This document shows positions 1 through 64,000 of a stretch of DNA of 64,000 nucleotides, one piece after another (positions within the stretch are counted from its first letter, which is position 1; every line of letters starts with the position of its first letter). This DNA is from a bacterium (lineage in GTDB: Bacteria; UBA10199; 2-02-FULL-44-16; JAAZCA01): contig CAXXGI010000001.1 of NCBI GenBank assembly GCA_963674695.2, positions 960,001 through 1,024,000 of the forward strand, written 5' to 3'. Under the pieces are notes generated by a model. The model saw only the letters and a list, made by a program, of their open reading frames with translations. It ran no database searches and was not told the origin of the DNA. The translations under genes and the position numbers were made by a program.

Positions 1-418
1 CAAGCATCAGGGGCTCTCGCCCAATCCCGCAAAGCTCACCGGCATGTGTGGCAAGCTCAAGTGTTGCCTGGCCTATGAACATGCGGTCTATGCCGAATAC
101 CGCCAGGGGCTGCCCAAGATCGGCGCCGCCGTCGAAACCCCGAAGGGGGCCGGTCGCATCATCGGACACAGCGTGCTCAAGCGCGAATGCGTCGTGCGCC
201 TCTATGGCGGCGCCGGTGAAATGCGCTGTCCTTGTGAACAATGCAAAGTGCTCAGCCAGGAGGAACGCGAAGCGGCGATCACCTCCGCCCGCGAGAACAA
301 AGCCGCCGCCGATGCACGCACGCGCGAACGCGCGTCGGAACGCGCGCGCAAGCGCAAGGGGGGCGCGCGCACCGAACGCAAGGATCGCCCCGTCAGAAAG
401 AAAAGTCCGGATCTATGA
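1..418 (+). CDS. ricT: PSP1/YaaT (RicT) family protein, C-terminal part (5' end outside window)
   Basis: Motif KLTGMCGKLKCCLAYE followed by LPKIGAAVETPKGAGRI; typical position upstream of metG; stop TGA overlaps metG ATG (ATGA at 415-418). Confidence 0.85.
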   Translation, partial: KHQGLSPNPAKLTGMCGKLKCCLAYEHAVYAEYRQGLPKIGAAVETPKGAGRIIGHSVLKRECVVRLYGGAGEMRCPCEQCKVLSQEEREAAITSARENKAAADARTRERASERARKRKGGARTERKDRPVRKKSPDL

Positions 419-2367
419 GCAAACCATTCTACATCACCACGGCCATCGATTACGTCAACTCCACGCCGCATATCGGCACCGCCTATGAAAAGATCGGCGC
501 CGACGCCCTGGCGCGCTGGCACCGCCTGCGCGGAGAAGACGTCCACCTCCAGATGGGCAACGACGAACATTCGGTCAACGTGCGCAAAGCCGCCATCGCC
601 AAGGAGATGGAACCAAAACCCTATTGCGACGAGATGCGCACCCACTTCGAGAAGGTCTGGCAAAGTCTCGAGATCTCCTACGATGGCTTCATCCAGACCA
701 CCGACCCGCACCATGAGAAGGGCGTGCAGACCTTTCTCGCGCGCATCATGGAGACGGGCGACATCTATAAGAAACGATACGAGGGATGGTACTGCGAATC
801 CTGCGAGGCCTTTCTCACCGAGAAGGATTTGGCCGACGGACTGTGCCCGAATCATAAGTCGAAACCGCAATGGCTCTCCGAGGAGAATTATTTCTTTCGG
901 CTCTCGAACTATCGCGACAAACTCCTCGCCCATATCGAATCGCATCCGGAATTCATCCTGCCCGAGACACGCCGCAACGAGATCGTGAATTTTTTAAAGG
1001 AAGGCCTCGACGACATCTCGGTCTCGCGCGCCTCGGTCGACTGGGGCATCCCGGTGCCGAACGATCCGGATCATGTCGTCTACGTCTGGTTCGATGCGCT
1101 CATCAACTATATCACGGCCATCGGCTACGGCTGGGACGATGCGCTCTTCGCAAAGTGGTGGCCCGCCGACATGCACGTCATCGGCAAGGACATCACGCGC
1201 TTTCACTGCATCATCTGGCCCGCCATGCTCATGAGCGCGGGGCTCGAACTGCCCCGCACCATCTTCGGGCATGGGTTTGTCTCGCTCAAGGGCGAGAAGA
1301 TGAGCAAGACGCTCGGCAACGTCGTCACGCCACTCGACGTGATCGATGCCTATGGCGCCGACCCCCTGCGCTTCTACCTCCTGCGCGAAGGCGGCTTCGG
1401 TCGCGACAGCGATTTTACCTGGGAGCACTTCATCGAACGCTACAACGGCGATCTGGCCAACGGCATCGGCAACCTCGTGGCGCGCACGATCGGCATGGCC
1501 GACCGCTATCAGGAGGGCGTCATTCGTCCACCGAAGACCATCGACCCCGCGTTGGAGTTGGCCCAGATGAGCACCGCCCTTCCCGGGCGCGTGGCCGAGG
1601 CACTCGATGCAAACTCTGGCGAGATCGCGTTTCACACCGCGCTGGCCAACATGTGGGAGGTGATCGCCGTTGCTGACCGGTATGTGAACGACACCAAACC
1701 CTGGGTCCTGGCCAAGGCGGAAAAATTCGATGAGATCAACACGGTCCTGTGGAACATCGCCTCATCCGTACGCGTCGTAGCGATCCTGCTCGCCCCCTTC
1801 ATGCCCGCAACCGCGAAGAAGATCTGGGAGACGATGGGGCTTTCGGCACTCGGTGCGTTCGATGCGCAAACCCTTGCCGATGCACACAAACCCTGGGGCG
1901 TGTTGGACAGACCGATCACGGTCGTCAAAGCCGAGGGCCTCTTTCCGCGGATCGAGGCAACCGACGAAGGACGAGGGACGAAGGACGAAGGACGAAACAA
2001 CACGAAGGAGAAAAAACAAATGGAAGAGATCAAGCCGGGCGTGGCCCTTTTGGACATCGCCGACTTTGCCAAGGTCGAGCTGCGCGTCGCGCAAGTTTTG
2101 GAAGCCGAACGCGTCGAGAAGACCGACAAGCTCCTCAAGCTCAAGGTGACCCTCGGGGAAGAGGAGCGCCAGATCGTCGCGGGCATCGCGCAGCACTATG
2201 CGCCCGAGGAACTCGTCGGCAAGAAGATCGTCATCGTTGCGAACCTCAAACCCGCGAAACTGCGCGGCATCGAATCGCAGGGGATGCTGCTGGCCGCCTC
2301 CGACGAGGAGACCGTCTCCATCCTCACGCCCCTCAAAGACGTCGCCGTCGGCTCGAAAGTGAAGTGA
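415..2367 (+). CDS. metG: Methionyl-tRNA synthetase with C-terminal tRNA-binding (Trbp111-like) domain
   Basis: MSKPFYITTAIDYVNSTPHIG (HIGH motif), Zn knuckle CESCE...CPNH, KMSKT motif, C-terminal NLKPAKLRGIESQGM OB-fold. Confidence 0.98.
   Translation: MSKPFYITTAIDYVNSTPHIGTAYEKIGADALARWHRLRGEDVHLQMGNDEHSVNVRKAAIAKEMEPKPYCDEMRTHFEKVWQSLEISYDGFIQTTDPHHEKGVQTFLARIMETGDIYKKRYEGWYCESCEAFLTEKDLADGLCPNHKSKPQWLSEENYFFRLSNYRDKLLAHIESHPEFILPETRRNEIVNFLKEGLDDISVSRASVDWGIPVPNDPDHVVYVWFDALINYITAIGYGWDDALFAKWWPADMHVIGKDITRFHCIIWPAMLMSAGLELPRTIFGHGFVSLKGEKMSKTLGNVVTPLDVIDAYGADPLRFYLLREGGFGRDSDFTWEHFIERYNGDLANGIGNLVARTIGMADRYQEGVIRPPKTIDPALELAQMSTALPGRVAEALDANSGEIAFHTALANMWEVIAVADRYVNDTKPWVLAKAEKFDEINTVLWNIASSVRVVAILLAPFMPATAKKIWETMGLSALGAFDAQTLADAHKPWGVLDRPITVVKAEGLFPRIEATDEGRGTKDEGRNNTKEKKQMEEIKPGVALLDIADFAKVELRVAQVLEAERVEKTDKLLKLKVTLGEEERQIVAGIAQHYAPEELVGKKIVIVANLKPAKLRGIESQGMLLAASDEETVSILTPLKDVAVGSKVK
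1963..1997 (+). repeat. In-frame heptamer array (GACGAAG-like x5) in the MetG interdomain linker
   Basis: gacgaag gacgagg gacgaag gacgaag gacgaaa. Confidence 0.85.
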
Positions 2368-5272
2368 CGCGCACTGCCCGTCTCCTCCCGATCCATACCA
2401 GCAGGGAAAGCAGGATGATCGCAAACGCCATCCATCCTTCCGCCCCGGCCTGCGCGCCCTCGATCAGCGTACACCCTCCGCCCGATGCCGATTCCGCGTC
2501 GCTGCCCTGAATATCGTCCTCCTGTCCCGAGGTGAGTTCAACCGGCGCATCGACGATGGTGACGCCATCGCCGTCGACGGTCGTGAAGACCTCGACGCTC
2601 ACCGGCACATCGCCGACACCTTCGGGAACGCCATCGGCCGTAAAGGAATAGGTCTCGTAGGCGACACCGTCGATCACCTCCGCCTCCGCCTCCTCATCCT
2701 GAAGCGTCACGGTCGCAACGACGGTCCCGTTGATGATAACGACCGGCCAGATGGGAGACTTGAGCGTCCCGACGATCGAGAGCGTCCCGTCCTCGGCGTA
2801 CGTCCACAACGTGACCGTCAGCTCCAGATCATCGGAGTCGACCTCCGGAACGGGGACGGAGACGACGATCTCCTCGACGGCCTCGCCGCCGAATCCATCG
2901 TCGACCGAGACGGTGACGGTGAGCGCTCCGGCCATGCGCAGCCGCAGCGCACTGGAACCCGACGTCGTGGAGGTAAACCCTGCGCGATCGGCGTCGGAGA
3001 CATCCACCGCCCAGGAGTAGGCCAGCGAATCCCCATCGTCGTCGACGAAGACCGCCTGGATATCGAGCTCGCTCAGGAACTGCGATAGAACGAACGTCCC
3101 GTCGTCGGCGACGACCGCCCCCTCGACGACGATGTCATCAGCTCCATCCAGGTACGGCGCGTGGTTCGGAATGACCACCTCCACCAACTCCGAGCGCGTC
3201 GTGCTGATGCCGTCGTCGGCGACGAGCTGGACATAATAGGTTCCGCGCTTGGGGGGATCGCTGACGATGTCGATCTCGCCTTCAGCGGAGATGGTGAGCG
3301 CGCCCGGCCCGCTGATCGTCTCCCAGCTGACGGCGGTGGTCACATCCTCATCGTCGGTCACCGCCCAGCTCGGCAGTTGGCATGCGCTCCCCAACACACA
3401 GGTCACGACTTGCCCCGCCGCATCGGCTATCGACGGCGCGACGTAGGTCGAGCTGACGGTGATGCTGACGGTCGCTGCGGCGCTTGCCTGAACCCCGTCG
3501 TCGACCGTGAACGTGAAGGCATCGGATCCGAAGTAATCGGCCGTGGGCGTATAGATGAGATCCGGCGCCACACCGCTCAAGACGCCGTGCGTCGGGTCAC
3601 TCGCAACGGCGAAGGTGAGAACCTCATCGTCCGGGTCCGAACCGGCCAGCGTGATTGCAACCGCGGCATCCTCGTCGGTCGTCACCGACTGCGGCGTCGC
3701 GGTCGGCTTCGCGTTCACCCCCACGCTGCGATCGTCGGTCGCCTGCTCCGTTTCGTCGTCGCAGGTAAGCCGAAAGACGAGCGTCTCGTTGGCGGAGACC
3801 TCCGGCGTACAGGAGGCCTCGACCGTCACGGAGCTGTTGCCGCTGGCCTTGCTCCCGACGACGTCCCCGGTCAGACCGCAGTCGGTCCCCGAGACCTGTA
3901 GCCACCAGCCGGTCAGCGTATCGGCGGCATCGGCATCGGTGCACGTTCCCGAGAGCGTATAGGCCACGCCATCGGGTTGATCCGTTGCATCGTCATCCGC
4001 ATCCGCCACGGGCACCGCGTTTGGCGGAGGGTTGTAGAAGATGTACGCAGCGCCGGCGTTATCGCCGCCCACGTTGTCGTCCTGATAGGAACCGACGAGG
4101 GCATATTGCCCTGAATCGGTAATGGCCACGCTGTTGCCGAAGAAGTCCTGATTCCCGAGCCCGCCCTCCTGTTCGGTGGCCTGAAGCTTGGTCACCTGGA
4201 CCCAGGTTCCGGCATCGAGCGTGAAGGTCGTGGCATATCCCGTATCCGCCCGCGCGGCGGAGATGGTGGCGCCGACGACGGCGTGGTCACCAGCGATGGC
4301 CACGCTCGCACCGAAGTAATCCAGTGAATCCAGTTCACCCTGGAGCTTCTGCATCTGCGCCCAGGTTCCCTCGACGTCGCGCTCGAAGACATAGGCGGCG
4401 CCGTGATCGGTACCGGAGCCAAAGCCATCCCCCTCCTCCATGATGGCCCCGACGATGGCGTGATCGCCGGAGATCGCCACGCTCCCCCCGAAGCGATCGC
4501 TATCGGCGAGGTCGTCCGGCTCGATCTTCGCCACCTGGTTCCAGCTCTCCCCCGCGCGCTCGAAGATGTAGGCCTGGCCTCGGCTGCTGTCGCCCTGATC
4601 CTTCGTTCCGACGATCGCATAGTCGCCGGAGATGCTTACGCTCGTTCCAAAATAGAGGATCGCAGCGGGATCGGAGGCGTGGAGCTTGGCCTGCTGCGCC
4701 CAGCTCTCCCCCGTGCGCGTGAAGATATAGGCGGAGCCGGAGACATTGAAGGTGTCGTCGTCGCGCTCCGCACCGATGATGGCGTAGTCGCCGGAGATCG
4801 CGACGCTGATGCCAAAATCGTCGCTGCCGGCGATGTCGTCGGAGACAATTTTTTGTTGCTCGCTCCAGACATCCCCGTCGCGCATGAAGATATAGGCGGC
4901 CCCGCGGCCGCTCATCTTATAGGCACCCACGATCGCGTAGTCGCCGTCGATCGCGACACTCCAGCCGAAACTTTCGGTATTGGCCAGATCGCCGTCGCTC
5001 GCGGTCAGTTGCTGGATCTGCGTCCAGCCCTCGGCCTGTGTCCACTTGAAGATGTAGGCCGAGCCGATGTCGGTGTGCACGCCGTCCTGGCCGGGCGCCC
5101 CCACGATCGCGTAGTCGCCGGAGATCGCAACGCTTTCAGCAAAGAGGTCGTTCGCTGCCCCGTCGTCGGGAAGGAGCATGCCCAGTTCGGAGAAATCGGC
5201 ATGGGACGTGGTGGCAAGCAGAACGACCGATGCCACGACGCCGAGAAAGAGCCCCCACTTGTTGTAGCGCAT
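2333..5272 (-). CDS. Surface protein: FG-GAP beta-propeller, Ig/cadherin-like domains, C-terminal GGGC-TM-RRR sorting signal
   Basis: Signal peptide MRYNKWGLFLGVVASVVLLATTSHA; repeated FGxSVAISGDYAIVGA; YTPTADYFGSDAFTFTVDDG; tail SGGGCTL...LLVWIGRRR; GAGGAG SD; 3' end overlaps metG convergently by 35 bp. Confidence 0.9.
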   Translation of the reverse strand: MRYNKWGLFLGVVASVVLLATTSHADFSELGMLLPDDGAANDLFAESVAISGDYAIVGAPGQDGVHTDIGSAYIFKWTQAEGWTQIQQLTASDGDLANTESFGWSVAIDGDYAIVGAYKMSGRGAAYIFMRDGDVWSEQQKIVSDDIAGSDDFGISVAISGDYAIIGAERDDDTFNVSGSAYIFTRTGESWAQQAKLHASDPAAILYFGTSVSISGDYAIVGTKDQGDSSRGQAYIFERAGESWNQVAKIEPDDLADSDRFGGSVAISGDHAIVGAIMEEGDGFGSGTDHGAAYVFERDVEGTWAQMQKLQGELDSLDYFGASVAIAGDHAVVGATISAARADTGYATTFTLDAGTWVQVTKLQATEQEGGLGNQDFFGNSVAITDSGQYALVGSYQDDNVGGDNAGAAYIFYNPPPNAVPVADADDDATDQPDGVAYTLSGTCTDADAADTLTGWWLQVSGTDCGLTGDVVGSKASGNSSVTVEASCTPEVSANETLVFRLTCDDETEQATDDRSVGVNAKPTATPQSVTTDEDAAVAITLAGSDPDDEVLTFAVASDPTHGVLSGVAPDLIYTPTADYFGSDAFTFTVDDGVQASAAATVSITVSSTYVAPSIADAAGQVVTCVLGSACQLPSWAVTDDEDVTTAVSWETISGPGALTISAEGEIDIVSDPPKRGTYYVQLVADDGISTTRSELVEVVIPNHAPYLDGADDIVVEGAVVADDGTFVLSQFLSELDIQAVFVDDDGDSLAYSWAVDVSDADRAGFTSTTSGSSALRLRMAGALTVTVSVDDGFGGEAVEEIVVSVPVPEVDSDDLELTVTLWTYAEDGTLSIVGTLKSPIWPVVIINGTVVATVTLQDEEAEAEVIDGVAYETYSFTADGVPEGVGDVPVSVEVFTTVDGDGVTIVDAPVELTSGQEDDIQGSDAESASGGGCTLIEGAQAGAEGWMAFAIILLSLLVWIGRRRAVRVTSLSSRRRRL

Positions 5273-5298
5273 AATCCCCCCCTCCTCGCGGAGAAATA

Positions 5299-5314
5299 TG
5301 CACCGAACATGCCA
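5299..5314 (-). promoter_or_regulatory. Putative sigma54 -24/-12 promoter
   Basis: Minus strand TGGCATG-TTCG-GTGCA, about 27 bp upstream of the FG-GAP gene start. Confidence 0.55.
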
Positions 5315-5582
5315 GATACGGGTGAGAAGAAAAAAATAGATTTTCTTAAATAATTTCAAAGAATAGCAACAACACCTCGTTACGAGAACACTGCGAGAAC
5401 TTCTATTGTTTCTTTTTTCAGAGCGATATCATCGTCAATAAATGAACACTCATCCGTCAATATTCACTCACCCCTCACAGGACCATAAGGACAGGGCCAT
5501 CGCTCTCGTTTCGATGATCGCTCTCCTCACGACACGAACAATCTATTGCCATCGCGGAAAAAGCAGGCGATAGCCGTCGCCG

Positions 5583-6407
5583 ATGAAAATTCGCCGCGTC
5601 ACACCCCTGGTGATCCTCCTGTTCGCGCTCGTGCTGGTGCTGCCCGCGCCGCTGCGAGCCGAAGAACCCGCGCCGCTGCGTTATGAGATCAAGACCGACC
5701 TCACCCTGATCGGCATCTCGACGACAGGCTGGATTCTCATGGAGGCATTTCAGAAGGACCTGGCACCGGCAGGGTGCCGGTGGTGCGACGTGAACGGCTT
5801 CGACGCCTGGGGACACCGCAACCTCAAGTGGGGAAAGACCGGTCAAGCCAACATGGCCAGCCACGTCACCGCCTATGCGCTCGCACCGATGGCGGCCTTC
5901 GGCATGGCCGCGCTGGCCGCGCACCAGAGCGGCGACCTCTCGCTCTTTATCGGCGACGCCCTCATCATCGCCGAGGCGACGACGATCTCCGCGCTCGTCT
6001 CACAGGTCGTCAAGATCTCGGCCGGACGCCAACGCCCCGATGTGCATTATGGCGCGGTTCCCGCAACGAGCCCGACGCAGAACACGAGCTTCTATTCCGG
6101 ACACACCAACTTCGCCTTCGCGCTGGCCGTCTCGAGCGGCACGGTGGCGAGCATGCGCGGCTACGAACTCGCCCCCTGGATCTGGGGAACGGGAATGGCC
6201 GTCGCGGTAACGACCGGGTATCTGCGCGTGGCCGCCGACCGTCACTATCTCACCGACGTCATCGCCGGCGCGGCGATCGGATCGGCCTTCGGATTCGCCA
6301 TCCCCTATCTCTTTCACCGACCGAAAGCGAACAGCGCCGACCATCCGATGATCTCGGCCATCCCCGTCGAAGGTGGCGGAATGATCGCCATCTCGGGCAA
6401 TCTCTAG
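5583..6407 (+). CDS. PAP2-family membrane phosphatase
   Basis: KISAGRQRP, SFYSGHT and RVAADRHYLTDV are the three PAP2 motifs. Confidence 0.9.
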   Translation: MKIRRVTPLVILLFALVLVLPAPLRAEEPAPLRYEIKTDLTLIGISTTGWILMEAFQKDLAPAGCRWCDVNGFDAWGHRNLKWGKTGQANMASHVTAYALAPMAAFGMAALAAHQSGDLSLFIGDALIIAEATTISALVSQVVKISAGRQRPDVHYGAVPATSPTQNTSFYSGHTNFAFALAVSSGTVASMRGYELAPWIWGTGMAVAVTTGYLRVAADRHYLTDVIAGAAIGSAFGFAIPYLFHRPKANSADHPMISAIPVEGGGMIAISGNL

Positions 6408-6413
6408 CAAAAA

Positions 6414-6558
6414 AAAGGCACCCGTGTGGGGCGCCTGGTTGATGATAAACCCGGTTGTTGTCATCCTTGTGAAAACGGGGATCTCGACGTGCCGTCACAA
6501 TCGAGATTCCCGCCTGCGCGGGAATGACAATCAAAGGCACCCGTGTGGGGCGCCTGGT
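6414..6558. mobile_element. REP-like palindrome doublet flanked by 26-bp direct repeats of a terminator hairpin
   Basis: AAAGGCACCCGTGTGGGGCGCCTGGT at 6414-6439 and 6533-6558, enclosing GTCATCCTTGTGAAAACGGGGATC...GATTCCCGCCTGCGCGGGAATGAC. Confidence 0.8.
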
Positions 6559-6581
6559 ATGGCTTGAGGATTGCGCGATGG

Positions 6582-7991
6582 TCACGGCATCAGTTCAGCG
6601 TCGGCCTGGACGGCAACGCCCGCGGCGATGAGTTTTCCCACCGCATTCTTTGCGCGCAGAATGACGTCACCCGATTCGAGCAGGCCGCTCATATTTTGCA
6701 GATCGATCGAACCGTTGGGCGTGAAGGCCCCGCCTGGATCGCGCATGTCCCAGAGGACGTCGATACGCTTCACCCCGCTGTTGTCGTTCAGCCCGAGCTG
6801 CTTCAGTGCCGTCAGGGGACGCAAGGGCTCCAGGTCGACGATCTGATTGCCGGCGAGGTTGAGCAGGGACAGTTGAGACAATCCCGACAGCCCCGCGAGA
6901 TCGACGATTCCGTTCGCCTCCAGGTCGAGCGAGGAGAGTTTCGTCATCCCACGCAGAAACGCGAGGTCGGTCACGCCGGCATCGGCCAGGTGCAGCGCCG
7001 TGAGATGCACCAACGCCTTGAGGGGTTCGGCCCCGGCCATCCCCGCATCGAGAAAGGGCGTGTTCGAAAGGGAGAGCCGCTCGAGCTGCGGCAATGATGC
7101 GAGCGCAGCGACATCTTCCAGGATGTTGTTGCTCAGCAGAAGGACGCGCAGCTTGGGCAGCCCAGAGAGCGCGTCGATTGCACGGATGACGTTCGACGAG
7201 AGATTGAGCGTGGCCAGTTCGCCAAGCGCGGCCAGCTCGCCGATGTCGACGATCGCATTGCAGCTCAGGTCGAGAACGCGCAGGGCGCGAAAGGCCGAGA
7301 GCCCTTCGAGCGAGACGATCTTCGTCCCCGTGGTCTTGCAGCTGCCGTCGTCGTTGGAGCGACCCGCGTCGAGTTCGGTCAGCGTCACGGCCTGGGCGTG
7401 CGTGATGACGACATCGTCCGAAAGCCCGAGCGCCTTGCGCAGGCGCACATACAGCATCTGATCCGGAATGGAGACGAGCTTGTCCCCCTCCCCTTCGCTC
7501 AGCTCTTCCGAAGCGGCCGCCGACGTCTCCTCCTGTACCGCCCCTTCCTCCTCCTCGGCCGTATCGATCTGAATGGGGAGCGCCTCCTCGGATTCAAGCT
7601 CCCCCTCGGCAATCTTGGCATCGATGCCCACACAGACCGGGCGCGCATTCTGAGCGGACGGGACACTCTTCACATCCTTGGCGTAGATGAACCCCTCCTC
7701 CCTGCGGCTGGTCTCCTCGACCACACAATTTCCTTCGTCCCAGGCAAAATCGACGCGCATGATCGAGGGGGCCTTCACGAACATCCACTGCACGTCGGTC
7801 TGCTCCGCCAGCGTAAAATCGGCGCGCACCTTCATGGCCACACCGAAGTGGTCGTTGGTATAGGAGAGCTCCGGCTCGGGCGCCTCGGTCTCGAGCGGAT
7901 TCCCCACCTCGATACTCTTGTTGATGCCGGTGCAGCCGACCGCACCCATCAGCGCCAAACCGATGACGGCGATGAGGAGTGTCTGTTTCAT
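6582..7991 (-). CDS. Leucine-rich repeat (internalin-like) lipoprotein
   Basis: Lipobox MGAVGC; IPDQMLYVRLRKALG cap; multiple LxxLxLxxNxIxDL repeats; GAGG SD. Confidence 0.88.
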   Translation of the reverse strand: MKQTLLIAVIGLALMGAVGCTGINKSIEVGNPLETEAPEPELSYTNDHFGVAMKVRADFTLAEQTDVQWMFVKAPSIMRVDFAWDEGNCVVEETSRREEGFIYAKDVKSVPSAQNARPVCVGIDAKIAEGELESEEALPIQIDTAEEEEGAVQEETSAAASEELSEGEGDKLVSIPDQMLYVRLRKALGLSDDVVITHAQAVTLTELDAGRSNDDGSCKTTGTKIVSLEGLSAFRALRVLDLSCNAIVDIGELAALGELATLNLSSNVIRAIDALSGLPKLRVLLLSNNILEDVAALASLPQLERLSLSNTPFLDAGMAGAEPLKALVHLTALHLADAGVTDLAFLRGMTKLSSLDLEANGIVDLAGLSGLSQLSLLNLAGNQIVDLEPLRPLTALKQLGLNDNSGVKRIDVLWDMRDPGGAFTPNGSIDLQNMSGLLESGDVILRAKNAVGKLIAAGVAVQADAELMP

Positions 7992-8115
7992 AGCCACCTC
8001 GCAGAGGAAGATGAGCAGCCCTTTTCAGAGACACCCATCCCTAGGTGCCGCCAGGGTCTATTCTGTGCATAGAATGTACCAGAAAATGGAGAACGGGCCA
8101 ACGAAAGCGAACGAG

Positions 8116-8847
8116 TCACAACAGCAGGTCGTCGAGATCCGGCAGGAAGTCTTCGGCAGGGGGCATTTCCTTCTGCGGTTTCGGGCGCGCGCGCGCGGGG
8201 GCGGGGCGCGAGAATCCCTTGCGCGACATGGGCAGGTCGTCCGAGTTGGATTTGACCACCTCGATCCGATGACGGCTCTGGCGCTCCCACTTGGCCAGGC
8301 CCTTTTCGAGCAACGGCTGGTTGAGCGCCCAGAGGAGATTGTCCTGCCCTTTGAGCTTCTGTTCCGAGAAGAGACGAAAGCCGATCGAGAAGGTCTGAAA
8401 GCCGGTCTCATCGGGCCCGCCCCAGACGATGAATGTGGCCGGCTCCTGAATTTGGATACGAATCGGATTATCAGGGTCCCATTCGGTGCGCAGAAATCCC
8501 ACGATGTTGAGGTTCAAGCGAATACACCAGAGCGGATCGGAAACCCCCTTCATGACGAGCATCAGCTCATCGAGAAAGGTCATCTGGTTGAGGTTCTCAC
8601 GCGTGATCCGCTGCGTGGCGTTGTAGGTGGTGACCTCCATGCTGTCGGGCATGACCAGGCCAAAGAAGGAGCGCAGAAAGTTGAAGACCTGCTCGAAGAA
8701 CCAGACGTTCGACTCCTCGACGTTCATCTGCGTGAAATCGATATTGGAGTTAAATCCCCAACTCCCCACCACCTTGCCACTGGCGGTCTGTTCGGTGAGA
8801 AAGTCGTCGAGGTCCAACGGGATATCGGAGAGGGCGGAATCGGTCAT
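8116..8847 (-). CDS. Hypothetical protein
   Basis: Open frame with globular, protein-like composition; start chosen at MTDSALS; no family recognised. Confidence 0.7.
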   Translation of the reverse strand: MTDSALSDIPLDLDDFLTEQTASGKVVGSWGFNSNIDFTQMNVEESNVWFFEQVFNFLRSFFGLVMPDSMEVTTYNATQRITRENLNQMTFLDELMLVMKGVSDPLWCIRLNLNIVGFLRTEWDPDNPIRIQIQEPATFIVWGGPDETGFQTFSIGFRLFSEQKLKGQDNLLWALNQPLLEKGLAKWERQSRHRIEVVKSNSDDLPMSRKGFSRPAPARARPKPQKEMPPAEDFLPDLDDLLL

Positions 8848-9003
8848 GTGCCCATGGTAACCACGGGGAAGCACCATGTCCAGCACGAGTATCCGAACGA
8901 ATCCGCCGCTTCAACCTTGAAAAAATCAGCAGGATAGATGCGACATGCCAATATTATCTAACAATATCAATATGTTGAAGAATGCGGCATTTCAGACCGT
9001 CGC

Positions 9004-9032
9004 GCAACATTGCCCCCCACCTGCGCCGATAA
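9004..9032 (+). promoter_or_regulatory. Sigma28-like promoter variant
   Basis: GCAACATT-N13-GCCGATAA, 25 bp upstream of ATG 9058. Confidence 0.55.
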
Positions 9033-9057
9033 TACAAGAAAGAGAGGGGAGACCACA

Positions 9058-11751
9058 ATGGCCGAAGTCAGACCGACACGTCCCGCACCGGAAGTGCCGC
9101 CAACATCTAAAGCACCGACCGAGTCGCCATCCGTCGAGGCGAGCCGCGAGCGGCATGCAAACCGATTCGAGGAAGCGAGGCCACGCCCGACTGCGCCATC
9201 CGTGCGCACGAACTCCATCCTCCTGACGGAGATCGATACTGCGGAGAAGGGCGGGGCGGCATCGAAGGTCATCCCGATCGATGAGCTCCACATCGCACTC
9301 GCCGACGAGGCGTTCAACCGCGACGAACCGGACAGGGCACTCTTTGAGAGAGTTATCTACAATGTGCAGTTCTCAGCGAGCTGGTTTCCCGAAGAGACGC
9401 GCACACAGTTCGACGCGACACACAAACGTCTCACCGACGAAAAACGCGAGGCCGGCCCTGCCCTCATGGCGATAGAGGCAACCTATGCCCCGAACGCGAA
9501 GCGCTTGCTGGCCTGGGTGGCGCCGCGCATCGAGGCATTCAACGAAGCGATCCGCCAACGCGGCGCGATGGACAAAGAGGACATCAATACGCTCAACGGC
9601 ATCACCTCTATCGCCCTGTCCTGGAAGGGCCGTCTTCCACCGGACGGTGCACAGCGCATCGAGGCGTGTTTTCGGAAGACGCTCGACATCATCGAGGCTC
9701 GCGATTTTCGTTGGAACCTCAATTTCAGGGGTCACACATTCGTCGAATTCGGGTCGAAGGCCAGCGTTGCGATGCTCGCCGGAGCACCTCCGCCGAAGAC
9801 GCCGCTGGAGGAGAAACTCACCGATGCCTTCTTCGCACGCGATCCCGAGGCGGTGCTGGCCGATCTCGACGAGCAGAACATCACGATGCAGGAGAATCTC
9901 CCCGAAGCGATCGTCACCCGCGTTTGGAACTTCCTCGTAAACAACCATGCATCGCTCTACCGCAAGACCCGTTATTGGAATGAAATGAGATATCTGCTTC
10001 AAAACAATCCCGAGTTCGTCAGCGACTTCATCGCGCGCACGCCGCAGTGGTTTTCGCTCATTTCGGACGACTCGATGAACAGCGACGAGGCCTCTGATTT
10101 CTATATCTACAGCATCTATACGCGATTGCTCGTCGCCGGAAGCATCCCGGAGGCGTCGCGCCGCGAGGTCCTAATGCTCGTCCTGCAGAAATACGATGCG
10201 GATATCATCGAGACCTGTGATCCCACAGCGGACGTGAGCGCGATCGAACGACGGATCGTCACCGTCTTTCTCCAAAAGACAGCGGAATCGAAACATATCT
10301 CATCGTTTTTGGACGACATCGCCGGAACGATCATTCATCGGTACGCGAAGGAATGGGAATACCCGCGCCTGACCGCATTCATTCGCAACGCGCTGCCACA
10401 CGATCAACTCGAGCCCTCGTTCACGCTCCTCAATTTTATGGCGTATCGTTCGAAGGATGCCGCACAAAAACTCCTGAACGAACTGGCCGATCCCTCCCAG
10501 CGCAGTCGGAGGGGGGCCGAGGACGACCCCCTCTGGCGGAAGATCTGGCTTATCTTTGGTGGAGGCATCCTGAGCGGCATATTCGAAAACGCCTGCAAGC
10601 GCACGGAATATGACCGCGCACTCGAACGGATCCCCAATCTCACAATCGAATACGGAATGAAAGAGACGCTCGACACCTTCTATCGGAAGCACCACCCCTA
10701 TGCCGCAATCTATGCACTCCCGAAGGAACTGCGGCCGACGGCGGCAAAACAGACATTCGTCAGCATCGATGGTTTTCCCGACCCGGAAATCGCACGCCAT
10801 CCGGATAAGAAGAACATCCGGAACCTTCCTGGCGGGACAACATACTGGGAGAATCCGAAGGCTCCTTCGCACGGCTTCGGTGTTTCGAGCCTCGCTGTAG
10901 GTGAAAAAATCGGCCTCGCACCGGAAGCTTCGCTCACGATCGCACCGATCGACAGCAGAGGAACAAGCAACCTCCCACTCGAGATCCTAGACGCCCTCGA
11001 ACGAACGATCGAGGCAGATGAACAGGGAGAGGCGATCTCCGTCGTCGGCATCAGTCTGGGCATGGAGGTCCCGAATGAATTTCAGAATCAGGTCGCTCGC
11101 TCACCCATCTATCGAAAGCTCGTCCGCGCCTGCACCGAACTCCACCGACGCAATATCGCCGTGGTCATCTCCGCTGGTAATTCCGGCGCGGCGGATCAGA
11201 TCAACATCCTCGGCATGCTCCCGCACGTGACGCTGGCCGGTGCATTGGAGAGTCACCTGACGCGTTCGCGCACAGACGATACGGAGAGCAGCTACTCAAC
11301 CGGCGCTGGGACAAACGCGCTTCACCTCTGGGCGCATGCCGATCCGGTGCTCTTCCCGTTCGGAAAGGACCAGGTCGCTTGGCTGAAACGGGGTGGAACC
11401 TCATCGGCGCAACCCCATCTCTCGGGCGCACTGCTGCTCATGCGCGATGTGAACCCCCTGCTCACGGCCGACCAATCGCTCGCCATCCTCGAGGCCACAG
11501 CCGATCCATCGGAACAGGACGCTACTGTCCAGATCCTCGATCCGATGGAGGCGCTGGCGGTTGCCGCCATGCTTCCCGGCTCGACCTATCGCGATGATCG
11601 GCGCGATGCATTCCTTCGCGCATTGGAACAGACACCCGGGGCCATCACGGCAAGCGCCATTCACGCCACACTCAAGGAACCCCTCAAACAAGCGCAGCGC
11701 GAAGCGATCTACGGCGACCTGCGCGGCTTCTCCTTTCCGAAGTTTCGGTAA
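9058..11751 (+). CDS. Large protein with C-terminal S8 (subtilisin-like) protease domain
   Basis: FVSIDG (Asp), SHGFGVSSLA (His), SAGNSG (oxyanion Asn), GGTSSAQPHLSG (Ser); unassigned N-terminal ~570 aa, no signal peptide. Confidence 0.8.
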   Translation: MAEVRPTRPAPEVPPTSKAPTESPSVEASRERHANRFEEARPRPTAPSVRTNSILLTEIDTAEKGGAASKVIPIDELHIALADEAFNRDEPDRALFERVIYNVQFSASWFPEETRTQFDATHKRLTDEKREAGPALMAIEATYAPNAKRLLAWVAPRIEAFNEAIRQRGAMDKEDINTLNGITSIALSWKGRLPPDGAQRIEACFRKTLDIIEARDFRWNLNFRGHTFVEFGSKASVAMLAGAPPPKTPLEEKLTDAFFARDPEAVLADLDEQNITMQENLPEAIVTRVWNFLVNNHASLYRKTRYWNEMRYLLQNNPEFVSDFIARTPQWFSLISDDSMNSDEASDFYIYSIYTRLLVAGSIPEASRREVLMLVLQKYDADIIETCDPTADVSAIERRIVTVFLQKTAESKHISSFLDDIAGTIIHRYAKEWEYPRLTAFIRNALPHDQLEPSFTLLNFMAYRSKDAAQKLLNELADPSQRSRRGAEDDPLWRKIWLIFGGGILSGIFENACKRTEYDRALERIPNLTIEYGMKETLDTFYRKHHPYAAIYALPKELRPTAAKQTFVSIDGFPDPEIARHPDKKNIRNLPGGTTYWENPKAPSHGFGVSSLAVGEKIGLAPEASLTIAPIDSRGTSNLPLEILDALERTIEADEQGEAISVVGISLGMEVPNEFQNQVARSPIYRKLVRACTELHRRNIAVVISAGNSGAADQINILGMLPHVTLAGALESHLTRSRTDDTESSYSTGAGTNALHLWAHADPVLFPFGKDQVAWLKRGGTSSAQPHLSGALLLMRDVNPLLTADQSLAILEATADPSEQDATVQILDPMEALAVAAMLPGSTYRDDRRDAFLRALEQTPGAITASAIHATLKEPLKQAQREAIYGDLRGFSFPKFR

Positions 11752-11862
11752 ATTTTTTATGCAACCATATCAACGCACGCGTTAAAATGGTCGTGACCAT
11801 ATGAACGAAAGATTGCGCAGTAATTTCGCCAACTTAAGAATTGCGCCGATGCTATAAACCAC

Positions 11863-11889
11863 GCAACTTCTGTCGATCTGCGCCGACAA
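11863..11889 (+). promoter_or_regulatory. Sigma28-like promoter variant
   Basis: GCAACTTC-N11-GCCGACAA upstream of ORF 11930. Confidence 0.55.
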
Positions 11890-11929
11890 CTCTTTTAAGG
11901 GCCGCATCTTTATCCAGAGAGAAATTGCC

Positions 11930-13717
11930 ATGGGCAGAGTAACAGAGAGCTTTGGACGACGACAGTGCATCGAAAATATCCCTTCTGCCGATCCGGCAAG
12001 GCAGGACTGTTTTCGCATCGTCAAGGATTGCAAGCGCGCTGACGGAAATGGTGTGAGCACGTTCGTCTTCGAGAAGGAAGAAGGCCCGGCCATCATGCGG
12101 ACGATACAACCAGGCCTTCGCAAATGCATGCTCTTCGCACCCGAGGCGGCCAAAGAGGGGTACGTCCTCCAGGGGGCAAAGACCAGGCCCCAGAAACGAA
12201 AGCGACGGTCCAAGACGGCCAAACCCCGGAAACGAACGCGCGCAAAAAAGACAGCACGCGGCGGCAGGGGAAAGAGACTCATCCGATCGGTGCTGAGGGG
12301 GCTCGAGGACGGTCGCGTCGATATGGAGCGCGACTGGGAGCGCGTTCGCGATCACCGCTCCTTCAAGAAGAGTCCCAAGATAAGGGCGGACTACTTCGAG
12401 GCGGTGGCGAGATCGGACGCGGTCATCCCTGAGGATGTGAAAAAATCGATGTTCACGTGGTTCAAGAAATTTTTCGCCACACATCCAAACGAACGCCTCA
12501 CGATGTATGGTGACATGATCGTCCGCGCAGCCAGCATCGCCGACAGACAGAGACGGTATCCCGAAGCGATCATCATGGACATGGAGAAAGCGGCGAAGGT
12601 ATACGGAGAAACTCTTTTCGACTATTATAAAAACTATGCCAGGCCGCGACTGATCAATCCCAAGACAAACACATTTCACCCCCACGTTGTCGATCACCTC
12701 ATCCACTACGTCACGAGCGAATTGAATGAAGAGATCGAGCGAGACCTCTATGCCGTCGGAGATCCGCGGTTGAATGCATTCATCATACACATACAGCTTC
12801 AACCCCGTTATCTGCATGAAGATGCCGGAAAAGCGGGCGAGGAGCCCTATGATTATTACAAGGGACACGTTCGCGGGCTTCTCATCGATCCGACAACAAA
12901 CACGTTTCGTACCCATGTCGTCGATGCCCTCGTAGAATTCATCATGAAGGGGGGAGAGTTTGAACCCAGGATCAAAAGGGATCTCATCGCCGTCGGAGAT
13001 CCCCGATTGAACAGACTCATCGAATTAGATGATGCTGACGATAAAAAGATGCAGAAACTCCTTGCTGTGCTTGCAGACCCCTACACCCTTCTCAACGGAA
13101 CCCTGAGTGGAAGCAACTATCAAATCATTGTTAATCTCCGTAGCGATCTCGGATCTATGATACTGAGCAAGGCCCTCTGGCAAACCGCACACAGAATCCC
13201 AATGGCCCCGAAAATAGCGGGGGCAGGTTTGATGTTTCTCTCCCCACTCTCGGAATTTTTTATCCACAAGTGGGTCTATAAGCGGATCCATCAGAACACC
13301 GATCGGGAAAAGGTCATCGACCCCGCGCCCCGCCAGTGGAACCCGGATCTCGCCAAGGTGTGGCAGGGGGCCATCAGGGCATTAAAACCGTACGCACCCC
13401 CCGAGGGGGTCGAGCCCAGAACGCCGTTCGAGGTGCGCATAAAGGATGCCCTTGAACACCTCAATGAGGCGGACGAAGAGCTGTGTACGAGTTTTTTCTC
13501 CCGCCGGCTCGGAGACGACTATTATGAGGAACGCGAAGCGATGAACGCGTATCTGATCGGCGATCGACGCGATCTCGATCTCAAAACGCTCACGAGGAAG
13601 ATCGATCGGAAATCGAAATTCTGCCGCACGCTCGTCGAAATGCTCGAACACATCCCTCCCGAATTTTCCTATTACGACCGCGCACAAAAACTCCTGCGCG
13701 TCCTGTCCGAAGGGTAA
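11930..13717 (+). CDS. Hypothetical protein with internal ~45-aa duplication and Lys/Arg-rich patch
   Basis: 595-aa ORF, visibly lower GC; repeat LINPKTNTFHPHVVD...RDLYAVGDPRLN / LIDPTTNTFRTHVVD...RDLIAVGDPRLN. Confidence 0.75.
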   Translation: MGRVTESFGRRQCIENIPSADPARQDCFRIVKDCKRADGNGVSTFVFEKEEGPAIMRTIQPGLRKCMLFAPEAAKEGYVLQGAKTRPQKRKRRSKTAKPRKRTRAKKTARGGRGKRLIRSVLRGLEDGRVDMERDWERVRDHRSFKKSPKIRADYFEAVARSDAVIPEDVKKSMFTWFKKFFATHPNERLTMYGDMIVRAASIADRQRRYPEAIIMDMEKAAKVYGETLFDYYKNYARPRLINPKTNTFHPHVVDHLIHYVTSELNEEIERDLYAVGDPRLNAFIIHIQLQPRYLHEDAGKAGEEPYDYYKGHVRGLLIDPTTNTFRTHVVDALVEFIMKGGEFEPRIKRDLIAVGDPRLNRLIELDDADDKKMQKLLAVLADPYTLLNGTLSGSNYQIIVNLRSDLGSMILSKALWQTAHRIPMAPKIAGAGLMFLSPLSEFFIHKWVYKRIHQNTDREKVIDPAPRQWNPDLAKVWQGAIRALKPYAPPEGVEPRTPFEVRIKDALEHLNEADEELCTSFFSRRLGDDYYEEREAMNAYLIGDRRDLDLKTLTRKIDRKSKFCRTLVEMLEHIPPEFSYYDRAQKLLRVLSEG

Positions 13718-13781
13718 CTGGTGAGCTCTGCATGTCACACGTCTTTGCTCACGGTTTACAGTTCACGGTTCACAGTTCACC
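13713..13781. repeat. Heptamer array (GTTCACR) between convergent stop codons
   Basis: gctcacg gtttaca gttcacg gttcaca gttcacc, preceded by an inverted ggtaact ggtgagc. Confidence 0.75.
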
Positions 13782-13782
13782 A

Positions 13783-15264
13783 TTACCACGCCGAGAGCGA
13801 GAGGTAGGCGACGAGGTTCTGCGGGAGGATGCCGAAGAGGATGACAACCATCGCGGCGATGGCCAGGACCGCCACGAGCGGCGCGGGGATGGCCCGCACC
13901 GTTGCATCTTCATCGAAGGCGCCCATCGATGCGTGCGGCTCGCAGAAGACCATCGTCCATACGGGCTTGAGGAAATAAGCGATCGACAGGACCGATCCGA
14001 ATGCGCCGACGAGCACGAGTCCCACATCGCCGCCCCCGAGTGCGGTGAGAAAAAGATCATAGCGCGCCACGAAGCCGACGGTCGGCGGCAGGCCTGCAAG
14101 GGCCAAGAGGATGAGGGAGAAGGTTGCGGCCAATACGGGCCGACGAGAAGCCAGGCCTGCGAGCTGGGCACTGTCCACGCTGCCCGCACCCCCGATGGCA
14201 CTCACCGCGGCAAAGGCCGCCGCCATGAGCACGACCGTCACGAGCAGGAAGAGGATGAGCGCACGCGAAACACCCGAAGGATCGGCCGCGACCGACGGCA
14301 ACACGATCAGCGCCAGCCCCACCTGCGCAATCGCCGCGAAACCGAGCATGCGTTTGAGATTCGTCTGCGCCAACGCGCCGAGGTTGCCCACGACGATCGA
14401 GGCGACGGCGAGCGCTGTGAGCAGACCCCGCCAGAGCGGGCCGATGGCCGCAACCGCGAGCGCCACCCGCATGAAGGCGATGAGCCCCGCCGCCATCGCA
14501 CCGGTGGTGAGGATTACCGCTGCCGCCGGCGGCGCGCCCTCGATCGCATCGGGCATCCAGGCATGAAAGGCCGCGATCGCAATCCGGAGGGCGAAGGCGA
14601 CCGTCACCAATCCCACGCCGACCAGGACGAGCGAACGCATCGGAGAGGCCATGCATTCTGGAATGCGCTCGGCGATCGCCCCCAACTCCGTCGCGCCGGT
14701 GACGCCGAAGAGACAGGCCGCACCCATCGCCATGAAGGCGGTCGCCAGGAGGGAGGGGATGAAGAACTTCACCGCCGCCTCGTGCGCGCGCCCGCCGGCC
14801 CTTCCGCCGACGATCAACGCAACCGCGCCCGCCGCAATGATTTCGAAGGCGATGAGGATCACCACGAGATCGGCGGCGGCAACGAGGAGCGCCATGCCGA
14901 AGGCGATCACGCCCAACATGGCCGCGGGGACACTTCGTTCAACGCCCTCGCCGCGATCGGAGCAAGAGACGAGCAGCGCAAAGGCCGTCGCGATGATCGC
15001 GATCTGCCAGCCGACGATCGTGACGCGATCGATGAGGAACATTCCTTGTGATGCGCCGGAAGCGGATGCCCACATCTGCCAGGAGAGGAAAAAGCTGACA
15101 CCGAGACCTGCACTGAGCACGGCAATGTGTGCACGCCGGGAGGGGCGAACGAGTTCGATTCCACCGACGACGAGTGCGGTCACCGCCAAGACGATGAGCG
15201 GGAGTGCGCTTCGCACGAATGCGACCCCCCCCTGCCCACCCCACTGTACCACCGCTTCGAACAT
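13783..15264 (-). CDS. nuoN: NuoN-like antiporter subunit (divergent)
   Basis: EAAVKFF, FHAWMPDAIEGAP, GNLGALAQTNLKRML, LAGLPPTVGF; last gene of the A-H-J-K-L-M-N cluster; GGAGG SD. Confidence 0.85.
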   Translation of the reverse strand: MFEAVVQWGGQGGVAFVRSALPLIVLAVTALVVGGIELVRPSRRAHIAVLSAGLGVSFFLSWQMWASASGASQGMFLIDRVTIVGWQIAIIATAFALLVSCSDRGEGVERSVPAAMLGVIAFGMALLVAAADLVVILIAFEIIAAGAVALIVGGRAGGRAHEAAVKFFIPSLLATAFMAMGAACLFGVTGATELGAIAERIPECMASPMRSLVLVGVGLVTVAFALRIAIAAFHAWMPDAIEGAPPAAAVILTTGAMAAGLIAFMRVALAVAAIGPLWRGLLTALAVASIVVGNLGALAQTNLKRMLGFAAIAQVGLALIVLPSVAADPSGVSRALILFLLVTVVLMAAAFAAVSAIGGAGSVDSAQLAGLASRRPVLAATFSLILLALAGLPPTVGFVARYDLFLTALGGGDVGLVLVGAFGSVLSIAYFLKPVWTMVFCEPHASMGAFDEDATVRAIPAPLVAVLAIAAMVVILFGILPQNLVAYLSLSAW

Positions 15265-15272
15265 CGAACCTC

Positions 15273-15364
15273 CGTAACTCGTGACTCGTAACTCGTAACT
15301 CGTGACTCGTAACTCGTAACTCGCGAGCTGTTCACGGTTCACGGTTCACGGTTCACGGTTCACG
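15273..15364. repeat. Heptamer arrays (GTGAACC and GAGTTAC/GAGTCAC on the minus strand) spanning nuoM stop to nuoN RBS
   Basis: cgtaact/cgtgact x7 followed by gttcacg x5. Confidence 0.9.
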
Positions 15365-16855
15365 CTCCCCTGCGGGGACGATCATGCGCACGCGTGTCGC
15401 CAGCGTGCAGAAGGTCTTCGCCGAGGCAAGCGCCGGGCCGAGCCACATCCTCGGAGCGACGCCGACGCCGATGAGGATCGCCAGAGCGGGAATGAGCAGC
15501 ACATATTCGCGCAAACCGAGATCACGCCGATGGCGCGCCTCTTCATCGGACGATCCCGCGATCAATCGCAGAGCGATGCGTCCGACGGCGACCGGCACGA
15601 GCACAACGCCTGCGAGCGCGATGGCCGCCATGATCGTCTGCGTCTGAAAACTCCCGAGGAAGACGAGCCACTCGCCCGCGAAGACGGCAAACCCCGGAAC
15701 GCCCGCCGCCGCGACGAGCAGGACCAGCAGCACCACCGCCATGCGCGGAAGACGCGCACCGAGCTTCGCGCTTCCATCGAGCGCATCGGTCAAACCACGA
15801 CCGGAGAGCATGCCGGCCATACCCAGAAGTCCAACGCTGACGAGCCCCTGCGCGGCCAGCACCACCACCGCCCCCGCGCTCGCCTCCACATTGAGCGACG
15901 AAAACCCGAGCAGAACGATTCCCGTCTGGGCGACGGCCAGATACGCGACCGCACGCTTGAGCGTGGGCTGCACCGCAGCCATGAGCGCACCGGCGATGAT
16001 TCCGACGAGTGCGAGAATGCAGAGCACGGGTACGGCAACCGCGAGCGCCTCAGGGAACAGCGGCATCGCAAAGCGATAGAATCCGTAACAGCCCATCTTG
16101 AGCAGGCCCCCGACGATCAGGATCGCCCCGGCGGTGGGCGCCTCGGCCACCGCATCCGCGAGCCACATATGCAGGCCCACGACGGCAGCGGGGATGGCAA
16201 ACGCGACCGCCATGGCCAGGAAGAGCCAGCGCTGCACCGCGAAGGGGAAATCGATCGCGTACCAATCGAGCAGGTCGAACGAGCCCACCACGCCCGCGGC
16301 CGCGAGCATCGCCACGAGGAGCAGCATGCCGCCCGCCATCACGAAGAGCAGGAAGGTATGCGCCGCGCGCAGGCGCCCGGAGAGCCCGAAGCTGCCGACC
16401 AGGAAGAAGAGAGCGATGAGCACCACCTGCCAACTGACATAGAAGAGAAAGATGTCGAGCGCGGCGAAGACGCCCATGAACCCGGCTTCCGCCACGAACA
16501 GCCAGACATGAAATCCGCGCACGCGTTCATCGACTTCATTCCAGGAGACGAGCACGCCCATGGGCACGATGAGCGCGATCATCAGCATCAGGAGCATCGA
16601 GGCGCCATCGACGCCGACGTGATAGTGGATGCCGAAGGCGGGGATCCAGGAGGCAATCTCACCGAGTTCGAACTCGCGCGAACCCTCGATGCCAAACCAG
16701 GCCAGCGCACAGAGCGCGAGCGTGACGAGCGCCACGACGAGCCCCACCGCGCGCACCGCCCCCTTCCACCGCGCCGGCACGAGCAGGATGAGCGCCGCAC
16801 CGAGAAGCGGCAGAAAGATGATCGCGGTCAGCATGTGGGAAAGCAGCAGTTGCAT
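15353..16855 (-). CDS. nuoM: NuoM-like antiporter subunit (divergent)
   Basis: WIPAFGIHYHVGVDG, LHMWLADAVAEAPTAG, LLKMGCYGFYRF, GVPGFAVFAGEW. Confidence 0.87.
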   Translation of the reverse strand: MQLLLSHMLTAIIFLPLLGAALILLVPARWKGAVRAVGLVVALVTLALCALAWFGIEGSREFELGEIASWIPAFGIHYHVGVDGASMLLMLMIALIVPMGVLVSWNEVDERVRGFHVWLFVAEAGFMGVFAALDIFLFYVSWQVVLIALFFLVGSFGLSGRLRAAHTFLLFVMAGGMLLLVAMLAAAGVVGSFDLLDWYAIDFPFAVQRWLFLAMAVAFAIPAAVVGLHMWLADAVAEAPTAGAILIVGGLLKMGCYGFYRFAMPLFPEALAVAVPVLCILALVGIIAGALMAAVQPTLKRAVAYLAVAQTGIVLLGFSSLNVEASAGAVVVLAAQGLVSVGLLGMAGMLSGRGLTDALDGSAKLGARLPRMAVVLLVLLVAAAGVPGFAVFAGEWLVFLGSFQTQTIMAAIALAGVVLVPVAVGRIALRLIAGSSDEEARHRRDLGLREYVLLIPALAILIGVGVAPRMWLGPALASAKTFCTLATRVRMIVPAGEREP

Positions 16856-16861
16856 AATTTC

Positions 16862-16936
16862 CGTGACTCGTGACTCGTGACTCGTAACTCGTAACTCGTA
16901 ACTCGTGAACCGTAATTCGTGACTCGTGAACCGTAA
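16862..16936. repeat. Heptamer array (CGTGACT/CGTAACT) immediately upstream of nuoM start
   Basis: About 10 degenerate 7-8 bp units. Confidence 0.85.
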
Positions 16937-16945
16937 GCAATCCGG

Positions 16946-16980
16946 GACTGGATCCCCGACTACACCACTCGGGGATGACA
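16946..16980. repeat. Single REP-like palindrome
   Basis: GACTGGATCCCCGACTACACCACTCGGGGATGACA closely matches the reverse complement of the element starting near 45646. Confidence 0.7.
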
Positions 16981-17027
16981 TCGCGTAAAAACCAGCCTCC
17001 GTGATCCGTTCGATCGAAGATCGTGTC

Positions 17028-17100
17028 GCCGCGAGGGAACACGCGAGGCCATTTTTACAGCTTCATCGGAAAAATGGTCTCGCGTTTTCCCGGAAGGCGC
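17028..17100 (+). repeat. Hairpin family element, copy 1 (GCCGCGAGGGAA...TTCCCGGRAG)
   Basis: Stem GGGAACACGCGAGGCCATTTTT / AAAAATGGTCTCGCGTTTTCCC with loop ACAGCTTCATCGG; related copies at 36871 and 55454. Confidence 0.7.
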
Positions 17101-17143
17101 CAAGCAACTTCGCGCCGCGAGATGAAACTCCGGACTTTCCCCC

Positions 17144-19132
17144 TCACCCCAGCACCAACACCCCGACGACGACGACGGCGCCGATGAGGACATAGAGCAG
17201 ATACTGTCGCACGGCACCGGTCTGTGCAGCGGCCGCGACCGACGCGAAGAAACCGATCGCGCGCGCGCTGCCCCCGATGAGAATACCGGACAGAAACGTG
17301 CGGTCGATCAATTTCCACAAGATCACGCGCGCGACCCACCCGATGGGGCGCACCACGAGCGTCTGCGCTATTTCTTCGAGATACCAGCCCGAGCGCGCGC
17401 TGTGATAGAGCGGCGCGATGCGCCGGAGCAGACGCTCCGACCAATCGCGGCGCTGCGCATAGATGAGCCAACCCAGGATCGAACAGTGCACCGTCCAGAG
17501 GACGGCGATGACATAGAGGATGATCTGCACCGCGCGCGAGACATTATTCATGCCGCGGCTGACCTCGCCCGGCAGGAGTTCGCCCAGCCAGACGCCGAAC
17601 CGATCGGCGCCGCCCAGGATTTCGGGGACGGCGAGCACCCCGCCGAAGAGACAGGCGGTGGCCAGCAGCATCAGCGGCACCACCATCGCCACGGGCGATT
17701 CGGTCACGCGTTTGAAACGATCGAGTTCGATCTCGGTGCGACCGAAGAAGATCGCTCCCGCCACGCGAAAGATCGCAAAGGCGATCATCCCCATGGCCGC
17801 GAAGGTCATGATCCAGATGAGGACCTCGCCGCGCGCATAGGCATGGATGAGAATAGCGGAGAGCCCCGCAAATCCCGCCAGGGGAACCACGCCCGCGAGC
17901 GTAGCCGCAGCGATGACGAAGGTCCAGGCCGTGATCGGCATGCGCTGACCCAGGCCGCCCATGCCGAAGAGATCGCTCTCGCCCTGCAGGGCACGCATCG
18001 CACCGGCGGCGGCGAGCATGCAGAGCAGGAGTGCAAGCGCGACGACCACGAGATGATAGACGGCGGTGGTAAAGACCCCCAACCCCGCCGCGATGAGGAC
18101 GATGCCGAGCTCGGCGGCGGCGATCTGCGCAAGGATGCGTCGCACATCGGTCGACGCCAGCGCCGTGGCGCCCGCCGCGAGTGCGGTGATTCCGCCGAGC
18201 AACGCCATCGCCTTGAGGACACTCGGCGCGAGCGCGAAGATGCCATCCATGCGCGCAACGAGGGCGACCGCCGTAGCGCCGATGACCACCGCCTGCAGAA
18301 AGGCCGCGACCGGAACGGGCGAACGCGTCGTCGAGGGAAGCCAGAACAAAAACGGCACCTGTGCGGAACGCACCGCCACCGCCACGAGCAGCAGCAACGC
18401 GATGACGTGCGCAACCGGCAAAAACGCGGCCTGATACTGCACTACGTTTTCGAACGCGAGCGCGCCATCGCCGGGAGGAACATCGGCCGCCGCCATCGCC
18501 CCGACGATGAGAAAGCAGGCGGCCATGAGCGCCGCATCGCCAATGCGATCGACGACGAAGACCACGACTCCATGCTGCGCACCGTCGCGATCGGAGGAGA
18601 CGAATCCCGCCGTCAGCGATGCACACAACCCCACGCCCATCCATCCGACGATGAAGAACAGAAGGTTCTCCGCCAGCACCGCCATGAGCGCGAAGAAGAG
18701 CATCGCATGGATGAGAGAAGCGGCGCGCGCCAAGGAGCGCCGCCCCTCCATCGCGCCGGGCAGCGCCATCTGCGCAAAGAGGGCCGCGATGCTGAGCGTC
18801 AACCCGAGCGTGAGCGAGAGCTGATCGAGACGCAGACCCACGTCGACCACGAAATCCTTTGAGGCGATCCAGGTGAAGAGCGGTCCGGTGATCGCCGCAG
18901 CAGAGCCGACCTCGAATCCCATGAGCGTCCAAAACAGGACGATCATGATGGCGACGGTGAGCAGGGCACCGACGACGCCGATGAAGACGCTCAGCGGCCG
19001 AAATCGTTCATGCTCGGCGCGTGCGCCCGCCATCGCGATGAACGCGCAGCATGCCGACGACGTCAGCGGAACGGCCAGGACGCACCAGATGAGTGTCTGC
19101 AGTGAAACGATCTGATAGAGCGATTCGAGCAT
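17144..19132 (-). CDS. nuoL: NuoL-like antiporter subunit (divergent)
   Basis: GLRLDQLS, GWMGVGLC, DRIGD, RSAQVP..WLP, MGGLGQRMPIT, C-terminal QTGAVRQY. Confidence 0.87.
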   Translation of the reverse strand: MLESLYQIVSLQTLIWCVLAVPLTSSACCAFIAMAGARAEHERFRPLSVFIGVVGALLTVAIMIVLFWTLMGFEVGSAAAITGPLFTWIASKDFVVDVGLRLDQLSLTLGLTLSIAALFAQMALPGAMEGRRSLARAASLIHAMLFFALMAVLAENLLFFIVGWMGVGLCASLTAGFVSSDRDGAQHGVVVFVVDRIGDAALMAACFLIVGAMAAADVPPGDGALAFENVVQYQAAFLPVAHVIALLLLVAVAVRSAQVPFLFWLPSTTRSPVPVAAFLQAVVIGATAVALVARMDGIFALAPSVLKAMALLGGITALAAGATALASTDVRRILAQIAAAELGIVLIAAGLGVFTTAVYHLVVVALALLLCMLAAAGAMRALQGESDLFGMGGLGQRMPITAWTFVIAAATLAGVVPLAGFAGLSAILIHAYARGEVLIWIMTFAAMGMIAFAIFRVAGAIFFGRTEIELDRFKRVTESPVAMVVPLMLLATACLFGGVLAVPEILGGADRFGVWLGELLPGEVSRGMNNVSRAVQIILYVIAVLWTVHCSILGWLIYAQRRDWSERLLRRIAPLYHSARSGWYLEEIAQTLVVRPIGWVARVILWKLIDRTFLSGILIGGSARAIGFFASVAAAAQTGAVRQYLLYVLIGAVVVVGVLVLG

Positions 19133-19133
19133 G

Positions 19134-19439
19134 CTATCCCTTCAAGAGCGAAAGGTCATCCACATCGCGCCCGGCGTCTTTGCGCTCGAGCGCACGGGCG
19201 AGTCCAAAGCCGACGATCACCTGCAGGACCATGATGACGAAAAGGGTGAGCACGAGCACCCGGCCCGCCAACGCAAGATTCCAGCGGGAGAAGGTCACGA
19301 CCGCCACCACCGCCGCCAGGAGCATGAGCTGTGCCGACAAGAGGATCGCCACGAGATTTCGGCGTACGATCATGCCGAATGCCCCCAACACAAAGAGCAA
19401 CGCACTCGCGGCGAATGCCGGATGCAACGCGGGAATCAT
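19134..19439 (-). CDS. nuoK: NuoK-like subunit (divergent)
   Basis: LFVLGAFGMIVRRNLV...C-terminal DVDDLSLLKG; 101 aa, 3 TM; ATGA overlap with nuoJ. Confidence 0.85.
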   Translation of the reverse strand: MIPALHPAFAASALLFVLGAFGMIVRRNLVAILLSAQLMLLAAVVAVVTFSRWNLALAGRVLVLTLFVIMVLQVIVGFGLARALERKDAGRDVDDLSLLKG

Positions 19440-19933
19440 CGAACCTCCCGGGTCATGACGACGGCGCTGATGAGCGCAAAGAGCGCGGCCAGCACCGACA
19501 GTTCCATGAAGGCCGAATCCAAAAACGTCGCAGCCAGGAGCGGCATGCCCTGAAACCCGCGCGGAAGCGGCGGCATCATCCCGGCCGATGGCGGCACGAA
19601 TGCCACGAGGATGAGCACCCCCAGATACGCGACCGCGATCACTCCGAGGACCGTGCCGAATCGAACGGACCGGCGCGAACACCGCTGCGCCTCCTGCGCC
19701 GAACCGTTTAGCGCGGCCGCGAAGATGGTCGCCCCACCGATGGCGACGAGCATGCAGGCGAGTGCGGCCATGCCATCGGCGAGCAGCGCCACGAGCCCCG
19801 CCGCCGCGATGAACGTCACCGCAAACCAACGCGCCCCGTCACGCAGCTCGCTGCGTGTCACCGCGGCAAAGGCCGCAACGACGACGATGGTCGCACAGAC
19901 GACGACAGCGATCCCCTCGACGATCGACGGCAC
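19436..19933 (-). CDS. nuoJ: NuoJ-like subunit (divergent)
   Basis: 165 aa, 5 hydrophobic segments, FMELSVLAALFALISAVVM; position between nuoH and nuoK. Confidence 0.7.
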   Translation of the reverse strand: MPSIVEGIAVVVCATIVVVAAFAAVTRSELRDGARWFAVTFIAAAGLVALLADGMAALACMLVAIGGATIFAAALNGSAQEAQRCSRRSVRFGTVLGVIAVAYLGVLILVAFVPPSAGMMPPLPRGFQGMPLLAATFLDSAFMELSVLAALFALISAVVMTREVR

Positions 19934-19943
19934 ATCCCCTCCT

Positions 19944-20876
19944 TCACCACAAGGTCATGAGGGCCAAGGCAACCCCCGTGACGAACAGGTTGATACATGC
20001 CAACGGCAGAAACCATCGACGCATGCGCTGCCATCTCGCCGATTCGCGCTGCGCATCGAGCCGGCGTTCGATCCAACCGATCGCTGCGCACAACGCCGCC
20101 GTCTTGATGACGAAGACGACGAGCCCGGCCCCCATGCTCCACGTGCCGATGGCCCAATCGAGCAACTGATGTCCTGCCACCGGGGTGGCGATGAGATGGC
20201 GCAGCGCCGCGCCATCCAGCGAGGGAATCGCCCAGCCGCCCAGAAAGAGCGTCGCTCCCCACGCGCCCAACACCACCAGCAACATGCCGTCGGCCATGCG
20301 GCGAAAGAAGACGGCTTCGCAAGCCACGGCGCCGGGCACACTGAATGCCCACAGCTGGGCGGCCCCGAAGAGAAAGAGCACAAACCCGATCGGCTGCACC
20401 ACGATACCCCAGCGGAGGAGATCGGCGCCGCCGACATCGAGCATGGCATGCAACCGCATCGATCCGTGCACCAGGGCAACCGCACCGGCGACGAAGAGCA
20501 GCGCAGCCCCTGCGGAGATCAGGCGCAGACGCTTGGCGGGCATCGTCTCGCCATCATCGGCAAGCGTTTGTGCAAACGCACTCGCCAGGATGAGCGCCAA
20601 AATGATCAGCGCGCTGCTGGGCAGATCGGCCAGCGGCGAGATGAAGGCAATCGCACCAATTGTCGTCGTCGCCATGAACGGCACGAGCCCGAGCGCGGCC
20701 GCCGCCGTCAGAAAGGCGATGACGGGAGCCAGCAGCGAGAACGCGGGAAGATCGCCGCTCGCATGTGCGCCCGCATATCGCGCACGCGTCATCCGACAGA
20801 CAGACCAGACGAGTCCGCTCGACGCCACGAGCAGGACGCCAACGGAAACGATCGCTTGGATGAATGCAGCCAACAT
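19944..20876 (-). CDS. nuoH: NuoH-like subunit lacking quinone-site loops
   Basis: WGIVVQPIGFVLFLF, TLFLGGW, FVIKT, WFLPLACINLFVTG; GAGG SD. Confidence 0.75.
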   Translation of the reverse strand: MLAAFIQAIVSVGVLLVASSGLVWSVCRMTRARYAGAHASGDLPAFSLLAPVIAFLTAAAALGLVPFMATTTIGAIAFISPLADLPSSALIILALILASAFAQTLADDGETMPAKRLRLISAGAALLFVAGAVALVHGSMRLHAMLDVGGADLLRWGIVVQPIGFVLFLFGAAQLWAFSVPGAVACEAVFFRRMADGMLLVVLGAWGATLFLGGWAIPSLDGAALRHLIATPVAGHQLLDWAIGTWSMGAGLVVFVIKTAALCAAIGWIERRLDAQRESARWQRMRRWFLPLACINLFVTGVALALMTLW

Positions 20877-20891
20877 CTCACATCCTCAATT

Positions 20892-21094
20892 CCCTCCCCC
20901 TTGTAAGGGGAGGGTCAGACTGCTGACAAAGTCTTCTCGCGCTGTCATTCCCGCGGGGGTAAGCGGGAATCTCGATTATCACAGCACGTCGAGATCCCCG
21001 CTTTCGCGGGGATGACAACGGCAGGGTTTGTCATCAATCTGGGTTAGGGTGGGGTAGATCGGGGACTCATGATCTACCTCCCCCCATCCCCTCT
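20892..21094. mobile_element. Nested element: CCCTCCCC-type palindromic repeat interrupted by a 126-bp MITE carrying a REP doublet
   Basis: Insert 20916-21041 with TIRs CAGACTGCTGACAAA / CAGATTGATGACAAA (reverse complement) and GGT duplicated at 20913-20915 and 21042-21044. Confidence 0.75.
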
Positions 21095-21939
21095 TACTGA
21101 ATCCCCCACTTGTCGAGCGTGCCGGGACTGGAATCGTTGACGATGCTATAGGTGACGCCATCTTCCTGCTGGGCCTGTAGCTTCAGAAACTCCTGCGCCG
21201 CCGCCCGGCCCTCGAAGCTCTTCTTGTCCTTCATCAGATCGCGATAGGTCCGCAGCGCTTCCTGGCGATAGGGCTCCGCGCGGATGAGCAGCTCGTCGGG
21301 GGCAATCGCGCTGTTGAACAGCACCCAGCTCCACTTGCGGTGCACAAACCAGACGTCTTCGTTCACGCGCGCCCAGAGGAGTCTGCCCCGACGGTTCCAC
21401 TCCCCCCTCGGTCGCCGTTTGAGAAAGGCCTTGATGCGCGGCAGCACCTTGTCGGGATGTCCGCGCACCTCGCGCAGCAGGGTGTAGAAATCGGCCTCGG
21501 CCGCCCAGGAGCTCTTCGGGAAATCGGAGAGGAGGCGACGATACTGCACACCTGTGTAGGGGATGTAGGTGATGGCGTGCTCATAGGCGAACGATCCCGA
21601 CCCAAAGCGCGCGTTCAACCCCTGCGCCTCGGCCTGCATGCAGGCGGGCGTGCGCGGCGCGCCCTTGGCCCAATAGCACTTCTTCTCCGCGCGTTCGGTG
21701 AGGCCATCCTGCAGCCGATCGAGCAGGCGCCCACAGAGTGCGAGCGCCTCGGGCGTACGCTTTTTCTCCTTCGGGTGCGCCTGCGCCCAGCGACAGATGA
21801 GCTCGGCGGCTTGCTCCGGCTGCGTCTTCATCAGGGCCTTGCCCTGATCCAGCTCGTCGGCCCCCGCCGGCGCCACCCAGAGAAAGGTGCCCACGAGGAG
21901 GCAACACACGATGCGAGCGATATCAGTGATCCGTTTCAT
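21094..21939 (-). CDS. Secreted helical/TPR-like protein within the nuo-like operon
   Basis: Signal peptide ending AGA-D; YRRLLSDFPKSSWAAEA resembles BamD/YbgF-type TPR; start overlaps the nuoA-like 3' end. Confidence 0.75.
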   Translation of the reverse strand: MKRITDIARIVCCLLVGTFLWVAPAGADELDQGKALMKTQPEQAAELICRWAQAHPKEKKRTPEALALCGRLLDRLQDGLTERAEKKCYWAKGAPRTPACMQAEAQGLNARFGSGSFAYEHAITYIPYTGVQYRRLLSDFPKSSWAAEADFYTLLREVRGHPDKVLPRIKAFLKRRPRGEWNRRGRLLWARVNEDVWFVHRKWSWVLFNSAIAPDELLIRAEPYRQEALRTYRDLMKDKKSFEGRAAAQEFLKLQAQQEDGVTYSIVNDSSPGTLDKWGIQ

Positions 21940-22321
21940 CGATTCCCCCTTCTTCAAAGAGATCATCATCCGTGCGGACCGGACGGGCACCGGCCAGGGC
22001 CCGAGGGACACAGCCGATGGCGACGAGCAGCAGCGCGACAAGGCCCGCGATGAGGACGACGTGGAGCAGGGCCGCTATCGCGTTCTCCCCCTCGGACTGC
22101 AGGATGAGCCCCGAGGCCGCTGGAATGAGCGCCAGGGCGATGAGGCCCAGAAACGCCAAACCCGCAGCGCCCAGCACCGCCGCATCTGTGCGCGGCGAGG
22201 GCAGCAGACCCGGAGCGGGCGACGACGACGCCCGCCGACGGCGCATCCGCACAACAAACACCAGGGCGATGAGCGCCGAAATGACCATCCACACGAAATA
22301 CGCCAGACCGTTGGATTCCAT
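21923..22321 (-). CDS. NuoA-like 3-TM protein (highly divergent)
   Basis: About 132 aa, TM-loop-TM-TM topology with LALIP ending TM2; first gene of the cluster; lacks YECG and FDVE. Confidence 0.5.
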   Translation of the reverse strand: MESNGLAYFVWMVISALIALVFVVRMRRRRASSSPAPGLLPSPRTDAAVLGAAGLAFLGLIALALIPAASGLILQSEGENAIAALLHVVLIAGLVALLLVAIGCVPRALAGARPVRTDDDLFEEGGIDETDH

Positions 22322-22482
22322 AAAAGTGAAGTGTTGTTCAGAGGTTAACCGTCGCGGCAGTGTACCAGGCACGGCCCGCCATGACAACCCCAACCCGAGC
22401 GGCGGCGCCGACCTCAACCCCCATTTTCATTGAACTGCCGGTGCGTTTCGGCTACGCCGTCTGAACACCATAAGGGGGTTTT

Positions 22483-24834
22483 TTGTTTCGAACGCGCCAC
22501 ACCATAATCGTCCTGGGTTTTGCCCTCTTCGCGATGTTCTTCGGGGCAGGAAATCTCATCTTCCCCCCGGCGCTCGGGCGCCTCTTCGGCGATGGGTTCT
22601 CCTGGGCGGCGATCGGCTTTTTGCTCACGGGCGTGGGCCTCCCGCTCATGGGCGTGATGGCGGTCGCCAAGGCCGAGGGCGGCATCGACCGGATCGCGGC
22701 ACGCCTCGACCCTCGAATCGCCAAGCTCCTCTCCATCATCGTCATGCTCGCGATCGGCCCGTTTCTGGCCATCCCGCGCACAGCGGCCACCACCTTTGAG
22801 CTCGGCATCGCGCCCAACCTCCCCTGGCTGGGACTCGCCCCTTTCTCCGTCATCTACTTCGTCGTGGTCCTCTTCTTCGCCCTCAATCCGCTGTCGGTGG
22901 TCGATCGGATCGGAAAGATCCTCACCCCGCTGCTCTTGGCCGCACTCCTGGCCCTGATCTTCAAGGGACTGGCCCACCCCATCGCCGCACCGATCGCGGG
23001 CGCCACACCCCACCCCTTCGGAACCGGGCTCATCGAGGGGTATCAGACGATGGACCTGATGGGCGCGGTGATCTTCGGCATCATCATCTTGAACGAACTG
23101 CGCAGTAAAGGGGTCTTCGAAAAAAGCCTGCAGATGAAGAGCATCGTGCGCGCGGGGCTCATCTCGGCAGGAGGACTGGCCGTCGTCTACGGGGGGCTGG
23201 TCTACCTCGGCGCCACCACCAGCGCCACCATCGGCGAAATGTCGCGCACCCAGCTGCTGCTCTTCATCGCCCATGAACTCTTCGGCCGCGGCGGCGGCAT
23301 CGTCCTGGGTCTGGCCGTCTCGATGGCCTGCCTGACCACCGCCATCGCGCTCACCGTCGTCTGCGGGGAATACTTCAACAAGCTCTCCTTCGGGCGACTG
23401 AGCTACCGCACCGTCTGTCTCGTCGTAGCGGGCTTGAGTCTCGTCTTCGCCAACTTCGGTCTCGAGCAGATCATTGCGCTGGCCGTGCCGCCGTTGGTGG
23501 CGCTCTATCCCGTCGTGATGGTCCTGGTGATCCTCTCGCTCCTGAGCCCGCGCCTTTCCAACCGCAACCTCTGGCGCGGCGCGGTGGCGGGCGCCTTCGC
23601 CGCGGGGCTTATCAAGGCGATCCACATCGCCCAGATCGGCAACGAGCACGTCGATGCGCTCTTCGATCTGATCCCCTTGACCGACCACGGCCTGGGTTGG
23701 GTCCTGCCGACCGTCGCCCTCGGGTTTGCCGGGTCGCTCATCCGCGAACGCGAGGACGAGCATTTTCGCGTGCTGGTCCTCTGCCCCAGCCAGCTCGAAA
23801 CCCGCGTGGCGATCTATGACGACACCATGCCGGTCTTCGAGTCCCGCGTCCCCCACAACCTGGACCGAGCGATGGATACCTCTGAACGCATTGCGGAGCT
23901 GAACTCGCTCAAGGAACACCTGCGCGATCGCCTCTCGCAGGAACACATCGATCTGTCGACCGTGAATGCCGTGGTCGCGCGCGGAGGATTCGTGCATCCG
24001 CTTCCGGGTGGCGTCTACCGCATCGCCGAACCGATGGTGCGCGATCTGGCCGAACACGCCTGGCGCCACCACCCCTCGAACTGGGGGGCGGCTATCGCCT
24101 TCGAGATTGCCAACGAAAACGATATCGACGCCTATATCGTCGATCCGGTCGTGGTCGACGAGATGGACGAGATCGCGCACCTGCTCGGGCTGCCCGACAT
24201 GCGGCGCTCCTCCATCTTTCACGCCTCCAGCCAGAAGCAAACCGCACGTCGCATCGCCAAGAACCTCTGGAAGAGCTACGACCGCATCAACGTCATCATC
24301 GCCCACCTGGGCGAGGGGACTTCCGTCGGTGCCCACCGCAAGGGGCGCGTGGTCGATGTGAACAACGCCCTCGACGGCGATGGGCCGTTTTCGATGCTCA
24401 ACGCGGGAAGCCTCCCCACCGTCGATGTCGTGCGCCTCTGTTTCGAAGAGGGCGCCAGCCAAGAAGCGGTCCTCGCCCGTATCCGCAGTCATGGGGGACT
24501 GGCCGCCCACTTGGGCACGGCCGATGCGGAGGTGATCTGTGCGCGCGTGGCCTCGGGCGATACCAAGGCCTGCGAAGCGATCGAAGCCATGGCCTATCAG
24601 ACGGCGAAATGGATCGGCGCGATGAGCATCCCGCTCGATGGCCGTGTGGATGGCATCGGCATCACGGGCGACCTCGCCGCCTGCCCGGAGCTCACCCGCG
24701 CTATCCGCAAACGCGTACGTCACCTCGCCCCTGTCTTCATCTTTCCGAACGACTCGGAGACACACGCACTCGTCGGAGGCGTGCTGCGCGCCCTGCGCGG
24801 CGAAGAGGAAGTGCGGGAGTATGAACCGCTGTAA
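22483..24834 (+). CDS. BrnQ branched-chain amino acid carrier fused to a butyrate kinase-like domain
   Basis: N-terminal GFALFAMFFGAGNLIFPP, IGPFLAIPRTA, GYQTMD, ACLTTA; C-terminal VDPVVVDEM, AHLGEGTSVGAHRKGRVVDVNNALDGDGPFS; one frame; TTG start uncertain. Confidence 0.9.
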   Translation: MFRTRHTIIVLGFALFAMFFGAGNLIFPPALGRLFGDGFSWAAIGFLLTGVGLPLMGVMAVAKAEGGIDRIAARLDPRIAKLLSIIVMLAIGPFLAIPRTAATTFELGIAPNLPWLGLAPFSVIYFVVVLFFALNPLSVVDRIGKILTPLLLAALLALIFKGLAHPIAAPIAGATPHPFGTGLIEGYQTMDLMGAVIFGIIILNELRSKGVFEKSLQMKSIVRAGLISAGGLAVVYGGLVYLGATTSATIGEMSRTQLLLFIAHELFGRGGGIVLGLAVSMACLTTAIALTVVCGEYFNKLSFGRLSYRTVCLVVAGLSLVFANFGLEQIIALAVPPLVALYPVVMVLVILSLLSPRLSNRNLWRGAVAGAFAAGLIKAIHIAQIGNEHVDALFDLIPLTDHGLGWVLPTVALGFAGSLIREREDEHFRVLVLCPSQLETRVAIYDDTMPVFESRVPHNLDRAMDTSERIAELNSLKEHLRDRLSQEHIDLSTVNAVVARGGFVHPLPGGVYRIAEPMVRDLAEHAWRHHPSNWGAAIAFEIANENDIDAYIVDPVVVDEMDEIAHLLGLPDMRRSSIFHASSQKQTARRIAKNLWKSYDRINVIIAHLGEGTSVGAHRKGRVVDVNNALDGDGPFSMLNAGSLPTVDVVRLCFEEGASQEAVLARIRSHGGLAAHLGTADAEVICARVASGDTKACEAIEAMAYQTAKWIGAMSIPLDGRVDGIGITGDLAACPELTRAIRKRVRHLAPVFIFPNDSETHALVGGVLRALRGEEEVREYEPL

Positions 24835-24836
24835 AC

Positions 24837-24988
24837 AGTTCGATGGTCCGACGGTTCGTCGGTTCGTCGGTTACAGCGTTTCAATCCTGTGATAGAGCGT
24901 CAAATTCGATCGAACCATCGAACCATCGAACCATCGAACCATCGAACCATCGAACCATCGAACCATCGAACCATCGAACCATCGAACC
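24837..24988. repeat. Octamer array ATCGAACC x10 (24909-24988) with degenerate inverted arm
   Basis: Ten perfect units ending 1 bp before ATG 24990; upstream agttcgat ggtccgac ggttcgtc ggttcgtc. Confidence 0.95.
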
Positions 24989-24989
24989 C

Positions 24990-27900
24990 ATGCACACACT
25001 CGGCATCGACATCGGATCCATCTCGCTCAAACTCGCGCTCATCGACGAGAAGGATGAAGTCTGTTTCAGCCGTTGGCAACGGGTCGCCGGCACGCCGATC
25101 CCGGTGCTGCGCGCGCTGCTTTCCGAACTGATCGCCGAATATCCCGACACCGTCATCGACGCCATCGGCGTGACCGGCAGCGGGCGCGAGCTGATCACAG
25201 CACCGCTCGGTGCCCACTCCGTCAACGAGATCACCGCACAGGCGCGCGCCTGCGCGCTGATCACCCCTGAGGCGCGCACGATCATCGAGATCGGCGGCCA
25301 GGATTCGAAACTCATCATCTTCGAGAATGACGAGAGCCGCGACATCCGCGAGTTCCGCATGAACGAGCTGTGCGCGGCGGGCACCGGCGCTTTTCTCGAT
25401 CAGCAGGCCGCGCGCTTGGGCCTTTCCATCGAGCGCTTTGCGCAACAGGCAGCCGATGCGACCGACCCGGTCCCGATCGCCGGTCGATGCGCGGTCTTTG
25501 CCAAGACCGACATGACCCACCATCAGCAGGAGGGTCGCTCCATCCCGGACATCGTGGCCGGCCTCAACGAAGCGCTCGTGCGCAGCTATCTGGCCGGGCT
25601 TGTGCGCGGTGCCGTACTTCCGCGCCCGATCGCCTTCCAGGGAGGAGTCGCCTCCAACGCCGGACTCGTCTCCGCCTTTCAGCGTCTTCTCGGAATCACC
25701 TCCGAGGAATTCATCGTCCCGGCGACCCATCGCGTTATGGGCGCCATCGGCGCCGCACACCTCGCTTCGGAGCAGACCATCGACCGAAAGACCACCCCCG
25801 AAAACATATTGCTCGTCGTCGAGGGGATCGAGGAGGGCGAACCCACGGAATCGATCGGCAGACCCATGGAGCCCCTGGTTCCCCTCGCACCACAGCCCAT
25901 CGCACCAGATTTTTCCCCCCTCGACCTGGATGGGGCCTACCTGGGAATCGACATCGGATCGGTCTCGGTCAAATTCGTCGTCATCGACCGCACGGGCGTG
26001 CGGCACAGCGACTATCGTTTCTCCGATGGGCGCCCCTTTGAAACGCTCAGGCCCATGCTCACGGAACTCGCTGAACGCCGCGCGGGACACCCCTTTTCCG
26101 GCGTCGGCATCACCGGCAGCGGCCGCGAATTCATCGGACGACTCATCGGTGCCGATGTCATTCAGAACGAGATCACCGCGCAGGCAGCAGCAGCGGCATT
26201 CCTCTTGCCGAACGTGGACACGGTCGTCGAGATCGGCGGACAGGATGCAAAGTTCATGCGATTGACGGGCGATCGCGCCGCACACTTCGCGATGAATCGC
26301 GTCTGCGCTGCCGGCACGGGCGCCTTTCTGCAAGAACAGGCCGCACGTCTGGGAATCGACCTGAAGCAAGATTTTGCACGCGAAGCGTTCGCAAGTTCTG
26401 CACCCGCTACGCTTGGCGAACGCTGTACCGTCTTCATGGAATCGGATCTGGTCTCCCATCAACAACGCGGTGCCAACAAGCGCGACTTAATCGCAGGGCT
26501 CGCCCTGAGCGTGGTGCAAAACTATCTCGATAAAGTTGTTTCCGGTCATCCCTGCGGAGAACGCATCCTCTTTCTCGGCGGAGTGGCGGAAAACCGCGCG
26601 GTTGCTGCCGCCCTTGAGCGCATGATCGGAAAGACGGTCACCACCTCAACCCTGGGAACGATTTCGGGCGCCATCGGTGCAGCGCTCGCGGCATTTCATG
26701 CACGGCGCGCCGAAGCATTCTCCGAGAGCCGCTTTCGCTTTGACGCGCTGGCCGTCGAGATCGAAACCTTCACCTGCGAGGAATGCCCAAACCGCTGTCG
26801 CATCATGCGCATTCGGGGCGGGCGCGATGAGACCATGGGCGGACGCTGTGGGCGATGGGATGCCTCGGCCGCACCGAAGACGACGCCGGGATTCAACGGC
26901 GTCATCGAACGGTGGAAGGTGATGGAACAGAATCCGTCACACGTGACCCGTGATCGACAAACGCCAGCCGTTCCGTCCACGGTTCACCGTTCACGGTTCA
27001 CGAAGATCGGCATTCCCCGCGCGCTGCTCGCCTTCGACCTTCTGCCCGCCTGGCGCAGCTTCTTCGAAGCACTCGGGTGCGAGATCGTCCTCTCGCCGCC
27101 AACGGATGCCAAACTCCTGGCCGACGGGATGCGCTCTCTCGTCGTGGAGACCTGCCTCCCCATGAAAGCGTTCTGCGCGCACGTCGACTGGCTCGATCGC
27201 AACGGCGACATCGATTTCCTCTTCGCTCCTTCGATCATCATCACCGAACGCGACCGACATGGACGACACACCACCCATTGCCCGTACATCTTCTCGCTTC
27301 CGCAGTTCGCCCAATCCGCCTGTCATGTGCCGATGCTCAAGCCGGCGATCAATTGGATGCACCATCCGCGCGATGAAGTGCTCGCGATGGAAGATGTTGC
27401 ACGAACGCTCGGCCGCTCTCGTCAGGAGGGTCGGTGCGCATGGGAGAAGGCCTGTGCCGTACAGGAGGAAACGCGCGCGCAGCTTCATCGCATCGGCACG
27501 GAGCAGCTCGCCGCTTTGTGCGCGAAAACAACGGACCGCGCTTTTCTGCTCATCGGAAAGGATTACACCCTCGCCGACGGCGCGCTCTCCTCAGACATCG
27601 CCACGCTCATCGCTGATCGGGGCGAGGTCGTTCTCACACAGGACATGTGCATCGATGATTCGGGCCAATACAGCGCGGCCTATGAATCGATGTACTGGCA
27701 CCATGGCAAGGAGATCCTCGCTGCCGCCGAGCTCTGTGCGCGCACGCCGAATCTCCATCCGGTCATCATCACGAGCTTTGGGTGTGGGCCGGATTCATTC
27801 ACGCTGCGCTTTGTGCGCGACATTCTGAAGAACACGCCGCACCTCGTCCTTGAAGTCGATGAACACAGCTCTGCTGTGGGCATGGCCACGCGCTTCGAGG

Positions 27901-29144
27901 CGTTCATCGACGCCCTGCCGAAAGAGAGGCAACGATCGACCGCGCCCACGCGCAGGGCGATCCGTTATACCAAACCGCCGCAGCGCGTCTATCTCCCCTT
28001 CTTTTCCGATCACGGGTATGCGTTTGCGGCGGCCATCAAAACCATGGGCCTCGAACCGATACTCACCGATCGTCCGAGCCGAGACGGGGCACGCAAGGGC
28101 ATGCCGTTTGCAACAACGGGCGAGTGTCATCCCTACGTCCTGATGCTCGGCGATTACCTCAAGGCTGCTGAAGAGATGTCCGAGGGAGAAGACGCCTGCT
28201 ACTTTATGCCGGAAGCGGGCGCCTGTCGTGTGGGACAGTTCGGTGCACAGATGCGGCTTGCTGCCGAGGATGCGGGCGTGACGCTTCCCATTTTCACGCG
28301 CATCCTCGATATCGTTCCGGCAGGCTCCCGTCGCAACGCCGTGAAGGCGCTGTCCACCTACTGGGAGATGATGCGCGGAATCGATTTCTATACACAGCTC
28401 TACTATGAAACACGCGCCCAGGAGACCACCCCGGGGACAGCTGATCGCGCTCACGACGAGGGACTGAAACTCCTCTGGGAATCGATCATGCATGATTCCG
28501 CGCAGGAGGGGCTGATCCTCGCACGCGACCGAATGTGCGCTGTCCCGGTCGACAAGACACAGCAACGCTTCAAGATCGCGGTCACCGGCGACTACTACAC
28601 GCGCGTCTGCGACTTTGCCAATGGAGAGGCTTTCCGCGACATCGAACGCATGGGCGGCATGGTCATGATTCCGCCGACGATGACGGAATTCATCAAATAC
28701 GATTCCCGCTGGAAGATCCCTGCGGCCATCCACCACCGCAAAGCGACCGACCTGGTGCAAGCACTCGCGATGCGTGGCATCGTGGACAACCGTGAAGAAC
28801 GAATGCACAAGCTCTTTGACGAACACCTCAGTTACAATGTGCCGCTGAACTATGATCGCCACATGAAGCTGATCGAGCCCTACATGGAGCGAAAGTATCC
28901 CTCGGCACTCATCGGCGCCGTGGCGGTGATCCTCGAACAGATTGAAGCGGGAGCGAGCGGGATCGTTTCGCTCATCACCTTTCACTGCACCTATGGGCTC
29001 GTCATCGGCGCGGTGCTCGCCGAGATCAAGAAGCGCCATCCCCGCATCCCGATCCTCACGCTCATCTTCGAGGGATTGGAGGCCACGCACAACCGCACCC
29101 GCCTGGAAGCCTTCATGGAGCGGGTGAAGAGCCGTAAACGGTGA
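24990..29144 (+). CDS. Multidomain acyl-CoA dehydratase activase (two BadF/BcrAD ATPase domains plus DUF2229/HgdC-related C-terminal domains)
   Basis: Two copies of LGIDIGS...TGSGR...NEITAQ...EIGGQD...MNxxCAAGTGAFL; CEECPNRC; KIGIPRAL; ETCLPMK; SFGCGPD; LEVDEH; TRLEAF. Confidence 0.92.
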   Translation: MHTLGIDIGSISLKLALIDEKDEVCFSRWQRVAGTPIPVLRALLSELIAEYPDTVIDAIGVTGSGRELITAPLGAHSVNEITAQARACALITPEARTIIEIGGQDSKLIIFENDESRDIREFRMNELCAAGTGAFLDQQAARLGLSIERFAQQAADATDPVPIAGRCAVFAKTDMTHHQQEGRSIPDIVAGLNEALVRSYLAGLVRGAVLPRPIAFQGGVASNAGLVSAFQRLLGITSEEFIVPATHRVMGAIGAAHLASEQTIDRKTTPENILLVVEGIEEGEPTESIGRPMEPLVPLAPQPIAPDFSPLDLDGAYLGIDIGSVSVKFVVIDRTGVRHSDYRFSDGRPFETLRPMLTELAERRAGHPFSGVGITGSGREFIGRLIGADVIQNEITAQAAAAAFLLPNVDTVVEIGGQDAKFMRLTGDRAAHFAMNRVCAAGTGAFLQEQAARLGIDLKQDFAREAFASSAPATLGERCTVFMESDLVSHQQRGANKRDLIAGLALSVVQNYLDKVVSGHPCGERILFLGGVAENRAVAAALERMIGKTVTTSTLGTISGAIGAALAAFHARRAEAFSESRFRFDALAVEIETFTCEECPNRCRIMRIRGGRDETMGGRCGRWDASAAPKTTPGFNGVIERWKVMEQNPSHVTRDRQTPAVPSTVHRSRFTKIGIPRALLAFDLLPAWRSFFEALGCEIVLSPPTDAKLLADGMRSLVVETCLPMKAFCAHVDWLDRNGDIDFLFAPSIIITERDRHGRHTTHCPYIFSLPQFAQSACHVPMLKPAINWMHHPRDEVLAMEDVARTLGRSRQEGRCAWEKACAVQEETRAQLHRIGTEQLAALCAKTTDRAFLLIGKDYTLADGALSSDIATLIADRGEVVLTQDMCIDDSGQYSAAYESMYWHHGKEILAAAELCARTPNLHPVIITSFGCGPDSFTLRFVRDILKNTPHLVLEVDEHSSAVGMATRFEAFIDALPKERQRSTAPTRRAIRYTKPPQRVYLPFFSDHGYAFAAAIKTMGLEPILTDRPSRDGARKGMPFATTGECHPYVLMLGDYLKAAEEMSEGEDACYFMPEAGACRVGQFGAQMRLAAEDAGVTLPIFTRILDIVPAGSRRNAVKALSTYWEMMRGIDFYTQLYYETRAQETTPGTADRAHDEGLKLLWESIMHDSAQEGLILARDRMCAVPVDKTQQRFKIAVTGDYYTRVCDFANGEAFRDIERMGGMVMIPPTMTEFIKYDSRWKIPAAIHHRKATDLVQALAMRGIVDNREERMHKLFDEHLSYNVPLNYDRHMKLIEPYMERKYPSALIGAVAVILEQIEAGASGIVSLITFHCTYGLVIGAVLAEIKKRHPRIPILTLIFEGLEATHNRTRLEAFMERVKSRKR
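26942..27002 (+). repeat. In-frame heptamer array in the activase interdomain linker
   Basis: cgtgacc cgtgatc ... gtccacg gttcacc gttcacg gttcacg. Confidence 0.7.
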
Positions 29145-29244
29145 ACCGTAAACCGTGAACGGCAAGCATCATTGTGTTAGAGTTCACTGTTCACTGTTCA
29201 CTGTTCACTGTTCACTGTTCACTGTTCACTGTTCACTGTTCACG
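29134..29244. repeat. Inverted heptamer arrays (GTGAACC arm containing the stop; GTTCACT x8 + GTTCACG ending in the RBS)
   Basis: Directly visible; last unit runs into GGAGG at 29244. Confidence 0.95.
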
Positions 29245-29252
29245 GAGGCATT

Positions 29253-29663
29253 ATGTTCATCCGCTTTCTCCTCTTCGGTATGCTGGGCATCTTCGCCACG
29301 CTCCTCTTCACGGCGGTGGCGGAATCGGTGGCCAAACGAAAATGGGATTTCACGGGACACGCCTCACTCATCCTCTTTCCGCTCTATGGCCTCATCGCCA
29401 TTCTCTATCCGCTCATCGCTTTGCGCCTCGGCGGCGTCCCCTGGTATGTGCGCGGCATCATCTATATGCTCGCCTTCTTCCTCGTTCAGCTCGTTGTCGG
29501 ATGGGCGCTCACGCGCTGGCGGATCTGCCCCTGGAGCTATGCCAAGGGCTGGTCGCTGGCGGGGCTCGTGCGCCTGACCGACGCGCCGATCTGGTTCGTC
29601 GCGGGCCTCATCGTCGAATGGATCTATCCGTTCGTGCAGGGGACTGCCTACAGCCTCTCGTGA
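29253..29663 (+). CDS. Small 4-TM membrane protein (putative ABC permease CmpB/TMEM229-like)
   Basis: GHASLILFPLYGL, RGIIYM, CPWSY, GLVRL..APIWF; GGAGG SD. Confidence 0.7.
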   Translation: MFIRFLLFGMLGIFATLLFTAVAESVAKRKWDFTGHASLILFPLYGLIAILYPLIALRLGGVPWYVRGIIYMLAFFLVQLVVGWALTRWRICPWSYAKGWSLAGLVRLTDAPIWFVAGLIVEWIYPFVQGTAYSLS

Positions 29664-29712
29664 GTGACCGTTCGAACTGGCGAGTTTGCGTGTGTCCCTT
29701 CTAAATGAACGC

Positions 29713-29739
29713 GCAACTTCTCACCCCCCGCCGCGATAA
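29713..29739 (+). promoter_or_regulatory. Sigma28-like promoter variant
   Basis: GCAACTTC-N11-CGCGATAA. Confidence 0.55.
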
Positions 29740-29747
29740 TGGGGGTG

Positions 29748-31235
29748 ATGACAAAGATTTCCGACACTCCTGTTCCCCATCGATCGATCGTTCGACCTGA
29801 CGATGAAAGCCGAACGACAGATGGGCGCGAACCCTTGATCGAGGCGTTCCTGCGCGAAGTCACCTATGCGCTCAATGCGTCGCCCGGCGAGGAGCCGGCC
29901 GATCTGGAATGGATCCGTACCACCCTCATGGAGGCAGCTGATCCCGCCGGAGCATTGCTGCCAATTCTCGTCAAGCTGGCCCATAAGTATATAGTGCCGA
30001 CGCCGATGATCGAGGATTTGGAACGTCGGTGGATGACGAAATTCGCCGCAACGACGAAGAACACCGCCCCGACGGAGGAGACGCCGAAGAAGGAGCGCAA
30101 TCGGCAGACCTTCTTCGAACTCAAGCTCACGAACACATCTTCACCGCGCATCATGATCGGCGCCGCCGCACAGGCCGATGCAGAGGATACGCCCCTGTCG
30201 GCCTATCGTCGCACGGAAATCGACACCCTCCTCGCCCTCTTGCGCGGAAGCTCGGCTTCGCAGCGCATGGCGATCGTGGCGAGTCCTTCGGGCTCCTCCC
30301 TGCGCAAGCGCTTCATCGACAGCATCCGCCTGGCCCATGTCGATCGCCTTTCCGTTTCGACCAGCGTCATCGCGCACGCCGACCCCTCTCCGGAAGCACT
30401 CGATCGCATGGAAGAACTCTTCGCTGACCCGAATCACCTGGGAGCGCTCGTTCTGCTCAAGGAGGATGAACGCGCCGTCGATCCGGCACTCGTCTCTTTT
30501 TTACGGCAGATCTTCTTCCAGAACGCCTTGCGCCATTTGATCGTCGTCGTCGAGGGCGGCAGCCAATCCCATGCCGAGCTGACGACACCGCTGGTCCCCT
30601 TCTTTCGCTCTATCGCCGCGCCCGATCGCGATGCCGTCCACGGCATCGGCCTCAATCCGAAACAGATGAATCGGTTGCAGGTCAGTCAGTATTTCTATGG
30701 CACCACGAGGCTCAGTTCCGATGAAGGCCATAGCCGCGATCAGATCGTCGACCTGATCGTCAAACAGGTGCCGCCGCTTCCATCGGTCCTGGAGGAACTC
30801 TCCGCATCGATCCCCTCCGAACGATTTCATGAGGCACTGCGCCGTCAGTCCCGGATGGACGACCTGTGCATCCAGATCCGTGACTGGACGCAGACCATGT
30901 TGAGCAGACAACAACGAGGAAACAACGAAAACGCGCCGATGCCCTATATCATCTCTTCATCCCAGGGCGGCGATGAGTGGTACGCCGATCGTCTCGAACA
31001 GCTCGGACGAACGCATCAGCTCCAGTTTCAACACGAGATCCACCCCTTCGATCCGATCGTCGTGACGCTTGGCGATGAGATGCCGCCGGAGATGATCGAA
31101 GGCACATCGGATGCTTCCGAAACCCCCCTCGATGACCCATCGGATCTGAACGCCACCGCCTCGACCGAGGCGCTCCTGATGGGCGGCCTGTTCACCTATG
31201 CCCCCATCGCCCTAAACCCCGCGGGCGCGTTTTAG
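29748..31235 (+). CDS. Hypothetical protein, paralogue of 31428-33413
   Basis: Shared block LVSFLRQIFF..RHLIVV.E...L.PFFR.I...I.LNPK..NR.Q. Confidence 0.75.
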   Translation: MTKISDTPVPHRSIVRPDDESRTTDGREPLIEAFLREVTYALNASPGEEPADLEWIRTTLMEAADPAGALLPILVKLAHKYIVPTPMIEDLERRWMTKFAATTKNTAPTEETPKKERNRQTFFELKLTNTSSPRIMIGAAAQADAEDTPLSAYRRTEIDTLLALLRGSSASQRMAIVASPSGSSLRKRFIDSIRLAHVDRLSVSTSVIAHADPSPEALDRMEELFADPNHLGALVLLKEDERAVDPALVSFLRQIFFQNALRHLIVVVEGGSQSHAELTTPLVPFFRSIAAPDRDAVHGIGLNPKQMNRLQVSQYFYGTTRLSSDEGHSRDQIVDLIVKQVPPLPSVLEELSASIPSERFHEALRRQSRMDDLCIQIRDWTQTMLSRQQRGNNENAPMPYIISSSQGGDEWYADRLEQLGRTHQLQFQHEIHPFDPIVVTLGDEMPPEMIEGTSDASETPLDDPSDLNATASTEALLMGGLFTYAPIALNPAGAF

Positions 31236-31345
31236 GGCGTTTCCCCACTTGCATTTTCGAGCCACTGACGGCAAATCAGCCCCTGATACGGGTTGGGGGA
31301 CCCTGAAAAGCAAAGGAATTTGCTTACTGTTTCGGTATTTTTCAC

Positions 31346-31372
31346 GCAACCTTTTCGGGCAGCGGACGATAC
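31346..31372 (+). promoter_or_regulatory. Sigma28-like promoter variant
   Basis: GCAACCTT-N11-GACGATAC. Confidence 0.5.
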
Positions 31373-31427
31373 CAACTAGGAGTGGCCGTCACCGCCGGTG
31401 CGGTGGCGCCTTGCACCTGGGAACCCC

Positions 31428-33413
31428 ATGACGAAGATCGACACACACGAACAAACCCTCATCCGCAAATTTCAAGCGGAGGTTCGCTCGACCGTCCTGG
31501 ATGCGACGGGTGAACAGATCGATACGGACCAGCTCTGTCAAGACGTCTGGGACCGTTACGAGAAAAGCCCGCGCTCCGAACTCTACCACGACGTCTTTCG
31601 CACGCTGCGCGAGGGCAATCACGTCCCAGGGAACGTCTGGGGAGGACTCCTCGGCAAGTGGGCACAGATCCTCAACGCGGACGCCATGGCGAGCACTCGC
31701 GCCAAACATGCACAGGAGATGAGGACAACCGGCACCGCGTCAACGCTCAGCACCTCTCCGGCGACGCCATCGCCGGAGACGCCGCTCTCGGCCTTTCGTC
31801 ACGCCATTCAGAAAATCGTTCTGGAATTGACGCACGAAACCCTCGACACCAACGAGGCCTGTTCAGCGATCTGGGGGGAATGGATCGCCGCGCCGTGGGA
31901 GATCACCCATCTCTACAAACTGCGTGCCGACCTCATGACCAGCCGGGTTCCCATCCAGGCCGTCGATGCCCTCATCACCGAATGGCGTCCCCGACTCGAG
32001 GCCTTCGCCCGTGAGGCACAGGGGCGAAGACAGGGCGGCAGCTCAGCGCGCGGGCCGCTGCATCCCGTGGCACCCCGCAAACCCGCCCCTCCTCCTGTCG
32101 CTTCACCATCGCGCGACACACAGGTCGGGCCGCCGCCATCGCGACCGATCGCACCGATCATCTCCGCAGCAAACGGCAATGCGGTCGATCGGTTCAAATC
32201 ATACATCGAATTCGTCAACAAGGACCGAGATGGAAGGATGCGCATCGCGATGCGGCAGACGGCCATGGCCGACGCCCCGAACATCGGCTTCGAGAACTAC
32301 CGCAACGGGAGCATCACCGCGCTGGCAAAGATCCATCGACAGCAGCAACATGCACAGAGCGTCTCCGCAATCGTCCACCACCCCGGAGCCGATTTTGACG
32401 AATCATTTCTGAAACCGCTCCTCTCTGTCTTCACGAAGAGAAACATCCCGGCATTTGTCATCCTCCACGAGGAGATGGTGCCGATGGAACACCTGGAACG
32501 CGTCTATGGAGACACGCAGACACCGTGCGCGCTCTTCGTCCGCATCGACAGCAACGCGGCACCGGATACGGACCTCGTCACCTTTCTGAAAAAGCGCTTC
32601 TTTCGCGCGCGATCGCGGCACCTGATCGTCGTCTCCGAAAGTGCCGGCTATGCCCCTGAAATCGTCGGCGCCAAACGCTTGGCCCCATTTTTTCGCCAGA
32701 TCCTCTCTGGGGTTCGACCGCCGGTCAATGCGATCTGCCTCAATCCGAAGGAGCTCAACCGTCGCCAGATCGGCCAACTCCTCTTTGGCCTCGGCATCTG
32801 GAATCAGCCCACCCAGATGGGAAAAATTCAGCAAATCATCGATGCCATCGATGCACAACTCCCCCTCTTCCCGAGGGATGCCCGTCAACTCAAGGAACGC
32901 ATGATCGGGGTCAAGAGCACCGTCGAGCTGGATGAGGCCATCGGCGCGTTCGGCCGCGAACGCGAAGAGCGCTTCACACAGATGCATGCGAAACAGATGG
33001 ACACGAAAAAGATCAAGGCGTTAGGGACCATCCTCTTCCATCATCAGTCGCCCTGGCTTCGCGAACGCATCAAGAGGACGGGGATCCAAACCGGAAAGAG
33101 ACTGGACGAATTCGAGCGCTTCTCCATCACGATCGACAACCCCGCTTCCAGCCCCAATAACACCGATAACGGCAGTGCATCCCCACGGAGCAACGGGGGC
33201 AACGTCACTTCAAACGGAACGGCAGGACAGTCCGCGCGCGCCGTCACCCCCCTCGTCGTCGAAACAGCGCCGACGACAGCGAACATCGATATCGCTCCCA
33301 GCGACCCGATGGCGCTCGGCGGCAGCGTCTTCGTCGACGACTCGTTCGAGGCCGGAACACTCGAGTGCCCCCCACCCGCACTCGCCGGTGGCATCAATTT
33401 CATCCGACTCTGA
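31428..33413 (+). CDS. Hypothetical protein, paralogue of 29748-31235
   Basis: Shared alpha/beta block LVTFLKKRFF..RHLIVVSE...LAPFFRQI...ICLNPKELNRRQ; apparent duplicated N-terminal helical unit. Confidence 0.75.
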   Translation: MTKIDTHEQTLIRKFQAEVRSTVLDATGEQIDTDQLCQDVWDRYEKSPRSELYHDVFRTLREGNHVPGNVWGGLLGKWAQILNADAMASTRAKHAQEMRTTGTASTLSTSPATPSPETPLSAFRHAIQKIVLELTHETLDTNEACSAIWGEWIAAPWEITHLYKLRADLMTSRVPIQAVDALITEWRPRLEAFAREAQGRRQGGSSARGPLHPVAPRKPAPPPVASPSRDTQVGPPPSRPIAPIISAANGNAVDRFKSYIEFVNKDRDGRMRIAMRQTAMADAPNIGFENYRNGSITALAKIHRQQQHAQSVSAIVHHPGADFDESFLKPLLSVFTKRNIPAFVILHEEMVPMEHLERVYGDTQTPCALFVRIDSNAAPDTDLVTFLKKRFFRARSRHLIVVSESAGYAPEIVGAKRLAPFFRQILSGVRPPVNAICLNPKELNRRQIGQLLFGLGIWNQPTQMGKIQQIIDAIDAQLPLFPRDARQLKERMIGVKSTVELDEAIGAFGREREERFTQMHAKQMDTKKIKALGTILFHHQSPWLRERIKRTGIQTGKRLDEFERFSITIDNPASSPNNTDNGSASPRSNGGNVTSNGTAGQSARAVTPLVVETAPTTANIDIAPSDPMALGGSVFVDDSFEAGTLECPPPALAGGINFIRL

Positions 33414-33447
33414 TCCAACGCAGACTCACCTCTTTATTCCTGATCAA

Positions 33448-33583
33448 CGCTTGCGAGGATCCGTTCAGGGGATCTCTTCTTTCATCGCAATCGAAGCCTT
33501 TGATGCTGCGATGAAAGAAGAAAAAGCCGTCGAGGCGGCGTGTGAGCCGAGACGGCGGTCCCCTGAACGGATCCTCGCAAGCG
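33448..33583. repeat. Structured element: perfect 25-bp terminal inverted repeat enclosing further hairpins
   Basis: CGCTTGCGAGGATCCGTTCAGGGGA at 33448-33472 and its reverse complement at 33559-33583; inner TCTTCTTTCATCGCA/TGCGATGAAAGAAGA. Confidence 0.85.
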
Positions 33584-33613
33584 GTGATGCCTGCAAAATA
33601 CCACAGCAAGGAT

Positions 33614-34351
33614 TCACGGGCGGAAGTGCTGCGCGCCTTTATCGATGGAGATGATGGCACTGGTCGTGTATTCCGGGATGAAGTGGCAGGTCTCGGTAAG
33701 CGCCACACCGATGCGCGCGGCATCGAGGAGGGAGACGATCTGCTTCTGGGCGAGCAGATCCGGAAAAGCGGGATATCCGGGGCTGAAGCGCGCGCCCACA
33801 TCCGATGCGACGCCGAGTTCTTCGCGAATGCGTTCATGCGACCAGAGCGCGCAGGCCTCGGCAGCGACCGCGGCCAGGCCTTTCAGATAGAAGGCGTCGC
33901 TGTAGTTGTTTTTCTTGAAGCAATCGGCCGCGATCTCGGCGACGCGCGATCCGACCGTCGCGATCTGGAAGGTGACAAAGCCGTCGGGAAAGAGATCGGA
34001 CAGACACCGATTGGGGCTTTTGCGCTCACGCGGAAAATCGAAGCGATATTCGCGGCGCGCGTCCTTCACGAGCAGACCGTTGCCAATGCGCTCGCAGGCG
34101 AAGTGTCCATAGACCACCGCGGGCTGCATGACCTGGCGCGCATGGCAGATGCCGAGGATGCGCTCGAAGATGGGCAGGACCTTCTCCGCTTTAAACGCCT
34201 GCCACGCATCCGGCGTCTGGTTCTTCCGAAACTGCCACTGCTGGCAGAAGAGCATCTCGCGATCGATGAGCGGCTCGATCTCGGCGAAGGGGATCTCGCC
34301 TTCAACTTTCGTCCCCAGAAACGACGGTGTTTTCTGTTTATCTTCAATCAT
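33614..34351 (-). CDS. Stand-alone B12-dependent methionine synthase activation domain
   Basis: FDFPRE, FQIATVG, AEACALWSHERIREELG, GARFSPGYPAFPDL, PEYTTSAI. Confidence 0.9.
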   Translation of the reverse strand: MIEDKQKTPSFLGTKVEGEIPFAEIEPLIDREMLFCQQWQFRKNQTPDAWQAFKAEKVLPIFERILGICHARQVMQPAVVYGHFACERIGNGLLVKDARREYRFDFPRERKSPNRCLSDLFPDGFVTFQIATVGSRVAEIAADCFKKNNYSDAFYLKGLAAVAAEACALWSHERIREELGVASDVGARFSPGYPAFPDLLAQKQIVSLLDAARIGVALTETCHFIPEYTTSAIISIDKGAQHFRP

Positions 34352-34366
34352 GATACATCCGAGTGA

Positions 34367-36856
34367 TCAACGACAGATCTCCTCCATCGCGGTGAGCCCG
34401 GAAAACGCATCGGCGCAGTAGTACACCGGCGCGCCGTAGGCGGGGGCAAGCGTCTGTTCCACAAATTTCGGTGTGAGCGCCGCGCCTCCGACGAGCACCG
34501 GAATGGTAAGCCCCGCTGCACGAAACGCTTCCAAATCCTCGCGCATCGCCTCGGTGGAGGAGACGAGCAGACCCGAGAGCCCGATGGCCGTCGCCTTTTC
34601 CTGACGGACCGCTTCGATGACGTTTGAAGCCGGTTGGCGGATGCCGATGTTGACGACGCGAAAACCGTTGTTGGCCAAAATCGCGTCGACGAGATTCTTT
34701 CCGATGTCGTGTACATCGCCGCGCACCGTGGCCAGCACCAGCGTCCCCTTCTGCTGCATCCCCTCGCCCTTCAGGTGCGGGGCGACCAGATCGATCGCGG
34801 CGCGCATGGTCTCGGCGGAGGCGAGAACAAATGGCAACGGCACGCCCCCCTGGCCAAAGCCGGCACCGACCTCCTGCATGGCGGGGAGGAGGATCTCGTT
34901 GATGACGCGATCGGCTTCCACCTCGGCAAGGACCGCGTCGACGCATTCGGACAATCCTTCGCGCCGACCGTCGATGACGGCCTGTCGAAGCGCATCCCTC
35001 GGCGTCATCGCTTCTTTGGATATGGTGGCCGTGCGCCGCCCCAGGTCGCCGCTCGTATCGAGGAGCTTGAGCAGTTCGGTGAGCGGGTCATTCGCGTCAC
35101 GATCGTTATCGATGAGTCGCTCACAGAGGATGCGAGCATCATCGGGGATCTGCGCATACGGGAGAATCTTTGACGGATTGATGATCGCGGCATCCGCGCC
35201 CGCCTCGATCGCGCGGTGGAGAAAGACGCTGGTGAGCAGGCGCCTCCCGCGCGGCGGCAGGCCGAAGGAGACGTTGCTCACGCCGAGCAGCACGCGCACG
35301 CCGGGGTTTTCGCGCTTGATGCGCGCGATCGCCGCTAGGGTTTCACGACCGGCATCGAAGAGCTCCGGATCGCCGGAGGCGAGCGTAAAGATGAGGGCAT
35401 CGATGAGGAGGCTCTCGGGAGTGAGCCCAGCATCTTCCGCTATCGCGACCAAACGATGCGCGATCGCACATTTCTCCTCGACCGATTTTGCCATGCCGTT
35501 CTCATCGATCGTGAGCGCCACGACCGCCGCGCCGAAACGCCGCGCCAGTGCCAAGACCTTGCGTGCCTTCACGCCGCCATCCTCCAGGTTGATCGAGTTG
35601 ATGATGGCCCGCCCCGGACAGCGCGCCAATGCCGCAGCGATTGCATCTGGATTCGTGGAATCGATCACGAGCGGCGCATCCGCGCGCTGCACGACGCGGG
35701 ATGTCAGCTCGGTGATATCGCGCACTTCGTCACGACCGGGTCGGGCGACACAGATATCGAGCGCGTGTGAAGCCGAGGCCACCTCGCGGGCGACGTCGGC
35801 CATGGCGTCATACGCATCCGCTTCCAACAGCTCGCGATAGCGCTTCGACCCGCTGACGTTGGTCTGTTCGCCGACGAGAAAGGGGCGGGGTTCCTGATCG
35901 AGCGTCACCATCCGGTAGAGGGAGGAGACCGCGGAGAGCTTCTGCGGCATCCGACGCGAGACCTCTTTGCCGTGCAGGTGCTGGGCGAGCGCCCGAATGT
36001 GATCCGGCGTCGTCCCACAGCAACCGCCCACCAGGGCGATGCCGTTTTTTTGCGCCAATGCTGCCGTCTTCTCGGCAAAGGCCTCGGGATCGAGCGGATA
36101 GTGCGGCTTGCCGTCGACGTTGGCCGGCATGCCCGCGTTGGGCTGACAGATGATCGCAAAGGGGGAATGGTGCGCAAGTGCAGAAACATGCTCGACCATG
36201 CGCTCCGGTCCGGTCGCACAGTTGAGGCCAAAGGCCGCGGGACCATAGGGCGCGATCGCAGCCAGCGCCGCCAAAATCTCGGTGCCCAAGAGCATCGTGC
36301 CGGAGGTCTCGACCGTGACCGAAACGAAGAAGGGGAGCGCAGTGCCGCTCGCGGCAAAAGCCTCATGCGCGGCGGCGCACGCCGCCTTGATCTGCAGCGG
36401 GTCCTGGCAGGTCTCGATGAGCAGGCCGTCGACGCCCCCTTCGATGAGCGCGGCGATCTGTTCGACATAGGCGCTGCAGAGTTCGTCGAAGGAGACGTGC
36501 CCCAGCGTGGGGAGCTTGGAGCCGGGACCGATATCGCCCACGACGAAGCGATCGCCCCCCACGGATGCGACCGCCCGGCGCGCGACCGCAGCCGCCTCGC
36601 GATTGATCTCGGCCGCGTCCTTGTCCAATCCATGATCGGCGAGCGTCATTCGGTTGGCGCCGAAGCTCCCGGTGAGAATGCAATCGGCACCGGCCTTGAG
36701 ATAGAGGCGATGCACTTCACCCACGATATCCGGATGCGTGCGCACGAGGTTCTCGTTGCACCCGGCCGGCGCGCCGAGGCGTTCGAGCATCGTGCCCATA
36801 GCGCCGTCGAAGATGAGGACGCGTTTGCCCAACATGTCGGTCAGTGATTGATGCAT
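34367..36856 (-). CDS. metH: B12-dependent methionine synthase (Hcy, pterin, cap and cobalamin domains)
   Basis: DGAMGT, GLNCATGP, GGCCGTTPDHI, GVSNVSFG, ATVRGDVHDIGKNLV, SGLL. Confidence 0.95.
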   Translation of the reverse strand: MHQSLTDMLGKRVLIFDGAMGTMLERLGAPAGCNENLVRTHPDIVGEVHRLYLKAGADCILTGSFGANRMTLADHGLDKDAAEINREAAAVARRAVASVGGDRFVVGDIGPGSKLPTLGHVSFDELCSAYVEQIAALIEGGVDGLLIETCQDPLQIKAACAAAHEAFAASGTALPFFVSVTVETSGTMLLGTEILAALAAIAPYGPAAFGLNCATGPERMVEHVSALAHHSPFAIICQPNAGMPANVDGKPHYPLDPEAFAEKTAALAQKNGIALVGGCCGTTPDHIRALAQHLHGKEVSRRMPQKLSAVSSLYRMVTLDQEPRPFLVGEQTNVSGSKRYRELLEADAYDAMADVAREVASASHALDICVARPGRDEVRDITELTSRVVQRADAPLVIDSTNPDAIAAALARCPGRAIINSINLEDGGVKARKVLALARRFGAAVVALTIDENGMAKSVEEKCAIAHRLVAIAEDAGLTPESLLIDALIFTLASGDPELFDAGRETLAAIARIKRENPGVRVLLGVSNVSFGLPPRGRRLLTSVFLHRAIEAGADAAIINPSKILPYAQIPDDARILCERLIDNDRDANDPLTELLKLLDTSGDLGRRTATISKEAMTPRDALRQAVIDGRREGLSECVDAVLAEVEADRVINEILLPAMQEVGAGFGQGGVPLPFVLASAETMRAAIDLVAPHLKGEGMQQKGTLVLATVRGDVHDIGKNLVDAILANNGFRVVNIGIRQPASNVIEAVRQEKATAIGLSGLLVSSTEAMREDLEAFRAAGLTIPVLVGGAALTPKFVEQTLAPAYGAPVYYCADAFSGLTAMEEICR

Positions 36857-36870
36857 CGTGCCTCACAACC

Positions 36871-36945
36871 GCCGCCTCCCGGGGAATTTTCATGTATCTT
36901 CACAGATGAAGCTTGTTCCAGACACATGAATATTCCCCTCGCGGC
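36871..36945 (-). repeat. Hairpin family element, copy 2, in the metH leader
   Basis: Minus strand GCCGCGAGGGGAATATTCATGTGTCT..AGCTTCATC..AGATACATGAAAATTCCCCGGGAGGCGGC. Confidence 0.7.
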
Positions 36946-36982
36946 AGCTCTTTGGGATGTCGTTCCTGCGGGTGGAAACGCG

Positions 36983-37708
36983 TCAGCCATCCAGTTCGTA
37001 GTCGACCGTCGAGACGACGCGGACCTTCTTCTGGATCTGTTCGGCCTCATTGCCGCCGGCGATACCGTCGCGCGCCATAATCCGAAAGACGCCCTGATTG
37101 GCGCGGCGAATCGAACCGACGCGGCTGCCGGAATCCTTTGCGAACTGCTCGGCGGCAGCGCGTGCGTTGGCGGTAGCTAAAGCCAGCATCGCCGGCTTGA
37201 TGGCGTTGAGCTGTGTGAAGACATACTGCGGTCCGGAATACCCCTCGAGGATGACGCCTTTGCGCACGAGCTCACCCGTGCGCTGGGAGAGCTGCGCGAT
37301 CAGATCCACCTGATCGGAACGCACGCCGACGGAGCCCGCGATGATGAAACGGTGACCGATATTCTCGGGCCGATACTGTTGGGCGTACATGTCGGTCACG
37401 TCCAGCCGCCCGATCGTGATCGCCGCTGCATCGATCCCCTGCGCCTTGAGAAACGCGACGATCGTGTCTCGATCGCGCTCGATGCTCGCCTGCACCTCGA
37501 CGAGCCCATCGCCCGCCGCCTTGAAGCGGATCGTCCAGACCGCCAGATCGGCCTGCACATCCTTCTCCGCCAGCCCCTTGACGGTGACGGAGCGATCGGC
37601 CATGCGAAAGTTCATCATGCCGCGACCGATGAAGATGCCCCCCGCCAACGACCCAAGCGCGAGGATCAGCGCGGCGATGAGGACGATACCGTGAAGTCTC
37701 TGCTGCAT
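36983..37708 (-). CDS. SIMPL (DUF541) domain protein
   Basis: RSVTVKGLAEKDVQADLAVW, ATANARAAAEQFAKDSGSRVGSIRRANQG, KKVRVVSTVDY; AGGAGG SD. Confidence 0.92.
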   Translation of the reverse strand: MQQRLHGIVLIAALILALGSLAGGIFIGRGMMNFRMADRSVTVKGLAEKDVQADLAVWTIRFKAAGDGLVEVQASIERDRDTIVAFLKAQGIDAAAITIGRLDVTDMYAQQYRPENIGHRFIIAGSVGVRSDQVDLIAQLSQRTGELVRKGVILEGYSGPQYVFTQLNAIKPAMLALATANARAAAEQFAKDSGSRVGSIRRANQGVFRIMARDGIAGGNEAEQIQKKVRVVSTVDYELDG

Positions 37709-37781
37709 AACCCCTCCTGCGTTGCGTTTCGAGACTCTCCATAACCGCTCTGTGCGCGTGTGTAAACAGGGCAGGAATAGC

Positions 37782-37947
37782 AAAAAGGCCGCCCGCGTCA
37801 CGGACGGCCCTGCATGTGCTGGCAAACCTGAGCGTTGTCATCCCCGCGAAAGCGGGGATCCCGATTGACCATTACAAGCGGATTCCCGCCTCCGCGGGAA
37901 TGACAACCTTTAGGTGTACGGGAATAGCCTCATGGACGGCCCTGCAT
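37782..37947. mobile_element. REP doublet flanked by 14-bp direct repeats overlapping a terminator
   Basis: GGACGGCCCTGCAT at 37802-37815 and 37934-37947; GTCATCCCCGCGAAAGCGGGGATC...GATTCCCGCCTCCGCGGGAATGAC; hairpin AAAAAGGCCGCCCG..CGGACGGCC. Confidence 0.8.
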
Positions 37948-37968
37948 TCGTATCATTATAAATGAGCG

Positions 37969-38790
37969 CTAGAAACGACGGCGAATGACGCCAAGCCCCC
38001 AGGCCAGCACGAGGATCAGCAGCGGCGCGTTCGGCGCGCTGCCCGGAACGGCCATGCATCCGCCGTTGCCCTGCACCTGGTCCGGACCGGGATCGAAGGC
38101 GATGCCCTGATTCGGGTTCGGCGTCGGCGTCTCGTTGGGAATGAAACCGCCGCCGCGATTCGTCGGGCAGTCGCTGGAGCGCTGCTCGGGATTATCGAGG
38201 AGTCGGCAGTTGTCACAGGCATCGCCGAATTCGTCGGTGTCGCTGTTCTGTTGCGTGGGGTTGTAGCGCACCGGGCAGTTGTCGATGTAATCCTCGATCG
38301 TGTCGCTATCGGTGTCGATGCAGGCGCGCAGGTCCTGATCGGCGTTGGCACTGGTGCGGCAGTTGTCGCGATAGTCTTCGATGCCGTCCCCGTCGAAATC
38401 GTCGCAGGCATCGCCCACGCCGTTGCCGTCCCAATCGGTCTGATGCCCGCCGAGCTCCTCGATCTCGGTCATCGGTTGACCCGTTCCGGGCTCGATCACG
38501 CCGTCGATGTTGCAGTAGTCGGGGCTCAAATCGCAGTCGCCGTTGGGATGAATCGGGCAGTTGTCGATGGCATAACCGTCCGGTTCGCCATCGCCGTTGC
38601 AGTCCTGGCTGTCGCTGAAATCCGGAACGCCGTCGCAGTCGGCATCGTTGAGCTCGATCCCGTCCATGGTGACCCCGCAGCCCAAACCATAGGGGGCCAC
38701 CGCCGGGCAGTCGTTCGGATCGAGGGCCACGGCCACCTGGGCCACCGCCACGATTGCGAGCATCGTCATGATCGTCAGAAGAGGTCTCAT
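37969..38790 (-). CDS. Thrombospondin type-3 repeat surface protein with GC-TM-RRR tail
   Basis: DNCP, DGNGVGDACD, NPTQQNSDTDEFGDACDNC; tail GNGGCM...VIRRRF. Confidence 0.9.
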   Translation of the reverse strand: MRPLLTIMTMLAIVAVAQVAVALDPNDCPAVAPYGLGCGVTMDGIELNDADCDGVPDFSDSQDCNGDGEPDGYAIDNCPIHPNGDCDLSPDYCNIDGVIEPGTGQPMTEIEELGGHQTDWDGNGVGDACDDFDGDGIEDYRDNCRTSANADQDLRACIDTDSDTIEDYIDNCPVRYNPTQQNSDTDEFGDACDNCRLLDNPEQRSSDCPTNRGGGFIPNETPTPNPNQGIAFDPGPDQVQGNGGCMAVPGSAPNAPLLILVLAWGLGVIRRRF

Positions 38791-38827
38791 CCCTACTCCT
38801 CAATAAAACATTCCATGTGGGTTCATA

Positions 38828-39574
38828 TTATGTGCGTCGACGAATCACGAGTCCGGAAAACGCCGACAGAAAGAGCATCACGATCGAAAGGTCAACCGTA
38901 CCCGATGCGGCCACGCTGCAACCGCTGGAGCCATAGGCTCGCGCCTGGCGCGTGCTCGGAATCGGATCGTTCTCGCTCGCCGCGATCGGATCTTCCTGAT
39001 CGCAAGCATCGCCGCGTGAATCCCGGTCGGAATTGGCCTGATCCGGGTTGTAGACGGTCGGACAGTTATCGACGCGATCGCCAAAACCATCGCCGTCGGC
39101 ATCGTCGAAACAGGCATCGCCAAAACCATCCTCATCGGTGTCGAGCTGATCGACATTGGCGATCAGGCGACAGTTATCACAGGAATCGCCGACGCCGTCA
39201 TCATCGTAGTCAGCCTGGCTCGGGTTGCGTCGATCGATGCAGTTGTCGATGTTGTCCCAGACGTGGTCACCATCGCTGTCCTCGCACGCATCCGGATCCT
39301 GCACGCCGTCCTCGTCCGGCGGATTGTCGACGGCCGGACAGTTGTCCTCGGCATCGACGATCCCATCCCCGTCCGAGTGATCGCACGCATCACCGATGTC
39401 GTCGCGATCCCAGTCGGACTGGGTCGGGTTGGCCACATTCGGACAGTTATCGACGATATGGCCGAAGGCGTCCCGCGTGGGCACGTCGTCTCCGTCCGGA
39501 TCGTCTAGGGCCCAAGCATTGCCCGCCAGGGCAAGCACCAGGACCAGTCCAAAAATTCCGATGAGTTTCTTCAT
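38828..39574 (-). CDS. Thrombospondin type-3 repeat surface protein with GC-TM-RRR tail
   Basis: Multiple DNCPxVxNPxQxDxDxDxxGDAC; tail GSSGCSV...VIRRRT. Confidence 0.92.
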   Translation of the reverse strand: MKKLIGIFGLVLVLALAGNAWALDDPDGDDVPTRDAFGHIVDNCPNVANPTQSDWDRDDIGDACDHSDGDGIVDAEDNCPAVDNPPDEDGVQDPDACEDSDGDHVWDNIDNCIDRRNPSQADYDDDGVGDSCDNCRLIANVDQLDTDEDGFGDACFDDADGDGFGDRVDNCPTVYNPDQANSDRDSRGDACDQEDPIAASENDPIPSTRQARAYGSSGCSVAASGTVDLSIVMLFLSAFSGLVIRRRT

Positions 39575-39625
39575 ATCTGTCTCCCCCACCGGGCGGTTGC
39601 CCGGGGATACCCCCTTCCACTTCTA

Positions 39626-39652
39626 TTATCGGTTGCGGCGCCAAAATGTTGC
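39626..39652 (-). promoter_or_regulatory. Sigma28-like promoter variant
   Basis: Minus strand GCAACATT-N11-ACCGATAA upstream of the TSP3 genes. Confidence 0.6.
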
Positions 39653-39718
39653 GTAAAAAGCGCCATCATCCAACGCCATGAAATCATTTGGATTGTTGGC
39701 GTTACTCCCCAGCGGATC

Positions 39719-39750
39719 AAAAAAACCCCGCCGGAAGGGCGGGGTTTTTG
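39719..39750. terminator. Bidirectional intrinsic terminator
   Basis: AAAAAAACCCCGCC-GGAAG-GGCGGGGTTTTT. Confidence 0.9.
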
Positions 39751-39770
39751 AAGTGTCATGCTGTCACCAG

Positions 39771-41261
39771 TCACCGGCGTTTGCGATAGATCATCGGGGT
39801 CATCGCCACGATCAGGAAGAGCAGGCCAAAGGGATTGGCCGTCGTCGCCTCGACGAGACTCAGGCCACAACCGCCACCCTCGCTCATTGGATTGCCGTCA
39901 TCATCATCATCGTCATCGCCGTTCGGGCCAGGGCCTGGGATGACGATCGAACAGCTCACGTCATCCGGATTGTCGTCACAAAAGGCCTCGCTGCCGGGAC
40001 AGCTCGGGTCATCCGGATTGTCGTCACAGAACTCCTCATTGCCGGGGCAGCTCGGATCGCTGGGGTTGAGATCACAATCGACGCCCGGATCGGTGCACGC
40101 AGGATCCTCGGGATTGAGATCGCAGTCGACGACCGGGTCCGTGCACTCGGGATCATCGGTATGTTCTTCACAATACGCCTCGCTTCCAGGACACAAGGCG
40201 CTCTCGGGATTGAGGTCGCAATCAAAAACATAATAACACCCCGGCGAATTTGGAAATTGCGCGCAATCGATGAGGGTATAACCACCGGGAATGATGACAC
40301 CCGTTCCGGGGATCACGAGATATCCATCGCGATCATTTGGAATCCCATCGCGGTCGCTATCGACTGAACAGAGGTCCGCGCCCGGCTTTAACGCCACGCC
40401 CGGCCCCTGCACGCAGTTGGTCATCCGAATCCAGGGAGTGATTTCGGTGTCGTCATTCAGATTATTGACGGTATCGTTGTCGCGGATCACGCGAAAGAAG
40501 CGCCCTTCGATAGGATACATGCTTGCACCGATATCATTTGCTTCAAAATCACACTCGACAACATCATCGCCAAGATGGCTGCATTCCCGCATGTCGCCAA
40601 GGAAACGCTCCATAGCGATCTCATCACTCGCATACGGTGCGAGTCCCTCCTGAATGCGCAGGTCGCGCCAATTCGATTCCATCGCCACATGAATTCGAAA
40701 TGAATAGTATTGGGTATTCCCTGATTTTCGAGCATCTATCAGCGTCAGGAAATGATGTGGAACCACGCTCAGATCGAACACCGGGAGATCCGCCTGAACG
40801 ATGTCGAAGTTGCGCTCGACATTTTCACAGAGATCCGCATCGCCGAGCTGCGCCTCAATGAATCCATCCTCGATGGCTCCGCGCCGCAGCCGATCGCTGA
40901 GCTGACACATGCGCGCCTTGATATGAACGCCGATCGAATCGTTGCGCTTGATCGCACCGGGAGCAGCCGTCACGGTGCAGCGCGCCTTGTCTTCGTCATC
41001 GAGAAACGTGCACTGTACATCCTCGAAGCGCGTGGCGGGGTCGGAGAGGAGATAGGCGTACGTCCCGTTGTCGAGAACGACCTCGTCCGGATAGAGCTTG
41101 CCGCTCACCTGAGTCTCAATGATCAGGACGTCCTTGTCCTTCGGAAACTCGAAGCGCAGCGTATAGTCGGACGCATTCTCCGAAAGCGGAGAGTTGCACC
41201 CGAATGCCGCGCCGAAGAGACCGAGGGCGAGAACGAGAATGAGTACGCGCTTGTTCATCAT
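39771..41261 (-). CDS. Lipoprotein with tandem Cys/Asp/Pro repeats and GGGC-TM-basic tail
   Basis: Lipobox AAFGC; repeats CDLNPEDPAC / CDDNPDDPSC; tail EGGGCGL...IYRKRR; AAGGAGG SD. Confidence 0.85.
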   Translation of the reverse strand: MMNKRVLILVLALGLFGAAFGCNSPLSENASDYTLRFEFPKDKDVLIIETQVSGKLYPDEVVLDNGTYAYLLSDPATRFEDVQCTFLDDEDKARCTVTAAPGAIKRNDSIGVHIKARMCQLSDRLRRGAIEDGFIEAQLGDADLCENVERNFDIVQADLPVFDLSVVPHHFLTLIDARKSGNTQYYSFRIHVAMESNWRDLRIQEGLAPYASDEIAMERFLGDMRECSHLGDDVVECDFEANDIGASMYPIEGRFFRVIRDNDTVNNLNDDTEITPWIRMTNCVQGPGVALKPGADLCSVDSDRDGIPNDRDGYLVIPGTGVIIPGGYTLIDCAQFPNSPGCYYVFDCDLNPESALCPGSEAYCEEHTDDPECTDPVVDCDLNPEDPACTDPGVDCDLNPSDPSCPGNEEFCDDNPDDPSCPGSEAFCDDNPDDVSCSIVIPGPGPNGDDDDDDDGNPMSEGGGCGLSLVEATTANPFGLLFLIVAMTPMIYRKRR

Positions 41262-41302
41262 AGTGCCTCCTTGGCCCGGAAGAGGGCCTCACCGCTTTAA
41301 TT

Positions 41303-41318
41303 TGCAAGCCCCATGCCA
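41303..41318 (-). promoter_or_regulatory. Sigma54 -24/-12 promoter
   Basis: Minus strand TGGCATG-GGGC-TTGCA. Confidence 0.75.
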
Positions 41319-41496
41319 GAACACAGCACTCAGAACCAACTGAAATCACTGGAAGAATTAGAACACACGATAAAGAATTGGGGGATGGAGCGTCGTATTT
41401 GGCGACAGCAGTCGCCACGCAAGCGCATTCCATAACGTTCCCGATGCCCTCGAAAAATGCTGGTCATGAGGGGCAGGCATCGCTAGAGAGGGGGCG

Positions 41497-42228
41497 ATGA
41501 AGAGTGCCACACAGAAGATCCTCATCACCGGGGCCACGGGCTCGATCGGAGAGGCGATCGCGAAACGGCTCGCCGCACCGGGGCGTGCGCTCGTTTTGGG
41601 CACGCATCGCAATGCCGACGCCGCGCATGCGCTCGCACAGGAGCTCTCGACGAACGCGTGCACCGCCTCGGTGATCGCGATGGATATCACCCCGCCGGAG
41701 GCACCGCGGCGCATCGTGGGTGAAGCAGCCAACCGGATGGACGGCCTGGATGCCCTGATCCACTGTGCGGCGACGTTTGAGCGCACACCGCTCATGGATC
41801 TGGATGAAGCGGCATGGCATCGAACGATCGATGCGAATCTCACCGCGACCTTCTTCCTCGCCCAGGCCGCCGCACGCACAATGGAGGGCCGCGGCGGCAG
41901 GATGATCTTCTTCTCAGACGTCGCCGCACAGAAACCGTATGGCGACTGGCTCCCCTATAGCATCGCCAAAGCGGGGGTGGAGGCGCTGGTCAAGGGACTG
42001 GCCAAGAAGCTCACGCCAAAAATCATCGTCAACGCCATCGCCCCGTATCTCGCCTCGCAACCGGAGGGGATGGACGACGATACATTTGCACAACTCATCG
42101 CCAAGACGCCGATGCAACGCGCACAGTCTCCAGAAGAAATCGCCACGCTCGCGGCATGGCTCATCGATGAGGCTCATTCCATCACCGGACAGGTGATCGC
42201 TGTGGATGGGGGACGCACACTTCCGTGA
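41497..42228 (+). CDS. SDR oxidoreductase (pteridine reductase/FolM-like)
   Basis: ITGATGSIG, YSIAK, VNAIAP, ITGQVIAVDGG; adjacent to queD. Confidence 0.85.
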   Translation: MKSATQKILITGATGSIGEAIAKRLAAPGRALVLGTHRNADAAHALAQELSTNACTASVIAMDITPPEAPRRIVGEAANRMDGLDALIHCAATFERTPLMDLDEAAWHRTIDANLTATFFLAQAAARTMEGRGGRMIFFSDVAAQKPYGDWLPYSIAKAGVEALVKGLAKKLTPKIIVNAIAPYLASQPEGMDDDTFAQLIAKTPMQRAQSPEEIATLAAWLIDEAHSITGQVIAVDGGRTLP

Positions 42229-42290
42229 CACGTGACACGTGACCACGTAACGCATGTCCCTCGTTACGTGTTACGTGTTACGTGTTACGG
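42224..42290. repeat. Inverted heptamer arrays (CGTGACA / GTTACGT) from SDR stop to queD start
   Basis: cgtgaca x3 containing the TGA stop, then gttacgt x4. Confidence 0.9.
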
Positions 42291-42298
42291 CATTCAAC

Positions 42299-42700
42299 AT
42301 GTACACCGTATCCAAAACCTTCACCTTCAGCTACGGCCATCGGCTCTTGCACGATGCGGGCCGCTGCCGACACCTGCACGGCCACACCGGACGCGCGACG
42401 ATCGTGCTCGCGCGCGATGCACTCGATGCAAACGGCATGGTCTGCCACTTCGACCGACTGAAGGAAACGATCGGCACCTGGATCCACGACACCCTCGATC
42501 ACGCCCTCCTGCTCAATGCGGAGGACCCACTGACGCTGTTGCTGCGCGACGCGAACGAACGCTTCCTGCCGATGGAGGGAAACCCAACTGCCGAACGCAT
42601 CGCCGAACTCATATTCGACCAAGCCCGCACCTTCAATCTCCCCATCCACGCCGTCGAGGTCTGGGAATCAGAGACCTCAAAGGCCACCGTCACCACTTGA
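42299..42700 (+). CDS. queD: 6-carboxytetrahydropterin synthase (PTPS family)
   Basis: YGHRL, CRHLHGH, LDHA, NPTAE, VWES. Confidence 0.9.
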   Translation: MYTVSKTFTFSYGHRLLHDAGRCRHLHGHTGRATIVLARDALDANGMVCHFDRLKETIGTWIHDTLDHALLLNAEDPLTLLLRDANERFLPMEGNPTAERIAELIFDQARTFNLPIHAVEVWESETSKATVTT

Positions 42701-42724
42701 AATTGATCATTGCCGATGTTCCTT

Positions 42725-42965
42725 GTCCCGACCGAACGCAATGCCTCACTGGTGCGCCTTGCGGAGCGAGCCGTTTTGGCCTGCGAAGAGACGTCGGTTG
42801 AGACCCTTAGGTCTCAATTCCGAGTGATGTTTGAGCCCGCCAAAAATCTTATGCGCTCTTCTTCCTTCGGCGGGCGAGTTCGCGAGGAAAGACGGATCGA
42901 GTCAGATGCCAAAACGTGCAAGCGGAGCGTAAGCGCACCAGTGAGGCATTGCGTTCGGTCGGGAC
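42725..42965 (+). ncRNA. Candidate structured RNA or MITE, copy 1: ~155-nt core closed by a perfect 33-bp stem
   Basis: Arms 42725-42757 and 42933-42965 are exact reverse complements; core nearly identical to 43844-43999. Confidence 0.6.
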
Positions 42966-42993
42966 GTGAAGACGGCAGCACAACTTTATGCGC

Positions 42994-43022
42994 AAAAAAA
43001 GGCGACCGGGAGGCCGCCTCTT
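42994..43022 (-). terminator. Intrinsic terminator downstream of the nfuA-like gene
   Basis: AAAAAAAGGCGACC-GGGA-GGCCGCCT. Confidence 0.75.
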
Positions 43023-43043
43023 CGTCGAGCTGTTTTGCTTCGT

Positions 43044-43271
43044 CTATCCCGAGACCACTTCCTTCAGTTCCGGAAACGCCTTCTTGAGCGCCGCTTCAAC
43101 ACCCGACTTGAGCGTCATGAGCGAAAACGGACAGCATCCGCACGCGCCCGTGAGTTTCACCACGACCGTATTGTCGTCCTTGATCTCGATGAGATCGATG
43201 CCACCGCCGTCGGCTGCGAGCCGTGGGCGGATCTGCTCTTCGATGACCTTCTCGACCGCCTGCTTATCCAT
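43044..43271 (-). CDS. NifU/NfuA-like Fe-S carrier domain protein
   Basis: IRPRLAADGGGI, LTGACGCCPFSLMTLKSGVE; AAGGAGG SD. Confidence 0.92.
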   Translation of the reverse strand: MDKQAVEKVIEEQIRPRLAADGGGIDLIEIKDDNTVVVKLTGACGCCPFSLMTLKSGVEAALKKAFPELKEVVSG

Positions 43272-43287
43272 GTGAATCCTCCTTGAT

Positions 43288-43656
43288 TTACTGCTGATAG
43301 TCACTGGCACAACTGATCGTGCAGGTTTCCCCCGCACAACTCAGCATGATGCGCGTGTATTTGTCATAGCGATAGGTACCCGACGCATCGAGCGCCTTGC
43401 CGAACTGGCGCCGAAAGGTCGATTCCATCTTCGCCTTCGCGCCGCCCTGCGCCTGCATGCTCTGTGCATAGCGCTGGCAGTCGAGCAAACCCCGCGACGC
43501 CTCGGCCTGCGCCTGGCGCGGTGCAGGCGAAACCGTCTCGGCCTGCGCCAACAACGTCGGCTTGTCCGCCGCCACACTGCCGGATTCCGGATAGACCGCT
43601 CCGATCGCCAATGCTGCCGAGATCACCACTGCTCCCCATATCATGATTCGCTTCAT
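43288..43656 (-). CDS. Small exported hypothetical protein
   Basis: MKRIMIWGAVVISAALAIGA signal; GGGAGG SD. Confidence 0.65.
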   Translation of the reverse strand: MKRIMIWGAVVISAALAIGAVYPESGSVAADKPTLLAQAETVSPAPRQAQAEASRGLLDCQRYAQSMQAQGGAKAKMESTFRRQFGKALDASGTYRYDKYTRIMLSCAGETCTISCASDYQQ

Positions 43657-43810
43657 CGTATCCTCCCTTTCATTCTGCGGCCGAATGCGGCACGCAGGGT
43701 GATTTCGCGCACAGCAAACCCGGATTGTCAAGACGACCAAAACCCGTCATAAGGAACAGGGATCAGGACCGTGCGTCCTGATGGGAGATGTCAAACGGGA
43801 ACATGTTTTC

Positions 43811-44037
43811 ACGGCGAGGATTTCCCAGGGTCGTTCATCGCGAAGCGAGCCGTTTTGGCCTGCGAGAAGACGTCGGTTGAGACCTTTAGGTCTCAATTCC
43901 GAGTGATGTTTGAGCCCGCCAAAAATCTCATGCGCCCTTCTTCCTTCGGCGGGCGAGTTCGCGAGGAAAGACGGCTCGAGACAGATGCCAAAACGTGCGA
44001 GAGAAGCGAAAGAACGACCCTGGGAAATCCTCGCCGT
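43811..44037 (+). ncRNA. Candidate structured RNA or MITE, copy 2: same core closed by a different perfect 26-bp stem
   Basis: Arms 43811-43836 and 44012-44037 are exact reverse complements and unrelated to the copy 1 arms. Confidence 0.6.
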
Positions 44038-44066
44038 AAAACCGAATTCCTGCTTTGGAGGTGCGG

Positions 44067-44666
44067 ATGACCGCACGCCGTTCAAAATCTCTCTGGTATC
44101 TGGCGATGATCGCCTATTTTACGGTCGGATACATGACGATCAACGCGCTCTCCCAGGGCCGTACGCACTTCTGGGATGTCTCGCTCCCCTTTGAATCGCA
44201 GATCCCGTTCCTGCCGATCTTCATCTTCGGCTATGTCCTGGTCTACGGAACCGTGGTGGCCGTCTACTTCGTCCTGGACGAGGGCGCCGAGTGGAGACGC
44301 GCGGTCGTCACCTTCTTTCTCGCAACGACCTTGGCGTATGGCTTCTTTCTCCTCCTGCCCGTACGCATGGAGCTGCGACCGGATCTTACGGAACTGACCG
44401 GCTTCAATGTCCTTGCGACCCAGCTCTATTATCGGATCGACCTGCCCTACAACTGCTTCCCCTCGCTGCACGTCACCTATCCGACGCTGGCCACACTCGT
44501 TTCCTGGCGCGGGCATCGCATCTGGCGATGGATCTTTCTCGCGATGACCGCGATCATCGCCGTGTCGGTGGTGCTGGTCAAACAGCACTACATCGCCGAT
44601 GTCGTCGCGGGATTTCTGAATGCGGGATTGTGTTTTTGGATTGCGAAAAAGGCAGTGAGATTGTGA
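44067..44666 (+). CDS. PAP2-superfamily (Aur1/IPC synthase-like) membrane protein
   Basis: NCFPSLHV and VKQHYIADVVAG motifs; GGAGG SD. Confidence 0.85.
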   Translation: MTARRSKSLWYLAMIAYFTVGYMTINALSQGRTHFWDVSLPFESQIPFLPIFIFGYVLVYGTVVAVYFVLDEGAEWRRAVVTFFLATTLAYGFFLLLPVRMELRPDLTELTGFNVLATQLYYRIDLPYNCFPSLHVTYPTLATLVSWRGHRIWRWIFLAMTAIIAVSVVLVKQHYIADVVAGFLNAGLCFWIAKKAVRL

Positions 44667-44838
44667 GATAGCAAAATGGTGAGATGGCTAAAGGCAAGAT
44701 CGTGAGATGGTGAGATGGCTGAATCGCATGATGGCTAAAATCGATTTTGGGTTGAGCTATCTCACTATTGAGCTATCTCGCGATCTCACGATCTGACTAT
44801 TGAGCCATCTCACCATTTAGCCATTCAGCCATCTCACA
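44654..44838. repeat. Inverted degenerate 8/9-mer arrays (GAGATGGT / CCATCTCA) between convergent genes
   Basis: gtgagatg-like units in the left half, catctcac-like units in the right half. Confidence 0.8.
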
Positions 44839-44840
44839 AA

Positions 44841-45626
44841 TCACACCTTCGAATGCTCGACGCTGATCACCTCAACGCCGTCCTCCAGGACAACACCGAG
44901 ATCGGCAAAGAGATTGGGCGCCTCCTCCTTCATCAGACGACACATCGTCACGGCCAGCTCGCGGATCTCGGTGTCGGCATGCGCACTCCCGCGCATCTCG
45001 AAGAAGTGACGCAGCGCGCGCGCATTGGCGGTGATGAAAATCTTTGTCTCGGTAGCGTTGGGCAAGACCGAGCGCGCCGACTGCCGCACGATCTTGCGCC
45101 GATCGGTCTGGGAGAGCTCCGGGTGGAGCTCCTTCACCACCGGGTCGGTCGCCTCGACCAGGTCACAATAGCAGCGGTGTGCATCCTGAACCGCCTCGAG
45201 CCACTTTCCATACAGCTCCGGGTGCTCGCGATAGAAGGGCGGGCAGACATAGCGCGCATCAGACTCATCGACATAGCGTTGGGAAAGTTGGCTATATCCC
45301 CAACCGGATCTGTGTCGGATGAGTTCGTGCGTGAGGGAACGCGAGATGCCGGTGATGAGAAAATTCCAGACGCAGTGTTCGAGGACCGAGCCGTGATGGC
45401 TGGAGATGATCCGGTCGAGATAGTCGCGGTTGGTCTTGCGCCCCTTGCCGAAGGACATGTAACAGGTGCGGCCCGCCGTTTCCGCGAGCACCTCGGCGGC
45501 CACATCGGTGTCGGTTGAAAAGGCCATCCCCTCATCGTCGATGAACCCCTCCAACACCTTGGTATCGACTTGTTGTCGGCCAACGAGATAGACCCGCGCT
45601 TCGGTAACGATCTGATCCTTTGTCAT
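44841..45626 (-). CDS. thyX: Flavin-dependent thymidylate synthase
   Basis: HGSVLEH, THELIRHR..SQLSQRY, ARSVLP, NARALRHF. Confidence 0.96.
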   Translation of the reverse strand: MTKDQIVTEARVYLVGRQQVDTKVLEGFIDDEGMAFSTDTDVAAEVLAETAGRTCYMSFGKGRKTNRDYLDRIISSHHGSVLEHCVWNFLITGISRSLTHELIRHRSGWGYSQLSQRYVDESDARYVCPPFYREHPELYGKWLEAVQDAHRCYCDLVEATDPVVKELHPELSQTDRRKIVRQSARSVLPNATETKIFITANARALRHFFEMRGSAHADTEIRELAVTMCRLMKEEAPNLFADLGVVLEDGVEVISVEHSKV

Positions 45627-45645
45627 TGTTTGTTCCCACTCCGTT

Positions 45646-45741
45646 TGTCATCCTCGAATGGTGTCATCGGGGATCCAGTCTCATAAAGTCGTACACAAAG
45701 ACACCTGGCTGGATTCCCGCTTTAAGCATGCAGGAATGACA
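45646..45741. repeat. REP-like palindrome doublet
   Basis: TGTCATCCTCGAATGGTGTCATCGGGGATCCAG...CTGGATTCCCGCTTTAAGCATGCAGGAATGACA. Confidence 0.75.
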
Positions 45742-45789
45742 TGCGTACAAAACGAGGTTTTTAGAGGTGTTCTCATGCCATTGCAACGC

Positions 45790-48700
45790 CTAGGAACATC
45801 CCATCGAATTTCCGCAGTTGAGACACTTATAGCACGCGCCGTTGCGGACGGTGACGTGCCCACACTGGTCGCAGAACGGGGCGTCGCCCATCATGTTCTG
45901 CAGGTGTGCGCCCATGCCGGCCGTCTTCGGCTTGGCCTCGGCCAACTGCACGACCACGCCGGAGGCGGAGGTCGATGTCGAAAGCCCTGTGGCGGCTGAG
46001 GTATGCATCGCCCCCGCGCTCACCGCCGCGATCGCGGGAAGTGCCTCGTCGGCGTCGTCATCGTTGCGCTTTTTGGGAACCGACGGCTTCACCGTGACGC
46101 TCACCCGTTTGGGGTCGGGCGTCTTCGCCGCCTTCTTGTCCGCAGCATCGCCACGCTCGATCTCGGCTTTGACGTCATCGTCCTTCGTGGGCTTGACCTG
46201 CACGAAGTCGGTGCGGCCGAGGTATTCCATGCCCAGCACGCGGAAGACGTAGTCGATCACCGACGTCGCCATCTTGATGTTGGGATGATCGACAACACCC
46301 TGCGGCTCAAACCGCGTGAAGGTGAAACAGTCGACGTATTCGTCGAGCGGAACGCCGTACTGCAGCCCCAGGCTCACCGCGATGGCGAAGCAGTTCATCA
46401 TGCTGCGCAGCGCCGCCCCTTCCTTGTGCATATCGATGAAGAGTTCGCCGAGCGTGCCGTCCTCGTGCTCACCGGTGCGCAGATAGACCTTGTGCCCGCC
46501 GACGCGCGCCTCCTGCGTAAAACCGCTGCGCTTTTTGGGAAGGCGACGGCGTTTGAGAACCGGCTGTGCGGCGATCGCCGGCTGCGCCGCAACATCCTCA
46601 GAGACATCGGTCGAGTCCTCTTTCCTCTTTCGATCGGACGCGCTCGAAGTGAGCGGCTGGGAGAGCTTGCATCCGTCGCGATAGAGCGCCACGGCCTTGA
46701 GCCCCATGCGCCAGGAATCGACGATGAGGCGCTCGATCTCCTCGGCGGTAATCTCACGCGGCAGGTTGATCGTCTTGGAGATCGCGCCCGAGATAAATTT
46801 CTGCGCCGCACTCATCATCTTCAGGTGCGACATGGGCAGGAGATAGCGCGTGCCGATCTTTCCACACGCGTTCGCGCAGTCGAAGACCGGCAGGTGCTCG
46901 GCCTTGAGGTTGGGCGCACCCTCGATCGTCATGCGTCCGCAGATCTCGGCGCTGGCTTCCGCGATCTGCTTCTCGGAGAAACCGAGCTCACTGAGCAGAT
47001 CGAACCCGGGCTTCTCATACTGCTCTTCGGTGAACCCGAAGCGTGCCATCGCTTCGCGCCCCAGGGCCTGCGACGTGAAGGCATAGGGCAGATCGAAGAC
47101 GCCCGCGAGCGCTCCTTCGACCTTATCGAGGTCCTCGTCGGAAAACCCCTTATCGCGCAACGAATGGGCGTTGATGTGAGGCGTGCCCACGAGCGACGTG
47201 GTCCCCTGAACATAGGTGATGATCTGAGCGATCTCCTCGTCGCTGTAGCCGAGACGGCGAAGCGCCTTGGGCACCGAACCGTTGACGATCTTGAAGTAAC
47301 CGCCGCCGGCGAGCTTTTTGAATTTCACGAGCGAAAAATCCGGCTCGATCCCGGTGGTGTCGCAGTCCATGAGCAGGCCGATCGTCCCGGTGGGAGCCAG
47401 CACCGTCACCTGCGCGTTGCGGAACCCCCAGCGTTCGCCGTCGGCCAGACAGCGATCCCATTCGTCGCGCGCCGCCTTGACGAGCGAGGAGGGGCAGCTG
47501 TTCGTCGGAATCTCATAGGCCGCATCGCGGTGCATGCGCATGACCTCGAGCATGGATTCACGGTTCTTCGCATATTCGGGGAAGGCGCCGACTTCACCAG
47601 CAATCTCGGCGCTGGCGCGATAGGCCGTGCCGGTCATGACAGCCGTGATCGCCTCACACCAGGTGCGCGCCTCGTCCGAATCGTAGGGAAGACCGTTGAC
47701 CATCAGCATCGTTCCCAGGTTGGCATAGCCCAACCCGAGCGGACGGAAGCGATGGCTGTTCGTCGCGATCGGCTCGGTCGGATAGGAGGAGAAATCGACG
47801 AGGATCTCTTGCGCGATGATGAAGACGCGGCAGGCGTGTTGGAACGCCTCGACGTCGAACGTTCCGCTCGCCTCGTCGTAGAACTTCATGAGATTGAGCG
47901 AAGCCAGATTGCACGCGCTGTTGTCGACAAACATAAATTCGGAACACGGATTCGACGCGTTGATCGGCCCGCTGCCACGACAGGTGTGCCACTTGTTGAT
48001 CGTGGTATCGAACTGCACGCCGGGATCGGCGCAGGCCCACGCGGCGTAGGAGAGCTTATGCATCAGGTCGCGCGCGGGGATGCGCTGGTGCACTTCGTTC
48101 GTCGTGCGAAGGCGGGTCTCCCAAGCATCGTCGTTGACGTAGGCATACATGAACTCGTCGGAGAGCCGCACGGAGTTGTTCGAGTTCTGGCCCGAGACGG
48201 TCTTGTACGCATCGCCGTTGAAGTCGGAGGAATACCCCGCCTCGATGAGCGCGGCGACCTTGCGCTCCTCGCCGACCTTCCAGTCGATGAAGTCGATGAT
48301 CTCGGGGTGGTCGACGTCGAGGCAGACCATCTTGGCCGCGCGACGCGTCGTACCGCCGGACTTGGTCGCACCCGCACCGCGGTCGAGCACCTCGAGGAAA
48401 CTCATAAGGCCGGAGCTGGTGCCGCCGCCGGAGAGCTTTTCAAAACGCGAACGGAGGTGAGAAAAGTTGGTGCCCGTGCCGGAACCGAACTTGAAGAGCC
48501 GCACCTCGTTCTTGGCGAGGTCGAAGATGGACATCAGGTCATCATCGACGGCCTGAATGAAACAGGCCGAGCACTGCGGATGTTCGTAGGAGTTTTCCGT
48601 GCAGGCGAACGCATCGTTTGCGGCATCCCACGTCCAATTGCCGCCGCTGCCCTCGATGCCATAGGAATGATAGAGCCCACAGTTGAACCAGACGGGCGAG

Positions 48701-49140
48701 TTGAACGCACCGATCTGATGGACGAGCATGTGCGCGAGCTCGGCCTCGAAGACATCGGCATCGTCGGTCGTGGCGAAGTAGCCGCCCATCTCCTCACCCG
48801 CGCCGCGAATGGCGCGCACGATACGGGTGACGACCTGACGCACGGAGGTCTCATGCCCTGCACCCGGAACGCCGCGCTTGCGAAAATATTTCGAGACGAG
48901 GATATCGGTGGCCAGCTGCGACCACCCCTCGGGGACCTCGGCGCCATCCATGCGGAAGACGACGGAGCCGTCGGGATTGGTGATGAGGCTGGAGCGCTTG
49001 GTATAGGTGACCAGATCCAGCGGATCCTTGCCGGGACGAGTGAAACGCCGCTCGAGGCTCAACCCCTTCGTACCCCCCGAAAGTTTCGCCTTGGCCTTGC
49101 CCTGCCCCTTGTTCGTGCGCGCCAACGACCTCGTCCCCAT
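45790..49140 (-). CDS. nrdJ: Class II (adenosylcobalamin-dependent) ribonucleotide reductase
   Basis: [51 protein letters not shown]-terminal CxxC..CxxC. Confidence 0.96.
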
Positions 49141-49198
49141 GATGCCCCCTCTTAGTCGGATAATTTCGTTTTAAGCGACAAAAAGCCCCCCGACGGGC

Positions 49199-49325
49199 TG
49201 TGGATAAACAAAAGGGATAAAACAAAAACAATTTCAATTACTTATAGTCTTTTCCCCCGTTTATGCACCGTCTTATCCACAACATATTGTGTGTATACCT
49301 ATTGGTAAACCACTACATGTTGTGG
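49199..49325. promoter_or_regulatory. nrdJ upstream region with two NrdR boxes and two perfect DnaA boxes
   Basis: NrdR-like CCACAACATATTGTGT 49277-49292 and CCACTACATGTTGTGG 49310-49325; TGTGGATAA 49199-49207; TTATCCACA 49273-49281. Confidence 0.85.
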
Positions 49326-49561
49326 TGTCAAAGGAAAAAAAGGGAGCGCTACAATTATCTTGCCTATGCTCTTGAATTCCCGTTATACGAAACGCATCTT
49401 CGCCCCCTGACCGCTTTTGTATGGATCGATGACGTCAGCGGAAAATCGCACCCCGGAAGGATCCTGGGCGATCGACCGGCGTAGATGGTTGTGAAAAGGG
49501 AATCAACGGGAAACGCTTCGGAAACAGACTGTCATTTCGATTGCTTCCGAAAGAGAGTCGC

Positions 49562-50374
49562 ATGAGCAACTTCACCAAATATGCCAGCGGTGCCAAGTCC
49601 CCCGACAGTCGCAACCTCGGGGATGAGTGGGCCAACTGGGATGGACGCGACGGCGGGACCATCCATGAGGGGAAGGGGCTCTTCGCGGCCACCGCCCTCT
49701 TGGTCCTCCTCGGCGCCGGCGCCGGCCTCGCGCTCCTCATCTATCTGATCTCACCGCGACTCACCCAGTGGGCGAGCTGGCTGCCCACATTCGCCTGGGT
49801 CGCCACAGGCGCCGCCATCGTCTTCGCCCTCATCTGGTATGCGCTCTTCGTCACCACCTTCCGCACCGAACGCAACTGTCTGCCCGCCCGAAACTGGACG
49901 CGGCCGCTCTTCGACCTGATCTTCGCCGGCGTCTTTCGCGTGGGGGAGATGCTGGGGATCACGCGCGATCGCATGGGTCACTCCTTCGTGCGCATCTCCA
50001 ACGCCCTTTCGCGGTCGGCAAAGAAACCCGGCCGCGACGAGACGCTCCTGCTCCTCCTGCCGCGCTGCCTGACCAAGGAACTGATCAAAGAGATCACAGC
50101 GCTCAAAGAGCGCTATCCGATCCATGTCCATATCGTCTCCGGCGGAGAATTGGCGCGCAAGAAGGTGCGCGAGCTCATGCCCACCGCCGTCATCGGCGTC
50201 GCCTGTGAACGCGACCTGGTCAGCGGCATCCGCGATGTCGGGGAAAAACTCTCGGTCATTGGCATCCCGAACGCGCGCCCCGAAGGGCCGTGTGTCAACA
50301 CGACGATCGATATGAACACCCTCATCGAAGCGATCGAATTTTATGTGGGAAAGCCGAAGGCGATGGTTTCATGA
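49562..50374 (+). CDS. DUF116 domain membrane protein
   Basis: LLLLPRCL, GGELARK, AVIGVACERDLVSG, GPCVNT. Confidence 0.88.
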   Translation: MSNFTKYASGAKSPDSRNLGDEWANWDGRDGGTIHEGKGLFAATALLVLLGAGAGLALLIYLISPRLTQWASWLPTFAWVATGAAIVFALIWYALFVTTFRTERNCLPARNWTRPLFDLIFAGVFRVGEMLGITRDRMGHSFVRISNALSRSAKKPGRDETLLLLLPRCLTKELIKEITALKERYPIHVHIVSGGELARKKVRELMPTAVIGVACERDLVSGIRDVGEKLSVIGIPNARPEGPCVNTTIDMNTLIEAIEFYVGKPKAMVS

Positions 50375-50398
50375 GATGTAACTCTGCTTTCGCTCGAT

Positions 50399-50485
50399 GT
50401 CATCCCGAGCGAAGCCCGGAGGGCACAGTCGAGGGATCTCCTGAGATCCTTCGACTCGTCTGTCCCGGACTCGCTCAGGATGACA
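50399..50485. repeat. REP-like palindrome doublet (GTCATCCCGAGCGAAG type)
   Basis: GTCATCCCGAGCGAAGCC...GAGGGATCTC / GAGATCCTTCG...TCGCTCAGGATGACA. Confidence 0.8.
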
Positions 50486-50522
50486 GCTCAAGCGGGTCGC
50501 TATACACTTGAAAGGAATCGGC

Positions 50523-51788
50523 ATGACCGACCAGCTGCATCCTGCCTGCTCGATTGGCCCCGGCTACACCTTCTGTGCCCCTTCCCCCGCGAAGGGCTTT
50601 TTTCTGGCCGTCCATCCGCAGCGGCCGCAGGCGGACGATGCCCGATTCATCCAGGACCTCTTTCGCCGTCGTTCGCTCACCCCCACGCCGGCATCGACAT
50701 CGTTTTCCCATCCGGCCATCCCGCAGGGGGCGCGCCTCTATCGCGTGGACGCCTTTCTCCCGAAGATCGTACGCGAACGCACCGGCACCACCGTGGATCT
50801 CGTGGGTCCGAACTGCTATGCGACCGCGCTGACCGCCAGCGGCAAAACGGGTTTCGCCGATCGCTATGTGGACAAGGCGGAATTTCGCTATTTCATCGCA
50901 CGCGACTATGAAGCGGTTGTCGCGAATGCCCCCGAGCGACTCGGCGATATCGTCGTCTATGACGGTCACGGCGGTGCGGATGCGGGCGAACACGCCGCTG
51001 CACTCCTCATCGGCGGACTCGTCTTTCACAAGGGGGGATTCAGCCGCAGCTTTCCGTATGAAATCGTTCCGATCACGGGAGCGCTCACCGCAATGGACGC
51101 CGCCTACGTCCCGCCGCGCGAGGATCGCTTCTTCCCAAAACCGAAACCCAAGCCGCGCGCGCCGCAGCGCATCGACCGCCATCGCCTTCGCTCCAACCCG
51201 ACCACACGGATGACGACGGCGACCGCGAGGGATCGCACCCTGTTCCTTCCGTTGATGCGCTCCTATGAAAAGCGATTGCAGCGCGTCTGTTCGCTCACCT
51301 GGAGTCATTTTTCAGATGCACGCCTTGATCTCCTCTCGATGGAGAACATCGGGCACCTCCTGCGCGCATTCGAAAAGCGCCTGAAGGAAAAGGATATCGG
51401 CGACGACCTGCTCAAGCTCGATCCGACGATCGCGGAGACCTATCTGCGGCTCAAGAGCTTGAGCTATCAATATGATGCGATGATCGCCGCCTACTGCCCG
51501 ATCAAGGAGACGCGCCGCACAGAGGCACTGGAAGCGCTCTACCGCACACACTATGTGCGCTTCGATCGTCATTTCGATCGCGAAATCGCCGCTCATCTCA
51601 AGGCCTGCGGCGTCCACGGCTACCTGCATCGAGCCGTCCGCGATCGCGTCGTCGATCGAATCAAGACCTACGATCCGGTTCGCTTTGCGGCGAGCGACGG
51701 CGCCAAGGGCATTCCCTTTTATCGGATTCTTTCCGAAGAGATCGAACGGGTCACCGGATCACCGGCGCAGGGGATTGTCGTCGAATAG
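50523..51788 (+). CDS. Hypothetical protein with possible papain/NlpC-P60-like Cys-His domain
   Basis: GPNCYATAL...GDIVVY...EHAA...VFHKGG. Confidence 0.6.
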   Translation: MTDQLHPACSIGPGYTFCAPSPAKGFFLAVHPQRPQADDARFIQDLFRRRSLTPTPASTSFSHPAIPQGARLYRVDAFLPKIVRERTGTTVDLVGPNCYATALTASGKTGFADRYVDKAEFRYFIARDYEAVVANAPERLGDIVVYDGHGGADAGEHAAALLIGGLVFHKGGFSRSFPYEIVPITGALTAMDAAYVPPREDRFFPKPKPKPRAPQRIDRHRLRSNPTTRMTTATARDRTLFLPLMRSYEKRLQRVCSLTWSHFSDARLDLLSMENIGHLLRAFEKRLKEKDIGDDLLKLDPTIAETYLRLKSLSYQYDAMIAAYCPIKETRRTEALEALYRTHYVRFDRHFDREIAAHLKACGVHGYLHRAVRDRVVDRIKTYDPVRFAASDGAKGIPFYRILSEEIERVTGSPAQGIVVE

Positions 51789-51814
51789 GCGGACGTTCAC
51801 GCGGGGATAATGCT

Positions 51815-52402
51815 TTATTGGGATTCATTCCGATGTCGGGCGACAATGATCAGGACCTTCACCCCCTCGATCGCAGCATCGACCGCTTGCCCCACCATCT
51901 CGATCGCGTCCGGCATCCGGTCGAAGAGTGCCCCCAACGTATAGCCCTTCTCATGCGATCCACGGGTACAGTGGGCAATATCGCACGCGATATTGGACGC
52001 CATCGTCTCTGCATCATACTGTTCTGTCAGCGAAATACAGGGAAGCGCTTTGTCCCCATCGAAACAGATGTCGGTGCTCTCATCCTGGACGAGTTGATTG
52101 GCCAGTTCGACCGACTTTTCTGCGATCTTCTCCACAACCGCACTCCGGCTTTGCATCTGTATCCAGCTCTCATGGCACTCGCTGAACCGCTGCGCCGGAT
52201 TCTTCTCCGAATCGGAAAAAATCGAACCGATGGACTCGAGGCTCCACGTCCATTCAAATTTCTCCGGCACCTGGGCCCCGAGCGCATCACATTCCTTTCC
52301 CTTCGCCTCGACCTCGGCGGGTGTCGGGAGATGGTGTCTCCGGGCGAGGGAATGGGCGATGCCCTGCGTGGCTTCGCGTATCGTCATCAGCTTGTCGACC
52401 AT
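51815..52402 (-). CDS. Hypothetical protein
   Basis: 195-aa ORF with AAGGAGG SD and sigma28-like motif upstream. Confidence 0.7.
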   Translation of the reverse strand: MVDKLMTIREATQGIAHSLARRHHLPTPAEVEAKGKECDALGAQVPEKFEWTWSLESIGSIFSDSEKNPAQRFSECHESWIQMQSRSAVVEKIAEKSVELANQLVQDESTDICFDGDKALPCISLTEQYDAETMASNIACDIAHCTRGSHEKGYTLGALFDRMPDAIEMVGQAVDAAIEGVKVLIIVARHRNESQ

Positions 52403-52446
52403 GGCCTTCCTCCTTTGAGATCGTTCGATACCCTGTCCTCCCTTCC

Positions 52447-52473
52447 CTATCGGTTGCGGGCGGAAAAAGTTGC
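52447..52473 (-). promoter_or_regulatory. Sigma28-like promoter variant
   Basis: Minus strand GCAACTTT-N11-ACCGATAG. Confidence 0.6.
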
Positions 52474-52518
52474 GTCCTAAATAAATGGCCGGATAAAACT
52501 GACATCAAGGGCAAACGG

Positions 52519-55248
52519 CTATTGCAGCGGGGCACAGATGGGGCGAGCATGGGCGCCTTTCCAAACGCCATCGGTAACATCGGTCTCCGGATGTGTGCCG
52601 GCCAGACCGATGGCAATCTCCCCAGGGTCACACATAAAGCCCTCATCGCCGGAATCCTTCATGAGCTTTGGCGTCCACGCATCGTAGGAGAGCGTAACCA
52701 TCCGGAATTTCTCATTCGGAACGATCGGGGAGCAGCGAAGTCGCAGATCCTCCTTGCTCTCGACAAGCCCGGTCACCGCATATCCACCCGGGCATCTATC
52801 GACTGACGCGAAGTATTTGATGCGAGTGTGAGCAGGCACCCCCTCGAGCGGCATCGACGGATCGGCATCGATCTCCATCTCATCCTTCATCCAATCGCCG
52901 CCATAGAGCTTCTGCCCGACAAACTGTCGCTCGCCGGAATCATCGACGCCATAGTCGCCGTCGGTGTCGATCACCTCCGTCGCATCCCGATAGATCGGTT
53001 CCAGGCGGGAGACATACGGAGGAATCCAAAAATCGTCATCGCCGTCCACCCCCTTCCGTTTGACCTGCTCGATAATCTTGCGCATACCGACGAGAACCTG
53101 CCTGGGCTCACCTATGACCTCCGTGTCGCCACTCATTTGTCCCGGGATGGAGATGTCATCCGTTCCGACAGAGATCGAGCCCACGAGCGGCTTCGCAAAG
53201 CTCTCTGCATTCACCGCGCGACGGCAGCTCAAACCGATGGACTGGATTCGATTCGATTTCCCGAAGAGTCGGATCCCGACCGCGAAGTCCTGTCGTTTGC
53301 CCTCCCGGCCCAAGTCCGTCTCGCATTGACGATGAAAGGCATGCCGTGTCCAATAGGCGCAGAACTCGTCGCGGCACGTCGCATCGAGATTTACATATTT
53401 TTTCTTGGCCGGAGATTCCCCCTCGCGATCGCCCAGACCATTCTTACCAAGATTCCAGGTGTCATCGTCGGCATCGCCCATGGCGGCGGTAAAATAATGG
53501 GCGTCGACAACCCGGTCGCCATGCCCGTTTCGCATCAGCACCGGACCGCTCCCCCCCACCTTGACACAGCGCAGAGCAAGCGCACCGAGCGTCTTTTTCG
53601 CCTTCGTGAAGAGGATCTGACCGACGGCATACCCCGCACGACAGAGCAGCTGTTTCCCCTTGTCGCTGGAATCGATACCGTCGCGAACAACGGAGTACCA
53701 TTTCTCATCGTCCACTTCGTCAACCGTTTCCGTTCCGACGGTGATCGGATCGATCGTCTTCCTCACGATACCAACGCCGGGCTTGAATCGCTTGCACTGA
53801 ATCTTCGTGATCCGCGTGACATTATCGCCCGCGTCCACCTTGAGACCCGTGAGGATCTCGTCATCATTTGGACACCTTCCCTTGAACGATCCCGCCTCAC
53901 TGAGCGCATCCTTGAGACGAACCCGACTCCAATCCGTCGTATACTTCTCGCCCAGGTGCGGACCTTCCTGAAATACCGCATCGCTCGCGGCGAGACAGGC
54001 GTCGGAGCGTTCGGCGGTGCGCTGGGCCAGATCCCGTGTCGCCTCATACAGCTCCTGACTCTCTCGGACGAACTGTTCCCGCTCCTTGCGCACGCTCCGA
54101 CAGATGTCGATCGCGCCATCCGTTCCATCGCCGTTGTAGAATTCCTGCATGGCAGTAAAGGTCGACTCGATCCGCTCCGAACCCGCGCGGCAATATTGTG
54201 CATATTCGGAATCGCGCGAGGTGCAGGCATCGGCATCGCCCTTGAGGATCGTCTTGGCATCCTCGAGCGCCTGGCGCTCCACCTCGAGCGCGGCGACCCA
54301 GGCCGGGCCGCGGCCGTTGCAGCTGTCGTTCGCGATCGTCTCGGGTGTGGATGCCACCGGATCCAACGCGGTAACGGCTGAACCCGCAAACCCGGCGAGC
54401 TCCCCCGGCAACAGGGGCTCATCGCGTGGAATGCGCGCCAAAACCGCACTGGAATCGCGAGCGAACGAGCTATCCTTCTCAACGGAATAGGAAGCCGCCC
54501 TTGTCTGCGCCGCCATCCGCCGCGACACGCCGAGAAGAACGACAAGCTGCGTCTGACTATAGTGCTCGGTTGCATCCATGCAGGCGCGCACCTCATCGAG
54601 TTCCTTGAGCAGTTCAAACTGGGGCTGTGCCTTGAGATCGTTTATCTGGCCGATCACGCCTTGATGCAGGGGATAGACCTCGATCGCTCGCGTCATGGCC
54701 TTGCGCAACAATGCCGACTCCTCCTCGACGAGCGCCTTGACGGAGAGCTGGCGCAGGGGATCATCCTCGCCCGCCTCCCCCTCGAGGCAATTCTTAAATC
54801 GCTCACGCAGCTCAAGCGCCCTGTCACCGTCGGGGAGATTTTCACATGCACGTGGGCCGCAGGCGGTCGCGCGCTCATCGATGAGGGAGGCGCGACCATC
54901 GGTGCCATGAATCTGCACGCGCAGGCGCTCGATCTTGGCCTGGAGGCGCTCGCCATCGCGCACGTAGCGCTCACAGCGCTCAGGCGTAATCACCGGATCA
55001 TCCGGGTCGTCAGGGTCATCGGGATCATTTGGATCGTCGGGATCATTTGGATCGTCGGGATCATCCGGGCCGTCAGGACCGACCAGGATCGGACCGCTCA
55101 CGTCGCCCTCGATGATCGGCGCAGCGATCTCATCAACGCCCTCACCGCCGATTCCACTCTGAGCACCGGAACAGGCGGTGAAGATCGCCGCGATGAAGAG
55201 GCTCATCATAATGATGGAGACAACAGGGGTGCGGCAAACCTGGGACAT
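52519..55248 (-). CDS. Large lipoprotein: PDD repeat linker, Cys-containing helical region, C-terminal Cys-bounded beta repeats
   Basis: Lipobox FTAC; (PDD/PND)n; repeats CPGGYAVTGL..LRLRC, CRAGYAVGQI..LALRC, CDPGEIAIGL..RPIC. Confidence 0.8.
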   Translation of the reverse strand: MSQVCRTPVVSIIMMSLFIAAIFTACSGAQSGIGGEGVDEIAAPIIEGDVSGPILVGPDGPDDPDDPNDPDDPNDPDDPDDPDDPVITPERCERYVRDGERLQAKIERLRVQIHGTDGRASLIDERATACGPRACENLPDGDRALELRERFKNCLEGEAGEDDPLRQLSVKALVEEESALLRKAMTRAIEVYPLHQGVIGQINDLKAQPQFELLKELDEVRACMDATEHYSQTQLVVLLGVSRRMAAQTRAASYSVEKDSSFARDSSAVLARIPRDEPLLPGELAGFAGSAVTALDPVASTPETIANDSCNGRGPAWVAALEVERQALEDAKTILKGDADACTSRDSEYAQYCRAGSERIESTFTAMQEFYNGDGTDGAIDICRSVRKEREQFVRESQELYEATRDLAQRTAERSDACLAASDAVFQEGPHLGEKYTTDWSRVRLKDALSEAGSFKGRCPNDDEILTGLKVDAGDNVTRITKIQCKRFKPGVGIVRKTIDPITVGTETVDEVDDEKWYSVVRDGIDSSDKGKQLLCRAGYAVGQILFTKAKKTLGALALRCVKVGGSGPVLMRNGHGDRVVDAHYFTAAMGDADDDTWNLGKNGLGDREGESPAKKKYVNLDATCRDEFCAYWTRHAFHRQCETDLGREGKRQDFAVGIRLFGKSNRIQSIGLSCRRAVNAESFAKPLVGSISVGTDDISIPGQMSGDTEVIGEPRQVLVGMRKIIEQVKRKGVDGDDDFWIPPYVSRLEPIYRDATEVIDTDGDYGVDDSGERQFVGQKLYGGDWMKDEMEIDADPSMPLEGVPAHTRIKYFASVDRCPGGYAVTGLVESKEDLRLRCSPIVPNEKFRMVTLSYDAWTPKLMKDSGDEGFMCDPGEIAIGLAGTHPETDVTDGVWKGAHARPICAPLQ

Positions 55249-55453
55249 GGTCTCTCCTCCACCCTCCTTATCGGTTGAAGGACAGTCTCAAGGTGCGTGC
55301 GATTCGAGCCCAAACCACGACAAAACTACATTGGCATGCGTTCTCTATCCCTTGGCGGGGCAACTTTTTTCAAATGACGGTCATTTTTTTGGAGAAAATG
55401 GGGAGAAAAACGCCATATATCGGCTCTTCCCCTGGAAGCACCCCGGTCTTTGT

Positions 55454-55544
55454 GCCGCGAGGGAAAATACAGAGCTATTTTTACAGGTTCACCTGCCCGC
55501 CTCCGGAGGGTCGGGAAAATGGCTCCGCTTTTCCCGGGAGACAC
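55454..55544 (+). repeat. Hairpin family element, copy 3, upstream of the TRAP operon
   Basis: GCCGCGAGGGAAAATACAGAGCTATTTTTACAG...GAAAATGGCTCCGCTTTTCCCGGGAGACAC. Confidence 0.65.
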
Positions 55545-55654
55545 CCCAGCCTCTGTGCTTCCGAAAAGACCGATGACGCACCCCTACGCGCTGCGTCATA
55601 ACCTCCCGTATCCTCTATTGATTTCCATTTTTGGGATTGATAGAACCCCCGGAT

Positions 55655-56554
55655 ATGAAATCACGAATCCTGCTGGCCATTCTTATTCTGCCCTTTATCG
55701 CCGCCTGCTCGATGCAATCGATGGCGACCCGGACCATCGGCAAGATCGCCACCCGCGGCATGATCGCCGTCGAGGACGAACGCGACATCCCCTTTGCCGA
55801 GGCGGCATCCCCTGCCCTCATTAAAACCCTCGAGGTCCTGCACTATGGCGATCCGAAGGATGCGCGCATGCTGGCGCTGTTGTCACGCGCCTACGGCACC
55901 TACACCTTCGGATTTCTCGAACAGGAGCTCATCGACGCCAAGGCCACCGGGAGAAATACGGATGCGATCACAAGCCGCATGAGCCACTTCTACCGGATGG
56001 GCCGCGAATACGGCATCGCCGCGCTCGCGCAAAAGAAATCGATGGCGCGCGGCTTCAAGGAGCCGCTACCGCAATTCAAGAAGGCCGTGGCAGGGCTCTC
56101 GAAAAAACACGTCCCGGCGCTCTTCTGGACGGCGTTTTCTTGGGCCAACTGGCTGAACATGAACCTCGACGACGTCGGCGCCATCATCGACCTCGCCCGC
56201 ATCCAGGCGATGATCGACCGCGTGATCGAGCTCGATCCGACCTACTATCACGCGCAGGCGCACACCTTCCGGGGAGTGATGGCCGCCTCCCGCCCGAAGA
56301 TGCTCGGCGGCGATCCGGAACTGGCCCGAATCGAGTTCGAAACGGCAATCGCGGCCGCGCCCAATTATCTGATGACGAAAGTCCTCTTCGCCCAGTACTA
56401 TTGTCGACAGGTGCAGAACTTGGCCCTCTTCACACGCACGCTCGAAGAGGTGATCGCCGCCGATGCCAATAAGCTCCGGGGAGAGAACCTCTCCAACGCC
56501 CTGGCGCAGAAACGCGCAAAGGTGTTGCTGGGGATGAAGAAGAAGTTGTTTTAG
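55655..56554 (+). CDS. TRAP transporter TatT component (TPR lipoprotein)
   Basis: Lipobox IAAC; LFWTAFSW; RVIELDPTY; RPKMLGGDPELA; precedes dctPQM. Confidence 0.88.
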   Translation: MKSRILLAILILPFIAACSMQSMATRTIGKIATRGMIAVEDERDIPFAEAASPALIKTLEVLHYGDPKDARMLALLSRAYGTYTFGFLEQELIDAKATGRNTDAITSRMSHFYRMGREYGIAALAQKKSMARGFKEPLPQFKKAVAGLSKKHVPALFWTAFSWANWLNMNLDDVGAIIDLARIQAMIDRVIELDPTYYHAQAHTFRGVMAASRPKMLGGDPELARIEFETAIAAAPNYLMTKVLFAQYYCRQVQNLALFTRTLEEVIAADANKLRGENLSNALAQKRAKVLLGMKKKLF

Positions 56555-56558
56555 GCGT

Positions 56559-56600
56559 TGTCATTCCCGCGAAGGCGGGAATGACAAAATGCGGGAATGA
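56559..56600. repeat. Collapsed REP-like palindrome
   Basis: TTGTCATTCCCGCGAAGGCGGGAATGACAA followed by GCGGGAATGAC. Confidence 0.75.
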
Positions 56601-56620
56601 CCGTCATAAAGGAGCATTCG

Positions 56621-57631
56621 ATGAAACGTATTATTGCCGGACTGTTCTCCCTGCTCGCCTGCTTTCTCATCGCCACGCCGGTGCATGCCCTCTCCGAGAT
56701 CAAGATCGCGATCCTCGCCCCGGAGGGAAGTGCGTGGCACAAGGTGATGACCGCGTGGAGCGCTGAATTGGAAAAACGCACCAGCGGACGCCTCACGCTC
56801 AAGATCTATGCGGGTGGCGTTCTGGGTGATGAAAAGGATGTCATTCGCAAGATGCGCATCGGCCAGGTACACGCCGCCGGCTTCACCGGACTCGGGCTCG
56901 GCATCATCAACCCGGAAGTGCGCGTGCTCGAACTCCCCATGCTCGTGGAGAACTATGCCGAAGCGGATGCGGTCACCAAAAAACTGCAGCCCAAGATCGA
57001 AGCGGGGTTCGGCAAGAAGGGATTCGAACTCTTGGGCTGGGCCGAGACGGGGTTTATCAACATTTTCTCCACCACGCCGATCGCCTCGCGCAAGGACATG
57101 GACGGAAAAAAGATGTGGGCCTGGGAGGGCGACCCGCTGGTGCAGACGATGTACGAGGCCTTCAAGATCTCGCCCGTACCGTTGCCGATCACCGAGGTGC
57201 GCACGTCTCTCCAGACGCGCTTGATCGATGCCATCTACACGCCGCCGCTGGGCGCGATCGCCCTACAGTGGTATTCGCAAACGCCCTACATGACCGATCT
57301 GAAACTCGCCGACGCCACCGGCGGCATCCTGATCTCGAAGCGCGCGCTCGCTGGAATCGCCGCAGGCGACCGGGCGATCCTCAAGGAGACCGCGCGCACC
57401 TATGCGAAACAACTCGTCGCCCGCACACGCGAGGACAACGAAAAATCGTATGCGACGCTCAAACAAGCGGGGGTCACGACGGTGAAGGTGCCACCCGAAG
57501 AGGTCGAGCGCATCCGCACGACCAGCCGCACCGTCTGGACGAAACTCGTCGGCACGCTCTATCCGAAAGCACTCTTGGATGAAGCCATCGCCGCGGTCGA
57601 AGAATATCGCCAAACACACAAATCCAAATGA
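56621..57631 (+). CDS. dctP: TRAP transporter substrate-binding protein
   Basis: KIAILAPEGSAW, YAGGVLGDE, KMRIGQ; AAGGAG SD. Confidence 0.92.
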   Translation: MKRIIAGLFSLLACFLIATPVHALSEIKIAILAPEGSAWHKVMTAWSAELEKRTSGRLTLKIYAGGVLGDEKDVIRKMRIGQVHAAGFTGLGLGIINPEVRVLELPMLVENYAEADAVTKKLQPKIEAGFGKKGFELLGWAETGFINIFSTTPIASRKDMDGKKMWAWEGDPLVQTMYEAFKISPVPLPITEVRTSLQTRLIDAIYTPPLGAIALQWYSQTPYMTDLKLADATGGILISKRALAGIAAGDRAILKETARTYAKQLVARTREDNEKSYATLKQAGVTTVKVPPEEVERIRTTSRTVWTKLVGTLYPKALLDEAIAAVEEYRQTHKSK

Positions 57632-57762
57632 CGAAATCCAAAATCCAAAACAATACCTAATGTCTCAACTCAGAAATCAACGGATCTATTCGTCATTGAA
57701 TATTGGACATTGGGGTTTGTTTTGAAATTTGGATTTCGACATTGGGATTTATCGATTCGACG
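57618..57762. repeat. AT-rich inverted degenerate heptamer arrays (AAATCCA / TGGATTT) between dctP and dctQ
   Basis: caaatccaaatgacgaaatccaaaatccaaa ... ttggacattggggtttgttttgaaatttggatttcgacattgggattt. Confidence 0.75.
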
Positions 57763-57777
57763 ATCACGGGAGTTCCT

Positions 57778-58329
57778 TTGAAAGAAGACGCACACCACAG
57801 TCACCCCATCGTCACCATCGCCACCTTCTTCGATCGGACGTTCGCCTGGATCGTGGCGACCCTCCTGATCGTCATGTTGCTGTCCATGACGGGACTCGTG
57901 GCCGGGCAAGTCGTGCTGCGCAATATCTTCAACAGCGGAATCGCCTGGGCGGATATCGCCAGTCGTCATATGGTGCTCTGGATCGCCTTCCTCGGCGCCA
58001 TGCTCGCCACGCGTAATCGCCAACACATCGCGATCGATGCGCTCACCCGCCTCATCCCGAGGCGCGCGCGCAACAGCGTGCGCATCTTTTTGGATCTCGT
58101 CGCCTGTGGCGTCTGCCTCCTCTTGGCCCGTGCCGCACTCGACTTCGTGCTCATGGAGCGCGCGGCCCAAACTGAACTCTTCATCGGCATCCCCGCATGG
58201 ATCGCACAGGCGATCATCCCGTTCGGATTCGCCATGATGGCACTGGAATATGCTATTGGCGTCGGACTCGACATCTATCGCATCGTCACCAACGTCCCCG
58301 GGCACATCGCCGGAAGGGGGCGCTTGTGA
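57778..58329 (+). CDS. dctQ: TRAP transporter small permease
   Basis: QVVLRNIF, LWIAFLGAMLA, HIAID; TTG start inferred from GGGAG SD. Confidence 0.88.
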   Translation: MKEDAHHSHPIVTIATFFDRTFAWIVATLLIVMLLSMTGLVAGQVVLRNIFNSGIAWADIASRHMVLWIAFLGAMLATRNRQHIAIDALTRLIPRRARNSVRIFLDLVACGVCLLLARAALDFVLMERAAQTELFIGIPAWIAQAIIPFGFAMMALEYAIGVGLDIYRIVTNVPGHIAGRGRL

Positions 58330-59600
58330 CCGCCCTTTACGTGATCGCGCTCCTGCTCTGTGCCATCTGCGGCGCACCGCTCTTTGTCATCATCGGCGGC
58401 ATCGCGCTGGCACTGTTCTATGCCGTCGGCATCGATGCGCAGGCAGTTATCATCGAGATGTATCGGCTGGCCAGCGCGCCGATGCTGGTCGCCATTCCGC
58501 TCTTCACCTTCGCCGGTTTTCTTTTGGCCGAATCGAGCTCGCCCAAGCGACTCGTCAACCTCTACCGCGCGATCTTTGGCTGGATGCCGGGCGGACTCGC
58601 GATCGTCTCCTTCATCGCCTGCGCCTTCTTCACCGCCTTCACCGGCGCCTCGGGCGTGACGATCATCGCCCTCGGTGGCCTGCTCTATCCGATCCTCACC
58701 TCGGAACAGTATTCGGAGAAGTTTTCCCTGGGGCTTTTGACCACGAGCGGAAGCCTGGGGCTGCTCTTTCCGCCGAGCCTGCCGCTCATCCTCTTCGCGA
58801 TCGTCGCCCAGGTAAACGTCGATGCGCTCTTTCTGGCGGGGATCGTGCCCGGCACGCTGCTGATCGTGCTGCTCTCGATCTACAGCATCTACACCGGGCG
58901 CAAACTGGGGATCCCGCGCACGCCCTTTCACCTCCGCACCATTCTCAAGGCCCTGCGGGAAGCAATCTGGATCATCCCGCTCCCGTTCATCGTGCTCGTC
59001 GGCATCTACGGCGGTTTCTTCACCGCCTCCGAGGCCGCGGCGATCACGGTGATCTACGTCCTCATCGTCGAAGTCTTCATCTATCGCGACATCTCGATCA
59101 CACGCGATATCCCACGCATCGTGCGCGACTCGATGATCCTGGTCGGCGGCGTGCTCATGATCCTGGGCTGCGCGTTGGGGCTTACGAACTACATGGTCGA
59201 CGAACAGATACCGATGAAGGCGATCGAGTTGATGCGTACCTGCATCAGCAGTCGCATCATGTTTTTGGCGCTGCTCAACGTCTTCCTCCTCATCGTCGGC
59301 TGTCTGATGGACATCTTCTCCGCCACGATCGTCGTGGTGCCGCTCATCCTCCCGATCGCAAAGGAGTTCGGCGTCGATCCGATTCACCTCGGCATCATCT
59401 TTCTCACCAACCTCGAGATCGGATACTCCACGCCGCCGGTCGGCATGAACCTCTTCATCTCGAGCTTCCGTTTCAAAAAACCGATTCCACAGCTCTACCG
59501 CGCATCGCTCCCCTTCCTGGGCGTACTCTTCATCGCGCTCATCATCATCACCTATGTACCGGATCTGTCGCTCTGGTTGGTACAGCTGTTTGGGAGGTAA
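58326..59600 (+). CDS. dctM: TRAP transporter large permease
   Basis: AIPLFTFAG, GLLFPPS, AGIVPG, TASEAA, GVDPIHLG, TPPVGMNLF; GTGA overlap with dctQ. Confidence 0.95.
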   Translation: MTALYVIALLLCAICGAPLFVIIGGIALALFYAVGIDAQAVIIEMYRLASAPMLVAIPLFTFAGFLLAESSSPKRLVNLYRAIFGWMPGGLAIVSFIACAFFTAFTGASGVTIIALGGLLYPILTSEQYSEKFSLGLLTTSGSLGLLFPPSLPLILFAIVAQVNVDALFLAGIVPGTLLIVLLSIYSIYTGRKLGIPRTPFHLRTILKALREAIWIIPLPFIVLVGIYGGFFTASEAAAITVIYVLIVEVFIYRDISITRDIPRIVRDSMILVGGVLMILGCALGLTNYMVDEQIPMKAIELMRTCISSRIMFLALLNVFLLIVGCLMDIFSATIVVVPLILPIAKEFGVDPIHLGIIFLTNLEIGYSTPPVGMNLFISSFRFKKPIPQLYRASLPFLGVLFIALIIITYVPDLSLWLVQLFGR

Positions 59601-59606
59601 ACCTGT

Positions 59607-59678
59607 TGTCATTGCCCGACGTGATCGGGCAATCTCGATCGGTCTCACGGGATCCTCCGGTCAAGCCGGAGGATGACA
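59607..59678. repeat. REP-like palindrome doublet
   Basis: GTCATTGCCCGACGTGATCGGGCAATC...GATCCTCCGGTCAAGCCGGAGGATGACAA. Confidence 0.8.
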
Positions 59679-59719
59679 AAACGTTATGATCGGATTTATC
59701 GGCAGGGCGTCAATACACA

Positions 59720-59866
59720 TCACAGCAGAAAAAAATCGGCGAAGCAGTGGCGTTTGGATTCGAAGCACTTGTAGATCAGACGGATGTACTTATAGAGACC
59801 GAACTGACGGATGAGTGTGACCGGATGGGAGAGAACGTGCTTAGTGGTGATGACGCCGCGTAACAT
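59720..59866 (-). CDS. Small 48-aa basic protein
   Basis: MLRGVITTKHVLSHPVTLIRQFG...; GGAGG SD; sigma54-like motif upstream. Confidence 0.6.
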   Translation of the reverse strand: MLRGVITTKHVLSHPVTLIRQFGLYKYIRLIYKCFESKRHCFADFFLL

Positions 59867-59892
59867 GATGATGACCTCCACCCTCTTTTGAT

Positions 59893-59908
59893 TGCATAAA
59901 CGATGCCA
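59893..59908 (-). promoter_or_regulatory. Putative sigma54 promoter
   Basis: Minus strand TGGCATC-GTTT-ATGCA. Confidence 0.55.
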
Positions 59909-60027
59909 GATGGAGACGGCCACGCCGCCCAAAAACCTCTCATCATTTCAGCTCGTTATAGAATCGAGCCGAACCCCTCCCTCTCGAATTGAGGGCTTAT
60001 CTCCCCTGCGGTGGGGATTCTGACGCC

Positions 60028-62898
60028 TCAATAGATGGAGACCTCTTCGATGAGTCGGGCGAGGTTATACTGCACCTCGATCGGAATACGCTCGAGGCCG
60101 CCGAGCACATCGACATCTGTCACCACCCCCGTCCGGACATCGATCCCGATGTGAACGATAACCTCATCGTTTCCGCAGGTGAGGATGTCTGCTGTCGGGG
60201 CATAGGCACCGAACGCGCCGCTGTTGCGATCCATGAGCGCGCAGAACTCCAAGCGATTCGCGACCGGCGTCTCGCCCTGAACGAACATTCGAAACGTCGC
60301 ATCGCCGAAGAATTCCATATTCCGTTCATGCGCCTTGGCAAAGTCTGCCTGCGAATCCCGTTTGACGCTGCCGCGCGCACGCCGATGCACCTCCACCGTG
60401 GGACCTGCTTTGGTCGCAGTTGCCGCCTTGGCATTTGCCGCATCTCCGCCATGATGATGATACGCGGCGATCGTGATGTTATCGGAATTGGTGGAGGGCG
60501 TTCGGCTGCGCATACGTCGGATCGCGACGACCCGAAGTCGTTCGCAAACCTGTTGGGGAGCCTGCTCCTGGGCGATGACCCCATGAGCCACATCGTGCAT
60601 CACCGATGCGATCACGTCCCGCACTTCCGTGGTCTCGATATTATCCCAGAGTCCATCGGAGGCGAGCAGGACCCAGTCGTTCAGCTCGAGCACCACCTCG
60701 CCGGAGAGTTCGGGCGCATCCGTCAGCACCGATTTGGTAACGATATTGTTGTACGGATGCAAGCGCATCTCGATCGTACTGCGCACCTGCTGCGCGTCGC
60801 GCAACTCCTGTACGAAGGAGTGATCCTTCGTTCGATGCTTGACCACATAGGAAGCATCTTTCGCCTGGCGCAAGAGCATGCCGCGCGCATCACCGATGTG
60901 TGCAAACCGAACAACGCCCGCCGCCGGATCGATCTGCGCGGCGACCACCACGGCGTTTGGCGGATGTTGGCGATTCCTTCGCGTCGTAAGCCCGCGCACC
61001 ATCGGACGCGCACGCGCAAAGGCCGCGGTCAAATCGTTGCTCGTTTCGAGGGCCAAGAGCGCCTCCTCGACGAAGACGCGCGAGGCCTCCTCGCCGGCGG
61101 CGTGCCCGCCCATCCCATCGGCGACAATGATGGCAAAGGGAGCGGGCGCTCCTTCCTGCGCGTGCGCAATGATCGTACCGATACCATCCTCGTTGATCCC
61201 ATTTGGATTCGAAAGTTTGGCGACACCCTTGTCGGTGAATCCGTAAAAATCGCCACTCGAGATGCGCTGATGATAGGACCCGTCGCGCCCCCCCAGGATA
61301 GAGGCCGAACCGGCTGCGGGCTTGGTATTCTTCGGCCTGCGTCGCAACAGGCGCACAAAGATTCGCGGGATCGTGACCGACCCACGCTCGCTGGCAAGAG
61401 CCGCCGCCACCCTCTGCGTCAACTCCGCTTGCGTCATCCGCTCGAGCGCCTCCGCCGAAAGGCGCACGATCTGCAAGGCGCCACTGCCGGCGCCGCGCAC
61501 GGTGAGATAGGCACAGGAACCGACGATATCGAGTCCGGAGAGATGATAGCCTGCACGCGCAAGAGTGGCGCCGAGCTTTACCGATGCCGCGAGCGCGATA
61601 CGCGTGCGCGATGCACCCGATGCTGCGAGCCGTCGCAGTGAACCCAGGCCCGCGCGCGCCGCAAGCTCGCCGCGCAGGACGAGCGCCGGCGCTTCGGCGA
61701 CGAGCAGGACGAGCGCGCCGGTCATGACGACCTGGCTCACCTCCTGCGACTTATCGCGGGCATATTCCGCCTCGGCTTTGGTGAGTGCATCGGCGTCCGG
61801 CGGAAGCGTGTCCGTCGCCCATCGATAGAGGGCGTGTCCTCCCTGCCAGAGCATGAGCGGGAGGTCGGTGATGATGCGCAGGGCGCCCTTGCCCACCATC
61901 GCATTCGTATCGGCGACCGAGGCATGCCCCATGCCCGTCATCATCGTCCGCTTGGACAGCGCGCGCGCAAGCTCCTCCACGCCCCGGTGAACGGCGGGCG
62001 AATCGACATCGATCTTCGCGCCCAGGATCTCTTCGTCAATCCCGGTGCGAAAGGCGAAACGCTTGAGGCGCATCACGGCATCGACGAGATCCCCCTCGAG
62101 CGCGGCGACGCGATCGTGTTTCTGCTCCGGCAGACACCACTCGATGCGACCATCGCTCGTCCAGGACTCGACCATCCCGATTGCCTTCGGATCGATGAGC
62201 GGCACCACGATGTCAGGGGCATCTTCCAACGGCAACTGAATCTGCGTGAGCGTGAGGGCCAACTCGAAGAGCATGGCACTGCGCTGCGAACCGGGCTCGA
62301 TGCGATCGTCGAGGAAGTGCCAATAGAGCCCGGATGCCTTGAGCGCGTCTGCCACCCCGTTGTCCTCGAGAGCGATGAGCTCCTCGCTCCCCTCGAGATC
62401 GTGCTCGATATATTCCTGAAGTTCGGCGGGAACGGACTGGCTAAAGATTGCCTCACGCTGAGAGGAGAGATCGGCACGCGCCTGTGTCGCATCGCGCCCG
62501 TTGACGATGGCACCGAAGAAGGCGTGCTTGGATGCGCGCAAGGCTTCGAGTCGATCGGAGGTCGCGGCCTCAAGCGAAAAGGCCTGGATCGGTTCCGCTT
62601 CAAGTGGACCAAAGCGATTGGCATTGCTCAAAAGCGCTTCAACGCGATCCGAGAAGAGGGCCTGCGCCTCCGCCGAGAGGTCGAAGCCATCGACGACGCC
62701 ATCGGGAAGAACATCCGCACCCGTGCGATCCGCCTCGGCGAGCAGCTCCTCGAGCTCACACAGTTGGGCATCGTCGAGCCCGCCCTGGCGTGCCCGATCC
62801 ATCAGCGCATGAATATCGATGCGAAACCCCGCTCCCACGCACAATCCTCCCTGAGGAAAAAAGACCCTCGGGTCAAACCAATGCAAGGAGGGGGCCAA
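60028..62898 (-). CDS. Large protein with PP2C/PPM Ser/Thr phosphatase domain
   Basis: INEDG, VADGMGGH, AHIGDAR, TKDHS, LASDGLWD, DNIT; unassigned N-terminal ~600 aa; start uncertain. Confidence 0.82.
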   Translation of the reverse strand: MAPSLHWFDPRVFFPQGGLCVGAGFRIDIHALMDRARQGGLDDAQLCELEELLAEADRTGADVLPDGVVDGFDLSAEAQALFSDRVEALLSNANRFGPLEAEPIQAFSLEAATSDRLEALRASKHAFFGAIVNGRDATQARADLSSQREAIFSQSVPAELQEYIEHDLEGSEELIALEDNGVADALKASGLYWHFLDDRIEPGSQRSAMLFELALTLTQIQLPLEDAPDIVVPLIDPKAIGMVESWTSDGRIEWCLPEQKHDRVAALEGDLVDAVMRLKRFAFRTGIDEEILGAKIDVDSPAVHRGVEELARALSKRTMMTGMGHASVADTNAMVGKGALRIITDLPLMLWQGGHALYRWATDTLPPDADALTKAEAEYARDKSQEVSQVVMTGALVLLVAEAPALVLRGELAARAGLGSLRRLAASGASRTRIALAASVKLGATLARAGYHLSGLDIVGSCAYLTVRGAGSGALQIVRLSAEALERMTQAELTQRVAAALASERGSVTIPRIFVRLLRRRPKNTKPAAGSASILGGRDGSYHQRISSGDFYGFTDKGVAKLSNPNGINEDGIGTIIAHAQEGAPAPFAIIVADGMGGHAAGEEASRVFVEEALLALETSNDLTAAFARARPMVRGLTTRRNRQHPPNAVVVAAQIDPAAGVVRFAHIGDARGMLLRQAKDASYVVKHRTKDHSFVQELRDAQQVRSTIEMRLHPYNNIVTKSVLTDAPELSGEVVLELNDWVLLASDGLWDNIETTEVRDVIASVMHDVAHGVIAQEQAPQQVCERLRVVAIRRMRSRTPSTNSDNITIAAYHHHGGDAANAKAATATKAGPTVEVHRRARGSVKRDSQADFAKAHERNMEFFGDATFRMFVQGETPVANRLEFCALMDRNSGAFGAYAPTADILTCGNDEVIVHIGIDVRTGVVTDVDVLGGLERIPIEVQYNLARLIEEVSIY

Positions 62899-63047
62899 AT
62901 GAGCACACCGGAGGGAAAGAGCTATTCTCTTGATATGATTGAATGTTCAGCGTGTCGCTACAGTGGGACCGCGCGGATCACCCCCCTCTGTCGGGGGGAT
63001 GAGGCCCCAAAAAGGCGAGCGCTGGCACCGGCCGATTGGCCGTGAAT

Positions 63048-63524
63048 CTACCGATATTCGAGCCCGATGAGCTCATAGAGGCGCACGCCCTTGGGCGTCT
63101 TCACGCGCACCTCGTCCCCCTCCTCGCGACCGATGAGCGCACGCGCGATGGGGGATTCGATCGAGATCTTCCCCTCCGTCACATCCGCCTCGGCGGTGCC
63201 GACGATCATGTAGGTGACTTCATCACCGGATTCGACGTCGGAGAGGGTCACCGTCGCGCCGAAGACCACCTTTTCCGACTCGATCGTCGCCGGATCGATG
63301 ACCTGTGCGAGCGAGAGGCTGTGTTCGATCTCCTGGATCTGACGGGAGATCTGCTGCTGGCGTTCCTTGGCGGCATCGTAGTCCGCGTTCTCCGACAGGT
63401 CGCCGTGATCCCTGGCGGTTTCGATCGCCGCCACATTGCGTGGCCGCTCCACCTGCTTGAGATTCTTGAGTTTTTTCTGAAGTTTGAGTTGCCCCTGGGG
63501 GGTCATCGGGACGCGCTGTTCCAT
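63048..63524 (-). CDS. greA: Transcription elongation factor GreA
   Basis: ARDHGDLSENADYDAAKE, VFGATV, ISIESPIARALIG; GAGGAGG SD. Confidence 0.97.
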   Translation of the reverse strand: MEQRVPMTPQGQLKLQKKLKNLKQVERPRNVAAIETARDHGDLSENADYDAAKERQQQISRQIQEIEHSLSLAQVIDPATIESEKVVFGATVTLSDVESGDEVTYMIVGTAEADVTEGKISIESPIARALIGREEGDEVRVKTPKGVRLYELIGLEYR

Positions 63525-63537
63525 GGCATGCCTCCTC

Positions 63538-63573
63538 AAAAATAAGCCGCCCCCCGGATGAGCCGGGGAGCGG
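63538..63573 (-). terminator. Terminator-like hairpin in the greA leader
   Basis: Minus strand GC-rich stem CCGCTCCCCGG..CCGGGGGGCGG followed by CTTATTTTT, then the SD. Confidence 0.6.
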
Positions 63574-63662
63574 ACGAGACTGGCTTTTTCTAGCATCCCC
63601 CTGGCGACTCCGTCAAGGGGACAGCGTGGGCAATCGCCGCGCCCCCTCGAAGCAATTCTGAA

Positions 63663-63690
63663 TTGACAGGATCGCCCATTCTGTTATACG
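63663..63690 (+). promoter_or_regulatory. Putative sigma70 promoter
   Basis: TTGACA ... TGTTATAC upstream of ORF 63734. Confidence 0.5.
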
Positions 63691-63733
63691 ACGCGCCCTC
63701 ATCTACGAGACACTAACACCCAGGAGCAAACCC

Positions 63734-64000
63734 ATGACGACACCACTTGGAATGACCGCCCCTATGACCATCGTCCCCGCCGACGTCGCCTTCATGTCGA
63801 CCCAGCCCGGATTCGAGGCCTGGGCACAGGACGTCTATTTCACCGCCATGGAGGAGGGGGTCGACCTCACGCCTGAAATCGCCAGCCAGGCCAACAGCGC
63901 CTTCGGTGTGGTCGAACGCGATGCGGTCCATCTGGCAGGGCTGATCAACCAACCCACAATCGATCCAAACGGCGAGCTCCACCCCGAACGCTGGGGGCTC
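63734..64000 (+). CDS. Hypothetical protein, N-terminal fragment (runs off window)
   Basis: AGGAG SD, ATG at 63734, frame open to the window end (MTTPLGMTAP...). Confidence 0.55.
   Translation, partial: MTTPLGMTAPMTIVPADVAFMSTQPGFEAWAQDVYFTAMEEGVDLTPEIASQANSAFGVVERDAVHLAGLINQPTIDPNGELHPERWGL

What the first reader, a model, noticed from the sequence alone, without database searches (positions are those of the whole stretch)
13783..22321. Stand-alone, systematically de-charged complex I membrane arm (nuoA-X-H-J-K-L-M-N)
Seen: seven intact, colinear ORFs resembling NuoA, H, J, K, L, M, N, with no nuoB/C/D/E/F/G/I in the cluster. By-eye alignment to recalled E. coli motifs shows the proton-pumping axis largely neutralised. 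NuoK E36 and E72 both become Q (SAQLM, VLQVI). NuoM E144>Q (SWQVV), K234>P, H248>V, H322>Q, H348>Q, with K265 and E407 kept. NuoL E144>M (GWMGVG), K229>R, H254>Q, H338>V, K342>L, K399>L. NuoN K217>R, K247>M, H305>Q, K395>R, with E133 kept. NuoJ Y59 is lost. Established: these residues are required for pumping in complex I and related Mrp-type subunits. Inference: repeated E/H>Q and K>R swaps with no frameshift or stop in any of the seven ORFs look like selection to keep the fold while abolishing redox-driven pumping. This would be a repurposed complex (scaffold, passive channel, or a regulator that swaps with the real membrane arm) rather than a decaying pseudogene.
Basis: partly seen in the sequence, partly recalled or inferred. 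Interest (0 to 1): 0.92.

Follow-up and report, generated by a model that had tools for sequence, protein, structure and literature searches.

The report
Orphan, charge-stripped complex I membrane arm
A bacterium that has lost the whole electron-transfer half of respiratory complex I still keeps intact genes for the membrane half, now stripped of the charged residues needed to pump protons, so this membrane scaffold probably has another, still unknown, use.

Summary
On the minus strand lie A'-X-H'-J'-K'-L'-M'-N' (13783-22321). The window keeps 6 of 31 key positions.

The complete 3.03 Mb genome has no NuoD, and these are its only three antiporter-like genes. Its only NuoB-like gene belongs to a cytoplasmic NiFe hydrogenase. 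No second arm exists, so the "swapping regulator" idea fails.

Relatives show the origin. Their operon is A-B-X-C-D-E-F-G-H-J-K-L-M-N with all charges kept. The window lost B and C-G.

Seven of the order's 22 species carry such degraded arms, arising at least three times on the X tree. All seven keep L, M and an N-like gene.

It is not drifting freely. The excess divergence predicts about 32 stop codons and none is seen. Neutral change predicts 43 charged residues in apolar-core columns and 4 are seen.

Replacements differ between lineages, so Gln is not specifically selected.

Best reading: a non-pumping, fold-constrained membrane complex of unknown role, perhaps a platform for the secreted protein X. 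There are no expression data and no dN/dS.

The parts
22359..22387 (-). Sigma-70-like promoter match (TTGTCA-17-TACACT, TG extension) 38 nt upstream of the A' start
   Evidence: It is the only match in 13300-22700. Shuffles give 1.4 on average, so this is a weak hint only.
21923..22321 (-). A': 132-aa protein with about 3 TM helices at the position of nuoA; homology to NuoA is not demonstrable
   Evidence: No Pfam or NCBIfam hit. hhalign against the NuoA profile gives probability 1.3%. It is 32% identical to the ORF at the same position in G008. Relatives have nuoA-nuoB-X. TM count. No Shine-Dalgarno site.
21094..21939 (-). X: secreted, all-helical TPR-like protein of 281 aa, a lineage-specific gene embedded between nuoB and nuoC in relatives
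   Evidence: 94 homologues, none with a name and only one with precomputed Pfam families, all TPR-type; up to 64% identical. Signal peptide and two invariant Cys. AF2 pLDDT 89.9. Only weak BamD/YbgF-type fold matches, best E 3.5e-3, TM 0.24-0.28. Its end branch in the X tree is 0.46 against a median of 0.48. Good SD site.
20877..21093 (.). X-H' spacer, the site where nuoC-G lie in relatives; it holds a palindromic REP-like repeat
   Evidence: 266 blastn-short hits in the genome, piling up to about 226 per position in the middle. Contig depth there is 370-810 against 7-25 alongside.
19944..20876 (-). H': NuoH-derived, 310 aa; lacks the TM1-2 and TM5-6 loop motifs; 1 of 8 key residues kept
   Evidence: PF00146 31.2 bits, C-terminus only. 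Alignment. Residues. 28% identity to family NuoH, which are 57% identical among themselves. SD site.
19436..19933 (-). J': NuoJ-derived, 165 aa, about 5 TM
   Evidence: NCBIfam NuoJ E 5e-4. phmmer 17-36 bits to relatives' NuoJ. Y59A. AAGGAGG SD site.
19134..19439 (-). K': NuoK, 101 aa, E36Q and E72Q
   Evidence: PF00420 E 2e-16 and NuoK NCBIfam above its cut-off. Residues. SD site.
17144..19132 (-). L': NuoL-derived, 662 aa, aligned over its full length to relatives; 1 of 8 key residues kept
   Evidence: Best relative among 5.8 billion proteins is 46% identical. End branch 0.79 against a median of 0.31. 1 charged residue in 382 apolar-core columns against 19.0 simulated.
16856..17143 (.). L'-M' spacer with a heptamer tandem array (ACGAGTY)n directly before the M' start
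15353..16855 (-). M': NuoM-derived, 500 aa from the likely start; 2 of 7 key residues kept (K265, E407)
   Evidence: TIGR01972 365 bits, above its cut-off.. 3 charged residues in 318 apolar-core columns against 12.4 simulated.
15265..15352 (.). M'-N' spacer with heptamer tandem arrays
13783..15264 (-). N': NuoN-derived, 493 aa from the likely start; 2 of 6 key residues kept (E133, K158)
   Evidence: 0 charged residues in 273 apolar-core columns against 11.6 simulated. GGAGG SD site.

Best explanation
Shown:
- The cluster is what remains of this lineage's own complex I operon (A-B-X-C-D-E-F-G-H-J-K-L-M-N in relatives) after nuoB and nuoC-G were lost.
- The genome has no complex-I Q-module and no second membrane arm. 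No terminal oxidase of the two families searched (COX1, cytochrome bd) was found, and Rnf is present. The arm therefore cannot work as a redox-driven pump.
- The residues that carry protons through L, M, N, K and H are mostly replaced by uncharged ones.

Shown indirectly: the genes are still under selection to encode full-length, membrane-embedded proteins.

Inferred: the products form a non-pumping, fold-constrained membrane complex, a 'pseudo-transporter', with L'-M'-N' as its core. That core is what every lineage with a degraded arm in the order retains.

The most likely role is structural, as a membrane platform. The platform may serve the secreted TPR-like protein X. X is encoded in the operon, evolves at a normal rate, and is kept next to L-M-N in 5 of the 7 species with a degraded arm.

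My odds: about 0.9 that it is a selected, redox-dead, non-canonical arm. About 0.4 that the role is scaffold or platform. About 0.25 that X is its partner.
For: Origin and loss:
- Gene maps of 47 relatives' loci.
- In the own genome: PF00346 gives 0 hits, PF00361 gives 3 (all in this cluster), PF00146 gives only H'. The genome is 100% complete.
- The single PF01058 gene sits in a Fer4/FAD-NAD/small/large NiFe-hydrogenase operon.
- COX1 and cytochrome bd give 0 hits. Rnf is present.

Loss of function:
- 6 of 31 key positions are kept in the window.
- Among rows outside the degraded clusters, all key positions are kept in 28 of 30 (L), 27 of 29 (M), 27 of 28 (N), 27 of 27 (K) and 23 of 24 (H).
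- H' lacks the quinone-cavity loops.

Selection:
- The window proteins are 44/45/38/38/26/28% identical (L/M/N/K/J/H) to the canonical family members. Those members are 69/61/54/68/52/57% identical among themselves.
- Random substitution sufficient for that excess divergence gives a mean of 32.4 stops in six genes, minimum 21 in 200 runs. None is observed.
- Charged residues in apolar-core columns number 1/382, 3/318 and 0/273. Simulation gives 19.0, 12.4 and 11.6.
- SD sites lie before X, H', J', K' and N', with a weaker one before L'.
- GC3 is 0.75-0.83, like the neighbouring genes.

Recurrence:
- 7 of the order's 22 species (G000, G002, G007, G008, G009, G012, G014) have degraded arms. All 7 keep L and M plus an N or a 13-TM ORF in its place.
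- L-like genes are found in 41 of 41 genomes searched.
- The orphan state needs at least 3 changes on the X tree.
- G002 has the same A'-X-H'-J'-K'-L'-M'-N' layout. Its L is only 23% identical to the window's, yet it still has 16 predicted TM helices.

X is not accelerated: end branch 0.46 against a median of 0.48.
Against: - There is no expression evidence.
- No relative is closer than 46%, and no variant was seen in the coding parts of the three runs laid. No dN/dS could be computed.
- No new conserved site is visible. Replacements differ between lineages.
- In L', the deeply invariant columns are kept less often (61 of 125) than columns conserved only within the family (57 of 83). Fisher p = 0.006.
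- Other lineages are smaller still: G009 lacks H', and G014 lacks H, J and K. Their L end branches range from 0.27 to 2.4. This can be read as decay still under way.
- X is not found in G007 or G012. If X binds the arm, the arm can exist without it.
- Groups were partly defined by the trait counted, and kin are not independent.
- The simulation uses a simple substitution model and ignores indels. Ignoring indels makes it conservative.
Confidence: 0.55

Rival explanations
1. Relic in slow decay. The arm has no function. It is intact only because truncated polytopic membrane proteins are harmful, or because too little time has passed. It will eventually be deleted.
For: - End branches are roughly 2.5-fold (window L') to more than 7-fold (G002) the median.
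- Old functional sites are lost preferentially in L'.
- Piecemeal loss of H, J, K and A in G009 and G014.
- Repeats have been inserted in the spacers, breaking the tight gene coupling seen in relatives.
- No conserved new motif.
Against: - 0 stops against about 32 expected, and 4 charged residues in apolar cores against 43 expected.
- No species in the order has lost L-M-N, although 4 lost every complex-I NuoD and these genomes are small at 1.1-3.6 Mb.
- The state arose at least 3 times and has persisted down to 23% identity in G002.
- SD sites are kept.
Confidence: 0.15
2. The arm is still an ion transporter or channel using a reduced or different set of residues. It could be a secondary Mrp-like cation/proton antiporter or a leak pathway, driven by the gradient that Rnf and the ATPase set up.
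For: - PF00361 proteins are the ion-translocating units of Mrp and complex I (family knowledge).
- Some sites survive: N' keeps E133 and K158 and has Arg at 217 and 395. M' keeps K265 and E407. L' keeps D178, D303 and H334.
- N-K395R recurs in 5 of 5 degraded rows with a residue there.
- E/H>Q keeps polarity and hydration.
Against: - TM5 Glu and TM7 Lys are lost in both L' and M'. Both NuoK Glu are lost. The central His/Lys axis is interrupted in all three antiporter-like subunits.
- By recalled E. coli mutagenesis literature, not re-read here, single changes at these sites abolish or cripple activity.
- In other degraded lineages M keeps 0 of 7 key sites in 6 of 7 rows.
- No MrpB/E/F/G-like genes lie in the cluster.
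Confidence: 0.15
3. The arm has been re-partnered. It docks another soluble redox module encoded elsewhere, such as the group-3 NiFe hydrogenase or a NuoF-like protein, as 11-subunit complex I relatives do with alternative donors.
For: - The genome has a NiFe hydrogenase with a NuoB-like small subunit.
- It has three PF01512 (NuoF/RnfC-type) genes.
- Partial complex I operons are known to recruit other modules (Spero et al. 2015, PMC4453560, passages read).
Against: - Docking needs NuoH's interface with NuoB/D and the quinone cavity. H' has lost those loops and 7 of 8 key residues.
- No NuoD or NuoC homologue exists in the genome.
- The hydrogenase operon has the layout of a soluble enzyme and lies on another contig.
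- Coupling would be pointless without the proton axis.
Confidence: 0.05
4. One reading: a regulator or decoy that exchanges with a canonical membrane arm.
For: None beyond the resemblance itself.
Against: The complete genome has no other PF00361, PF00146 or PF00346 gene.
Confidence: 0.01

Closest known systems
Respiratory complex I (NDH-1, NuoA-N), membrane arm
   Same: Direct descent. L', M', N' and K' are orthologues of the lineage's NuoL/M/N/K, aligned over their full length in the same order. H' and J' are recognisable, and TM counts are similar.
   Different: There is no peripheral arm in the genome. 25 of 31 key proton-path residues are replaced. The H' quinone-cavity loops are missing. 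An extra secreted protein X is present.
11-subunit complex I relatives lacking NuoEFG (cyanobacterial NDH-1, Fpo, the Campylobacter type)
   Same: A partial nuo operon that has lost a module. Relatives G007 and G012 (B-C-D-H-J-K-L-M-N) look like this stage.
   Different: Those enzymes keep NuoB/C/D/I, the quinone site and all pumping residues (recalled; Spero et al. 2015 passages read). Here the Q-module is gone too and the arm is de-charged.
Mrp (Mnh/Pha) multisubunit cation/proton antiporter
   Same: A stand-alone membrane complex built from PF00361 subunits plus a NuoK-like subunit, without a redox module.
   Different: Best family hits are Nuo, not Mrp. No MrpB/E/F/G are present. Mrp keeps the Glu/Lys/His axis (recalled), and here it is lost.
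DAB (DabA-DabB) and cyanobacterial CupA-NdhD3/F3 CO2-hydration modules
   Same: Antiporter-like subunits that work with a non-redox soluble partner encoded beside them. This is a precedent for exaptation.
   Different: Those partners are cytoplasmic carbonic-anhydrase-like proteins and rely on the subunit's proton path (recalled). X is secreted and TPR-like, and it has no Pfam hit.
Pseudoenzymes: catalytically dead homologues kept for structural or regulatory roles
   Same: The fold is kept under selection while the catalytic residues are lost, and this has happened repeatedly.
   Different: Here the dead homologue is a whole seven-subunit membrane transporter assembly. I found no described case in my searches.

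Membership tests
Complex I (proton-pumping NADH:quinone oxidoreductase) | Q-module NuoB/C/D(/I) with cluster N2 and a quinone site | tested here: not met
   PF00346 gives 0 hits in the 100%-complete genome. The single PF01058 gene is a NiFe-hydrogenase small subunit.
Complex I (proton-pumping NADH:quinone oxidoreductase) | N-module NuoE/F/G in or with the operon | tested here: not met
   None lies in the cluster. Three PF01512 genes lie elsewhere, one beside the Rnf genes.
Complex I (proton-pumping NADH:quinone oxidoreductase) | Three antiporter-like subunits L, M, N plus K, J, H, A in conserved order | tested here: met
   Order H-J-K-L-M-N with family hits. A' is assigned by position and topology only.
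Complex I (proton-pumping NADH:quinone oxidoreductase) | Conserved TM5 Glu, TM7 Lys, TM8 Lys/His, TM11 His and TM12 Lys/Glu in L/M/N; E36/E72 in K | tested here: not met
   Kept: 1 of 8 (L), 2 of 7 (M), 2 of 6 (N), 0 of 2 (K).
Complex I (proton-pumping NADH:quinone oxidoreductase) | NuoH TM1-2 and TM5-6 loops and the acidic E-channel residues | tested here: not met
   The loops are absent and 1 of 8 residues is kept.
Mrp-type cation/proton antiporter | MrpA/D plus MrpB, C, E, F, G subunits | tested here: not met
   Nuo families score far above Mrp families for L', M' and N'. No MrpB/E/F/G family hit among the 8 proteins.
Mrp-type cation/proton antiporter | Ion translocation activity | not testable with these tools
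   This needs a transport assay. The residue pattern argues against it.
DAB / CupA-type CO2 hydration modules | An adjacent DabA- or CupA-like partner | tested here: not met
   Neither X nor A' hits any Pfam family at E <= 0.01 above its cut-off. X is secreted.
NuoA (PF00507) | Sequence similarity to NuoA, including the PYECG motif seen in relatives' NuoA | tested here: not met
   hhalign probability 1.3%. The motif is invariant in the 9 relatives' NuoA and absent from A'.
BamD/YbgF-type periplasmic TPR proteins (for X) | Fold match with a good TM-score; a lipobox for BamD | tested here: inconclusive
   Best Foldseek E 3.5e-3 with TM 0.24-0.28. The Atlas gives YfiO/TPR_6 only at rank 20-25 with scores 0.86-0.88. 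The signal peptide has an AxA-type site and no lipobox Cys.

The most novel reading that the evidence does not exclude
Descendants of complex I's antiporter-like trio (L'-M'-N'), stripped of their proton path, have been exapted at least three times in an anaerobic, uncultured deltaproteobacteria-like order. They would form a new kind of non-electrogenic membrane machine. That machine would work with the secreted TPR-like protein X on the periplasmic face, for example as an envelope-organising or docking platform. This would be the first 'pseudo-transporter' complex derived from a respiratory enzyme.
Probability: 0.25. Interest if true: 0.85.

Novelty: new variant of a known kind. Interest (0 to 1): 0.65.

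Why it matters
Complex I's membrane arm is normally discussed only as a proton pump driven by the peripheral arm. Here nature has removed the driver and the proton path but kept the seven-subunit scaffold, repeatedly and over long divergence.

If the proteins are made, three things follow:
- The arm has a pump-independent role worth looking for in ordinary complex I too, such as membrane organisation or docking of periplasmic partners.
- These sequences are a natural mutagenesis series. They show which residues are needed for fold and assembly and which for ion transfer.
- X, embedded in the nuo operon of canonical relatives as well, is a candidate periplasmic accessory subunit or assembly factor of a bacterial complex I.

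If the proteins are not made, the cluster is an unusually well-preserved series of stages in the loss of a respiratory complex during a shift to anaerobic life.

Tried and rejected
dN/dS and polymorphism. The closest L' relative among 5.8 billion proteins is 46% identical, and the cluster is a singleton. Three DNA runs from one study hold the stretch. The long contig pieces listed lie on it without any other letter, and differences are confined to the repeat-bearing spacers. No codon-level test was possible.

Expression. No RNA holder is listed. This is no evidence either way.

X-L' binding. Complex prediction with alignments A4 and A1 (residues 28-281) returned 'no answer' with a score of 0.00. 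This counts neither for nor against binding.

A' as NuoA. The hhalign result was negative. I did not fold A'.

X function:
- Pfam gave none.
- Foldseek against the PDB gave only weak TPR, BamD and YbgF matches.
- The Atlas gave mostly unnamed clusters.

Literature. Full-text searches found no description of a peripheral-arm-less, de-charged Nuo arm.
- PMC12142623 (passage read) only describes a normal 11-subunit cluster.
- bioRxiv 10.1101/2025.03.13.643058 (passages read) defines 'Nuo-Partial' clusters without describing this case.
- PMC4453560 (passages read) covers operons that lack NuoEFG.
- Supplements are closed and might list such clusters.
- The UBA10199 search was a guess at the phylum and led nowhere. 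Relatives' records carry inconsistent labels: Deltaproteobacteria, Myxococcales, Bdellovibrio, Pseudomonadota.

Rejected ideas:
- Horizontal acquisition. GC3 is native, and the L' and X trees place the window inside its own family.
- A single origin of all degraded arms. The L tree groups most of them, but on long branches that the tool flags as unreliable. The X tree requires at least 3 changes.

Full report
ANATOMY

The minus strand of 13783-22321 carries eight colinear ORFs. With likely starts chosen from the translations and ribosome-binding sites, they are:
- A' 22321-21923
- X 21939-21094
- H' 20876-19944
- J' 19933-19436
- K' 19439-19134
- L' 19132-17144
- M' 16855-15353
- N' 15264-13783

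Pfam and NCBIfam identify N', M', L' and K' firmly as NuoN/M/L/K-type (PF00361 E 1e-43 to 9e-34; PF00420 E 2e-16). H' and J' are only marginal. A' and X have no family.

H' and J' nevertheless hit relatives' NuoH and NuoJ by phmmer. H' aligns helix by helix with NuoH.

A' shows no similarity to a NuoA profile, with an hhalign probability of 1.3%. It is called A' only because it has about 3 predicted TM helices and sits upstream of X, where relatives have nuoA-nuoB.

CHECK OF THE RESIDUE CLAIMS

I fetched the E. coli K-12 nuo region and confirmed that my recalled numbering matches that sequence. I then aligned each subunit with E. coli and 27-38 relatives' rows per subunit.
- L': E144M, K229R, H254Q, H338V, K342L, K399L, D400S. 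1 of 8 kept.
- M': E144Q, K234P, H248V, H322Q, H348Q. K265 and E407 kept.
- N': K217R, K247M, H305Q, K395R. E133 and K158 kept.
- K': E36Q, E72Q.
- H': 1 of 8 kept. The TM1-2 and TM5-6 loop motifs are missing.

In all, 6 of 31 key positions survive.

Among rows outside the degraded clusters, all key positions are kept in 28 of 30 (L), 27 of 29 (M), 27 of 28 (N), 27 of 27 (K) and 23 of 24 (H). The exceptions are single, mostly conservative changes.

The J-Y59 loss is not diagnostic. Five of the six family relatives with otherwise intact residues also lack it.

Total charge content is normal. Only the intramembrane functional sites are neutralised.

IS THERE A PERIPHERAL ARM OR A SECOND MEMBRANE ARM?

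The assembly has 3.03 Mb in 3 contigs and is 100% complete by marker genes.
- It has exactly three PF00361 genes, all in this cluster.
- No PF00346 (NuoD) gene was found.
- PF00146 matches only H'.
- The single PF01058 gene is the small subunit of a soluble-type NiFe hydrogenase operon with Fer4, FAD/NAD, small and large subunits.
- The genome lacks heme-copper and bd oxidases.
- It has Rnf genes and one UbiA-family gene.

The arm therefore stands alone, in an organism in which no terminal oxidase of the two families searched was found.

ORIGIN

L' has orthologues in 41 of 41 genomes sampled from the family, order and class. Gene maps of 47 fetched loci show the lineage's standard operon: nuoA-nuoB-X-nuoC-nuoD-nuoE-nuoF-nuoG-nuoH-nuoJ-nuoK-nuoL-nuoM-nuoN. 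It is sometimes split into two pieces.

The window's A'-X-H'-J'-K'-L'-M'-N' is that operon minus B and C-G.

The 217-nt X-H' spacer, where C-G would lie, holds a palindromic repeat with more than 200 matches in the genome.

GC3 is native. The L and X trees place the window inside its own family.

THE SAME THING HAPPENED IN RELATIVES

The order has 22 species representatives. Seven carry degraded arms:
- G007 and G012: B-C-D-H-J-K-L-M-N without E-F-G
- G008: A'-X-D'-H'-J'-K-L-M-N
- G002: A'-X-H'-J'-K'-L'-M'-N'
- G009: X-J-K-L-M-N
- G014: X-L-M-N'
- the window itself

Complex-I-type NuoD is missing from G000, G002 and G014. It is also missing from G011, but that genome is only 78% complete. G009's only PF00346 match is a partial one, in a roughly 490-aa frame of a type also present in genomes that have a full complex I.

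All seven keep L and M plus an N or a 13-TM ORF in its place.

On a tree of X, the orphan state needs at least 3 changes. G009 sits beside a canonical genus, and G014 sits with another family. The L tree groups most of the degraded rows, but on long branches that the tool itself flags as unreliable.

The family and its two nearest families have no heme-copper oxidase, 0 of 17 genomes without G000. Most other families of the class do. That fits relaxed need for the respiratory function.

DRIFT OR SELECTION?

The window proteins are much more diverged from canonical family members than those members are from each other. Identities for L/M/N/K/J/H are 44/45/38/38/26/28% against 69/61/54/68/52/57%. 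The L' end branch is 0.79 against a median of 0.31. X is not accelerated, at 0.46 against a median of 0.48.

If the excess divergence had accumulated without constraint, a simple substitution simulation gives a mean of 32.4 stop codons across the six genes. The minimum in 200 runs was 21, and none is observed. The simulation started from the nearest canonical genes and ignored indels.

The same simulation puts 19.0, 12.4 and 11.6 charged residues into the apolar-core columns of L, M and N. The window has 1 of 382, 3 of 318 and 0 of 273. The other degraded lineages behave alike, even G002 with 8 of 371 in L.

Shine-Dalgarno sites precede X, H', J', K' and N', with a weaker one before L'.

These are therefore genes under selection to make full-length, membrane-embedded proteins. 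They are not under selection for the old ion path.
- In L' the deeply invariant columns are kept less often than the family-only ones: 61 of 125 against 57 of 83, Fisher p = 0.006.
- The replacements differ between lineages.
- Only K-E36Q (4 of 6 rows) and N-K395R (5 of 5 rows with a residue there) recur.
- E>Q, H>Q and K>R are one-base changes.

I read the pattern as loss of constraint plus selection against buried charges. I do not read it as selection for glutamine.

WHAT IT MOST LIKELY DOES

Shown: it cannot be a redox-driven pump, and it cannot swap with another arm.

Inferred: it is a non-pumping structural membrane complex with L'-M'-N' as its core.

X is the only lead to a partner.
- It is secreted, with a signal peptide and two invariant Cys.
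- It is confidently all-helical and TPR-like, with pLDDT 89.9.
- Its fold matches are only weak BamD/YbgF-type ones.
- It is embedded in the nuo operon across the class.
- It is kept beside L-M-N in 5 of the 7 degraded species, but was not found in G007 or G012.

The one complex prediction I could run (L' with X) gave no verdict and is not evidence.

The rivals are a residual transporter, a relic, and re-partnering with another redox module. They are weighed in their own sections.

COMPARISON AND NOVELTY

It is a descendant of complex I but fails the membership tests for a complex I enzyme. It has no Q-module, no N-module, no proton axis and no NuoH loops. It is not an Mrp system, and it has no DabA/CupA-type partner.

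Operons lacking NuoEFG are well known (PMC4453560, passages read). My full-text searches found no report of an arm that has also lost B/C/D/I and its charges. Supplements were closed.

I rate it a new variant of a known kind.

LIMITS

- All genomes are uncultured assemblies.
- There is no expression data.
- There is no close relative for dN/dS.
- Kin are not independent.
- The 'degraded' group was defined partly by the trait counted.

Noticed in passing
window 15273-15364, 16862-16936, 13749-13780: Heptamer tandem arrays, (ACGAGTY)n and relatives, lie directly upstream of the M' and N' start codons and downstream of N'. The genome has 48 exact heptamer arrays of 4 or more copies, with ACGAGTC the commonest (14). 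They recall the short tandemly repeated heptamers of some cyanobacteria (recalled).
   Followed up: partly
window 24909-24988: A perfect (ATCGAACC)x10 octamer array lies inside the 5' end of the 1433-aa BadF/BcrA-type activase ORF. It is read as a repeated IEPSNHRT peptide if that start is real, so the true start probably lies downstream.
   Followed up: no
window 20877-21093: A palindromic REP-like element sits in the X-H' spacer. It has more than 200 blastn-short matches in the genome, and contig depth is 370-810 against about 7-25 alongside. It lies exactly where nuoC-G are missing.
   Followed up: partly
window 22483-24834 (+): A single 783-aa ORF fuses a branched-chain amino-acid transporter (PF05525) to an acetate/butyrate-kinase-family domain (PF00871).
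   Followed up: no
L016, L051-L060 (relatives): The lineage's canonical nuo operon has the secreted protein X between nuoB and nuoC. No nuoI was detected between nuoH and nuoJ. NuoH is about 420 aa, with an insertion of roughly 90 aa before the last helix. NuoG is short at about 470 aa. I did not look for where NuoI lies.
   Followed up: partly
L049 (G022) 1-4203 and 4751-15226: A class-level relative has a second, de-charged K-L-M-N set directly downstream of a canonical 11-subunit A-B-C-D-H-I-J-K-L-M-N operon.
   Followed up: no
L028 (G007) 4060-4533: In the B-C-D-H-J-K-L-M-N form without E-F-G, NuoB still shows Cys-containing motifs at the positions of the motifs conserved in E. coli and the canonical relatives, although M keeps 0 of 7 key sites. 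The Q-module may outlive the pump.
   Followed up: partly
G000:C3:1031000-1035300 (L057 6048-10224): A four-gene NiFe hydrogenase operon of soluble type (Fer4 subunit, FAD/NAD subunit, small subunit, large subunit). The Rnf genes lie about 10 kb away.
   Followed up: partly
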